From the NCBI GenBank assembly GCA_964016885.1, contig OZ024745.1, positions 11,346,001 through 11,410,000 on the forward strand: a stretch of 64,000 nucleotides of DNA, in the 5' to 3' direction. Position 1 is the stretch's first letter, and every line of letters starts with the position of its first letter. Source of the stretch: Eledone cirrhosa. Its lineage: Eukaryota. Below are positions 1 to 64,000 of the stretch, piece by piece. The position numbers were made by a program, and so were the translations under genes. The notes beneath the pieces are model-generated. The model saw only the letters and a program-made list of their open reading frames with translations. It was not told the DNA's origin and did not search any database.

Positions 1-1200
1 TGTAGTATTAGTAATGGTACAGTGGTGTTGGTGGTAGTATTACTATGGTTACTGTGGTGTTGGTTGTAGTATTAGTAGTGGTTACAGTGGTGTTGGTGGT
101 AGTAGTAGTATGGTTACAGTGGTGTTGGTGGTAGTATTAGTAGTGGTTACAGTGGTGTTGGTTGTAATATTAGTAGTGGTTACAGTGGTGTTGGTGGTAG
201 TACTAGTATGGTTACAGTGGTGTTGGTGGTAGTATTAGTATAGTTACAGTGGTGTTGGTAGTAGTGTTAGTAGTGGTACAGTGTGTTTGTGGTAGTATTA
301 GTATAGTAACAGTGGTGTTTGTGGTAGTATTAGTAGTGGTACAGTGTGTTGGTGGTAGTATTAGTATGGTTACAGTGGTGTTGGTGGTAGTATTAGTAAT
401 GGTACAGTGGTGTTGGTGGTAGTATTAGTATTGTTACAGTGGTGTTGGTGGTAGTATTAGTAGTGGTACAGTGTGTTGGTGGTTGTTTTAGTATGGTAAC
501 AGTGGTGTTGGTGGTAGTATTAGTAGTGGTACAGTGTGTTGGTGGTAGTATTAGTATGGTTACAGTGGTGTTGGTGGTAGTATTAGTAATGGTACAGTGG
601 TGTTGGTGGTAGTATTAGTATGGTTACAGTGGTGTTGGTGGTAGTATTAGTAGTGGTTACAGTGGTGTTGGTGGTACTATTAGTAGTGGTTACAGTGGTG
701 TGGGTGGTAGTATTAGTATAGTTACAGTGGTGTTGGTGGTAGTATTAGTAATGGTACAATGGTGTTGGTGGTAGTATTAATATGGTTACAGTGGTGTTGG
801 TGGTAGTATTAGTAGTGGTACAGTGTGTTGGTGGTAGTATTAGTAGTGGTTACAGTGGTGTTGGTTGTAGTATTAGTAGTGGTTACAGTAGTGTTGGTGG
901 TAGTATTAGTAGTGGTTCAGTGGTGTTGGTGGTAGTATTAGGAGTGGTTACAGTGGTGTTGTTTGTAGTATTAGTAGAGGTTACAGTGGTGTTGTTTGTA
1001 GTATTAGTAGAGGTTACACTGGTGTTGGTGGTAGTATTAGTAGTGGTTACAGTGGTGTTGGTGGTAGTATTAGGAGTGGTTACAGTGGTGTTGGTGGTAG
1101 TATTAGTAGTGGTACAGTGGTGGTGGTAGTATTAGTAGTGGTATAGTGGTGTTGGTGGTAGTATCACCAGTGGTACAGTAGTGTTGGTAGTAGTAGTATT
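1..1200. repeat. Minisatellite, ~29-33 bp unit (GTAGTATTAGTAGTGGTTACAGTGGTGTTGGTG), open at window start
   Basis: Directly visible tandem units; the V/G/S-rich ORF 782-1129 is a by-product. Confidence 0.95.
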
Positions 1201-1904
1201 ACTCAACTTCAATGGAAGGTGCAAATGGTAAAGAACGAGAGAGAATTATATCTTTTACAATGTTTTAGTTATAACTAAGTTGTATTCTTTAATTCTTTTG
1301 CAGGTTTCCATGATAAGATTGCGGCCATGCGAGGGCACAACCTTGAAAAGTGTACATTCTGAATACAACACCCACTGGATTTGAATTGCAATCGAAAACA
1401 TAAAGGACGGTTCGTTCAATCGAAGATGTCCCTCCACTTGCACCAAAGTGTGAAATTAATATATTTTTTTATTTCACCGAATTTACATTAGAACAGATTT
1501 TGTGCATTACAAAAAAAAAAAAATAAATAAATAAATAAATAAATAAAAATAAAAATAAAAATAAAAATAAAAATAAAAATAAAAAGTGAAAAATAAAAGA
1601 AAAAGAATAAGAAAAGAAGAAAAAAAGCAAAAAAAGAAAAAGAAAGAAAGAGGGATAAAAAACAACCCTGCCAAAACCTTCCAATTGTTGCTAAGTAGGG
1701 ACATGAAATATTTTAAGTGTAAAAGATAGTAAAAAGTAAATTAAAACAAATGCAATAAAATACAAGAAATAAAGAAGCCGAAATCTCTAATAACTACACA
1801 TTAAAACTTTCACAGATATCTTGCTATATTTATCTATCTGTCTGAATATATATTACACACACACGCATATATATATGAGTATGTATATATATATATCAAT
1901 ATAT

Positions 1905-1949
<45 letters not shown>

Positions 1950-2019
1950 TTTTTGATATGAAAACGTGTGTCGAAACAAATATTGTTATACTTGTATAAC
2001 AATATATATATATATATAT

Positions 2020-2134
2020 ATAGGAAAAAGTATGACCCCGACGGCAGAGCTCAAGCCGTTTCGACGGCTATTTCTGGACTGAAATAGCCGTCGAAACGGC
2101 TTGAGCTCTGCCGTCGGGTCATACTTTTTCCTAT
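2020..2134. repeat. Near-perfect hairpin, ~54-bp arms with TGGACT loop
   Basis: ATAGGAAAAAGTATGACCCCGACGGC...GCCGTCGGGTCATACTTTTTCCTAT. Confidence 0.9.
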
Positions 2135-2676
2135 TTCCCACTCTACTACCCTAAGTATTGAGTACTCTGGTGCGTTATGGTCCATCTGGTTCCTTACCAC
2201 ATTTCCTTTGTTATATATATATATATATATGGAAAACGAAGAATCAGTGATCCATAGGAATACAATTTATTACGTATTACAATTGTTTCTCCGGCGACAG
2301 CTCGAGGTGCGATCTGTTTGTGGATCGAATGTTTACATATATATATATGTTTATATATATATATATGTTTATATATATGTATATATATGTAAACATATGT
2401 ATATGTATATTTATATGCTTATATATATATTTATATATATATGTATATATATATATATTTATATGTATATGTTTATATATATATTTATATATATTTATAT
2501 ATATAAATATATCTAATGACAGTCGATCGATTTTCGTCAATTTGGACCGAGCAAACTATGTTTCTAATTGCTAATACTATCTATCGGTCGCAAATCCAGG
2601 TAGAAGGAGCAACCTGAAATAAAGTGTCTATATATATATGTGTGTGAGAAAAACCACAAACCCTCCATCACAATCC

Positions 2677-2714
2677 TACTTTTGAAAAGCAGAAGAACTG
2701 CGAAACCGGTAAAA
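2677..2714 (+). ncRNA. Minimal hammerhead-like motif, U3-A8 core variant
   Basis: TTGAAAA-GCAG aagaa CTGC-GAAA-CCGG-TA; stem I weak. Confidence 0.45.
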
Positions 2715-2781
2715 AATATATATTTAAAAAAAAAGACTCTAGTTGCATTTTCGATTTCATCTTTTTGCGTTATATATATTA

Positions 2782-2821
<40 letters not shown>

Positions 2822-3197
2822 TAAAAGTTTACATATATATATACATACATATACATATACGTGTTTTGCAACTGGTCACTTTGTGGCTCAATGAAAAATT
2901 AATAAATTAAACAATCAGAGCTATATATCATAAAACATGTCTATAGAATCACAAGATAAAATATATACTATTTCCTCTCCCAATTAGCATAATTAACTAT
3001 ATAAAAAATCGAATAGACCAGGCTATAAGAATGAGGCTTCTATGAAGAAATCTCCGACAAATAACCGAAACTAGCGCTTCGCGTCGGCCGTAGCGGAATA
3101 TTTAACGAATATTTCGACAGCGTAATCGCCCAGATATAGTCAACTAAACAGAATTAGGTGTAAAATAAACTAGGAGAAAATAGAATACATTTAAATA

Positions 3198-3283
3198 CCT
3201 CTACCATGGTTTCGTCCGTATTTTGAGTTTTCCAATAATTATGTAATAATTATATAAACTCGAGCGCCGGATTCACCAGGAAG
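3198..3283 (-). ncRNA. Degenerate type-I hammerhead with long stem II
   Basis: Minus strand: CTTC-CTGGTGA-[ATCCG..GAGTTT..AAACTC..CGGAC]-GAAA-CCATGG-TA-GAGG; core has A6>G. Confidence 0.55.
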
Positions 3284-3377
3284 CTCGCTCTTATCTAGAC
3301 ACTAAATTTTTCAAAGTGATCGCGCCAAGAATTCATTTCAAAATGGCTTTATCTTGTGATTCCATAGACATGGTTTA

Positions 3378-3464
<87 letters not shown>

Positions 3465-3467
3465 TGA

Positions 3468-3516
3468 GATTCTACAGGACTAGAACTGTTTCATTCTTTA
3501 GAAATCATCAGGAATC
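3468..3516 (-). ncRNA. Type-I hammerhead ribozyme motif
   Basis: Minus strand: GATTC-CTGATGA-tTTCTaaAGAAt-GAA-ACAG ttctagtc CTGT-A-GAATC (GUA site), next to (TA)n. Confidence 0.65.
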
Positions 3517-3596
3517 AGAATATTAAAACTTTTATACTCTGCAATGTATTGAGTACCTTACTTACTGTGGTTACCTCCGATTCAACCCGGAATAAC

Positions 3597-4384
<788 letters not shown>

Positions 4385-4456
4385 TTATTAACTCATATAG
4401 ATACCCTGCAATTAACAAGCTCAAAGTATAAATACTGAGCATTATAATATTAATAA

Positions 4457-4646
4457 GGGAGGTGGATTGGCAGTATCGGTAGAGGGTCGGACGCCATGCT
4501 TTGACGCATAGAGTTACGGCCCTTATCATTTTGAGTTCAAATCCCGCCGAGGTTAACTTTGCCTTTCATCCTTACGGGGTCGATAAAATAAAGTACCAGT
4601 AATGTACTGGTAATTGCTGGCCTTGTGTCTAAAGTAGAAACAATTA
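4457..4646 (+). mobile_element. tRNA-derived SINE with Meta-like central domain
   Basis: A-box-like TGGCAGTATCGG, B box GAGTTCAAATCC, core GCCTTTCATCCTTACGGGGTCGATAAAATAAAGTACCAG; many copies in window. Confidence 0.85.
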
Positions 4647-5004
4647 TAATATTAATATGTATACGCACAGAAAATCAAGTCATTTGAACATAAGAACTTG
4701 CGAATATTGACGCAAGTTGTGTTCAAATGAATCACTGACTTGATTTTCTCATTTTTTCATCTCTTTACGTTGCCTCACCACTCGTCTTTCTTTACCTGCC
4801 TCTCTTTCTCCACCCAATTCTTTTTATCCCAATAACTTATTTTAGTTATTGTTCGCGCTAGCCTGAGGTATCTGGTCTTTAATGCGAAGAAATACCTATG
4901 ATGGCTAGTAGACCACTGATGATGGATAGTCCTGGCTTCTATTTCTAATTCTTTATTTTAATTTGTATATCACATTGCAACAACACAACACGCCATTTTT
5001 CGTT

Positions 5005-5069
<65 letters not shown>

Positions 5070-6309
5070 CAATTCCCGTTACCACACAAACATATACGCA
5101 TGAAAACTGTATCTAACTTTATATTACATTTCACATTACCTTCCACCAACCTATAGATCGATATATCAATATTTCCCTCAATATAGATGAAGTGGAAAAC
5201 GGAATATTATGATAAATTTATTATTTTATTTTGTTACATTTTAAAAATTTTACTTTGTCTTTTGTTTATTTTCTTTAGTTTTCGCCTGGATTCCCAACCA
5301 AGAGAATATTCCGTATGGAACCATAGCAGGAGACCATTCTAAGACATACAAGGAAAATCTGAAAAGACAAAAGTAGAGGAGGAAATAATAATAAAAAATA
5401 GAGGTAGATGAACAAAGATAAAGAAAGGTGAAAAAAAAAGTCGAATAAGATCGAAAAGAGAAATGGTTGTTTCTAGTATGAAGTCTTTGGTAAAAGAGAA
5501 TATTTCGTATTTGATAGAAATTGAGTAGCGAACCTTGGGTTAGAATTAACGACTTTCTACATAAACCTTCACTATGAAATAGAAGCTTTTTAGAATCCTG
5601 TCGGTAGATATTATCTATTGGTTTATATATATATATATATATATATATTGTGTCTACATACATATATACACATACATGTTTATATATATATGTATCTAAA
5701 AGTTGGTCTGTGCGTATACATATGTATGTATAAATAGTATAGATATATGCAAGAAAACGTTGGTGAGTATGATTTGTATATGGAGTAGAGTAATATATAT
5801 ATAAAGTTAGAGAAAATGGGGGGGGGGGAGAAGAGAGTGGTGAAGGAAAAAAAAAGTAAAAGATTCAGAGTGAATGAGAGAAAAATAAAAGTTGCAGTAA
5901 AAAGCAAAAAAATTAGAAAAGTGAAGAGAACTTTTCTTGCGTCGACACAAACATTTGAAGGAGGAGAAAATGGAGTGCTGTGATGTCTATATTTTTCAAA
6001 AAAGTATTGAAGGGGACTTCAACTAGGACTAAAAAAATGATGGCATCAACTTGCAGATTATCTCAGCTATACGATGACTCACTTATATTTCCAGGATTAA
6101 GTTTATATCTTTTGTTCATTAGTTTTGATTGTACCAAACCTTAGTGCTTACTGCTTTCAATAATAGTTTTGTATTTCTTTATCTATGGTCATACTTATCG
6201 TATTTAAACCGTTTTTTTCTCTATTCTTCTATTCATCATTAAACATACACACACACACACACGCACGCACACACACGCACGCACACACACACGCACGCAC
6301 ACACACACG

Positions 6310-6376
<67 letters not shown>

Positions 6377-6377
6377 G

Positions 6378-6430
<53 letters not shown>

Positions 6431-6491
6431 TATATATCTCTTTTACTTGTTCCAGCCATCCGGCTGAGGCCATGCTGTGGCACCGTCCTTG

Positions 6492-6538
<47 letters not shown>

Positions 6539-6539
<1 letters not shown>

Positions 6540-8950
6540 CATCATCATCATCGTTTTAAGTCCGTTCTTCCACGCTAGCATGGGTTAGACGGGTTGTCCT
6601 GTTGTGGGCAGTGTCCGGTCGGCTGACCTTGTCTTGCTCATAATTTTGGCTTTATTTCTACAGCTGGATGCCCTTCCTAACACAAACCTCATTTACAGTG
6701 AGTGCTGGGTGCTTTTTTCCGTGGCGTCTACACACCCACTTTACAGTTGGGGCTGGGTGCTTTTTTGCCGTGGCACCTCCACGACTACTTTGCAGTGGGA
6801 GGGAGTGGGGGAATATTGTCTATATGCTGCAGCTTCGGCTTGTTCCTGTAGGGGTTCGGGTCTTCTGTATTACTGCGTGACGCCAGAGGTCACGGTCGTG
6901 TGACATTGCTCTTAAGAGGTGCAACTGGGTAAGGCCGACCTTTATCACCTCATCCCAGGTCTTCTTGGGTCTCCCCACTCCGCAACTTCCATTGACTTCT
7001 AGTGTTCTGCACCTTTTTATGCAGCTGTCATCCTTCATACACATGTCACATGTCCATACCAACGTAACCTCCTCTCCTGCACACAGCATTTGATTCCTCT
7101 AATGCTCAGTCTCTCTCTCAATTCGTTTATGCTTTGCCGTTCACGTATATTACTATTACACATCCATCGGAGCATGCAAGCTTTGTTTCTTTCTAATCTA
7201 CGCAAGTCTTCTAGAGACAGCGCCCAGGTCTCACTACCATGTAACATTGCTGTTCGGATACACGCATCATACAGTCTGCCTTTCATTTTGAGGGAAAAGC
7301 CTTTTGCAGCTAGCAGTGGCAGTAGCTCCCTGAACTTCTTCCATCCCATTCTTACTGTAGTTATTGTACTTTCTGAACACCCACCTCCGCTGCTAATTCG
7401 GTCACCTAGGTAGCAGAAGCTGTCTACTGTTTCTACAGAGCCCTCCCAGAGTTTGGTGGTGCCTGTTTCCTGTGGTCGTTTGCTGCTTGCTGTCACAGCG
7501 CAGCTGCTACATCTGAAGCCTACATTCTTAGTTAAACTTCATGAGATCCCACTACATCTCTTGTGTACCCATTGTTTGCATTTGGGGCAGAGGATGGAGT
7601 TCCTGCCTACACCTTTCCTACATACTGAGCAAGGCCATTTCCCTGAGGGAATCTGGGTTCTGTTTTCTCGTCTACTTACAAGAACCTTAGTCTTTGTCAG
7701 GTGACACCTTTCTTTCTAGTCCCTGCTTCCATGTTTGGAATTTCTTCTCTAGTTCCACCATGGATTCAGCTATAAGTGCGAGAGCATCCGCATACAGGAG
7801 TTCCCATGGGCATCCTGTCTTAAACGCTCCCGTTATTGCCTGCAAAACTATAATGAACAGGAGAGGGCTAAGAACAGAGCCCTGGTGGACACCGACCTGT
7901 ATGCTAAATTCCTCGCTATACTCATTGCTAACCCTAACTTTGCTGACTGCTCCCCTATACATGGCTTGTACAGCTTTCACAAGCCATTCATCTACTCCTA
8001 GTTTTCTAAGAGCCCGCCAGATTATAGCACAGGGCACTCTGTCGAAGGCTTTCTCCAGATCGACGAATGCCAGGTAGAGCAGCTTACTTTTAGCTAGGTA
8101 CTTTTCCTGTAACTGCCACACAAGGAAGAGGGCACCAGTGGTGCCTTTTCCTGGTACAAACCCAAATTGCATCTCATCTAGTTTCACCCGGTCCCTAATC
8201 AACTGCTATAACTCTTTCCGTTACTTTCATGACCTGGTCCATCAGCTTTATACCTCTATAGTTTCCTCTATCTAGTGCATCACCTTTACCTTTGTAGCAG
8301 TTGACAATGATGCTGCTGCACCAATCCTTTGGTATGATACCCTCTAGTATTACCTGGTTAACAATTCGTGTGTTTATGGTGTGACCTACAGACCCAGATG
8401 CCTTCAGCATCTCGGCAGCTATACCCGATGGACCGGTTGCCTTCCCCGTCTTCATATCTTTGATTGCCTTACTTACTACGCTGCTGGTGACTTGTACTGC
8501 TGGCCCCTCTATATGGTCCACATGCGGTAGGGTCTCTTTTTCCCATGCATTCTCCTCGTTTAGTAATCTTTCATAATGGCTCTTCCACGCAGCTTTCTTC
8601 TCGGCACTTGTGAGGGCAAGCTCACCTTTATCAATCTGGATACACTTCTCTTCAATGACATCACAATTCTCTCTGACACACTGCCTCGCAATGTTGAACA
8701 CCCCCTGTTTCTGGTCACGTTGCAAAACATGCTTGAATTTTCTATCCTCTGCTTCCCTTCTAGCTAAGTATACTTGTCGCCTAGCTTCCCTCTCGGTCTC
8801 TATGTAATGTACCCTGCTACCCCCGTTCTTCCATTCTTTCCATGCCTGTCTCTTAGTCTTAACTGCCTCATCTACCTTATTGTTCCACCACCAAGTCATT
8901 CTCCTCCTCCCTGTGGACTTGCTCCAACCACAGATCTCGTCGTCGCCTTT
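6539..8950 (-). mobile_element. 5'-truncated, frameshifted RTE-clade LINE (RT pseudogene) with (GAT)n tail
   Basis: ORF pieces 8195-8899, 7687-8202 and 7035-7496 with TWWWN, NYRGIKL, QFGFVPG, VDLEKAFD, QGSVLSPLLF, LYADA (decayed YADD), FCYLG, RRLRWYGHV. Confidence 0.92.
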
Positions 8951-9104
8951 AGTAAGTTATTTTTTAGTAAGTTATTTTTTAGGAACTATATATATATAAA
9001 TACTATGTATAGGTCTGATCTTACTATTCACACACTAATATCACTCATACACATCACTTGGCTTTGCTTGCTTGTGTGTGGCATTGTTTTTACGAGAGAG
9101 CAAG

Positions 9105-12100
9105 AGATGGAGTCACCTTGAGGTCTAGTGATGGGGTCACCTTGAGGTCTAGTGATGGGCTCACCTTGAGGTCTAATGATGGGGTCACGTTGAGGTCTAT
9201 TGATTGGGTCACCTTGAGGTCTAGTGATGGGCTCACCTTGAGGTCTAATGATGGGGTCACGTTGAGGTCTATTGATTGGGTCACCTTGAGGTCTAGTGAT
9301 GGAACCACCTTGAAGTCTATGATGGAACCACCTTGAGGTCTAGTGATGGAACCACCTTGAGGTCTAGTGATGGACTTGAGGTCCAGTGATCGGGTCACCT
9401 TGAGGTCTAGTGATGGACTTGAGGTCCAGTGATGGAGTCACCTTGAGGTCTAGTGATGGAGTCAAATTGAGGTCTAGTGGTGGGGTCACCTTGAGTTCTA
9501 GTGATGGAGTAACCTTGAGGGCAAGAGATGGGGTCACCTTGCTGTCTAGTGATGGGGTCACATTGAGGTCTAGTGAAGGGGTCACCTTGAGGTCTACTGA
9601 TGGGTGTAACATTGAGGTCTAGTGATGGGGTCACATTGAGGTCTAGTGATGAGTTCACATTGAGGTCTAGTGATGGACTCACCTTGAGGTCTATTGATGG
9701 AGTCACCTTGAGGTCTGGTGATAGGGTAAGCTTGAGGGCTAGTGATGGAACCACCTTCAGGTCTAGTGATGGGGTAAACTTGAGGTCTAGTGATGTTGTC
9801 ACCTTGAGGTCTGGTGATGGGGTCACATTGAGGTCTAGTGATGGGGTCGCCTTGAGGTCTAGTGATGGGGTCACCTTGAGGGGTAGTGATGGGGTCACCT
9901 TCAGGTCTAGTGATGGAACCACCTTGAGGCCTAGTGATGGGGTCACCTTGAGGTCTAGTGATGGGATCACCTTGAGGTCTAGTTATGGGAGCACCTTGAG
10001 GTCTAGTGATATGGTCACCTTGAGGTTTAGTGGTGGGGTCACATTGAGGTCTTATGATGGGGTCACCTTGAGGTCTAGTGATGGGGTCACATTGAGGTCT
10101 AATGATGGACTTGATGTCTAGTGATGGGGTCACCTTGAGGTCTAGTGATAGAACCACATTGAGGCCTACTGATGGGGTCACATTGATGGACTTGACGTCT
10201 AGTGATGGGGTCACCTTGCGGTTTAGTGGTGGAGTCACCTTGTCCCTATAGATGGGGTCACCTCGTGGTCTAGTGATGGGGTGACGTTGGGGTGTGGTTA
10301 TGGGGGCACCTTGAGATCTATCGATGGGGTCACCTTGAGGTCTATTGATTGGGTCACCTTGAGGTCTAGTGATGGGGTCACCTTGAGGTCTAGTGATGGG
10401 GTCACCTTGAGGTTTATTGATGGAGTCACATTGAGATTTAGTGATGGGGCCACATTGAGGTCTATTGATGAGGTCTAGTGATGGGGTTACCTTGACGTAT
10501 ATTGATTGGGTCACCTTGAGGTCTAGTGATGGAACCACCTTGAGGTCTACTTATGGACTTGAGGTGTAGTGATAGAGTCACATTGAGGTCTAGTGATGGG
10601 GTCACATTGAGGTCTAGTGATGGAGTCACCTTGAGGTCTAATGATGGGGTTATATTGAGGCCTATTCATGGTGTGACCTTCAGGTCTAGTGATGGGGTCA
10701 CCTTAAGGTCTAGTGATGGGTTCACCTTAAGGTCTACTGATGGGGTCACATTGACGTCTAGTGATGGAGTCACGTTGAGGCCTGCTGATGGGGTCACCTT
10801 GAAGTCTAGTGATGGGGTCTCCTTCAGGTCGAGTGATGGATTCACCTTGAGCTCTAATGATGTGGTCACCTTGAGGTCTAATGATGGTGTCATATTGAGG
10901 TCTTGTGATGCGTTCACCTTGTGGTCTAATGATGGGATCACATTGAGGTCTAGTGATGGACTTGAGGTCTAGTGATTGGGTCACACTGAGGTCTAGTGAT
11001 GGGTTCACCTTCAGGTCTATTGATGGGGTCACATTGAGGTTTAGTGATGGGGTCACTTTGACGCTTAGTGGCGGGCTCACCTTGAGGTCTAGAGATGGGG
11101 TCACCTTGAGGTTTATTGATGTGGTCACATTGAGATCTAATGATGGGACCACATTGAGGTCTAGGGATGGGGGTCACCTTGAGGTCTATTGATGGGGTCA
11201 TCTTGAGGTCTATTGATGGGGTCACCTTAAGGTCTAGTGATGGAACCACCTTGAGGTCTAGTGATGGACTTGAGGTGTAGTGATAGGGTCACATTGAGGT
11301 CTAGTGATGGAGTCACCTTGAGGTCTAATGATGGGGTTATATTGAGGCCTATTGATGGGGTCACCTTGAGGTCTAGTGCTGGGTCACCTTAATGTCTAGT
11401 GATGGGGTCACCTTAAGGGCTACTGATGTGGTCACATTGACGTCTAGTGATGGAGTCACGTTGAGGTTTAGTGGTGGGGGTCACCTTGAGGTCTAGTAAT
11501 GGAGTCACCTTTTGGTCTAGTGAAGGAGTCACCTTGAGGTCTAGTGATGGTGTCACATTGAGGTCTAGTGATGGACTTGTGGTCTAGTGATGGGGTCACC
11601 TTGAGGTCTAGTGATGGGGTCAGCTTGAGGTCTAGTGATGGGATCACCTTGAGGTCTAGTGATGGGGTCACTTTGAGGCCTAGTGATGGGATCACCTTGA
11701 ATTTTGTGATGGGTCACATTGAGGTCTTGTGATGCGTTCACCTTGAGGTCTAGTGATGGGGTCACATTGAGATCTAGTGATGGACTTGAGGTCTAGTGAT
11801 GGGGTCACGTTGAGGTTTAGTGTTGCGGGTCACCTTGAGGCTTAGAGATTGTGTCACCTTGAGTTCTAGTGATGGGGTCACATTGAGGTCTAGTAATGGA
11901 CTTGAGGTCAAGTGATGGGTGTCACTTTGAGGTCTAGTGATGGAAACCCCTTGAGGTCTAGTGATGGGGTCACCTTGGGGTCTAGTTATGGGAGCACCTT
12001 GAGGTCTAGAGATGGGGTCACCTTGAGGTCTATTGATTGGGTCACATTGAAGTCTAGTGATGGGGTCACCTTGAGGTCTAGAGATGGGGTTACATTGAGG

Positions 12101-14575
12101 TCTAGTGATGGCGTCACCTTCTTGTCTATTGATGGAGTCACCTTGAGGTCTAGTGATGGGCTTAGCTTGTGGTCTAGTGATAGGGTCACCCTGAGGTCTA
12201 GTGATGGGATCACCTTGATGTCTAATGATGGGGTCACCTTGAGGCCTAGTGATGGGATCACCTTGAGGTCTAGCGATGGAACCACCTTGAGATCTAGTGA
12301 TGGGGTCACCTTGAGGTCTAGTGATGGGGTCACATTGAGGTCTTGTGATGCGTTCACCTTGAGGTCCAGTGATGGAGTCACATTGAGGGCTAGTGATGGA
12401 CTTGACGTCTAGTGATGGGGTCCCCTTGCAGTTTAGTGGTGGGGTGACCTTGAGGCCTATAGATGGGGTCACCTCGAGGTCTAGTGATGGGATCACATTG
12501 AGGTCTAGTGATGGACTTGATGTCTAGTGATGGGGTCACCTTGAGGTCGAGTGATGGAACCACCTTGAGGCCTACTGATGGGGTCACATTGAGGTCTAGT
12601 GATGGGGTCACCTTGAGGTTTATTGATGGAGTCACATTGAGGTTTAGTGATGGGGCCACATTGAGGTCTAATGATGGGGTCACCTTGAGGTCTATTGATG
12701 AGGTCACCTTGAGGTCTAGTGATGGGGTTACCTTGGCGTATATTGATTGGGTCACCTTGAGGTCTAGTGATGGAACCACCTTGAGGTCTAGTGATGGACT
12801 TGATGTGTAGTGATAGGGTCACATTGAGGTCTAGTGATGGGTCACATTGAGGTCTAGTGATGGAGTCACCTTGAGGTCTAATGATGGGGTTATATTGAGG
12901 CCTATTCATGGTGTGACCTTGAGGTCTAGTGATGGGGTCACCTTAAGGTCTAGTGATGGGGTCACCTTAAGGTCTACTGATGGGGTCACATTGACGTCTA
13001 GTGATGGAGTCACGTTGAGGCCTGCTGTTGGGGTCACCTTGAGATCTAGTGATGGGGTCAGCTTGAGGTCTAGTGATGGGGGTCACCTTGAAGTCTAGTG
13101 ATGGGGTCACCTTTAGGTCGAGTGATGGAGTCACTTTGAGATCTAATGATGGGGTCACCTTGAGGTCTAATGATGGGGTCATATTGAGGTCTTGTGATGC
13201 GTTCACCTTGTGGTCTAGTGATGGGGTCACATTGAGATCTAGTGATGGACTTGAGGTTCAGTGATGGGGTCACCTTGAGGTTTAGTGGTGGGGTCACCTT
13301 GAGGCCTATAGATGGGGTCACCTTGAGATCTAGTGATCGGGTCACCATGAAGTCTAGTGATGGAACCACCTTGAGGCCTACTGATGGAGTCACATTGAGG
13401 TCTAGTGATGGGGTTACCTTGAGATTCAGTGGTGGGGTCACTTGAGTTCTAGTGATTGTGTGACCTTGAGGTCTAGTGATGGGGTCACACTGACGTCTAG
13501 TGATGGACTTGAGGTCTAGTGATGGGTTCACCTTGAGGTCTAGTGATGGGGTCACATTGAGGTCTAGTGATGGGGGTCACTTTGACGTTTAGTGGTGGGG
13601 TCACCTTGAGGTCTAGCGATGGAGTCACCTTGAGTTTTATTGATGGGTTCACATTGAGGTTAAGTGATGGGGCCACATTGAGGTCTAGTGATGGACTTGA
13701 GGTGTAGTGATATGGTCACATTGAGTTCTAGTGATGGGGTCACATTGAGTTCTAGTGATGGAGTCACGTTGAGGTTTAGTGGTGGGTGTCACTTTGAGGT
13801 CTAGTGATGGAGTCACCTTTTGATCTATTGATGGAGTCACCTTGAGGTCTAGTGATGGTTTCACATTGAGGTCTAGTGATGAACTTGAGGTCTAGTGATG
13901 GGGTCACCTTGAAGTCTAGTGATGGAACCACCTTGAGGCCTTCTGATGAGGTCACATTGAGGTCTAGTGATGGGGTCACTTTGACGTTTAGTGGTGGGGT
14001 CACCTTGAGGTCTAGCGATGGGGTCACCTTGAGGTTTATTGATGGGGTCACATTGAGGTTTAGTGATGGGGCCACATTGAGGTCTAGTCATGGGGTCACC
14101 TTGAGGTCTAGTGATGGGGTTACCTTGACGTATATTGATTGGGTCACCTTGAAGTCTAATGATGGAACCACCTTGAGATCTAGTGCTGGACTTGAGGTGT
14201 AGTGATAGGGTCACATTGAGGTCTAGTGATGGAGTCACGTTGAGGCCTGCTGATGGGGTCACCTTGAGATCTAGTGATGGGGTCACCGTGATGTCTAGTG
14301 ATGGGATCACCTTGAAGTCTAGTGATGGGGTCACCTTCAGGTCTAGTGATGCAGCCACCTCGAGGTCTAGTGATGGAGTCACCTTGAGGTCTAGTGATGG
14401 GGTCACCTTGAGGTCTAGTGATGGGGTCACCTCGAGGTCTAGTGGTGGAGTCACTTTGAATTCTAGTGATGTGGTCACCTTGAGGTCTAGTGATGGGGTC
14501 ACCTTGACGTCTAGTGAGGGTGTCACATTGAGACCTACTGATGGGGCTTCATTGAGGTCGATGGGGCCATCTTAA
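9105..14575. repeat. 5.5-kb minisatellite, 24-bp unit (GTCACCTTGAGGTCTAGTGATGGG) with 19-bp deletion variants
   Basis: Directly visible; gives short SSDGVTLR/TPSLDLKV ORFs with constant frameshifts. Confidence 0.95.
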
Positions 14576-15023
14576 GTGATGGTCGGACACACATCACTGC
14601 CTTCACACTCTCAGAGCTTTGTACTAACGCGCGTGTACACACACACATACACCCACACTCCCCTTCTCTCTCTGAAGAAAATGAATGCAAACCGAAAGGA
14701 GAGTAAAACCATATTTTTACCTAATAATTAGCAAAGTCTGGGATAAATGCAAAAGTACAGTTTGTTTTGTATTTTCGAAGTAATTCTATGTTTTTGTTTT
14801 TTGCCATATTCCTTGGTGTTTAGAAAGTAATTCTTTTCTAATTTACTTTTGAAACTTCACAAATAATTTAAATGTAAAGTAGCAATAAGAAAAAAAAATG
14901 AGAAAATATTTAGTAAAGTATTGAAATGTTTCTGTTTTGAAAGGAAAACAAACAATTAGAAATACTGATTTCTTTCTTTATTTATTTCAAAATCTTCATT
15001 GCCTGAAGGTAAATTCAAATATC

Positions 15024-15104
<81 letters not shown>

Positions 15105-15323
15105 GGAGACATGAAGTTTAAGAATAGAGATAAGACAATAGACGGCAAGATGGAGGGGAATAAGATGAGAAGAAACAGCAAATGCAAGAAATTACAATAC
15201 CATATTTCAAACTTTGGTCAACCACAGAGAATGGCATCACAAAAGAATCACTTAAAGCATTGAGTCTTTTGTTTATGGTATTAATATTTATGATGAAATA
15301 ATATGTATGAGTGCATAACAGTG

Positions 15324-15407
<84 letters not shown>

Positions 15408-15448
15408 GTGTATGTGTGTGCGTGTGTGAGTGTATGTGTGTGTGTATA

Positions 15449-15490
<42 letters not shown>

Positions 15491-15877
15491 TGTATGTGTG
15501 TGTGTATGTGTATGTGTATGTATATATGTGTATATATATATATAAATGCCTGTGTATATATATGTGTGTATGTATATATATATATATGTGTGTGTGTGCA
15601 TATATGTGTGTGTGTGTATGTATTATATATATGTATGTTTATATATATATGCACCACACACGCATACATATATATATGTGCATGCATATATATATCCGTC
15701 ACTCAAAATTGAGTATGACTTGGTAGTATGTTCCATGCTTTCACTAAGGGTTTTAGTTATTCATGTAGTTTTGAGCAGACACAAACACCCTGTTGACTGT
15801 CACTCCCCAGATCTGTTGAAACATCCAGGATGTGACAGCTAGAAGAAGACAGGGCTGCACCAGACCAACACTGGGCC

Positions 15878-15942
15878 GGTACTTTCTTTATCGACCTTAA
15901 AAGGATGAAAGTCAAAGTGGACTTCGACGAGAACTCAGAATT
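15878..15942 (-). mobile_element. Degenerate SINE fragment
   Basis: GGTACTTTCTTTATCGACCTTAAAAGGATGAAAGTCAAAG is the reverse complement of the SINE core. Confidence 0.65.
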
Positions 15943-16149
15943 TAGAGACCAAGAACATATTTAACGTTCTAACGACTCTGCCTTACACACACACATATAT
16001 AACGTATAAAAACGCATATTCACACACATATACATATACACATACATAAACACACACACACACACATACATATACACGTATAAAAACGCGCATTTACACA
16101 CATATATATACACATACATAAACACACACACACACATATATATATATGT

Positions 16150-16208
<59 letters not shown>

Positions 16209-16439
16209 CATACACCCAGACATTTTAATTTTTTGTCGGCGAAACCATTTAGATTACAATTCCATACATTTTACGGCTGACTGTTGGAAAAAATTTGTCT
16301 TATCGAGTTGGGCTTTGTTTTGTCCAATATATGAAATATAATGTTGAAGAGATTCTCGTCTGCAAATTATAATTCATCTCCGCAGGCTACAGATATAGTA
16401 GAATATTATATGTAATTAGGTACGTAGGTAGGTATGTAT

Positions 16440-16457
16440 GTATAATTATATATATGC

Positions 16458-16493
<36 letters not shown>

Positions 16494-16528
16494 GTATATA
16501 TACACATGTATATATATATATATATACA

Positions 16529-16566
<38 letters not shown>

Positions 16567-16573
16567 CATGTGC

Positions 16574-16628
<55 letters not shown>

Positions 16629-16637
16629 TGTGCCTAT

Positions 16638-16678
<41 letters not shown>

Positions 16679-16713
16679 CATGTGCATATATATATACACA
16701 CACATGTGCCTAT

Positions 16714-16744
<31 letters not shown>

Positions 16745-16810
16745 CATGTGCATATACATGTGCATATATACATACACACCACACACACATATATATATAT
16801 ATATATACAC

Positions 16811-16846
<36 letters not shown>

Positions 16847-16943
16847 GTGCATATATATATATATATATATATACATGTGCATATAATATATATATATATA
16901 TATATATACATGTGCATATATATATACACACACATGTGCCTAT

Positions 16944-16985
<42 letters not shown>

Positions 16986-17017
16986 GTGCATATACATGTG
17001 CATATATACATACACAC

Positions 17018-17054
<37 letters not shown>

Positions 17055-17060
17055 TCATAA
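16440..17060. repeat. Compound (TA)n/(CA)n/CATGTG microsatellite
   Basis: Directly visible. Confidence 0.9.
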
Positions 17061-17544
17061 TATATATAATGCAATCAATTGTTGAAAGTTTTGTTTGTCT
17101 AAAAATTGCTGTCGCTTGAAATGATTTTCCTCTATGATTAAGACAGAGTATTAATTTCTGCATTGTTTTATAGTTTTTTCGTTCTGTTGCTTATAAAGTG
17201 ATCATAGAAGACACACAGACAGACAATTGGTAGACGACCATATAATACGAAATTATATCAAATAAAAACAAACACAGAAAAATGAAATTTTAATTTTATT
17301 TTTAAAACATAAACAAATAAAGAGAAAATGTGTGAAAGTTTAAAACAAATGTTGCCATGATTGAAATTCTAAAGAAAAACGTAAAAGAAAGTTTGTTTCT
17401 AGTTTGTTTTAGGTATTCTTGATAAGATTGAGTAAAAATGGAGAAGTTGAAATTAAGCAAAGAATAGACACCACTCTCAGAAAACAACGTTGTTTTCTTT
17501 ATTGTACATCAACATATACAATAAGGCAAAGGCATGTGTGAGTG

Positions 17545-17940
17545 CATAAACACATGCACAAATACACACATGCACAAGTACACACATGCACAAGTACACA
17601 CATGCACAAATACACACATGCACAAGTACACGCATGCACAAATACACATATGCACAAGTACACACATGCACAAATACACGCATGCACAAGTACACACATG
17701 CACAAGTACACACATGCACAAATACACACATGCACAAGTACACAATGCACAAATACACAAATACACAACACACACATGCATAACACACACATGCACAACA
17801 CACACATGCACAAGTACACACATGCACAAATACACAAATACACAACACACACAAATACACACATGCATAACGCCCACATGCACAAATACACACATGCACA
17901 AATACACATGCACATACGTATAGACATGCACACACAAGCA
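17545..17940. repeat. 16-bp minisatellite (CACACATGCACAAGTA)
   Basis: Directly visible. Confidence 0.9.
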
Positions 17941-19004
17941 CGTGCATTTGTCTGTATTCAATTGAAAACGATATTCAAAAGAAATGTTTTAAAACCCTCA
18001 ACGAGTTTTGTATAATACAATGTAAAACACACACATACATGTATACATACATACGATCATGTACACACATACGCAGGTACGTACACGCACATACACACAC
18101 ACATACACACGTACGTACACATACGATCACATACACACGCACGCAATAAACACACAGATACACACACAACACATCAATTTATATATAAATTACATATATA
18201 CTTTATACTTTCCAAAACATTACAAAACATGACCACAACTAATGTTTTTAAATTCCAGTTGATTGTTTTTTTTAAGTTTACAGACTTTATTGTATTTCCA
18301 AAACTGTACTTGAAATTTTTCAAGTTTTTTTCCAACCATTTTCTAGATTTAGTTTAGTTTCACATTGTTCTTTCCTTCTTCTTTCAACGTTTATATGGAG
18401 ACAGTTCCACCTGGAACTGTCTCACGTCACATTCTGACGTCACAACAAAAATACAAATATTTGAAACGAGGCTCTCGCTGATATAAACTTCTAACAGTCA
18501 CGTTTTTCCCTTTTCATGTCTTTCAATCAGGATTGCCTTCAATTCGGCTCTGTTGTTTGTCTAGAGTGGTTTTTGGTTTTCGTTTTCAAGGTGGATTACG
18601 CTGTTATGTATTTTGCTGTTTTAATTTGTGAAGGTCAAATCTTGTACTCCAAAAGAGTACGTAAGGAGAAGAACATGATAGAACACGACAGTTAAACGGA
18701 AAAAAAATATATATATATGTATACAGTGGCGGACTGACTAGGTTACCAGGTTGTCCAATGGCAAGTGATAGCATTGCAAGAGTCCACAGTAGTATTTTAG
18801 GGGCCAATGCTTCGCTTTAAAAAAATACCTGAAATCTAAGAGAAAGAATAAAATAAAAAAAAAATAAAAACAATTAAGCAAAGCATTTGGTCAACCAATT
18901 CCCCAGGGAATTACTAGAAACCAAAATATACGATAGTGCAAAGAGATGGAATCAGTGGTTGTACGTTCTACTAAATCTAAAGACAGTGTATTCATTCACA
19001 CACG

Positions 19005-19127
<123 letters not shown>

Positions 19128-19128
19128 G

Positions 19129-19186
<58 letters not shown>

Positions 19187-19228
19187 TACATACATACATA
19201 CATACATACATACATACATACATACATA

Positions 19229-21890
19229 GAACTCCAAATTACACCAGTTGAAACAACAACTCACAGCTACAACAGAAAGACTAAAATATAAGTCAACAGC
19301 ACATAAACGACAAGTGCTAAATAGATTGTTTGCCAGAGATCCTAAATCAGTTTATCGCAGCTTCGGTGGCAAAAGCTCAATCTCTGTAAATGACACCCCT
19401 TCAAAAGAACAGGTTGAGAGCTACTGGAGATCTGTATGGGAAACGGATGACGGATTCAACAGACAAGCTAATTGGCTAAAAGAACTGGAACAGGACTACT
19501 GCCAACATGTCCAGACAAAACAATATGACATAGATGGGTCAATACTGGAAACAGCTCTACAGAAAATGTCGAATAGGAAATCGCCAGGCCCAGACCTCAT
19601 TACAGGATACTGGTTGAAGAATTTCACTTTCTATCGGCAAGATCTCATACGGCTGTTTACAGAAACCATTAAGGGCACACAAGAACTGCCCAGATGGTTA
19701 TCAACTGCCTCTACTCTCCTCATTCCCAAAAATAGCCAAACCACCCTTGCTAAAAATTACCGCCCAATTGCCTGCCAAAACATCATGTATAAATTATATA
19801 CTGGGTGCCTTAACCTGTTCTTACAGGATCACTGTGCTACCAACAACATCATAACACCTGAGCAAGCTGGTGGAAAGAGGGAGGTGTGGGGTTGCATAGA
19901 TCACCTACTAACTAACAAAATGATTCAGGAAAAAACAACAAAGAATCGCAGAAACATGACTGTCGTGTGGCTGGACTATCAAAAAGCATTTGATAGTGTA
20001 CCTCATGGGTGGATTGTTAAGGCTTTACAGTTAGCTAAAGTCCCACAACCATTGGTAGCTGCTGTTGAACGCCTGACCAAGAACTGGTACACCAGTTTGA
20101 TCCTTAGAGGTGAGAAGGAGCAGGTTAAGACTGATAAGATACATTACCAGTAGGGCATCTTTCAGGGTGATAGCTTGTCAGTGCTACTCTTCGTTCTCTC
20201 ACTGAATCCACTATCTTACCTACTCAGGAAACAAGGTCGACAAAGAAGTGGGACCAGAAGTATCTCCCATCTTTTCTTTGTTGATGACCTGAAGTTGTAT
20301 GGGCCAAATATCAATGACATCAAGAAACAATTGGACCTCATTACACAATTTTCAACCGACATCAAAATGAAATTTGGTGAGTCCAAGTGTGCATATTTGG
20401 CAGTAAAACGTGGAAGAGCTGTGCCCTCCTCTAGAAATCTAGAGATGAACGGCCTGACAATACAACCTCTGCAGTCAGGTGACAACTACAGATATCTTGG
20501 ACAGGATGAGAATGTCAGATATGATGGACCCATAAATAAGGAGAGAACCAGAACTGAATACCTCAGAAGAGTAAAGAAAATATGGTCATCAGAACTGTCA
20601 GCATACAACAAATACATTGCCCACAATACTTATGCTGTGCCAATTCTAACGCCAACATTTGGCCTACTGAACTGGTCATTGCAAGAACTAAGTGAGATGG
20701 ATGTTAGAACTCGAAAACTTCTCAGTGTTACTGGGAACTTTAACATCAATGGTGATGTGGATAGGCTATACTTCTCACGCAAGGAAGGTGGCCGGGGTCT
20801 AAAATCAATATTAACAACATATCAGACCCGGATAGTGACACTGAAGCAACACCTTCAACAGAGGAAAAAGGTTGGCAACCATCTTGCCCAGGTTTATGAC
20901 CATGAAAAAAGAAATATCATTAGAATAGCGACTGATCTGGAGGAGAGATATGGAATAAAGCCCGATATAAATCTCTCACCCAGAGAAATCGGAAGATCCT
21001 ATTCAATGTTCAAACAAGAAAAAAAAATTGACCAATTTACAGAAAAAGTTGTGCATGGATACTTGAGGCGTAAAACACAGACCATAGAGGGGATAAACCA
21101 CTCAAAAAGCCTGGCATGGAGTTCCGACAAGTTTATGACATCACACCTTGAGGGATATCTCTATGCAATACAGGAACAAGAACTCCCTACCAAATATCTG
21201 CTGCACAAAAGAGGAGGGCCAGCAGCTGACAATAAATGTAGGCTATGTAAAACAAAGATCGAGGATGTAAGCCACATTGTTGCCAGCTGCGAAAGAATGT
21301 CATCTCGCTACTACCTCCCCATGAGACACGATGGGATAGCTAGAACCATCTGGAACGCACTTCGGAAAACAAAATCAACAACAAACGAGGAAGAATATAT
21401 TGAGACAGATGGCACTAAGGAATACTGGTGGAACCTGAAAATAAAAACTGCCACCAAATTAAAGCACAACCGGCCTGATATTGTAGTTTGGGACCACACA
21501 TTGAAAACGTGTTCTGTTGTGGAGATCAGCTGCCCACTTGATGTAAACGTTGTCAGAAAAATACAGGAGAAGGAGGACATCTACGGACCATTGATGAGGA
21601 GTTTACAAATCCAGTATCCAAGATACACCTTTAGCTTCATACCCATCATTATTGGTGCTACGGGTTATATACCAACCCGCTTGGACCAAAGTATGACTGA
21701 ACTTGGATTTGCGGACAAAAAGCGCAGCTCCCTAATTCATAGTCTACAAATGGCTGCGATAGCTGGCACCTTCAAAATTTGCAAAACATTCTTGCGATTC
21801 AAGGGATGACAATTTCTTTTCTTTTACAACCTTGCCACCAGGAAGGTGGCCGGTCAAAAAATATACTCAAAATTAAGAGAAAGAGAAAAC
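19229..21890 (+). mobile_element. 5'-truncated R4/Dong-like non-LTR retrotransposon (RT + CCHC + restriction-like endonuclease)
   Basis: ORFs 19248-20153 and 20175-21809 are one frame broken by a single TAG; motifs KSPGPD, NYRPIAC, LDYQKAFD, GIFQGDSLS, FVDDLK, CRLC..HIVASC, RHD, RPDIVVWD..VEISCP; flanked by (TACA)n and (TA)n. Confidence 0.92.
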
Positions 21891-21907
21891 ATATATATAT
21901 ATATATA

Positions 21908-24897
21908 TGCAAAAGTTTTATTTAAATTGTTGGGATATAACAAGCAAATATTTTTATAACTAATATAAAGCACTCGACAAATATTTGGACTAGATATACG
22001 ATATTAATAAATGGAAACTATATTTATCAAACCATATTTATTTCATTATATATATTTCAAGGATACCAAGTTACATTATGGTATGCCTTCATCAGACAAA
22101 ATACAATATATAACAGTTTTATAAATAGACATTGACGTACCCCTTTTAAAAATTGACCGTTGTTTTTGGAGGCCATCAGGATAGTGATTTGTTTACTTTA
22201 GTAAGTCATAGTGTTAAGAGTAAGTAAAAAGATGGAGAGAGAGAGAGAAACGTGGAGAAAAGAAAGGGAAAGATAGATAAAGAAAAAGAAGAAAACAAAA
22301 AGAAAAGAGAACAGAGGAAAAATAACGGGGAGATATCAAACCATCAGACAGAGAAAAAAAATCCAGAGAAAGATATATAGAGATAGAGAGAGGGGGGAGA
22401 GAACGAAAGCCTTAAGTTATGTCATATTAAGTTGAGTTAACAATTGGGATGAAAAGCATAAATAAAATTAGAAATAGTAATATTCATGAATGGAATATAG
22501 ATATATAATATGAGAAATTACACATTGTTTAATTATAATTAAATATTTAGTTTAAAATTGAAATCAATATATTAAAAATTGGAATTTAAACATTATAAAA
22601 TATATATATTGCTAGAGAGATTATCTATCGCATATTACATACACATAGGCAAAGGTACATAAATATATATATATACACGCTCACTCAGAAAATACACATT
22701 ATATCTACTCCCGCACATAATATATATATACAAAGCATAAGTGATTTTTTGCCATACATTCCCTGTGTTATTAATTAAAAATTGAAAGTTTTTAGTATAT
22801 ATATATAAATATATAGGATTAACGTTCATGCATTTATGGCTGTTAAGTTATGCATATCTGCAATCAAAAACTGCATGTGTAAGCCTGTACATTCACATCC
22901 ATAATTCTTAGCTATGCATGAATAGATATGTGTGTACATCTTCAATTGGTATACACGCGTCACTCATGCATATATACAGACAGACATATAATCACAAAAA
23001 AAGCATATAACACATGTATATGTATGTCAACACACACATATAGATACATTAGCCGTATATAGATATAATCAACATATAACATAGTACAATTGAGTATATA
23101 AAATACAAAAGGATTATATTTTGGAAATATAATTATATCAATATAACTTAAAAAACAAACGAATTCTACAAATATCAAAATACTAAAATATCCCAAACTA
23201 TTATAGAATATTTTAAGTTAAAATAATATGTTTAATATATTTAGTATAGAAATTAATCTTACGTATATTTTAATCAAGATATTGAAAGGACAAACTTTTG
23301 AAAATTATGAGAAGCTATCAAAATAAAAAATAAATCTAATAAAAATTATGAGAAGCTATCAGAATAAAAACAAATCTAATAAAAATAAAAAATAAAATGA
23401 ATCTAATAAAAAAAATAAAATGAATCTAATAAAAAATAAAAAATAAATAAAATGAATCTAATAAAAAATAAATCTAATAAAAAATAAAATATTATATCAA
23501 TATAACTTAAAAAACAAGGATTCTACAGATATCAAAATATTAAATTGTTTAAAAATAAAAATAAAAAATAAAGAAATTTAAAAAAATTAAAAAAATTTTT
23601 TTTTAAATTTCAAAAATTTTTTTAAAATCTTTAAAATTTCAAAAATGTTTAAAAATTTTAAAAAATTTTAAAAACTCTTAAAATATTATAGAATATTTTA
23701 AGCTAAAATAATATGTTTAGTATAGAAATTTATCTTACGTATATTTTATTCAAGATATTGAAAGGATAAACTTTTCTAGAATAGTTTATTATATTTATAA
23801 TTATATTTATGAAGAAAATTTATACTTGGGTACTTAACCAAAGAAAATGAAAAAGGTGAAGGAATCTAATGATTTATCGCCAGGTTAGATATATTAACTA
23901 AATTACTTAATTAATTAAACTACATTTTAAATTTATATTTATATTTAAACGTTGAGTTCAATCTATGTCTGCGGCAACTGAATAAATTATTCCTTAAATT
24001 AAGGGAATTTTTGGTCTTTAATATAAAAAATATTTCCTCTATACAAAGGTCACAATTTTCTGAAGAGGAATTAAAAGGAGTAGCTTGTGAAATAATATTC
24101 CAAATCAGCGAATATTCAACATTATCTCGTTTTAGGTCCCATAATAGGCTAGATAGCGAAGTTGAAGATTTTTTGTTTGGATCTGTAAAAGAATTTTTAT
24201 GATTATTGAAGCGGGATTTAAATTCTGTAGAGGTAGAACCGACATAGTTAAATGAATTTAAATTAGTTTTAACATTACAATTATAAACTACATTTTTAGC
24301 TAAGCAGTTGTTATTTAATGGACAGTTGGATTTATTTCTACAGTTACAGTTATTCGATTGAATATTGCTTGGGTTATTATTGGTATTTGGTTAGGTTTTA
24401 AATTTCTATTATTAATTCTATTAATATTTTGCGCTAAATTTTTGGTGGAAGAGTAGGTTAATTTTATAGTATGTCTATTAAAAATTGAGTAATATTTATG
24501 TGTTCTAGGGAATCGTTTGTCAAGAGCTTTAAAGAATAGTTTAGCAATAGGGGTTTTAATATTTAGTGAGAAAGGGGGAGCGAACCATAATATATTCCTA
24601 GTTCTATTTCTTTTTCGGCTTTCGGAGTTATAGTAATATTTTCTATTATGGTTGTTGAAATTGTTACCATAATTAAACTTGTTATTATTTTGGTTATTTT
24701 GTATATTATTATTATTATCGATGTATTTAATTTTATTTCTATACCCAGCTCTACCTAACGCTTCATTGTAATAATGCGCTTTTTCATCAAATATATTCTT
24801 ATTAGATGAAATTCTTGAAATTCGTTTTTGAACAGAGTATTTTTAACGGATCTGGGGTGATTAGAGTTAAAATTGACATAATTTAAGTTCTCATTTA
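21908..24897 (-). mobile_element. 5'-truncated Penelope-like element (RT thumb, linker, GIY-YIG remnant at 23920-24897, long 3' region with HHR)
   Basis: Minus strand reads LNENLNYVNFNSNHPRSVKNT, WFAPPFS, CNCRNKSNCPLNNNC, VVY..YVGSTSTEFK, CDLC, CRHR; homologous to 62211-63808; ends in (TA)n. Confidence 0.88.
22041..22101 (-). ncRNA. Type-I hammerhead in PLE 3' end (pseudo-LTR)
   Basis: TTTTGT-CTGATGA-AGGCATACCA..TGGTATCCTT-GAAA-TATATA-TA-ATGAAA. Confidence 0.8.
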
Positions 24898-25064
24898 GAA
24901 AATAAAAGAAAATAGTAAAAAATAATAGAAAATAGAAAATAATAGAAAATAATAGAAAATAGAGAGAGCGAAGGGAGGGGGAGAAATGAGGTGCAACAGA
25001 AATGAAACATGGATTACAGGTTAGAATATATATGTGGAACAAAACGAGGATATAGTTTATGGAA

Positions 25065-25540
25065 CACCCAAATGATGTAGAAGTTGACCTTAAGTAGGAG
25101 CAATAACATTAAGAAAGACATGAACGACACCAGAACACTCTGCTTTGAAAATTTTGAAAGTAGGTTTATAAGTATGAATTTTCATAAGATTTTCGTAGTT
25201 GTCTCTGTGGTCTAGCGGTAGGTACTAGAGACGGTAGAGATCCTGACCTTGGGTTCAATCCTGGTCAAGAGATACATGTACTTTATCAGTTTTTATTTTA
25301 CAACCAATAGAACAAATCTGAAACGGTTTACCGGGAACCCTACTACTGACCAGGATCGAACTTCAGATCAGGATCACCACCGTCTACGATTCCTCCAACT
25401 AGGCCACCGAGACTGCTACAGAAGTATAATGAAAATTGATAATTATAAACCTACTTTCAAAATCAAAGTTAAAAAGATGTGGAGTCGTTCATGGCTTTCC
25501 TAGAGCTATTAGTAATATTTAGGGTCGACTTCTGGTCATT
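25065..25540. repeat. Diverged inverted repeat (~200-bp arms), each arm ending in a tRNA-like sequence
   Basis: 25201-25270 GTCTCTGTGGTCTAGCGG...GGTTCAATCCTGGTC versus its reverse complement at ~25348-25413; shared TTTTGAAAGTAGGTTTATAA. Confidence 0.75.
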
Positions 25541-25754
25541 ATTGAAAGTCTCTGGATTTTGCAAAATACATAATATTTTTTATTGGAGAAGGTAAGATAT
25601 TTTTTCCAAAAAATTTGATTGCACTGTTTTGTTTCTACATATGTATCTTTCGAAAATGTTATTTATTCATTATAAAAATTAAATGATAGCATTCTATATG
25701 TAGGTGGGCCCTCTTCATCTCCTGGCAACCAATATTTTTAGACCCAGTCCGCCA

Positions 25755-26456
<702 letters not shown>

Positions 26457-26659
26457 TTCTGAATTTGTTTAGCAAGATTCTTTATTTGAAAACGTGTGTT
26501 GAAACCGATATTGTTATGCTTTGGGAGGGTCATGTTGCCAATAAGAAACACACGCACCAGTTCCTTTCACTTCAATTTATTATAAATTAAATTTATAAAT
26601 TTAAGAATTTATAAATTTCCGGTTGGTTGGTTCGACAACCAGACGATTGTTCATATATT

Positions 26660-26702
26660 GTCAAAGTTCTTTCGTCACACATTCTGTGACCTCTTCAGTG
26701 AC
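26660..26702 (-). ncRNA. Minimal type-I hammerhead (left arm of palindrome)
   Basis: Reverse complement of 26856-26898. Confidence 0.6.
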
Positions 26703-26855
26703 TGGGGATTCTTTTCTTTGTTTTTGTGCCTCTCCATTGTTCTGTTCTACGCCATCTTGTTTTTTCAAAAAACAAGATGGCGTAGGACAGAACAAAGGAT
26801 AAGCACAAAGGAGAGGCACAAAGTTGAGGCACAAAAACAAAGAAATGAATCCCCA

Positions 26856-26898
26856 GTCACTGAAGAGGTCACAGAATGTGTGACGAAAGAACTTTGAC
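26856..26898 (+). ncRNA. Minimal type-I hammerhead (right arm of palindrome)
   Basis: GTCA-CTGAAGA-g-GTCACA gaatg TGTGAC-GAAA-GAAC-TT-TGAC. Confidence 0.6.
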
Positions 26899-27316
26899 AA
26901 TATATGAACGATCGTCTGGTTGTGGAACCAACCAACCAACCGGAAATTTATAAATTCTTAAATTTATAAATTTAATTTATAATAAATTGAAGTGAAAGCA
27001 ACTGGTGCGTGTGTTTCATATTGGCAACAATATATATATAAATATATATATAAATATATATATATAAATCTGGATGGATTCAGTTTAAAACCGGTTAGAC
27101 CATTAGTCACCAGATTACTCGATACTTGGGCAGTAGAATATGGTTATACACTAAAGATTCGGGACCCCGACGGCCGAGGTCTTGCCGTTTCAACAGCTAG
27201 TTCCAGACTCTGAAACTAGCTATAAACTAGTATATACATATATTAAGAAGAACGAAGTTTCGTTTGTGTATCGAGTATTCATATTAGTACCACCACAGTA
27301 ATTCAGTGAATCACAT

Positions 27317-27392
<76 letters not shown>

Positions 27393-27436
27393 GTAAAATA
27401 AGAAAATTATAAAATTAACTAACTTACTAAAATATC

Positions 27437-27518
27437 ACTTCCAACTAATTAGTTTCTGGAATGGAGTAAATATATTTTCCGAAGAAGATATGGAGAAACA
27501 TTCCGTCGTCAGGGAAGT
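27437..27518 (-). ncRNA. Type-I hammerhead (inverted monomer)
   Basis: Reverse complement of 28165-28246. Confidence 0.85.
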
Positions 27519-28164
27519 CTATTCTCAGCTAAGTTTCCAGGCAAAGCGAGGACTCTGGAAACTTATTAAAAAAATAATTCAGTGGATAGGAAATAGCAAA
27601 GCGTGGACTGAATTCCTAGCCATTGAGAAAATCACTGCCTCTGCGTCTGTGGCAAATTCAAAAAGAATCAATCACGTGACATCGAGGTCAATCAGTGGAA
27701 AGTGGTTTGCTAATAAAACAGCGGCCTGCCTACTACCATAGCAGCAGTCATGGCCAATATTGCTCGACAAATAATTTGGAGATAATAATAAAGAATTCAT
27801 ATCTAGTAACATATATATACATACAGATGCATATCAATGCTAGCATTGATATGCATCTGTATGTATATATATGTTACTAGATATTAATTCTTTATAATTA
27901 TCTCCAAATTATTTGTCGAGCAATATTGGCCATGACTGCTGCTATGGTAGTAGGCAGGCCGCTGTTTTATTAGCAAACCACTTTCCACTGATTGACCTCG
28001 ATGTCACGTGATTGATTCTTTTTGAATTTGCCACAGACGCAGAGGCAGTGATTTTCTCAATGGCTAGGAATTCAGTCCACGCTTTGCTATTTCCTATCCA
28101 CTGAATTATTTTTTTAATAAGTTTCCAGAGTCCTCGCTTTGCCTGGAAACTTAGCTGAGAATAG

Positions 28165-28246
28165 ACTTCCCTGACGACGGAATGTTTCTCCATATCTTCT
28201 TCGGAAAATATATTTACTCCATTCCAGAAACTAATTAGTTGGAAGT
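28165..28246 (+). ncRNA. Type-I hammerhead, first of 11 (others start 28688, 29211, 29734, 30257, 30780, 31303, 31826, 32351, 32874, 33399)
   Basis: ACTTCC-CTGACGA-c-GGAATG..ATATCTTC TTCG GAAAATAT..CATTCC-a-GAAA-CTAATTAG-TT-GGAAGT; 6-bp stem I, palindromic stem III, GUU site after 28240. Confidence 0.88.
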
Positions 28247-31200
28247 GATATTTTAGTAAGTTAGTTAATTTTATAATTTTCTTATTTTACGTCTCTCATA
28301 TTATTGTTCTGCAACCCCATGCATTGAACCACAATGTTACTAAGACAAAACCTATATATTTGCTAGCATTGATATGCATCTGTATGTATATATATGTTAC
28401 TAGATATTAATTCTTTATAATTATCTCCAAATTATTTGTCGAGCAATATTGGCCATGACTGCTGCTGTGGTAGTAGGCAGGCCGCTGTCTTATTAGCAAA
28501 CCACTTTCCACTGATTGACCTCGATGTCACGTGATTGATTCTTTTTGAATTTGCCACAGACGCAGAGGCAGTGATTTTCTCAATGGCTAGGAATTCAGTC
28601 CACGCTTTGCTATTTCCTATCCACTGAATTATTTTTTTAATAAGTTTCCAGAGTCCTCGCTTTGCCTGGAAACTTAGCTGAGAATAGACTTCCCTGACGA
28701 CGGAATGTTTCTCCATATCTTCTTCGGAAAATATATTTACTCCATTCCAGAAACTAATTAGTTGGAAGTGATATTTTAGTAAGTTAGTTAATTTTATAAT
28801 TTTCTTATTTTACGTCTCTCATATTATTGTTCTGCAACCCCATGCATTGAACCACAATGTTACTAAGACAAAACCTATATATTTGCTAGCATTGATATGC
28901 ATCTGTATGTATATATATGTTACTAGATATTAATTCTTTATAATTATCTCCAAATTATTTGTCGAGCAATATTGGCCATGACTGCTGCTATGGTAGTAGG
29001 CAGGCCGCTGTCTTATTAGCAAACCACTTTCCACTGATTGACCTCGATGTCACGTGATTGATTCTTTTTGAATTTGCCACAGACGCAGAGGCAGTGATTT
29101 TCTCAATGGCTAGGAATTCAGTCCACGCTTTGCTATTTCCTATCCACTGAATTATTTTTTTAATAAGTTTCCAGAGTCCTCGCTTTGCCTGGAAACTTAG
29201 CTGAGAATAGACTTCCCTGACGACGGAATGTTTCTCCATATCTTCTTCGGAAAATATATTTACTCCATTCCAGAAACTAATTAGTTGGAAGTGATATTTT
29301 AGTAAGTTAGTTAATTTTATAATTTTCTTATTTTACGTCTCTCATATTATTGTTCTGCAACCCCATGCATTGAACCACCATGTTACTAAGACAAAACCTA
29401 TATATTTGCTAGCATTGATATGCATCTGTATGTATATATATGTTACTAGATATTAATTCTTTATAATTATCTCCAAATTATTTGTCGAGCAATATTGGCC
29501 ATGACTGCTGCTATGGTAGTAGGCAGGCCGCTGTCGTATTAGCAAACCACTTTCCACTGATTGACCTCGATGTCACGTGATTGATTCTTTTTGAATTTGC
29601 CACAGACGCAGAGGCAGTGATTTTCTCAATGGCTAGGAATTCAGTCCACGCTTTGCTATTTCCTATCCACTGAATTATTTTTTTAATAAGTTTCCAGAGT
29701 CCTCGCTTTGCCTGGAAACTTAGCTGAGAATAGACTTCCCTGACGACGGAATGTTTCTCCATATCTTCTTCGGAAAATATATTTACTCCATTCCAGAAAC
29801 TAATTAGTTGGAAGTGATATTTTAGTAAGTTAGTTAATTTTATAATTTTCTTATTTTACGTCTCTCATATTATTGTTCTGCAACCCCATGCATTGAACCA
29901 CAATGTTACTAAGACAAAACCTATATATTTGCTAGCATTGATATGCATCTGTATGTATATATATGTTACTAGATATTAATTCTTCATAATTATCTCCAAA
30001 TTATTTGTCGAGCAATATTGGCCATGACTGCTGCTATGGTAGTAGGCAGGCCGCTGTCGTATTAGCAAACCACTTTCCACTGATTGACCTCGATGTCACG
30101 TAATTGATTCTTTTTGAATTTGCCACAGACGCAGAGGCAGTGATTTTCTCAATGGCTAGGAATTCAGTCCACGCTTTGCTATTTCCTATCCACTGAATTA
30201 TTTTTTTAATAAGTTTCCAGAGTCCTCGCTTTGCCTGGAAACTTAGCTGAGAATAGACTTCCCTGACGACGGAATGTTTCTCCATATCTTCTTCGGAAAA
30301 TATATTTACTCCATTCCAGAAACTAATTAGTTGGAAGTGATATTTTAGTAAGTTAGTTAATTTTATAATTTTCTTATTTTACGTCTCTCATATTATTGTT
30401 CTGCAACCCCATGCATTGAACCACAATGTTACTAAGACAAAACCTATATATTTGCTAGCATTGATATGCATCTGTATGTATATATATGTTACTAGATATT
30501 AATTCTTTATAATTATCTCCAAATTATTTGTCGAGCAATATTGGCCATGACTGCTGCTATGGTAGTAGGCAGGCCGCTGTCTTATTAGCAAACCACTTTC
30601 CACTGATTGACCTCGATGTCACGTGATTGATTCTTTTTGAATTTGCCACAGACGCAGAGGCAGTGATTTTCTCAATGGCTAGGAATTCAGTCCACGCTTT
30701 GCTATTTCCTATCCACTGAATTATTTTTTTAATAAGTTTCCAGAGTCCTCGCTTTGTCTGGAAACTTAGCTGAGAATAGACTTCCCTGACGACGGAATGT
30801 TTCTCCATATCTTCTTCGGAAAATATATTTACTCCATTCCAGAAACTAATTAGTTGGAAGTGATATTTTAGTAAGTTAGTTAATTTTATAATTTTCTTAT
30901 TTTACGTCTCTCATATTATTGTTCTGCAACCCCATGCATTGAACCACAATGTTACTAAGACAAAACCTATATATTTGCTAGCATTGATATGCATCTGTAT
31001 GTATATATATGTTACTAGATATTAATTCTTTATAATTATCTCCAAATTATTTGTCGAGCAATATTGGCCATGACTGCTGCTATGGTAGTAGGCAGGCCGC
31101 TGTCTTATTAGCAAACCACTTTCCACTGATTGACCTCGATGTCACGTGATTGATTCTTTTTGAATTTGCCACAGACGCAGAGGCAGTGATTTTCTCAATG

Positions 31201-34200
31201 GCTAGGAATTCAGTCCACGCTTTGCTATTTCCTATCCACTGAATTATTTTTTTAATAAGTTTCCAGAGTCCTCGCTTTGCCTGGAAACTTAGCTGAGAAT
31301 AGACTTCCCTGACGACGGAATGTTTCTCCATATCTTCTTCGGAAAATATATTTACTCCATTCCAGAAACTAATTAGTTGGAAGTGATATTTTAGTAAGTT
31401 AGTTAATTTTATAATTTTCTTATTTTACGTCTCTCATATTATTGTTCTGCAACCCCATGCATTGAACCACCATGTTACTAAGACAAAACCTATATATTTG
31501 CTAGCATTGATATGCATCTGTATGTATATATATGTTACTAGATATTAATTCTTTATAATTATCTCCAAATTATTTGTCGAGCAATATTGGCCATGACTGC
31601 TGCTATGGTAGTAGGCAGGCCGCTGTCGTATTAGCAAACCACTTTCCACTGATTGACCTCGATGTCACGTGATTGATTCTTTTTGAATTTGCCACAGACG
31701 CAGAGGCAGTGATTTTCTCAATGGCTAGGAATTCAGTCCACGCTTTGCTATTTCCTATCCACTGAATTATTTTTTTAATAAGTTTCCAGAGTCCTCGCTT
31801 TGCCTGGAAACTTAGCTGAGAATAGACTTCCCTGACGACGGAATGTTTCTCCATATCTTCTTCGGAAAATATATTTACTCCATTCCAGAAACTAATTAGT
31901 TGGAAGTGATATTTTAGTAAGTTAGTTAATTTTATAATTTTCTTATTTTACGTCTCTCATATTATTGTTCTGCAACCCCATGCATTGAACCACAATGTTA
32001 CTAAGACAAAACCTATATATTTGCTAGCATTGATATGCATCTGTATGTATATATATATGTTACTAGATATTAATTCTTTATAATTATCTCCAAATTATTT
32101 GTCGAGCAATATTGGCCATGACTGCTGCTATGGTAGTAGGCAGGCCGCTGTCTTATTAGCAAACCACTTTCCACTGATTGACCTCGATGTCACGTGATTG
32201 ATTCTTTTTGAATTTGCCACAGACGCAGAGGCAGTGATTTTCTCAATGGCTAGGAATTCAGTCCACGCTTTGCTATTTCCTATCCACTGAATTATTTTTT
32301 TAATAAGTTTCCAGAGTCCTCGCTTTGCCTGGAAACTTAGCTGAGAATAGACTTCCCTGACGACGGAATGTTTCTCCATATCTTCTTCGGAAAATATATT
32401 TACTCCATTCCAGAAACTAATTAGTTGGAAGTGATATTTTAGTAAGTTAGTTAATTTTATAATTTTCTTATTTTACGTCTCTCATATTATTGTTCTGCAA
32501 CCCCATGCATTGAACCACAATGTTACTAAGACAAAACCTATATATTTGCTAGCATTGATATGCATCTGTATGTATATATATGTTACTAGATATTAATTCT
32601 TTATAATTATCTCCAAATTATTTGTCGAGCAATATTGGCCATGACTGCTGCTATGGTAGTAGGCAGGCCGCTGTCTTATTAGCAAACCACTTTCCACTGA
32701 TTGACCTCGATGTCACGTGATTGATTCTTTTTGAATTTGCCACAGACGCAGAGGCAGTGATTTTCTCAATGGCTAGGAATTCAGTCCACGCTTTGCTATT
32801 TCCTATCCACTGAATTATTTTTTTAATAAGTTTCCAGAGTCCTCGCTTTGCCTGGAAACTTAACTGAGAATAGACTTCCCTGACGACGGAATGTTTCTCC
32901 ATATCTTCTTCGGAAAATATATTTACTCCATTCCAGAAACTAATTAGTTGGAAGTGATATTTTAGTAAGTTAGTTAATTTTATAATTTTCTTATTTTACG
33001 TCTCTCATATTATTGTTCTGCAACCCCATGCATTGAACCACAATGTTACTAAGACAAAACCTATATATTTGCTAGCATTGATATGCATCTGTATGTATAT
33101 ATATATGTTACTAGATATTAATTCTTTATAATTATCTCCAAATTATTTGTCGAGCAATATTGGCCATGACTGCTGCTATGGTAGTAGGCAGGCCGCTGTC
33201 TTATTAGCAAACCACTTTCCACTGATTGACCTCGATGTCACGTGATTGATTCTTTTTGAATTTGCCACAGACGCAGAGGCAGTGATTTTCTCAATGGCTA
33301 GGAATTCAGTCCACGCTTTGCTATTTCCTATCCACTGAATTATTTTTTTAATAAGTTTCCAGAGTCCTCGCTTTGCCTGGAAACTTAGCTGAGAATAGAC
33401 TTCCCTGACGACGGAATGTTTCTCCATATCTTCTTCGGAAAATATATTTACTCCATTCCAGAAACTAAATAGTTGGAAGTGATATTTTAGTAAGTAAGTT
33501 AATTTTATAATTTTCTTATTTTACGTCTCTCATATTATTGTTCTGCAACCCCATGCATTGAAACACAATGTTACTAAGACAAAACCTATATATTTGCTAG
33601 CATTGATATGCATCTGTATGTATATATATGTTACTAGATATTAATTCTTTATATATATATATATATATATATACATGTTCTATGGTGCAACACAAATATA
33701 CACAAATTTGCATACCTTTTGATGTCTATAGATATAAACGTGCCGACACACACACATACATATACGCACACATGCATTGCACACTGATGGGCACATACAT
33801 ATTTGTACACAAGTATTCCAATACGGCAGGGCCTAATGGATTCCCCTGGCAGTACGTACAATCTGAACACACTGACACACATCTTGGTGTTATGCCAATA
33901 CTATATATCATTTCACACCTTTTATTATTAATATTTTTGATGTTCTCTTGAGAGAATCGTTTTTGCTGAAAATATCGAATAATGTACACCACTTTTACCA
34001 GTATCACAAAAATACTGGTCCCCCCCCACACATACACACATATACACACACACATATATACACACACACACATACACCGCGTACACTAACATACAAAGAG
34101 ACATATATACACACACACTTCTCCGTATAAGACAAGAGCTGAAAAATATCTTTCAACATGTTAAAATATCCCCCACACACTTACAGACACATTCCTACTG

Positions 34201-34228
34201 ACCGATCCCTCTACCACGAATTACTCTG

Positions 34229-34284
<56 letters not shown>

Positions 34285-34665
34285 TTGTCTTAATAGGCAC
34301 CTGAACTGTTGACCTTTCAACATGACTGCAATTCACACACACATCCCTACTGACCATTATCCCAACAATGAACCACTTTACTACACACATATTTGTATTA
34401 AAAGACTTATTTTCCAGTGACTTCTCAATCAGGCGGAAAAGGACATTCTTCGACAAACCTACATTTGGCTCAAAATCAATTTTTAACATTCCCGTGACTT
34501 CTACCGACCAATCAAAATTGTTTTGGCTACAAGAATTTTTGCAACACGAATTGGCGCGAAACTTATTTTAATACCTCTGGAGCCACTTTTTTCACATAAA
34601 ACAGGTAGAATTTCCAAAACTAATCAGATTAGAGCAAACATCACGGGCGCTCTATCTCAAAATTA

Positions 34666-34702
34666 TTTTTGAAAAGCATTAGAAATGCGCAACCGGTAAA
34701 AA
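34666..34702 (+). ncRNA. Degenerate hammerhead-like motif, U3-A8 variant
   Basis: TTT-TTGAAAA-GCATT aga AATGC-GCAA-CCGG-TA-AAA; GAAA mutated to GCAA. Confidence 0.4.
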
Positions 34703-34811
34703 CTTAAAACTAAAACTGAATACTAACCAATACTTATTACTAATTTTTACTTATTCCTAATTATACTACTTTTCACTGAGATCAATTTGTCAGCATTTTC
34801 TTTTCCTTTTA

Positions 34812-34971
<160 letters not shown>

Positions 34972-35022
34972 ATATATCAATAATATTAATAAATGGAAAC
35001 TATCTTTATAAAACCATATTTA

Positions 35023-35080
35023 TTTTATTATATATATTTCAAGGGTACCAACATTTTTGGTACGCTCTCATCAGATAAAA
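35023..35080 (-). ncRNA. Type-I hammerhead in PLE 3' end
   Basis: TTTTAT-CTGATGA-GAGCGTACCAA aaatg TTGGTACCCTT-GAAA-TATATA-TA-ATAAAA. Confidence 0.8.
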
Positions 35081-35362
35081 TACAAAAGTTGTTTTATAGA
35101 TAGTGACATATCCAAAAACAAGAACTTATCGTTTTAAGTTCTGTTTGAATAGTGAAAGAAATTCAAATCTTAGGACGAATATGTTAATGAGGATTACGTA
35201 AAGTTGAAAAAGATCGCTAGATTTAGACGCTGGGTAAATTTAAATAATTATTAGGATTATTTTTTGAGAGAGGTTAATATTATTATTAGGGTGTAAGAAA
35301 CTTTATGGACAGAATATAAGAAAAAAGTATATTATAGTTAGAAATAGATTATTATTATTAAT

Positions 35363-35535
35363 ATCGGTAGAGAGTCGGACGCCATGTTTGCAGCATGGAG
35401 TTACGCGCTTTACGGTCTGAGTTCAAATCCCGCTGAGGTTAACTTTGCCATTCATCCTTATGGCGTCGATAAAATAAAGTACCAGTAATGCACTGGGATA
35501 ATTGCTGGCCTTGTGCCAAAAGTAGAAACAATTAT
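35363..35535 (+). mobile_element. tRNA-derived SINE, nested in PLE remnant
   Basis: Same B box and core as 4457-4646. Confidence 0.85.
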
Positions 35536-36618
35536 TAATATATAATTGTATGGATCGTATTAGTGATGGTGTAAAGAGAATGAAATAATTATATTTATTT
35601 ATTTAATTATATAATTATATATTTTGGTAGTATTTATAATATAATATGAGAATTATAAATATGTTGAAGTAGTAGAATATCAATTTAAAAAAAATGAGAG
35701 ATACTACTAATTATTGGGTCTATTCTAATAGTGAGTTTTAATATTATAGAGATAATATTTATAAGTATATTTTATGAAGAATTGGGGTGGTAAGTATATT
35801 CTATTTTATTATATTACAATAGGTTATTTATATAAATATTTATATAAATAATTTTGGTGAGTATATATGTTGTTTTTATGAATAGATAGATAATTTAAAT
35901 ATTTTTTATATGTGAATTTCTTGTTTACATTTTCAATATATATTTAAGAAAAAGGAAGTAGTTCTATTTTATTATAGAAGATTATTTTGTACATTCAATA
36001 GTTGCATCAAGATAGGAATACATTTACAAAATTTACGAAGTTAACGAAATTATACAAAAAAATTTAAATATTTATGTAATGTTTAGTTGTTACTTAGAAG
36101 AAATGTGTAAGCGTGTTACATTATAAAGGAAAAGATAACTCCAATATTTCTTAGTTAAAATAGTTATATTTACCGTTTATTCTAGAATTTACTCTAAAAA
36201 AATATTCTAATTAAGATATATGTAAAATATATGCAAAAAGAATTTTATATATTATTTTATATGTGATTTTATAGTATCATATATTACATATTTTCTAAGA
36301 TAAAAATGTATTTAGATAGCATTCCTTATATCTATGCATATGTAAATGATATTAAGCATATATATGTATAGATGTCTATATAGTCTATTAGGAAGAAATA
36401 TTATAGACATCAAAAGTATATTCAGAAACATCATTAAAACCATCACAAAAAAGATATATTTCAAAATATCATTTAAAAAAATCATTTAAAAAAAAAATCA
36501 TTTAAAAAGAAAAATATCATTTAAAAAACATCACAAAACATATAAAGAATTTTGTAGAGTGCTTCGAATCTGTTATAAATAAATTTGTTGAATAACCAAC
36601 AAATTAAATAACTCTTTG

Positions 36619-36728
<110 letters not shown>

Positions 36729-37866
36729 TTGGAAGTTACCAGTTTAGACTAGTAAGACCATATTCATCTAAGTACTCAGTATTTGGGAAAGTAGAATGTA
36801 TATATTGTAAATAGTTAGAACCCGATGGCTGAGCTCAGCCGTCGGGCACTAACTGTCTCAGACCCGAAACCCAACCACAAACTCGCCCTAAAGACTTGTG
36901 TAAGGGATACAGACGTTTTCAGGCCGCAGCTGTCGTATAAACGTATGTATGTGTGAATGTGTAAGTATACATGTATGTATGTATGTGTATGTATACATGT
37001 ATGTGTGTATGTGTAAGTATACACGTATGTACGTCTGTTTTGATTGTTTGAATTATTCCTATAAGGAAGGGGCTGGTTCCTCACAAAGAAACAAATCCCT
37101 ATCGCTAAAATTCGATAACCCCCCCCCCCCCCCCTCGGATAAATGTTACGTGTTGGACTTTAGAAAAGTCTTGCACATTTTAACAGTTCCACTGACCGAA
37201 TGTATTTACACAGTGTGTATTAAATGGTCAATTTCGAGCGCGAAAACAACAACAATGGCTCCAGAAATAACGTAGTTAACATCAACACTGAAACCAGTAA
37301 TAAAAGAGAAGACCAATATTTCGATACATTAACAACTAGTATATAAAAAGTGTAAAAGAAAGTAATATATAAGTTTCTAGAATGTATAAAAATAGGGGAT
37401 GTTATTTGAGAGGAGGATAATGACAGTATAACAGGAAAAAATAGAAGAAAACCCCCGAGAAAATGAAGCAAAATAACAAATACATAGGCACGTACTGAAT
37501 ATCTCACTATAGGAAATACAACAACTACAACGACAACTACAACAACAACGACTACAATTACAATTACAACAACAACAACAACAACAACAATGACAACTAC
37601 AACAATACGACAACTACAACAACACGACAACTACAACAACACGACAACTACAACAACAGACAAACGAATATACAGAGAAAAGAAAGCATATGCTGATGCA
37701 ATTATTAAGATATAAAAAAATTGAGATTTTTGCTAAGCATTAGAAAATATTTTTAAAGAATACACTCACACATATATATAAACACATATATTCACACACA
37801 CATATATTTATATATATATATGTATATATATATATAAACACATATACATATATATAACCACATACA

Positions 37867-37899
<33 letters not shown>

Positions 37900-37901
<2 letters not shown>

Positions 37902-37946
37902 GTATTTGTCCCCTTCTTTTGTGCCCCTGTGGCTAATAAAGAAACA
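37900..37946 (+). mobile_element. Extreme 3'-end fragment of a Tx1-like LINE in (TATC)n
   Basis: CCCCTGTGGCTAATAAAGAAACAT resembles the CCCTTGTGGTTAATAAAGAAAACAT end of the element at 44466-44490. Confidence 0.55.
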
Positions 37947-37963
37947 TATCTATCTATCTATCT

Positions 37964-38024
<61 letters not shown>

Positions 38025-38347
38025 TATTGAAAACATTCTGAATGTATAATGAAGTATTGTCATGTTTTTGTGTTGAGCCTATGTAAACTCTAAGCTTCTA
38101 TGTCTCGAAATCTATGATATTGTGCTTATTTATGTTTAAAGGATTAATAATGGTCGACCGGATGAAATATACTGGTACCCGCCTCCATTCTCACCAAAAT
38201 AATTCCAACATGGAATTTTTGTTATCATTTTCTTATTATTTTCATTATATTTTTTTCTCTCATTTAAAAAAAAATTCATCTACATAACAATTCATATTTT
38301 AATGTTTGTATCAACATTTAGAATTCGTGTCAGCACAATGCCTGCGC

Positions 38348-38398
<51 letters not shown>

Positions 38399-38409
38399 TA
38401 TATATATAT

Positions 38410-38539
<130 letters not shown>

Positions 38540-38807
38540 GGCCCTGGCATTGATAAATATGCTGGGTCCCTCAACTCATTATTATTATTATTATTATTAT
38601 TGGCGACCTACGTAGTAAATCGTATCATCGTGAGCTCCGCAAAGGTTTGTTATTTCCGTTTGTTAAAAATTGCCATTTATGGAAAATTTTATTGTTAACT
38701 GTTTATAAGCACACATACATTGTTTTCCGAAAAGGACACCCAAAAAGATTGGGGCCTTGTGCCCAAAATTTTAACTTTTATTATTATCCAAAAATTTCTT
38801 TGAAAAA

Positions 38808-40791
38808 ATGGCTAATTCCCCTCTGCACGAAGCAGCTGAAAGCCTTCCTCACAAAATAACACCTCACACCGACACCACCATTGTAAATGTTACTACGTTT
38901 GCCAACACAAAAAAAATATAAGCAGTAGCAATATTTTAAATTTGTCTCAGGCAGACATTCATTTCCCGCCATTACCAATGACTGCAGGTGTTAAAGCCTC
39001 CACCACCACCACCACCGGGACAACCACCACCCCCACCACCACCGCGACAACAGAAACAAAAGAAGAAAAAAATAAATTAACTCGTGATGTCGAAATGAAA
39101 TCAAGCAAAATGGACTCTTCCGCACCAAAGACGACTGACGTCACCACCACCACAACTGAAACTAAAATTAATATTAACACAAATAACGATAGCAACAACA
39201 ACAACAATGACATTATAAAACCGACCCTCAGTTTCGCCATAGTAGCAAAACAGTTCGAAGCATTCACGGTAACTCAAGAGGATTTAGAAAATGCCAAACA
39301 AATGGTAAAGAAAGATGGGTACAGGGTCAGCCTCACCCCCCACCTAATAAAATGGAGCATCGGCGCCTATGCACCGTGTCGTATAGAACAATAAATGTAA
39401 AATCGCGCCGAGTGGAACGGGCATCCGAGTCCCAAATCCAAAAAGCTTTGGGACATGTGTGGGCAAGAAAAACCCACATCAGACGTGGGCAAAAGTATGG
39501 AACCGTGGATGTGTTCTTTGAAACACCAGAGGAGGCTAGATAACACTCCATGGCCCCATTAAAAAGTGACGACTTCACACTCGTCCCAAGCTATTGTGGC
39601 CAGAGACTCGTAAAGGGTGACCCACGTTCCACCGGCCATCGAAATTCCCTGGCTAATAGCGGCTGTCCTCGCCGGCATCGAAGCCAACACGAAAATAATA
39701 GCAATAGCAAAAGAAAAGCAGGAAAACTGGTCCGGATCTGGGATGGAGCTCCTGATCCAAGCGGACCAAAAAAGCATTGAGGAGATCCCAGAGGTAATAG
39801 ACCTCACTGACGGCAGCCACCTCACGGTAATTGTCGAGGGCAGAAGACCTAGGTGTGTCGTTTGTGGTGAAGGAACCCACCTAAGGGCTTTCTGCCCTCA
39901 GGCTAAAAGGTTGAGGCCACCTCTCCTACCCACCCCAGTGACACAACCATCAACACCACCAGTAGCAGAGATGGCAGCAACAACTGTAGCAGCAACAACA
40001 GAAGCAACTATAACAGCAACAACCCCAGCAACAGTAGCAAAACCAACACCACTATCACCACCAGCAAAACCAACACCACCACCACCCAACGCTTCAGAAC
40101 TAGCACCAGCGCCTACACCATCCACCACACCACAGCCAAAACTAACGGCTGTGGAGGATTTTCCACTCCCCGGCCTATCACAACTGGAGACAGATTGTGA
40201 CGACAAGGAGTGGGAAACGATATCCGGAAAAAAAAAAGAAACCAAAAAAGAAAAAATTCTCTTCCTTCCCCCTCCAAAAACAAAATACAGAGGGAAACAA
40301 ATAAACTAAGAAACAAAAAAGTTAGGACAGATATGCCACCATCCACACCAGCATCAACCCCATCAACCCAAACACCAACACCATCACCATCATTAACTCC
40401 AACACCACCATCACCTACACCACAAAAGTCACCAAAATGCGAAACAGAAACAAACCCACAACAAACGCAAACAAAACAAAACAACCAAAACGATACACAC
40501 TACACAGCATTAAATTTGAACAACAAGCAATTATTACACTACATCCAACACAACACCAGCATCACAGAAAAAGACTACACAACAACCCCAAAATTCACAC
40601 CACCTCCACACATACAAATCACTCGCATCACACAGAAAACGTACATGACACTAAAACAAAAATTCCCCAAAGACATCGGAGACTTCCGACAAGCACTCTC
40701 CAGGAGGATTTATAAGGACATCCTTCCTGAGGAGGCCACAAGCAGTGAAAAGGATGGAAAAACCGTCCTTCCCCTACGAGAAGTAAGGTAA
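38808..40791 (+). pseudogene. Tx1-like ORF1 (gag-like; zinc knuckle; T/P-rich), frameshifted
   Basis: Pieces 38942-39394, 39352-39543 (YGTVDVFF), 39617-40309 (RPRCVVCGEGTHLRAFC, a CCHC knuckle) and 40210-40791; start position approximate. Confidence 0.75.
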
Positions 40792-40825
40792 GTGGTCTTT
40801 CCCATCTTTTCCACTCATTTTCAAC

Positions 40826-43800
40826 ATGACCTCACTCAGAATAGGCAGCATAAATGCGCGTGGCTTGGGGTCGTCATGGAAGCAGGGCCACCTGCTCAAC
40901 GACCTCAGGTCACTAAACATAGATGTAGTGGCCATCAGCGAGACCAGAATCTCCGAAGCACAGGCTTTCGCACCGATCTTCGGCGGCTACGATGTGTACG
41001 CATCTCCCAGCCGTCCGGGATCGGGGGGAGGAGTTGCTGTGCTTTTTCGGAGAGGTTTGGATCTTGCCATACGGGCCATCTTCCTGGACCCAGAAGGTAA
41101 GTTGGTGGTGCTGGACGTGACCAGCGGAGACGGCCAAGCTTTCAGGTTAGTGGCCGTCTATGCCCCGACAGGAGCAGGGCGGCCTGATTTCTTCCGGCGT
41201 CTGGAGACCTTTCTTGGAACGTCCCGCTCTTTAGTGTTAGTGGGCGACTGGAACGGGATCTTAGATGCACGCTGGGATTGTGTGGGATTAGTGGATAGGG
41301 AAGGAGGGTGCAAGAGTCTCACCAACCTGCTCAGACGTTTTGAACTGTCTGACAGGTACCGAATGGATTTCCCGAATGTACCAATGTAGACTTGGACAAA
41401 TCGCATAGGGTCATCCAGATCATATCTAGATAGAGTATTTTGTAGGGAAATAGATAGGTCTAGCATAGGCTGTCCACAATTCAAGATAGTCAGCTACACG
41501 GACCACAAATTCGTGATCTGTGTGCTTGACTTAGATAGGCTTCATAGACGAGGACCCGGCTACTGGAAGCTAAACGCGTCCTTACCAGCGCGCAAGGCCT
41601 ACAGAGACCGGATTAGCGAACTAGTTAAGCGGGCGTTGACGGGGGCCATCGTCAACAACAAGTGGTGGTTTGCTCTGAAAAGAGCAATTAGAATAGAGTC
41701 CATTAGGTTTAGTAAGACTTTAGCAATAGAGAAAAATAGAGCAGAGGGAGAATTAGTTAGAAAATTAGATGAGGCGCTTAGCAAAGGCATCGCGACCGAC
41801 GTACTTGCTGCGAAATTGGCCCTTGACCAATTCTTCAATGCAAAGCACGAAGGCTGCGTTGTCAGAGCTAGGGTGCGTGCTCTCAGACACGAGGGAACGA
41901 AAGCCGTTCAATGGGCCCGAGTGGCGGAGGCGCGTCGTGGCAACAAAGCCACGATCCGGTCTTTGGTGGACCACGACGGGCGCATGCTACTCGATCCCGG
42001 GCAAATGTGTGAAGCTTTTCAGCGACACTTCGCTCAACTGTTCGGGGGCAGTGGCGGGCCGGATCGAGGGATGGACTTTAGTGTCTACCTCGACGGACTG
42101 CCGCGGCTTTCGGCCACTGAGGCGGAGTGTTGCGAAAAGCCGATAACAACCGCTGAAGTACGGGATGCAATGACTAGTTGCACAAGGGGTAAATCGCCTG
42201 GTTTAGATGGTCTGCCCTATGAACTTTACGTACAATTGCCAAACTTGTTCGGAGGCCTCTTGGCGGACGTCTACTGCAACTGGCAACAGAACGGGAGAAT
42301 TCCCAGCTCTGTGAGCCGAGGAGCGGTGGCGCTGCTGAGAAAGGATCCGAATAAGGGGGATAACATAGATAATTTTAGGCCCATAACTCTGCTAAACACA
42401 GAGTTCAAGATTTTGGCCAAGGTGCTAGCAAAGAGGTTGGCGCTTGTCGTTGGTGGTCTGGTGGGAGAGGCACAGACATGCGCCATTCCCGACAGATCCA
42501 TTCACGACAACCTCCACCTCATGCGATACATCGTAGAGAGGGTAGCTAGGGAACCTGGCACGGGTGGGTCTTTGATCAATTTAGATCAGTCGAAAGCCTT
42601 CGATAGGGTCGACCATCGTTACCTAGCGGCAGTCCTGAGGGCGGCTGGCTTTGGGCCCGTCTTCAGAGGCTGGATCGCTGCCATGCACAGCGACATCTGC
42701 TCTGTAGTGAGAGTGAACGGTCACCTTTCGGAACCGTTCAACATCATGCCTCGGTCCGCCAAGGATGTCCCCTCTCGTCCCTATTGTACGTATTGACTCT
42801 CGAGCCATTACTGCACAAACTGGAGACGTTGAGGGGGATCCCGCGCGAACTAGGATGCGGAAGATCCGTGTCAGCATATGCGGACGATGTCACCGTAGTG
42901 GTGTCGAACGCCAAACACATCGAGGCGATCGGCACTACACTAAGAGAATACGAAGCGATGACAGGAGCAATGATCAACCAGGAAAAGTCAGTGGGCCTGC
43001 AGCTCGGCACCTGGAGAGGCAGGTCCATGCCGTCCAACAGCGTCGTCGGGCGCTGGACGGACGGACCGGTTAAATTGCTAGGGGTCTGGTTCGGTCCAAA
43101 CCTCCAGACGGACAAAAACTGGGACGAGGTGACGAGCAGGGTGGCTTCTCTCACCCAGAAATGGGCCGAGAGGAAGCTATCCCTGAAAGGTCGAGCGGAG
43201 GTGGTTAACGCGTACATCGCGTCCGTCATCTACTACCGCCTGACCGTCGTACCTTGTCCTAAGCCCCGCCTGACTGCGCTGGAGCGTTTGCTCTTTCGCT
43301 TTTTGTGGAAGGGACGCGCTCCGATGGTCAGGCGGTCCATCTGCTGTCAACACCCGCTACGTGGAGGGCTGGGCATGCCGTGGCTGATGATGCGCAGACA
43401 CGCGCTCAGGCTACGACATCTCCACCTCTTCCTCGACGGTGATCAGGTGTGGTTGCCGTTTGCTAGACACGTTTTTCCCCAGCTCGTCTCCTTGACGGAG
43501 CTGCAGTCCTGGGTCAAGCGAAGACCGAGAGGGAGCGCTTGGAGACTGGAATGTCTTCAGGCGCTCACAGCCCTCGACCAATCGGGCAATGTGATCGGTG
43601 GAAACTCCACCTTGGCGTTCTATAGGGGATTAGTGGAGGGGAAGAGCGACGACGTACTTGGAGAAACTCTAGGCGTCGATGAAAATCAACTAGCCAATCT
43701 CTTCGGAAGGACTTTCGGGCCGGGGCCTATGGACAACTTCCAGAAATCCCTGGCCTGGCAGTGCTACAGCGGTGCTTTGCCAGTTCGGGATAAACTTTAC

Positions 43801-44244
43801 AGGCATGGAGGTGCCGTCAGCCGGGCATGTCCGAGATGCGCACAGGGCGACGAAACCGTCCTGCACGCACTCGTCCAGTGTCCGAGCATTGCTGACTTGT
43901 GGGTTTATGTCGAACACCTGCTGTCACGTGTAGGACGGATCCAGCTATCAGCTGAGTTCATCGTGAGGATTGCCCCGCCCCCTTCCTTTAGTCGGGAAGG
44001 GCAGGCAGTTTTTATCTGTCTGGTGGCCATGGCGAAAGAGATAGTATGGTGGACACGTTTGAAAGGGCTGAATACGGGCACTTACCTCTTCGGTGAGGCC
44101 CTGATTAACTTTTTCAAATTTCATTTGAAAAGGAAAATCAGGGTAGAGAGGGAAGTGCTCTTTTCCCAGCATTTTGTTGAAAGATGGGTGAGAGAAGCAA
44201 GTATGGCCCGAATGAATGGGCCTTCTCTGAGTATGTGTCTGTAA
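40826..44244 (+). pseudogene. Tx1-like ORF2 (APE endonuclease, RT, C-terminal Zn finger), stop at 41387 and frameshift at ~42750
   Basis: SINARGL, ISET, VYAP, GDWN, SYLD, DHK, YWKLN, KSPGLDG, FRPITLLN, DQSKAFD, RQGCPLS, YADD, CPRC..HALVQC. Confidence 0.93.
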
Positions 44245-44489
44245 ATTAAAGGTGGAAAACTGGGAGAGGGCACTTGCCCTGGTGGTCAGGGCCACTGTGG
44301 TCTTTTAATGGGCTTTCTCCACAAATGTCCCTCGGAAGTCTCCCCCCTATTGGGGAATTTTTCTTTGTTATTTTATTTCAACCTCTGTTTTTTTTACACG
44401 CAGAAATGCCCATTTGTACCGTCCTGTATTGTCCTGTACTGTCCTTAATGTCTACTTTATGTAAACCCTTGTGGTTAATAAAGAAAACA

Positions 44490-44532
<43 letters not shown>

Positions 44533-44534
44533 TA

Positions 44535-44793
44535 CTCTGAGTATATATCTGTAAATTAAAGGTGGAAAACTGGGAGAGGGCACTTGCCTTGGTGGCCAGG
44601 GTCACTGTGGCCTTTCTCCACAAATGTCCCTCCGAAGTCTCCCCCCTATTGGGGAATTTTTCATTGTTATTTTTTTGTTACATCCTCTGTTTTTGTTTTT
44701 TACACGCAGAAATGCTCATTTGTACCGTCCTGTATTGTCCTGTACTGTCCTTAATGTCTACTTTATGTAAACCCTTGTGGTTAATAAAGAAAA

Positions 44794-44843
<50 letters not shown>
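44535..44843 (+). mobile_element. Second, diverged copy of the Tx1 3' UTR with its own (ATT)n tail
   Basis: Aligns to 44225-44530 with substitutions and small indels. Confidence 0.88.
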
Positions 44844-44847
<4 letters not shown>

Positions 44848-46283
44848 AATATATATATATATATATATGTGCGTGGGAATAAATCTAAAGACACATTCAA
44901 TAGACCACAGATAATCCCGTACAATGAAATAGTAGCCTACTGTATAGTAACGGTTATTTCTGTGAAGATTATATCTGAGTGGGATTAGCTGAATGATATG
45001 ATTTCGTGTTGGTAGTTTCACTGCTATTCACTCGGATTCCTCACCGGCTCCATTATTAAGATCTAATAGATTATAGTTAATATATAATTGTTAGAGCATC
45101 GGATAAGATGCTCAGCGGTTTCTCTTCTGAGTTCAAATATTTCCCCCTATCCAATCCAATCCGTATATGACCATCATGGAAAGACGAACCTAAAAACCAT
45201 CCTTATTATTGAGGTTTGGTCCTGTGGTGGATCAAACATGACTGGGTGGATATATTATAACTTAATTGTGGTTATATCTATATACACTTATATACACATA
45301 TACATACATACACACACATACACACACCTCCTGCTGTGTAGTGAAGCGACTCACACACACACACACACTCACACACACAGACACATACACAGAAACACAC
45401 AGACACATACACAGACACACCAGACACACACACACTCTCACACACACAGACACACACACATACACAGACACACCAGACACACACACACACACATACCTCC
45501 TGCTGTGTAGTGAAACGACTCACACACACACACACTCAGACACACACACATTTACACAGACACACACATACACCACCTGATTTGTAGTGAAGCGACTTTA
45601 TAGAAAGCAAATGAAACGAGGAAGAAACGGAGATGACAAATGATAGTCATGATATTACAACCAAAAGCCAATTTGAGTTGTATTAATGTACTGTGGAAAA
45701 AATATAACATTTTCGAATGAGCCTTTTTAAAAGCTGCCTTTCAATGATTTTCCCCTGAATACCCTTGTAAGTATACACATGATCGTACGTGCTTATCAAA
45801 AAGACTTGTTTGGCTCTGACGTTATGTGTATTCCTTCGATGATAGCAGTTGACCATAATCATATATTCCCTTTGAACTTTATTGTTTGCTTAGAAATCTG
45901 AATGTTTTTTTTCCTTCTGTTCAACATTGTCTATTGACTATAATATTATATATTTCACTCACTTTGGCAGTGTGCTTATTTAGTAGGATGGTACCGTTTG
46001 GTTGATTTAACGATAATGGACAAGAAAAAAATGGCGATTGTTTTATAATCGACAGATGTATTTTTTAGTTGCTGTGAATTATCGTAAAAATAATCATAGT
46101 TGCAAAAAAAGCTTATCAAAGTGCATTGCAGTCTTTCTGAAAAGGCACTGAATTTTGCAGCTCAACACCTTCATACATACATACATACATACATACATAC
46201 ATACATACATACATACATACATACATACATAACTGCATGTATACATGTACAGATACAAAACATATGCACACACAGACACACAT

Positions 46284-46314
<31 letters not shown>

Positions 46315-46340
46315 AATGTATACATGTATACACTTGTATG

Positions 46341-47067
46341 GATGCATATATATTGAGCAACATATATTTAAAACAGAGATACTTATACACATAGACATAT
46401 AGAAACACATAGAAATATACCCAAGCACTTATTTGAAACTGTAGAGATTATAAATAGAACATATGGCCACAAGTCTAAAACAACCACCACTGAAACTGTT
46501 TTCTACCTGTTCCTACTTTATTTCCCTAGTATTTTAAAGTGCCAATTGGTAAAGATTCCTCGTGATAAAGAAAGTATCAAAATATATTCTATAACAAAAT
46601 AATAATTGTTTCTACTTTTGGCACAAGGCCAGCAATTATCTCAGTGAATTACTGGTACTTTATTTTATCGACCCCGTAAGGATGAAAGGCAAAGTTAACC
46701 TCGGTGAGATTTGATCTGAGTTCAAATCCCGCCGAAGATAACTTTGCCTTTCATCCTATTATTTTTAATTGAACCTCTTTCGAATATAAGATCTCTTAAA
46801 TACCCTGGTATTTATTATAGAATATATTTTGATACTTTCTTTATCACGAGGAATCTTTACCAATTGGCACTTTAAAATACTAGGGAAATAAAGTAGGAAC
46901 AGGTAGAAAACAGTTTCAGTGGTGGTTGTTTTAGACTTGTGGCCATATGTTCTATTTATAATCTCTACAGTTTCAAAGAAGTGCTTGGGTATATTTCTAT
47001 GTGTTTCTATATGTCTGTGTGTATACGTATCTCTGTATAAATATATGTTGCTCAATATATATGCATC
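46341..47067. repeat. Inverted repeat, ~250-bp arms (46341-46594 / 46815-47067), spacer holds a rearranged SINE (46603-46715 minus, 46716-46758 plus)
   Basis: Arms are near-identical reverse complements. Confidence 0.9.
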
Positions 47068-47077
47068 TGGGAAGGTA

Positions 47078-47225
47078 GGCAGCGAATTGGCAGAGTTGGA
47101 TAGAATGCCTTGTGGTATTCCTTTCGGCTCTCTGCTCTCTGAGTTCAATCCCTCTGTGATCAACTTTGCCTTTCATCCATTCGAGGTCGATACAAAAGTA
47201 CCAGTCATGTACTGGGGTCGATTCT
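47078..47225 (+). mobile_element. tRNA-derived SINE
   Basis: TGGCAGAGTTGG, GAGTTCAATCC, GCCTTTCATCCATTCGAGGTCGATA. Confidence 0.8.
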
Positions 47226-47838
47226 GTCTCTATATCTCTTTCTCATTTCCACTCTCTCACTTTCTCTCTCCTTCTCTAGAAGTAATCTGCTGTATTCACA
47301 CCTGGAGAGAAGATGGGCTCCACCAGGTTTAAAAAATGCCCTAGAAACGCCGTGTGTCAATATGACGCCCCTATGACTCCCTCAAGAGTTAGGGGTCCTT
47401 AAATACAATATTGGTAGGTTAATTATGATGATGATGATTTCTACTTCTAGCAAAAGGCCTGTAATCCTGGCCAGGAATAAACTGCTGTTGTTGGTGCCTT
47501 TTATTGATTGAAGTGTAAATGTGTTGTCATATTTTTGTTGTTGTTGTTTACAACATTATCCATTAAAAAAAAAAATTGTTTCGTTAAGGGTGGCGGGGTG
47601 AGGGTATACTTTGGGGTTTAGGTCCTCTTCAGATCAAGCTATCTTGAATCACTAATAAACAACGTTTGTAAATATGTTAAATGTCTATGTTAAAGCTTAT
47701 TTTCCAGGTCCGTGTAATAGGGTGGACGCTCAAATGTTCTCAGATCGGTCCTATCAACTAAAAAAAAAATTCAATTTTTCATAGGAACTCTGGTTACAGG
47801 CGTAAAAACTCCTACAGCACCAATAATAATAATATTAA

Positions 47839-48050
47839 GAGCGGTGGATTGGCAGCATCGGTAGAGCGTCTGACATGTTTTATGGCATAGGGTTACGACC
47901 CTTTACGTTCTGAGTTCAAATCCCGCCGAGGTTAGCTTTGCCTTTCATCCTTACGGAGTTGATAAAATAAAGTACCAGTAACGCTTTGGGGTCGATTTAA
48001 TCGACTTTTCTCCCTTCCTCCAAAATGTTGGTCTTGTGCCTAAATCGAAT
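47839..48050 (+). mobile_element. tRNA-derived SINE
   Basis: Same family as 4457-4646. Confidence 0.85.
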
Positions 48051-48114
48051 CTAATAAAAGCAACGGAGATAAAGGTAATGGGAATACAAAAAGTAAGGAA
48101 TAAATGAAAGATAT

Positions 48115-48289
48115 TAATTGTTTCTACTTTTGGCACAAGGCCAGCAATTATTCCAGTGTATTACTGGTACTTTATTTTATCGACCCCGTAAGGATGAAAG
48201 GCAAAGTTAACCTCGGCGGGATTTGAACTCAGAATAGCAAGGGCCGTAACTCTATGCGTCAAAGCATGACGTCTGACCCTCTACCGATA
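48115..48289 (-). mobile_element. tRNA-derived SINE, tail-to-tail with the preceding copy
   Basis: Close reverse complement of 4470-4646. Confidence 0.88.
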
Positions 48290-48789
48290 ATAATAATTGA
48301 CGTAAAGGATTGTGAACGGAGGAGTTTGATATGTTAAAAATAGCAGTCAAATTATGCTCAAAATTCATTCTAATGTCTTTAAAAAAACCGCGTTGGATAA
48401 TGTGGTCCTAGGATAGTCTGAGTTTACATGTCGCCTGGGTTAGGGTTGAATTGGGGCAAATCAATGACAACAAACCGTTTATCCCTTTTGTTTCAAATCT
48501 TTATAATCCATATTATGTCTTAATACACAGCAAATCTGTAATGTCCCTTATAATCATAATTCCAGTTTGAGAATATACAGTGATTATTCCTGTATAATGT
48601 CTTATCTCCTTTGAAGTGTTATTCCTTTCATTACACCCGGCATCTGACTTTATTCAGAATTAAACAGTTGATCCATTATCTCACAATTTATGTTATATAA
48701 TCACATTGTAACGAGAAAATAAACGCTGTTTTACGTTATCTTGTTCAGTCGCCCCCTTCATTACTTTTAAATCAGTTTTGATGACCGAA

Positions 48790-48905
48790 TTTAATTTCCC
48801 CAGCGACGTTTTGTGCTATTTGTTCCGGCTTTTCTGAGTTGAAATCCTGCTGAGGTTAACCTTGTGTTTCATCCACTGGAGGTCGATAAAACAGCACCAG
48901 TCAAG
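48790..48905 (+). mobile_element. Degenerate SINE
   Basis: GAGTTGAAATCC..GAGGTTAACC..TTTCATCCACTGGAGGTCGATAAAACAGCACCAG. Confidence 0.7.
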
Positions 48906-49384
48906 TGTTTGGAACATGATTTAACAAAGTTTTTTTTAATAACAGACCGTGTCATATATTAATCAATTCAGTAATTTAGCGTCTCCCTTGCCGTCCTCCG
49001 GGGAAACGCCTTCTCTATTCTGTGCGCCGGGGCTGTGGGGAGGCCACCAATATGATTGACTGACTTGTCATTTTATCAGTCAACTGTTGCTGTCGTTAAC
49101 ATCTGTCAGGCTTTTATACACTTGAAGGAATGTAGATAATAGAGACGATAATGACGATGTTGGCGATGTTGGCGATGTTGGCGATGTTGGCGATGATTAG
49201 ATGACGGTCATGATGATAATGGTAGTGATGACAACGACGGGGACGTCGACGTAGATGATGATGATGATGATGTTGAAAATGACGACGACAACGATAATGG
49301 TGACGTTGAAAAGGAATGAAAACCAAATATTAGTACACAAGGAAGGGAGTTGATGGGGACAACGTAACATGATGGGGAGACTTG

Positions 49385-52300
49385 GTAGTAGTAGTAGTAG
49401 TAGTATTAGTAGTAGTAGTGTTGGTAGTGGTGGTAGAGGTAGTGCTAGTAGTAGTAGTGGTAGTGGTAGTAGTAGTAGTGGTGGTGGTAGTAGTGGTAGT
49501 AGTAGTGGTGGTGATGGTGGTAGTGGAAGAAGTAGTAGTAGTAGTGGTGGTGGTAGTAGTGGTAGTAGTAGTGGTAGTAGTAGTAGTAGTAGTAGTAGCA
49601 GCAACAGTAGTAGTAGTAGCAGCAACAGTAGTAGTAGCAGCAACAGTAGCAGTAGTAGCAGCAACAGTAGCAGTAGTAGCAGTGACAGTAGTAGTAGCAG
49701 CAACAGTAGTAGTAGTAGCAGTAACAGTAGTACTAGCAGCAACAGTAGTAGTAGTAGCAGTAACAGTAGTAGTAGCAGCAACAGTAGTATTATAGCAGTA
49801 ACAGTAGTAGTAGCAGTGACAGTAATAGTAGCAGCAACAGTAGTAGTAGTAGCAGTAACAGTAGTAGTAGCAGCAACAGTAGTAGTAGTAGCAGTAACAG
49901 TAGTAGTAGCAGCAACAGTAGTAGTAGTAGCAGTAACAGTAGTAGTAGCAGCAACAGTAGTAGTAGTAGCAGTAACAGTAGTAGTAGCAGCAACAGTAGT
50001 AGTAGTAGCAGTAACAGTAGTAGTAGCAGCAACAGTAGTAGTAGCAGCAACAGTAGTAGTAGCAGTAACAGTAGTAGTAGCAGCACCAGTAGTAGTGGCA
50101 GCAACAGTAGTAGTAGCAGCAACAGTAGTAGTAGCAGTGACAGTAGTAGTAGCAGCAACAGTAGTAGTAGCAGCAACAGTAGTAGGAGCAGTAACAGTAG
50201 TAGTAGCAGTAACAGTAGTAGTAGCAGCAACAGTAGTAGTAGCAGCAACAGTAGTAGTAGTAGCAGTAACAGTAGTAGTAGTAGCAGTAACAGTAGTAGT
50301 AGCAGCAACAGTAGTAGTAGCAGTAACAGTAGTAGTAGCAGTAACAGTAGTAGCAGCAGCAACAGTAGTAGTAGCAGCAACAGTAGTAGTAGCAGTAACA
50401 GTAGTAGTAGCAGCAACAGTAGTAGTAGCAGTAACAGTAGTAGCAGCAGCAACAGTAGTAGTAGCAGCAACAGTAGTAGTAGCACTAACAGTAGTAGTAG
50501 CAGCAACAGAAGTAGTAGTAGCAGTAACAGTAGTAGTAGTAGCAACAGTAGTAGTAGCAGTAACAGTAGTAGTAGCAGCAACAGTAGTAGTAGCAGTGAC
50601 AGTAGTAGTAGTAGCAACAGTAGTAGTAGCAGTAACAGTAGTAGTAGTAGTAACAGTAGTAGTAGCAGTAACAGTAGTAGTAGCAGTAACAGTAGTAGTA
50701 GCAGCAACAGTAGTAGTAGCAGTAACAGTAGTAGTAGTAGCAGTGACAGTAGTAGTAGTAGCAGTAACAGTAGTAGTAGCAGTAACAGTAGTAGTAGCAG
50801 CAACAGTAGTAGTAGTAGCAACAGTAGTAGTAGCAGCAACAGTAGTAGTAGCAGCAACAGTAGTAGTAGCAGTGACAGTAGTAGTAGCAGCAACAGTATT
50901 AGTAGCAGCAACAGTAGTAGTAGTAGCAGTAACAGTAGTAGTAGTAGCAGCAACAGTAGTAGTAGTAGCAGTAACAGTAGTAGTAGCAGTAACAGTAGTA
51001 GTAGCAGTAACAGTAGTAGTAGCAGTAACAGTAGTAGTAGTAGCAGTGACAGTAGTAGTAGCGGCAACAGTAGTAGTAGTAGTAACAGTAGTAGTAGCAG
51101 CAACAGTAGTAGTAGCAGTAACAGTAGTAGTAGTAGCAGCAACAGTAGTAGTAGCGGCAACAGTAGTAGTAGTAGTAACAGTAGTAGTAGCAGCAACAGT
51201 AGTAGTAGCAGCAACAGTAGTAGTAGCAGCAACAGTAGTAGTAGCGGCAACAGTAGTAGTAGCAGCAACAGTAGTAGTAGCAGCAACAGTAGTAGTAGCA
51301 GCAACAGTAGTAGTAGCAGTAACAGTAGTAGTAGCAGTGACAGTAGTAGTAGCAGTAACAGTAGTAGTAGTAGCAACAGTAGTAGTAGCAGTAACAGTAG
51401 TAGTAGCAGCAACAGTAGTAGTAGCAGCAACAGTAGTAGTAGCAGCAACAGTAGTAGTAGCAGTGACAGTAGTAGTAGCAGCAACAGTAGTAGTAGTAGC
51501 AGCAACAGTAGTAGTAGCAGTAACAGTAGTAGTAGTAGCAGTGACAGTAGTAGTAGCGGCAACAGTAGTAGTAGTAGTAACAGTAGTAGTAGCAGCAACA
51601 GTAGTAGTAGCAGTAACAGTAGTAGTAGTAGCAGCAACAGTAGTAGTAGCGGCAACAGTAGTAGTAGTAGTAACAGTAGTAGTAGCAGCAACAGTAGTAG
51701 TAGCAGCAACAGTAGTAGTAGCAGCAACAGTAGTAGTAGCGGCAACAGTAGTAGTAGCAGCAACAGTAGTAGTAGCAGCAACAGTAGTAGTAGCAGCAAC
51801 AGTAGTAGTAGCAGCAACAGTAGTAGTAGCAGTAACAGTAGTAGTAGCAGTGACAGTAGTAGTAGCAGTAACAGTAGTAGTAGTAGCAACAGTAGTAGTA
51901 GCAGTAACAGTAGTAGTAGCAGCAACAGTAGTAGTAGCAGCAACAGTAGTAGTAGCAGCAACAGTAGTAGTAGCAGTGACAGTAGTAGTAGCAGCAACAG
52001 TAGTAGTAGTAGCAGCAACAGTAGTAGTAGCGGCAACAGTAGTAGTAGCAGCAACAGTAGTAGTAGCAGCAACAGTAGTAGTAGCACTAACAGTAGTAGT
52101 AGCAGCAACAGTAGTAGTAGTAGTAACAGTAGTAGTAGCAGCAACAGTAGTAGTAGTAGTAACAGTAGTAGTAGCAGCAACAGTAGTAGTAGCAGTAACA
52201 GTAGTAGTAGCAGCAACAGTAGTAGTAGTAGCAGTGACAGTAGTAGTAGCAGCAACAGTAGTAGTAGTAGCAGTAACAGTAGTAGTAGCAGCAACAGTAG

Positions 52301-55300
52301 TAGTAGTAGTAGTAACAGTAGTAGTAGCAGCAACAGTAGTAGTAGCAGCAACAGTAGTAGTAGCAGCAACAGTAGTAGTAGCGGCAACAGTAGTAGTAGC
52401 AGCAACAGTAGTAGTAGCAGCAACAGTAGTAGTAGCAGCAACAGTAGTAGTAGCAGTAACAGTAGTAGTAGCAGTGACAGTAGTAGTAGCAGTAACAGTA
52501 GTAGTAGTAGCAACAGTAGTAGTAGCAGTAACAGTAGTAGTAGCAGCAACAGTAGTAGTAGCAGCAACAGTAGTAGTAGCAGCAACAGTAGTAGTAGCAG
52601 TGACAGTAGTAGTAGCAGCAACAGTAGTAGTAGTAGCAGCAACAGTAGTAGTACCGGCAACAGTAGTAGTAGCAGCAACAGTAGTAGTAGCAGCAACAGT
52701 AGTAGTAGTAGCAGTAACAGTAGTAGTAGCGGCAACAGTAGTAGTAGCAGCAACAGTAGTAGTAGCAGCAACAGTAGTAGTAGTAGCACTAACAGTAGTA
52801 GTAGCAGCAACAGTAGTAGTAGCAGCAACAGTAGTAGTAGTAGCAGCAACAGTAGTAGTAGCGGCAACAGTAGTAGTAGCAGCAACAGTAGTAGTAGCAG
52901 CAACAGTAGTAGTAGTAGCACTAACAGTAGTAGTAGCAGCAACAGTAGTAGTAGTAGTAACAGTAGTAGTAGCAGCAACAGTAGTAGTAGTAGTAACAGT
53001 AGTAGTAGCAGCAACAGTAGTAGTAGCAGTAACAGTAGTAGTAGCAGCAACAGTAGTAGTAGTAGCAGTGACAGTAGTAGTAGCAGCAACAGTAGTAGTA
53101 GTAGCAGTAACAGTAGTAGTAGTAGCAACATTAGTAGTAGTAGTAGCAACAGTAGTAGTAGCAGCAACAGTAGTAGTAGCAGTAACAGTAGTAGTAGCAG
53201 TAACAGTAGTAGTAGCAGCAACAGTAGTAGTAGCAGTAACAGTAGTAGTAGTAGCAGCAACAGTAGTAGTAGCGGCAACAATAGTAGTAGTAGTAACAGT
53301 AGTAGTAGCAGCAACAGTAGTAGTAGTAGCAGCAACAGTAGTAGTAGCAGTAACAGTAGTAGCAGCAGCAACAGTAGTAGTAGCAGCAACAGTAGTAGTA
53401 GCAGCAACAGTAGTAGTAGCACTAACAGTAGTAGTAGTAGCAACAGTAGTAGTAGCAGCAACAGTAGTAGTAGTAGCAGCAACAGTAGTAGTAGCAGCAA
53501 CAGTAGTAGTAGCAGTAACAGTAGTAGTAGCGGCAACAGTAGTAGTAGTAGCAGTGACAGTAGTTGTAGCAGCAACAGTAGTAGTAGTAGCAGCAACAGT
53601 AGTAGTAGCAGCAACAGTAGTAGTAGCAGCAACAGTAGTAGTAGCAGTGACAGTAGTAGTAGTAGCAGCAACAGTAGTAGTAGCAGCAACAGTAGTAGTA
53701 GCAGCAACAGTAGTAGTAGCAGTAACAGTAGTAGTAGCAGTAACAGTAGTAGTAGCAGTAACAGTAGTAGTAGCAGCAACAGTAGTAGTAGCACTAACAG
53801 TAGTAGTAGCAGCAACAGTAGTAGTAGTAGTAACAGTAGTAGTAGCACTAACAGTAGTAGTAGCAGCAACAGTAGTAGTAGCAGTAACAGTAGTAGTAGC
53901 ACTAACAGTAGTAGTAGCAGCAACAGTAGTAGTAGTAGCAGTGACAGTAGTAGTAGCAGCAACAGTAGTAGTAGTAGCAGCAACAGTAGTAGTAGCAGCA
54001 ACAGTAGTAGTAGTAGTAACAGTAGTAGTAGCAGCAACAGTAGTAGTAGTAGCAGTAACAGTAGTAGTAGTAGCAGCAACAGTAGTAGTAGCACTAACAG
54101 TAGTAGTAGCAGCAACAGTAGTAGTAGTAGTAACAGTAGTAGTAGCAGCAACAGTACTAGTAGTAGCAGTAACAGTAGTAGTAGTAGCAGCAACAGTAGT
54201 AGTAGCACTAACAGTAGTAGTAGCAGCAACAGTAGTAGTAGTAGTAACAGTAGTAGTAGCAGCAACAGTAGTAGTAGTAGCAGTGACAGTAGTAGTAGCA
54301 GCAACAGTAGTAGTAGTAGCAGTAACAGTAGTAGTAGCAGCAACAGTAGTAGTAGTAGCAGCTACAGTAGTAGTAGTAGTAACAGTAGTAGTAGCAGCAA
54401 CAGTAGTAGTAGTAGCAGCAACAGTAGTAGTAGCAGTAACAGTACTAGTAGTAGCAGTAACAGTAGTAGTAGCAGTAACAGTAGTAGTAGTAGCAGCAAC
54501 AGTAGTATTAGTAGCAGTAACAGTAGTAGTAGCAGCAACAGTAGTAGTAGCAGCAACAGTAGTAGTAGCAGTAACAGTAGTAGTAGCAGTAACAGTAGTA
54601 GTAGCAGTAACAGTAGTAGTAGCAGCAACAGTAGTAGTAGCAGCAACAGTAGTAGTAGCAGCAACAGTAGTAGTAGTAGCAACAGTAGTAGTAGCAGCAA
54701 CAGTAGTAGTAGTAGCAGCAACAGTAGTAGTAGCAGCAACAGTAGTAGTAGCAGCAACAGTAGTAGTAGCAGCAACAGTAGTAGTAGTAGCAACAGTAGT
54801 AGTAGTAGCAACAGTAGTAGTAGCAGCAACAGTAGTAGTAGTAGCAGCAACAGTAGTAGTAGCAGCAACAGTAGTAGTAGCAGCAACAGTAGTAGTAGCA
54901 GTAGCAGTAGTAGTAGCAGCAACAGTAGTAGTAGCAGCAACAGTAGTAGTAGCAGCAACAGTAGTAGTAGCAGTAACAGTAGTAGTAGCAGTAACAGTAG
55001 TAGTAGCAGTAACAGTAGTAGTAGCAGCAACAGTAGTAGTAGCAGCAACAGTAGTAGGAGCAGTAACAGTAGTAGTAGCAGCAACAGTAGTAGTAGCAGT
55101 AACAGTAGTAGTAGTAGCAGCAACAGTAGTAGTAGCAGTGACAGTAGTAGTAGTAGCAACAGTAGTAGTAGCAGCAACAGTAGTAGTAGTAGTAGCAACA
55201 GTAGTAGTAGCAGTAACAGTAGTAGTAGCAGCAACAGTAGTAGTAGTAGTAGCAACAGTAGTAGTAGCAGTAACAGTAGTAGTAGCAGCAACAGTAGTAG

Positions 55301-58300
55301 TAGCAGCAATAGTAGTAGTAGCAGCAACAGTAGTAGTAGTAGCAACAGTAGTAGTAGCAGTAACAGTAGTAGTAGCAGTAACAGTAGTAGTAGCAGCAAC
55401 AGTAGTAGTAGCAGCAACAGTAGTAGTAGTAGCAACAGTAGTAGTAGCAGTAACAGTAGTAGGAGCAGTAACAGTAGTAGTAGTAGTAGCAACAGTAGTA
55501 GTAGCAGTAACAGTAGTAGTAGCAGCAACAGTAGTAGTAGCAGCAACAGTAGTAGTAGTAGTAGCAACAGTAGTAGTAGCAGTAACAGTAGTAGTAGCAG
55601 CAACAGTAGTAGTAGTAGTAGCAACAGTAGTAGTAGCAGTAACAGTAGTAGTAGCAGCAACAGTAGTAGTAGCAGCAACAGTAGTAGTAGCAGCAACAGT
55701 AGTAGTAGTAGCAGCAACAGTAGTAGTAGCAGTGACAGTAGTAGTAGTAGCAGTGACAGTAGTAGTAGTAGCGGCAACAGTAGTAGTAGTAGCAACAGTA
55801 GTAGTAGTAGCAACAGTAGTAGTAGCAGTAACAGTAGTAGGAGCAGTAACAGTAGTAGTAGCAGTAACAGTAGTAGTAGTAGCAACAGTAGTAGTAGCAG
55901 CAACAGTAGTAGTAGCAGTAACAGTAGTAGTAGCAGCAACAGTAGTAGTAGCAGTAACAGTAGTAGTAGCAGCAACAGTAGTAGTAGCAGCAACAGTAGT
56001 AGTAGCAGCAACAGTAGTAGTAGCAGTAACAGTAGTAGTAGCAGCAACAGTAGTAGTAGCAGCAACAGTAGTAGTAGCAGCAACAGTAGTAGTAGTAGCA
56101 ACAGTAGTAGTAGTAGCAACAGTAGTAGTAGCAGCAACAGTAGTAGTAGCAGCAACAGTAGTAGTAGCAGTAACAGTAGTAGTAGCAGCAACAGTAGTAG
56201 TAGCAGTAACAGTAGTAGTAGCAGCAACAGTAGTAGTAGCAGCAACAGTAGTAGTAGCAGCAACAGTAGTAGTAGTAGTAGCAACAGTAGTAGTAGCAGT
56301 AACAGTAGTAGTAGCAGCAACAGTAGTAGTAGCAGCAACAGTAGTAGTAGCAGTAACAGTAGTAGTAGCATTAACAGTAGTAGTAGCAGTGACAGTAGTA
56401 GTAGTAGCAACAGTAGTAGTAGTAGCAGCAACAGTAGTAGTAGCGGCAACAGTAGTAGTAGCAGTGACAGTAGTAGTAGCAGCAACAGTAGTAGTAGTAG
56501 CAGTGACAGTAGTAGTAGTAGCAACAGTAGTAGTAGTAGCGGCAACAGTAGTAGTACCAGCAACAGTAGTAGTAGTAGCAGTAACAGTAGTAGTAGCAGC
56601 AACAGTAGTAGTAGTAGCAGCAACAGTAGTAGTAGCGGCAACAGTAGTAGTAGCAGTAACAGTAGTAGTAGCAGCAACAGTAGTAGTAGCAGTAACAGTA
56701 GTAGTAGCATTAACAGTAGTAGTAGCAGTGACAGTAGTAGTAGTAGCAACAGTAGTAGTAGCAGTGACAGTAGTAGTAGCAGTGACAGTAGTAGTAGTAG
56801 CAACAGTAGTAGTAGTAGCAGTAACAGTAGTAGTAGCAGCAACAGTAGTAGTAGCAGCAACAGTAGTAGTAGCAGTAACAGTAGTAGTAGCAGTGACAGT
56901 AGTAGTAGTAGCAACAGTAGTAGTAGTAGCAGTAACAGTAGTAGTAGCAGTAACAGTAGTAGTAGCAGTAACAGTAGTAGTAGCAGTGACAGTAGTAGTA
57001 GTAGCAACAGTAGTAGTAGTAGCAGCAACAGTAGTAGTAGCAGTAACAGTAGTAGTAGCAGTGACAGTAGTAGTAGTAGCAACAGTAGTAGTAGTAGCAG
57101 TAACAGTAGTAGTAGCAGTAACAGTAGTAGTAGCAGTAACAGTAGTAGTAGTAGCAACAGTAGTAGTAGTAGCAGTAACAGTAGTAGTAGCAGTAACAGT
57201 AGTAGTAGCAGTGACAGTAGTAGTAGTAGCAACAGTAGTAGTAGTAGCAGTAACAGTAGTAGTAGCAGTAACAGTAGTAGTCGCAGCAACAGTAGTAGTA
57301 GTAGCAGTAACAGTAGTAGTAGCAGTAACAGTAGTAGTAGCAGTAACAGTAGTAGTAGTAGCAGTAACAGTAGTAGTAGTAGCAGTAACAGTAGTAGTAG
57401 CAGTAACAGTAGTAGTAGCAGTAACAGTAGTAGTAGCAGTAACAGTAGTAGTAGTAGCAGTAACAGTAGTAGTAGCAGCAACAGTAGTAGTAGCAGTAAC
57501 AGTAGTAGTAGCAGCAACAGTAGTAGTAGCAGCAACAGTAGTAGTAGCAGCAACAGTAGTAGTAGCAGCAACAGTAGTAGTAGTAGCAACAGTAGTAGTA
57601 GCAGCAACAGTAGTAGTAGTAGCAGTAACAGTAGTAGTAGCAGTAACAGTAGTAGTAGCAGTAACAGTAGTAGTAGTAGCAGTAACAGTAGTAGTAGCAG
57701 TAACAGTAGTAGTAGCAGCAACAGTAGTAGTAGTAGCAGTAACAGTAGTAGTAGCAGTGACAGTAGTAGTAGTAGTAACAGTAGTAGTAGTAGCAGTAAC
57801 AGTAGTAGTAGCGGCAACAGTAGTAGTAGCAGCAACAGTAGTAGTAGCAGCAACAGTAGTAGTAGCAGCAACAGTAGTAGTAGCAGCAACAGTAGTAGTA
57901 GCAGCAACAGTAGTAGTAGTAGCAACAGTAGTAGTAGCAGCAACAGTAGTAGTAGTAGCAGTAACAGTAGTAGTAGTAGTAACAGTAGTAGTAGTAGCAG
58001 TAACAGTAGCAGCAACAGTAGTAGTAGTAGCAACAGTAGTAGTAGCAGCAACAGTAGTAGTAGTAGCAGTAACAGTAGTAGTAGCAGTAACAGTAGTAGT
58101 AGTAGTAACAGTAGTAGTAGTAGCAGTAACAGTAGTAGTAGCGGCAACAGTAGTAGTAGCAGCAACAGTAGTAGTAGCAGCAACAGTAGTAGTAGCAGCA
58201 ACAGTAGTAGTAGCAGCAACAGTAGTAGTAGCAGCAACAGTAGTAGTAGTAGCAACAGTAGTAGTAGCAGCAACAGTAGTAGTAGTAGCAGTAACAGTAG

Positions 58301-59080
58301 TAGTAGTAGTAACAGTAGTAGTAGTAGCAGTAACAGTAGTAGTAGTAGCAACAGTAGTAGTAGCAGCAACAGTAGTAGTAGCAGTGACAGTAGTAGTAGT
58401 AGTAGCAACAGTAGTAGTAGTAGTAGTAACAGTAGTAGTAGTAGCAGCAACAGTAGTAGTAGTAGCAACAGTAGTAGTAGTAGTAACAGTAGTAGTAGTA
58501 GTAGTAACAGTAGTAGTAGTAGCAACAGTAGTAGTAGCAGCAACAGTAGTGGTAGTAGCAACAGTAACAGTAGCAGCAACAGTAGTAGTAGTAGCAACAG
58601 TAGTAGTAGCAGCAACAGTAGTAGTAGTAGCAGTAACAGTAGTAGTAGTAGTAACAGTAGTAGTAGTAGCAGTAACAGTAGTAGTAGTAGCAACAGTAGT
58701 AGTAGCAGCAACAGTAGTAGTAGCAGTAACAGTAGTAGTAGTAGTAGCAACAGTAGTAGTAGCAGCAACAGTAGTAGTAGTAGCAACAGTAGTAGTAGTA
58801 GTAGTAACAGTAGTAGTAGTAGCAGCAACAGTAGTAGTAGTAGCAACAGTAGTAGTAGTAGTAACAGTAGTAGTAGTAACAGTAGTAGTAGTAGCAGCAA
58901 CAGTAGTAGTAGTAGTAGCAACAGTAGTAGTAGTAGTAGTAACAGTAGTAGTAGTAGCAACAGTAGTAGTAGTAGTAACAGTAGTAGTAGTAGCAGTAAC
59001 AGTAGTAGTAGTAGTAGCAACAGTAGTAGTAGTAGTAGTAACAGTAGTAGTAGTAGCAGCAACAGTAGTAGTAGCAGTAA
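49385..59080. repeat. 9.7-kb (GTA)-derived minisatellite, 18/21-bp units (GTAGTAGTAGCAG(C/T)AACA)
   Basis: Directly visible; explains the 3243-aa and poly-L ORFs. Confidence 0.96.
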
Positions 59081-59188
59081 TAGATCAAGAAAACAACTGA
59101 ATGATGTAGTATGAATGTATTAGACTGTTTATAATAGTGATTGGGTGAAAGAGAATAGTTATCGATCTGTCTTTTGTTGCTGCTGTTG

Positions 59189-59608
59189 ATGTGCAGCTAC
59201 AAGTCAGACCAACTGCAGCACCACATATGTGCAGCTACAAGTCAGACCAACTGCAGCATCACATATGTGCAGCTACAAGTCAGACCAACTGCAGCATCAC
59301 ATATGTGCAGCTACAAGTCAGACCAACTGCAGCATCACATAATTGCAGCTACAAGTCAGACCAACTGCAGCATCACATATGTGCAGCTACAAGTCAGACC
59401 AACTGCAGCACCACATATGTGCAGCTACAAGTCAGACCAACTGCAGCACCGCATATGTGCAGCTACAAGTCAGACCAACTGCAGCATCACATATGTGCAG
59501 CTACAAGTCAGACCAACTGCATCATCACATATGTGCAGCTACAAGTCAGACCAACTGCAGCATCACATATGTGCAGCTACAAGTCAGACCAACTGCAGCA
59601 TCACATAT
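59189..59608. repeat. 38-bp tandem repeat, 11 copies (ATGTGCAGCTACAAGTCAGACCAACTGCAGCATCACAT)
   Basis: Near-identical units with no spacers. Confidence 0.95.
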
Positions 59609-60375
59609 ATTCTAGCACCTGGTGGGATTCGGCTGCTATTTCTAGCAGGTCAAACGCCACCATTTCTGGCAGTGTGTTAGACGTTATATAAATCTGTGTT
59701 TTGTGTGTGTGGTGTGTGTATACGTGTCTGTGTGTGTGTGTGTGTATACATGTGTGTGTGTGTATACATGGGTGTGTGTGTCATTGTGTGCGTGGATACA
59801 TGTGTGTGTGTGTATATATATACATGTGCGTGTGTGTGTGTGTGTGTGTATGTATGTGTGTTTGTTTGCCGTGCGGAGAGAGACAGACAGAAACAAAGAT
59901 AGGAAGAGAGAGAGAAAGAGTATAAGAGCGAGGGAGAGAGAGAGAGTGAGAGTAAGAAAGAGAAAAGAAGAAGAGTAAGACAGAAGAGAAAGAGAGATAG
60001 AGTAAGAGAAATTAGGGAGGGTGTTATAATAAAGTGAAATAATGAAAGCATTCTGTGTAGGAACACTATTTACAGATGATAGGAAGATATTTTATTGATG
60101 AAAACCAGAATTTAACAATGGAGTTTTAAGATTACAATCAAAGTCGGGTTTTGAAAAAAAGTATACAATTGATTTCTAGAAAATCTAAAACTGACGACGA
60201 GTATTGTAGAATATTGTGGAGGATATTGTGATGACTAGAATATACATAATCTTTACTACAATATCATGATACAAGTATGTAGATTTTATTATATTTGAAC
60301 TAGATATGAAGGTGTTGATATAAATTTGTATTGCCGTCACTGTACAGTTCCCGGCATATATATATATATATATAT

Positions 60376-60418
<43 letters not shown>

Positions 60419-60421
<3 letters not shown>

Positions 60422-61460
60422 AAAGTTATATTAAATTGTTGGGTTACAACTAGTAAATATTAATAACTGATATAAAAGCACTCGACAAGTATTTGGAGTA
60501 TATTTACGATATTAAATAAATGGAAACTATATTTATAAAACCATATCTATTTCATTATATATATTTCAGGGATATCATATTAACAATATGCTATGCCTTC
60601 CTCAGACAAAATACAATATAAACAGTTTTATAGATAAATAGATTTGACATACCGTACAACATCGACTTGTATTTGAAAAGTTGAATTGGCAGTGAAAAAA
60701 TTGTAAACAGAAAGAAAGAAAGAGAGAAAAAAAGAAAGACAGAAAACGAAGAAAAAGAAGAAAAAGAAGAAATGCATGGAACAAAATAGAGAGATGGAAA
60801 GATAGATAAAGAGAAGAACTTCATGTAAAGAAACAGAGAGAGATATATATAGAGAGAGGAAATAGATAGAGATAGATATATATATATAGAAAAATATGTA
60901 GTTGGACATCCGTTGAGTAAACGTATCAATGATACATTTATTTATTTATTTATTTATTTAGCTCTAGTATTAATGTAATGGAGATATATGTGGTTAGGAG
61001 AGAAACCAGCTGTTATATAGAGAGAAAAATGAAAAGTAACCAGACATAGGCGAGGCATAAACACCCTATGTTTTAATGTAGAAGTATTAATATGTATAAA
61101 AACCAGGCACTATATTGAAAATATCAGTATTCCTGAATGAGACACGTATCCATAATGTGTGAAAAGTAATGATCTTATGTTTAGTTTTAAAAAATTCATA
61201 TGTTTATATGATAACTACAAACATCGATGTGAATTCACATGATCAACTCTGCAAACCCTAAGTTCACACGGAAAACATTCTCATTGTGCTATAAAAATTT
61301 AAGTATAAACATATGTGTATATATATACACATATATATATAGAGTCTATATTACTACTATTCTTGTCTTTACTCTACAAGATTATCTATCAAGCAGAAAT
61401 AGAGAGCAGATTTCAATATATCAATAAAAAATATATCAGAAACAAAAACCAAAAAACAAC

Positions 61461-61493
<33 letters not shown>

Positions 61494-62210
61494 ATAATAA
61501 AATATTACGAAAAAAATATTACATATTAAAAATATTACATATTAAAAATAAAAATATTAGAAAATACTACAATAATAAAAAATAAAAAAAATAAAAATAA
61601 ACCACAAAGATCAACCCTTCAAAATTAATTGACAATATATTGCCAAGTTCATTATAAGCATCAGAGTCGAAAACAGATAAAGCTAAAAATTATTTATCAA
61701 ATCGCATCTAGCAAAAATCATTTCAAAAAGTTTAGGATGCCCATTTGGTCTACATGTGTTCTTATATTTAATATAGAAGTTTATCTAGTGTAACGTTTAT
61801 TCGAAATATTTGGAGCATCAACTTTTAGGGTAGTTTAATTTTCCATGAAGAATGTTTAAATAAAAATACAAAGAAGAATAAAAAGAAGAAATCGAAAGAT
61901 TTATCGGCTAGTTTCCCAAATAATTATAAATCAAACTAAATATACTACATTTTAAATTTAAATTTATATTTAAAAGTTGAGTTTAATCTATGTTTGCAGC
62001 AACTGAATAAATTTGTCCGTAGATTAAGGGAATTTTTAGATTTTAGTATAAAGAATATCTCCTCTGCGCAGAGGTCACATGTCCCAGAGGATGAATTAAA
62101 AGGAATCCCTCTTGAGACTATATTCCAAGCCGTCGAATATCTAACGTTATCTAGCTTAAGTTGCCAGAGTACGCCTGATAGTGCCGTTGAAGATTTTTTG
62201 CTTGGATCTG
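60419..62210 (-). mobile_element. Inverted copy of the PLE 3' portion (GIY-YIG C-terminus, 3' region, HHR)
   Basis: ~61753-62210 is the reverse complement of ~63543-64000; left terminus is homologous to 21908 and abuts (TA)n. Confidence 0.9.
60550..60611 (-). ncRNA. Type-I hammerhead in PLE 3' end
   Basis: TTTTGT-CTGAGGA-AGGCATAGCATATT gtt AATATGATATCCCT-GAAA-TATATA-TA-ATGAAA. Confidence 0.78.
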
Positions 62211-63808
62211 GGCAAATTAAGCAAACACATTCTTGACAGGGTGATACAGCAAATTAAGAACTTGGATTGTTTATCTAACCTGAGCTTGTGGGAGGGAACT
62301 GGAGAGGTTGTTGAGTGGTTTAAGAAAATTAAATATAACAATAATAATAAGTTTATTCAACTTGATATTGCTAACTATTATTCTTCTATTACCTCTAATC
62401 TACTAAATAAGGCACTAAATTACGCATTCAAACATACAGACCTAACTAGCAATGAAATGCATATTATATTATCGGCTAGGAAAACATTGATAGAATTTAA
62501 TGACCAACTATGGACCAGAGCAGATAGAGATAGCAATTTTGACATTACTATGGGATCATCCGACTCAGCTCAGGTAACTGACCTTGTGGGCTTATTTTTA
62601 ATCAATTCGCTACATAGGAAAATACCTGGTATTACCGGAGGTTTATATAGAGATGACATGCTTTTACTTATTGATAATAATAACTCTGAACTAAATAGAA
62701 AATGTAAACAAATTACACAATTTTTTAATTACTTTAATCTTAAAATAGAAATTGAGAACAACCATAGAATAGTCAATTTCCTAGATATAACATTAAATCT
62801 CAACACATGTCTTCACTATCCTTTTCACAAGTTGAATGAAAACTTAAACTATGTCAGCTTTAACTCTAACCACCCCAGATCTGTCAAAAACACTATAGTA
62901 AACTCTGTTCAAAAACGTATCTCTAGAATCTCGTCTAACAGAAATATTTTCGACGAAAAAGCCCAGTACTACAATGAAGCGTTAGCTAGAGCAGGATATA
63001 CTGATAAGATTATGTACATAGATAATGATAGACAAACTAAACAAAATAACAACTATTTTAATTACGGCAACAACCTTAACAACTATAATAGAAAGCATTA
63101 CAATAATTCCAAGGGCCAAAAAAGTAATAGAACTAGGAACATAATTTGGTTTGCCCCCCCCCCTTTCTCACTAAACATTAAAACCCACATCGCTAAACTA
63201 TTTTTAAAGCTCTTGATAATCGCTTCCCTAGAACACATAGGTATCACTCAATTTTCAATAGACATACTATAAAATTAACCTACTCATCCACCAAAAGTTT
63301 AGCACAAAATATTAATAGAATAAATAATAGGAACTTAAAACCTAGTGATAATAGCATAAATAATATACAAGTTAACAAATGTAACTGTAGAGATAGATCT
63401 AAATGTCCGTTAAATAACAACTGCTTAGTTAAAAATATAGTATAAAATTGTAATGTTAAAACTGATTCTAATTCTTTTAACTACGTCGGTTCCACATCGA
63501 CGGAATTTAAACTTCGCTATAATAACCACAAGAATTCTTTCACAGATCCAAGCAAAAAATCTTCAACGGCACTATCAGGCGTACTCTGGCAACTTAAGCT
63601 AGATAACGTTAGATATTCGACGGCTTGGAATATAGTCTCAAGAGGGATTCCTTTTAATTCATCCTCTGGGACATGTGACCTCTGCGCAGAGGAGATATTC
63701 TTTATACTAAAATCTAAAAATTCCCTTAATCTACGGACAAATTTATTCAGTTGCTGCAAACATAGATTAAACTCAACTTTTAAATATAAATTTAAATTTA
63801 AAATGTAG
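62211..63808 (+). pseudogene. Penelope-like (Hydra-clade-like) RT + C-terminal GIY-YIG endonuclease, 5'-truncated; frameshift ~63205 and premature TAA ~63443; element runs past window end
   Basis: FIQLDIANYYSSI, FDITMGSSDSAQV, LYRDD, VNFLDITL, SNHP, WFAPPPF; then CNCRDRSKCPLNNNC, IV*..YVGSTSTEFKLRYNNHK, CDLCAEE, LN..CCKH. Confidence 0.92.
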
Positions 63809-64000
63809 TATATTTAGTTTGATTTATAATTATTTGGGAAACTAGCCGATAAATCTTTCGATTTCTTCTTTTTATTCTTCTTTGTATTTTTATTTAAACA
63901 TTCTTCATGGAAAATTAAACTACCCTAAAAGTTGATGCTCCAAATATTTCGAATAAACGTTACACTAGATAAACTTCTATATTAAATATAAGAACACATG

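Follow-up and report, generated by a model that had tools for sequence, protein, structure and literature searches.

An inverted head on a retrozyme-like tandem array in Eledone cirrhosa, probably inserted by a Penelope-type enzyme

The tandem array described here from Eledone cirrhosa carries directly at its 5' end an inverted copy of part of its first unit, an arrangement of the 5'-truncated head-to-head type long known from insertions of Penelope-type elements (PLE). As judged from its sequence, the array behaves like a PLE insertion with units of the retrozyme type, and it is very probably a single insertion of a non-coding hammerhead retrozyme into (TA)n, made in trans by the RT/GIY-YIG enzyme of a Hydra-type PLE. 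The inverted head would, by a tentative reading that we hold at close to even and slightly prefer over fold-back of a single cDNA, result from two target-primed cDNAs joined at a native 8-nt palindrome. The weights given to this and to the competing explanations are our own judgement and were not computed. "The window" refers throughout to the whole stretch of 64,000 nt that was analysed (contig OZ024745.1, positions 11,346,001 to 11,410,000 of the forward strand); the features are listed in Table 1.

Table 1. Positions in the window of the array and its inverted head, the young PLE copy and the other inverted insertions.
Feature	Position	Strand	Remarks
Element E	2020-2211		inverted duplication at native hairpin, 6-nt loop, (TA)n on both sides
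Element F	25879-26373		hammerhead-like, head-to-head, offset ~215 nt; arm reaches ~25 nt beyond 3' end of direct copy
Element B	26453-27029		hammerhead element unrelated to the array; head-to-head arms with 1-nt spacer, the left one longer by 80 nt; flanked by (TA)n on either side
Left target tract (AT)33	27320-27385		~4 nt of TA microhomology overlap with outer end of arm
Inverted arm	27382-27841	-	spans monomer positions 463 to 4; carries T128 and 3 private differences
Hammerhead-like motif in arm	27437-27518	-	core at -27512; bounds from mirror arithmetic; mirrors that of monomer 1
Junction 8-mer	27838-27845		part of both arm and monomer 1
Tandem array	27839-33653	+	11 full monomers (523-525 nt) plus 58-nt partial
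Monomer 1 (523 nt)	27839-28361	+	array consensus except position 128 (27966)
PLE-like stretch, monomer 1	27864-27920	+	resembles post-ribozyme 3' region of Hydra-type PLE; 17-nt core 27903-27920
Predicted type I hammerhead, monomer 1	28165-28246	+	predicted cleavage after 28240 (monomer position 402)
Right target tract (TA)n	33650-33673		primary 3' end at monomer position 57-58
PLE inverted arm, young copy	60420-62210	-	61753-62210 mirrored within window; rest by similarity to older copy
PLE forward copy, young	62205-64000	+	5'-truncated, frameshifted; 6-nt junction microhomology at 62205-62210

The mirror axis runs between positions 27841 and 27842, where two arms of 460 nt each (27382-27841 and 27842-28301) meet without a spacer, and 3 mismatches, situated 44, 55 and 450 nt from the centre, interrupt the symmetry before it is lost where the left arm runs into (AT)33. 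A spacerless palindrome with arms of ~458 bp had already been noticed in an earlier, sequence-only reading of the window, and its coordinates agree with ours to within 2 nt. That reading centred the symmetry in GCTAGC (27839-27844) as a native palindrome of the monomer; the centre is indeed native, but the palindrome comprises 8 nt instead of 6, TGCTAGCA. A half-length of at least 4 is found at 8 of the 523 centres of a monomer (1.5%), and the junction centre is such a site. The geometry is head-to-head, the ribozyme reading + in the array but - in the arm. As the junction lies 124 nt beyond the predicted ribozyme cut and the arm reads through that site, run-off there is ruled out as its origin. 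The outer ends of the insertion correspond to monomer positions 463 (left) and 58 (right), and both lie in (TA)n, a simple AT-rich target in which a TSD would be hidden. Since these ends are different monomer positions and not matching terminal inverted repeats, a MITE or foldback DNA transposon is likewise ruled out. Measured along the monomer, 59 nt separate the outer end of the arm from the start of the direct copy further downstream (~23% by chance, as an estimate).

The arm and monomer 1 alone have T at monomer position 128 (27966; 27717 in the arm), all other full monomers (10/10) having C, and the sequence-only reading was thus correct in naming a variant common to these two. Beyond T128, the arm shows 3 further differences from all 11 monomers where 0.64 are expected at the array's mean rate (P=0.028), and monomer 11 also has 3. 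Among the direct monomers, variants are common to more than one of them at 3 of 12 polymorphic sites, one of which concerns the neighbours M4 and M5. Non-adjacent monomers share variants too, and this rules out that the array as a whole stems from just one rolling-circle pass around a monomeric circle; in this the array departs from what such a pass would give in metazoan non-LTR retrozymes. T128 is situated no more than ~185 nt from an end of the array, as are the three variants of monomer 11, and at such sites they would escape homogenisation. The sharing of T128 can also have been inherited from adjacent source monomers or been kept at the array edge. A higher-order pattern (M3=M7, M4=M8, and a 2-nt insertion common to M9 and M11) is visible in the array, and the private variants of the arm and of monomer 11 (3 each) are all transversions, while the 5 interior private ones are all transitions.

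By sequence-level tests the array fits the description of a non-LTR retrozyme, with head-to-tail tandem units, a GC content below 50% (34-36%), a predicted hammerhead in each unit, no coding capacity and a highly self-paired RNA. With 500 as its longest period, Tandem Repeats Finder did not detect the array. The core and the three stems of the predicted hammerhead, which has a UUCG-capped hairpin within loop II, were found in all 11 full monomers on the + strand and in the arm on the - strand. The predicted fold has the three-way junction as its MFE structure, but locally it is no better than shuffles (z -0.09), and the monomer ribozyme may be weak, since its cleavage position is occupied by U and stem II has a C-A mismatch at its base. 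A stricter scan gave 4 hammerhead matches in the 32.8 kb outside the array as against 0.07 in shuffles. The Rfam search of the monomer returned no hammerhead match, and in the whole window the matches listed (150 of 173) were all below the gathering score and nearly all miRNA hairpin look-alikes. The complete monomer RNA folds better than expected both as a linear (z -3.7, 0 of 100 shuffles as good) and as a circular molecule (z -3.8, 60 shuffles). The sole stop-to-stop frame of at least 120 aa in the array, 125 codons in antisense, has no Pfam match above the cut-off, and no ORF combining RT and GIY-YIG, the mark of an autonomous PLE, occurs in the array. An exact 21-nt scan of bacterial and archaeal genomes gave 0 matches, as expected for animal DNA.

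These properties resemble those of metazoan non-LTR retrozymes as described in the available portions of PMC7229834 and bioRxiv 10.64898/2026.07.22.740005, namely non-coding tandem units of low GC content with a type I hammerhead-like motif in each. The unit of 523 nt exceeds the 170-400 nt given in the former source and falls within the 51-972 bp of the latter. In these portions PLEs are also proposed as the mobilisers of retrozymes, and a resemblance to PLE termini is reported in Xenopus. PLE mobilisation of animal retrozymes rests mainly on co-occurrence and terminal similarity. In the passages of the same two sources that a search by terms brought up, no inverted head is mentioned.

The window itself contains a PLE (Table 1), which is of the Hydra type as far as the motifs of its endonuclease region, its hammerhead and its (TA)n target indicate. 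Its motifs include CxCX5C at 63380, CxxC at 63674 and CxH at 63755, with no CCHH, and the best named homologue of its protein is from Argonauta (41% identity). Among the homologues, DKT is present in 111 of 120 and CxCX5C in 100 of 120, and two Cys inside GIY-YIG occur in 3 of 95; the Pfam GIY-YIG match of the window copy is weak (E 0.059), and this copy is truncated before DKT. A 5' truncation and a frameshift disqualify this copy as the source of the enzyme. Its arms are 100% identical over 458 nt. The sequence-only reading had attributed to this PLE, placed at 60419-64000, the same geometry as that of the array, and the head-to-head orientation is confirmed; the copy is not spacerless, however, as the arm end at 62210 mirrors 63543 and the offset amounts to 1332 nt. 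Native PLE sequence continues from 62205 on in 120 of 120 homologues, all anchoring at the junction, from which the 6-nt junction microhomology follows; this 6-nt site 1332 nt off was used, and an 8-nt site at 665 nt was skipped. The minus strand holds at 21909-24895 an older Hydra-type PLE copy with 77% identity to the young one, and a short PLE 3' fragment lies at 34978-35100; each has a hammerhead-like motif and ends in (TA)n, at two different family end positions.

Monomer and PLE are connected by a stretch of ~57 nt (monomer positions 26-82) that is present in every full monomer and in the arm; in both PLE copies, the 3' region behind the ribozyme aligns with it in sense. Of 300 shuffles each, 0 attained the alignment score with the 3' end of the old copy and 3 with that of the young one; against whole PLE elements, 5 of 100 and 6 of 100 shuffles did so, which is weak. 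At no more than 1 edit, the 17-nt core is confined to the 11 monomers, the arm and the two PLE ends, which are 14 of the 18 matches at up to 3 edits. Just ahead of this core, at roughly the same point, both the 3' end of the array and the third PLE fragment (34978) break off. Standard self-BLAST gave no link between array and PLE; the link first surfaced as a match of E=1.3 among many microsatellite matches, and since the stretch was found after the fact, it is treated as good, not conclusive. Taken with the (TA)n target, the hammerhead, the inverted head and the common end position, it supports an involvement of a Hydra-type PLE in the insertion, and the suggestion of the sequence-only reading that PLE RT mobilised the array has gained ground accordingly.

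Comparable features are on record for PLEs. The consulted sections of PMC8557442 state that PLEs commonly have an inverted, 5'-truncated copy directly adjoining their 5' end and that the Hydra clade inserts in (TA)n and carries hammerheads; the array shares both target and hammerheads with this clade, although the monomer ribozyme differs from that of the Hydra-type PLE and the similarity is limited to the ~57 nt. Endonuclease-positive PLEs, so far as PMC3846280 and PMC8557442 cover them in these sections, have in common with the array an inverted copy directly at the 5' end, a junction palindrome and a simple AT-rich target; unlike them, the array lacks an ORF and has its junction at an internal 8-mer, not at the mapped start of a pLTR. 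PLE ribozymes have a palindromic helix III and dimeric cleavage, according to the part of PMC4209133 at hand. Self-priming on an antisense template was proposed as early as 2013 from palindromes at PLE head-to-head junctions (PMC3846280, in part), and both the head-to-head geometry and the snap-back idea are already in print for PLEs. The accessible parts of PMC13282606 and PMC8490949 hold nothing on inverted heads.

An inverted-repeat census of the window comprised 16 rows, 5 of which were kept as TA-anchored inverted insertions (the array, elements B, E and F, and the PLE), while 11 were dropped (six SINE-like pairs, 25079-25533, 46354-47054, two short hairpins and the 2929-3379 pair). In element F the motif at 26196-26232 is a U3-A8 variant of the core with a GUC site, the inverted junction contains a duplicated filler of 7 nt, and the only Rfam match is a weak one to HH9 (E 0.78). 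Element E is one of three related short elements beside (TA)n (2020-2211, 27066-27320 and 36725-36945), and its mirror hairpin is also native in the element at 27066-27320. A 55-nt relative of the tail of element B lies at ~1946-2000. The dropped inverted pair 2929-2960 / 3348-3379 brackets ~430 nt, has its right end in (TA)n and is possibly another inverted head, and a short TA-flanked element at 3463-3597 has a minus-strand hammerhead-like motif at 3511.

By the route that we prefer, a Hydra-type enzyme would nick both strands of the (TA)n tract. Uncleaved multimeric RNA would be bound at its PLE-like 3' stretch (monomer positions ~26-82), one nicked target strand would prime a cDNA at position ~58 and copy a run of monomers, and in a twin-priming step the other target strand would prime a second cDNA by TA pairing at ~463 in the next monomer upstream. 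The two antisense 3' ends would anneal via the self-complementary 8-mer and each be filled in, which would leave a spacerless head-to-head palindrome. Inversions by L1 twin priming have an inverted 5' segment, microhomology at the junction and a short gap from the second priming site to the forward start, and in them the inverted part is unique, whereas a tandem template makes it look like a duplicate of monomer 1. The array shows junction microhomology (8 nt) and such a gap (59 nt), as twin priming predicts, at a single locus and in a form with which fold-back is also compatible. Both strands are nicked and extended by purified PLE protein, which is predicted to be a dimer and uses mainly uncleaved RNA, as reported in the available text of PMC11167929.

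The sequence-only reading had taken the palindrome as the signature of snap-back synthesis. In this explanation, one PLE-made cDNA stopped at the 8-mer and folded on a mini-hairpin of 2-3 bp, from which the RT or a host polymerase extended it over 460 nt of monomer 1; its new end then joined the left (TA)n by microhomology. We regard this as a real possibility, if a less probable one. T128, present in the arm and in exactly the monomer that fold-back would copy, speaks for it and against two primers, as do the complete nesting of the arm in monomer 1 and the self-priming inferred for PLEs from junction palindromes in the relevant part of PMC3846280. Short spacers (0, 1 and 6 nt) in 3 of the 5 TA-anchored insertions point the same way, spacers of at most 6 nt having P ~3e-4 if the ends are independent and untrimmed, and element E turns at a native hairpin of -5.1 kcal/mol. 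Fold-back is plausible, but it loses its standing as a signature, for two annealing antisense cDNA ends give any such junction, sequence alone cannot separate fold-back from the annealing of two identical antisense ends, and the 8-mer favours annealing thermodynamically. The observations of the earlier reading thus hold, and its interpretation does so in the part that concerns the PLE.

Thermodynamics favour the joining of two cDNAs. With -9.6 kcal/mol, self-annealing at the junction centre ranks in the first 3 among 523 end positions, the best palindromes in this respect being those at positions 166, 391 and 523. Its primer hairpin, in contrast, is unfavourable (+3.7 kcal/mol): at 83% of the end positions the best hairpin is at least as good, and better hairpins lie a few bases off. 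Toy models gave likelihoods of 1e-3 to 1.9e-2 for two primers (5 settings) and of 6e-8 to 7e-4 for fold-back (6 settings), annealing being likelier in every setting tried, with a smallest gap of 1.4-fold between the nearest settings. On the other side, energy models cannot score 2-nt loops or enzyme-stabilised mini-hairpins. DNA hairpins with 2-nt loops, of the mini-hairpin type, can be unusually stable, which counts for fold-back.

The 3 private differences of the arm, where monomer 1 has none beyond T128, favour two primers over copying from monomer 1, and the weight of T128 for fold-back is lessened by the sharing of variants among direct monomers, M4 and M5 included. The junctions of element F and the PLE fit fold-back poorly: the arm of the former has a tail of ~25 nt that is absent from the 3' end of its direct copy, which could however reflect a later deletion between TA runs, and the latter bypassed a nearer, longer match. 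Against the two-primer reading, the PLE similarity of the monomer is post hoc and weak against whole elements, and the arm's outer end (463), when measured from the shared motif, coincides with neither of the PLE-family end positions. This makes two primings independently directed by the motif unlikely here and leaves twin priming on one multimeric RNA, or fold-back. That coincident cDNA ends result from stalling of the RT on an RNA helix found no support, as the hairpin whose 5' strand contains the junction is already open by then.

Host repair after the insertion is a third explanation, and an improbable one. The PLE enzyme would have made only the array, and a break near the border of (TA)n and array would have been followed by fold-back, or by fusion of two identical sister ends at the 8-mer, and by rejoining to the TA tract. 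The product would be the same, T128 and the coincident ends would be explained, and fold-back inversions captured at breaks are documented in yeast in the seen part of PMC11724301, where, among barcoded inversions, 16% came from one molecule as against <1% by chance. Yet the arms of the array, the PLE and elements B, E and F all stop at (TA)n with no visible host flank included, and inverted 5' copies are routine in PLEs in the sections of PMC8557442 consulted. A chimeric read or assembly artefact, to which the complete identity of the young PLE arms might lend colour, is very improbable: 3 mismatches separate the array arms, which stop at a defined junction beside unique flank, and the arms of B and F are visibly diverged, those of B with indels.

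As a single locus the array is an ordinary example of a known architecture. What it adds is a PLE-style integration footprint and a PLE-like 3' stretch on a retrozyme array, and with them a link from retrozymes to the Hydra clade; its monomer variants, used as barcodes, offer a cheap test of fold-back versus two-primer joining. The origin of tandem and inverted PLE structures is named as unresolved in PMC8557442 (sections consulted). A broader proposal, which we consider rather unlikely to hold in full, is that Penelope-type inverted heads would arise when both (TA)n strands prime on the same uncleaved multimeric RNA (twin priming) and not by self-priming or from a circular template, that the stretch common with the PLE 3' end would recruit the Hydra enzyme, and that retrozyme arrays, as natural barcodes, could show this genome-wide. 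In the open-licence literature no paper on such an origin of the inverted heads was found by title or abstract start.

The window holds further repetitive sequences. Large minisatellite arrays with periods of 24, 18, 38 and 32 nt occupy 9106-14546, 49570-59077, 59189-59608 and 2-1195, respectively. A dispersed family with a tRNA B-box-like motif, which we take to be SINE-like, occurs at 4474-4646, 35354-35537, 46596-46720, 47857-48297 and 48828-48901; an old inverted pair with tRNA-like boxes lies at 25079-25533, and at 46341-47067 inverted arms of 258 nt, ~97% identical, enclose a 212-nt spacer with SINE-like pieces. Two RT frames of non-LTR retrotransposons are located at 19230-21809 and 40787-44244, the latter with an endonuclease-like frame before it and followed by a 306-bp duplication at 44225-44844 that is bounded by (ATT)n.

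What the first reader, a model, noticed from the sequence alone, without database searches (positions are those of the whole stretch)
27842..33650. Candidate new retrozyme / circular-RNA element: 11 x 523-bp monomers each with an intact hammerhead
Seen: head-to-tail monomers differing by only a few SNPs, each with ACTTCC-CTGACGA-stem II-GAAA-CTAATTAG-TT-GGAAGT; no RT; (TA)n on both flanks. Known: tandem HHR repeats in animals (newt satellite 2, schistosome Sm-alpha, non-LTR retrozymes) self-cleave into monomers that can circularise, and minimal HHRs with palindromic stem III can act as dimers. Inference: read-through RNA is cut every 523 nt into a unit-length, possibly circular RNA that is reverse-transcribed in trans by the PLEs also present here. 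The monomer is longer than typical animal retrozymes and has an unusually extended stem II. I cannot tell whether this family has been described.
Basis: partly seen in the sequence, partly recalled or inferred. Interest (0 to 1): 0.9.

Follow-up and report, generated by a model that had tools for sequence, protein, structure and literature searches.

The report
Ribozyme retroelement hitchhiking on Penelope transposons
This array is one insertion of a protein-less mobile element whose hammerhead-ribozyme motif occurs about 10,000 times in the genome; its two fixed ends and a small hairpin are shared with a co-resident Penelope-type transposon that likely copies it, probably from a self-cut circular RNA.

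Summary
It is not a lone locus. The family's hammerhead motif occurs 10,049 times genome-wide, in subfamilies down to about 75% identity. Stem II covaries, so the RNA fold is under selection. The motif is PLE-type, with an extra C after A9 (known) and an extra A before G12 (not found in my searches), kept in 9,886 copies. Insertions are head-to-head arms ending at two fixed sites 116 nt apart, one site per arm (31 of 32). A co-resident Hydra-like Penelope element follows the same rule (17 of 18), and each end in both elements lies 7-9 nt before a bulged hairpin. Verdict: a non-LTR retrozyme, i.e. a non-autonomous Penelope-like element, a known class. New are the named likely helper clade, a shared start-site signal and the one-site-per-arm rule. 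Cleavage, expression and circularity are untested, and no RNA run was listed.

The parts
27320..27383 (.). left (TA)n target microsatellite
   Evidence: TRF 27320-27385; junction read
27384..27841 (-). inverted arm, about 460 bp, with a 12th hammerhead (27437-27518); outer end at start site A
   Evidence: BLAST 98.9% to the unit, 3 differences from unit 1; end class A, runs into TA
27838..27845 (.). head-to-head junction, centred on a self-complementary 8-mer of the unit
   Evidence: sequence, alignment
27842..33649 (+). direct arm: 11 units plus partial 12th; outer end at start site B
28165..28246 (+). type I hammerhead of unit 1 (stem I 28165-70/28241-46; core 28171-77; extra C 28178; stem II 28179-84/28220-25 with inner hairpin; extra A 28226; palindromic stem III 28230-39; predicted cut after 28240). 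Repeats every 523/525 bp
28292..28328 (+). start site A (after 28299) and bulged hairpin A (28307-28328)
28300..28415 (+). 116-nt 'tail' between the two fixed ends
28406..28443 (+). start site B (after 28415) and bulged hairpin B (28425-28443), nearly identical to a hairpin of the Hydra-like PLE
28502..28518 (+). segment about half a unit from the cut, predicted to pair across the cleavage junction (ribozyme lock or ligation splint)
   Evidence: not recovered by the consensus fold
33650..33673 (.). right (TA)n target microsatellite
60414..64000 (+). candidate helper: Hydra-like PLE insertion (inverted arm ending at its site B in TA at about 60420; RT frame 62160-63272; continues past the window to its site A)
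   Evidence: (L218)
23920..24842 (-). broken 3' fragment of a related Hydra-like PLE (thumb to GIY-YIG)

Best explanation
This is one insertion of a dispersed, protein-less, hammerhead-bearing repeat that is likely copied in trans by the genome's Hydra-like Penelope elements. Shown: dispersal, (TA)n targets, head-to-head arms with variable inner and fixed outer ends, one arm ending at site A and the other at site B, and a bulged hairpin 7-9 nt beyond each end in both element and PLE. Inferred cycle: read-through RNA is cut by the hammerhead (possibly as a dimer through palindromic stem III) into 520-570-nt monomers, which are ligated to circles in which an opposite segment locks the ribozyme. 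The PLE protein, probably a dimer, binds hairpins A and B, nicks both strands of (TA)n and primes one cDNA from each site. Each cDNA runs a random distance, through the cut site and sometimes for several rounds, and the two are joined at their inner ends. This 11-mer was probably also reshaped by local duplication or conversion after insertion.
For: Dispersal: 2,557 exact copies of a 19-mer of this subfamily; 10,049 full motifs, reversed control 0. Architecture: of 60 loci, 32 were head-to-head with both ends classed, 31 A+B and 1 B+B; 88 of 99 arm ends were A or B running into TA. A stricter regex on 88 loci gave 20 A+B, 1 B+B. PLE: 17 A+B, 1 B+B, 2 unresolved of 20. Hairpins: same shape in 4 sites, loops vary and stems hold; 21,927 genome matches to the shared hairpin pattern against 56 control. 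Hydra motifs RWR, DKT, CxCX5C, CxxC, CxH present. RNA selection: stem II 98.7% paired, 2 of 6 pairs change on both sides, slid controls 35-49% paired; core 1.8% variable against 4.2% overall; 15 of 111 consensus pairs along the unit show double changes. Template: inner ends do not pile up at the cut (2 of 97 within 395-405), so a cut linear monomer is not the usual template. In circular folds the first base after the cut pairs best with the opposite segment in 25 of 34 monomers, and that segment tracks a stem I indel between subfamilies. Precedent: two internal RT starts define the PLE tail and both strands are nicked and extended (PMC11167929).
Against: No cleavage, expression or circle data. 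The extra A before G12 and the GUU triplet may slow the ribozyme; 8 of 9 predicted Xenopus retrozymes did not cleave in vitro, and the anole PLE uses uncut RNA as its main substrate. Hammerhead stems I and II have only about 0.25 probability in a linear context. The lock can also form in a linear multimer, beats shuffles only modestly (1-32 of 200 as good) and is absent from the consensus fold. No PLE with long homology to the unit was found: alignment score 57 against 38.8 +/- 6.2, 4 of 300 shuffles as high; no hit in 70 PLE loci beyond neighbouring copies of the family itself. Units within other young loci are no more alike (2.3-2.6%) than between loci (2.6%), so single-circle templating is not demonstrated. 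Hairpin B has low probability (about 0.15) in the circle fold. Half of the core-conservation count is biased, because 20 loci were picked by an exact stem III match.
Confidence: 0.65

Rival explanations
1. Same non-autonomous PLE passenger and same two start sites, but the template is the uncut linear read-through transcript of tandem copies; the hammerhead only trims 5' ends or is held off by the lock, and no circle is needed.
For: Arms read through the cut site, which fits uncut RNA equally well; variants among units of one locus are mosaic; anole PLE inserts from unprocessed RNA and no RNA-seq read ends were found at its cut.
Against: Most loci hold 1-2 units yet multi-unit arms up to 11 and at least 15 units exist; the junction-spanning segment sits at about half the unit length in all subfamilies folded; covarying stems run along the whole unit.
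Confidence: 0.25
2. A retrozyme mobilised by another enzyme (another PLE clade or a LINE); the likeness to the Hydra-like elements is convergence on an AT-rich target.
For: No long homology with the Hydra-like pLTR; other PLE-like frames are common in the genome; only three Hydra-like subfamilies were sampled.
Against: Hairpin B matches the PLE hairpin at 8+8 bases and sits at the same distance from an end; same A+B rule and same target; fixed internal 3' ends and a one-sided tail are PLE, not LINE, features.
Confidence: 0.07
3. A dead pseudo-LTR fragment amplified locally as a satellite.
For: Shared variants recur with period 4 (units 3=7, 4=8), and the inverted arm shares a private base with unit 1 only, so some local duplication or conversion did occur here.
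Against: About 10,000 dispersed motifs, many loci 97-99% identical, compensatory changes between subfamilies, and both ends of this array are the family's fixed ends.
Confidence: 0.03

Closest known systems
Metazoan non-LTR retrozymes (PMC7229834; bioRxiv 10.64898/2026.07.22.740005)
   Same: Tandem, protein-less, AT-rich units each with a type I hammerhead; monomers to multimers; proposed to be mobilised by, and derived from, PLEs. Axolotl HHR_Amex2 also has a mismatch at the base of stem II and still cleaves.
   Different: The parts read report no head-to-head arms, fixed start sites or shared cis-signal. Unit is 520-570 bp (150-450 in the 2020 paper, 51-972 in the 2026 preprint). Most metazoan circles are predicted to leave the ribozyme free; here a lock is predicted. 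No expression data here.
Penelope-like element insertion structure and internal initiation (PMC11167929, PMC8557442, PMC3846280)
   Same: Inverted 5'-truncated arm, tail at one end only, AT-rich targets, two internal RT start sites whose interval is the tail.
   Different: Non-coding element; tail 116 nt (89 nt in the local PLE) against 30-40 bp; strict one-site-per-arm pairing and a bulged hairpin after each site were not seen in the passages read.
Hydra clade PLEs (PMC8557442 section 11)
   Same: The candidate helper has RWK-like, DKT, CxCX5C, CxxC and CxH motifs, a hammerhead and (TA)n targets.
   Different: About 3.9 kb per unit rather than under 3 kb; no tree was built; no Hydra non-autonomous retrozyme is mentioned in that section.
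PLE-type hammerheads (PMC4209133)
   Same: Extra base between 9 and 10.1, long helix II, G10.1-C11.1 pair, palindromic helix III.
   Different: A second extra base (A) between C11.1 and G12, an inner hairpin extending stem II, a 4-bp stem III and an invariant GUU triplet.
Non-autonomous Chlamys elements such as MRC1 (PMC8557442 passage); Dolichopoda pDo500 satellite (PMC2837043 abstract)
   Same: Non-autonomous PLEs with head-to-tail insertions; a hammerhead satellite with compensatory changes (about 500 bp going by its name, recalled).
   Different: Most Chlamys lack hammerheads; pDo500 is described as a satellite with no mobilisation signature in the abstract.

Membership tests
non-LTR retrozyme | tandem units each carrying a type I hammerhead | tested here: met
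   11 units, core in all, stem III intact in 10 of 11; covariation
non-LTR retrozyme | no protein coding | tested here: met
   longest frame 125 codons antisense, open for 90 or more codons in 5 of 189 copies
non-LTR retrozyme | GC below 50%, dispersed multi-copy family | tested here: met
   GC 35-36%; 10,049 motifs
non-LTR retrozyme | unit size | tested here: inconclusive
   523 bp is above 150-450 bp but inside 51-972 bp
non-LTR retrozyme | no LTR, PBS or PPT | not tested
   no LTR layout seen in 60 loci; PBS/PPT not searched
non-LTR retrozyme | self-cleavage in vitro | not testable with these tools
   needs transcription assay
non-LTR retrozyme | linear and circular unit-length RNA in vivo | not testable with these tools
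   no RNA holder listed; only contigs laid
canonical type I hammerhead | conserved core CUGANGA / GAAA / UH and three stems | tested here: met
canonical type I hammerhead | stem II abuts A9 and G12 directly | tested here: not met
   extra C and extra A in 9,886 of 10,049 motifs; no Rfam hit. The extra base after A9 is a known PLE trait
PLE-mobilised insertion | inverted 5'-truncated arm with a tail on one end only | tested here: met
   31 of 32 head-to-head loci A+B
PLE-mobilised insertion | microsatellite or AT-rich target | tested here: met
   90 of 99 arm ends run into TA
PLE-mobilised insertion | sequence derived from the pLTR of an autonomous PLE | tested here: inconclusive
   only the hairpin and layout are shared
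Hydra clade (helper) | RWK, DKT, CxCX5C linker, CxxC/CxH, C-terminal GIY-YIG, hammerhead, (TA)n target | tested here: met
   (RWR in place of RWK)
Hydra clade (helper) | generally shorter than 3 kb | tested here: not met
   pLTR-to-pLTR about 3.9 kb in L201
Hydra clade (helper) | RT phylogeny | not tested
   no reference Hydra proteins in hand

The most novel reading that the evidence does not exclude
A viroid-like circular RNA parasite of Hydra Penelope elements reveals the general PLE integration mechanism: a protein dimer reads two bulged hairpins on one RNA, primes one cDNA from each nicked target strand, and so produces the inverted arms and one-sided tail; the passenger carries a new hammerhead variant (bases inserted on both sides of stem II) switched off by an antipodal lock.
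Probability: 0.4. Interest if true: 0.8.

Novelty: new variant of a known kind. Interest (0 to 1): 0.6.

Why it matters
What mobilises animal retrozymes, and how PLEs make their inverted arms and one-sided tail, are both stated as open in the papers read. Here a short RNA, a candidate helper with intact 745-aa frames, two mapped start sites and a 19-22-nt hairpin give a direct in vitro test. The hammerhead variant is missed by Rfam, so similar families may be under-counted. The class itself is known, which caps the score.

Tried and rejected
Rfam at gathering score and at E<=10: no ribozyme; the miRNA hits are the palindromic junction. Pfam did not recognise the three PLE frames. RNA evidence: no RNA holder listed; three runs of one sample, contigs only, so nothing on expression or ends. 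Antisense frame as a coding remnant: rejected, 5 of 189 copies open for 90 or more codons. Pile-up of inner ends at the cut: none. Within- versus between-locus distance as a test of a single circular template: uninformative. Search for a PLE carrying this unit as its pLTR: none among the loci; these searches score only the best 111-150 of tens of thousands of candidates. Fold-back synthesis as the general source of the inverted arm: disfavoured, because the arms start at unrelated positions and either may be the longer; not excluded for this window. A regex tally of ends missed many ends and serves only as a cross-check. Consensus folding did not recover the lock. Earlier findings of the scan: none.

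Full report
Observation. The window holds 11 head-to-tail units from 27840 (nine of 523 bp, two of 525 bp) and a partial 12th, differing at 0-8 columns. An inverted 460-bp copy lies head-to-head on the left, so the insertion spans 27384-33649 between two (TA)n tracts. The genome is 3.0 Gb in 1,796 contigs. The named best homologs of its Penelope protein are from Argonauta hians, so the host is probably an octopod; that is inference.

The ribozyme. Each unit has a type I hammerhead with a 6-bp stem I, the full core, a 6-bp stem II carrying an inner hairpin, a palindromic 4-bp stem III and a GUU triplet, cut predicted after 28240. Rfam does not find it. One extra C follows A9, a known trait of PLE hammerheads (PMC4209133, passages), and one extra A precedes G12. 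Genome-wide, 9,886 motifs have this C and A out of 10,049 with any pyrimidine/purine there; 3 have neither, two of them swapped to A and C. In 26 copies chosen to span the subfamilies, stem II is 98.7% paired, with four pair types at one position; slid controls give 35-49%. Related sequences can beat the shuffle control without structure, so the slid control and the pair types carry the weight. Core positions vary 1.8% against 4.2% overall, while the free position 7 varies 19% (the 3' half of the core is biased by how 20 loci were picked). The fold is therefore under selection. Activity is not shown.

The family. A 19-mer of this subfamily has 2,557 exact matches. The best 40 of 2,260 candidates are 94-100% identical over most of the unit. 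Older subfamilies reach about 75% identity with units of 519-571 bp. Of 60 loci mapped, 88 of 99 arm ends fall at one of two sites and run into TA: site A, 59 nt after the cut, and site B, 116 nt further. Inner ends are scattered, 2 of 97 near the cut. Of the 32 head-to-head loci with both ends classed, 31 have one A and one B end and 1 has B+B; the other 28 loci are single arms or have an unclassed or extra segment. If sites were chosen independently, half would match (my arithmetic: about 1e-8). Reading by eye adds 10 A+B, none alike and 2 unresolved, mostly in older subfamilies.

The likely helper. The PLE at 62160-63272 belongs to a family with 56,989 first-look candidates and many open 745-aa frames. 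It has RWR, DKT, CxCX5C, CxxC and CxH motifs, matching the Hydra clade (PMC8557442 section 11), though it is about 3.9 kb and no tree was built. It has its own hammerhead, whose stem II base is also weak or mismatched in part of 132 copies, and two fixed ends 89 nt apart. In 20 loci, most picked because one end was already visible, 17 are A+B, 1 is B+B and 2 are unresolved. All four start sites, two per element, lie 7-9 nt before a hairpin of one shape: 3-bp lower stem, 2-nt 3' bulge, short upper stem, variable loop. Hairpin B of the unit and the first PLE hairpin agree at 8+8 bases. Beyond that the two share little (4 of 300 shuffles score as high), so the unit is not a simple deletion product of the sampled PLEs and the exact helper subfamily is unknown.

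Mechanism. In the anole PLE, RT starts at two internal RNA sites whose interval is the tail, both target strands are nicked and extended, and a dimer is predicted (PMC11167929, parts 1-2 of 4). The A+B rule here is what a dimer engaging both hairpins and priming one cDNA per strand would leave. This step is inferred. Because cDNAs cross the cut site freely, the template is either a circle or uncut multimer RNA. For a circle: a segment at about half the unit pairs across the junction in 25 of 34 circular folds (6 favour stem I, 3 other; one duplicate of the window dropped), and it follows a stem I indel between subfamilies. Against: the same duplex can form in linear RNA, its margin over shuffles is modest, the consensus fold does not recover it, and units within other loci are not more alike than between loci. 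This array itself shows period-4 shared variants and a base shared only by unit 1 and the inverted arm, so local duplication or conversion, or assembly error, has touched it.

Comparison. Non-LTR retrozymes are a described class with cleavage and circles shown in coral, mussel and axolotl, and PLEs proposed as helpers (PMC7229834, parts 2-4 of 6; supplement unreadable). A 2026 preprint argues that they are non-autonomous PLE derivatives, with units of 51-972 bp; its 35 genomes are vertebrates, insects and a coral (parts 1-3 of 5; supplements closed). Inverted arms with a one-sided tail are established PLE traits (PMC8557442 and PMC3846280, passages). Non-autonomous PLEs are known in Chlamydomonas. 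Other papers seen: PMC7761336 (passages), PMC2837043 (abstract), PMC13282606 (passages; no 'ribozyme', 'retrozyme' or 'hydra' in its main text). Eight searches listed no cephalopod retrozyme, no shared start-site hairpin and no hammerhead with the extra A. Repbase, subscription journals and the unread supplements may hold any of these.

Verdict. A real, recently amplified, long-lived retrozyme family and a new variant of a known kind. Its value lies in the insertion signature, which points to a helper clade and a testable cis-signal. Interest 0.6; best explanation 0.65.

Noticed in passing
window 27068-27320: A separate TA-flanked repeat directly left of the array, 3,334 first-look candidates, best others 83-88% identical over about 150 bp, with a fixed left end and an internal hairpin or inverted arm; class not determined.
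   Followed up: partly
window 60414-64000 and G000-wide: Hydra-like PLE family with tens of thousands of fragments and many open 745-aa frames; far more abundant than the 'small number of families' described for the clade.
   Followed up: partly
L198, L199, L200: Three diverged copies of the family in which the two extra bases are A/C (two) or A/T (one), resembling the Hydra-like PLE hammerhead; possibly the oldest lineage.
   Followed up: partly
L106 (G000:C1:94664000-94673999): An older array of at least 15 units with mosaic shared variants, running out of the fetched stretch.
   Followed up: partly
window 19230-21809 (+), 40787-44244 (+), 7035-8956 (-): Non-LTR retrotransposon RT frames with Pfam RVT_1 hits; from recall they resemble restriction-like-endonuclease, L1/Tx1 and RTE types.
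   Followed up: no
window 49570-59077 and 9106-14546: A 9.5-kb 18-bp minisatellite with stop-free frames over 3,000 codons, and a 5.4-kb 24-bp minisatellite; probably simple repeats.
   Followed up: no
L128, L131, L134 and related loci: One Hydra-like subfamily has a second hammerhead-like core in its 3' UTR upstream of the pLTR hammerhead.
   Followed up: no
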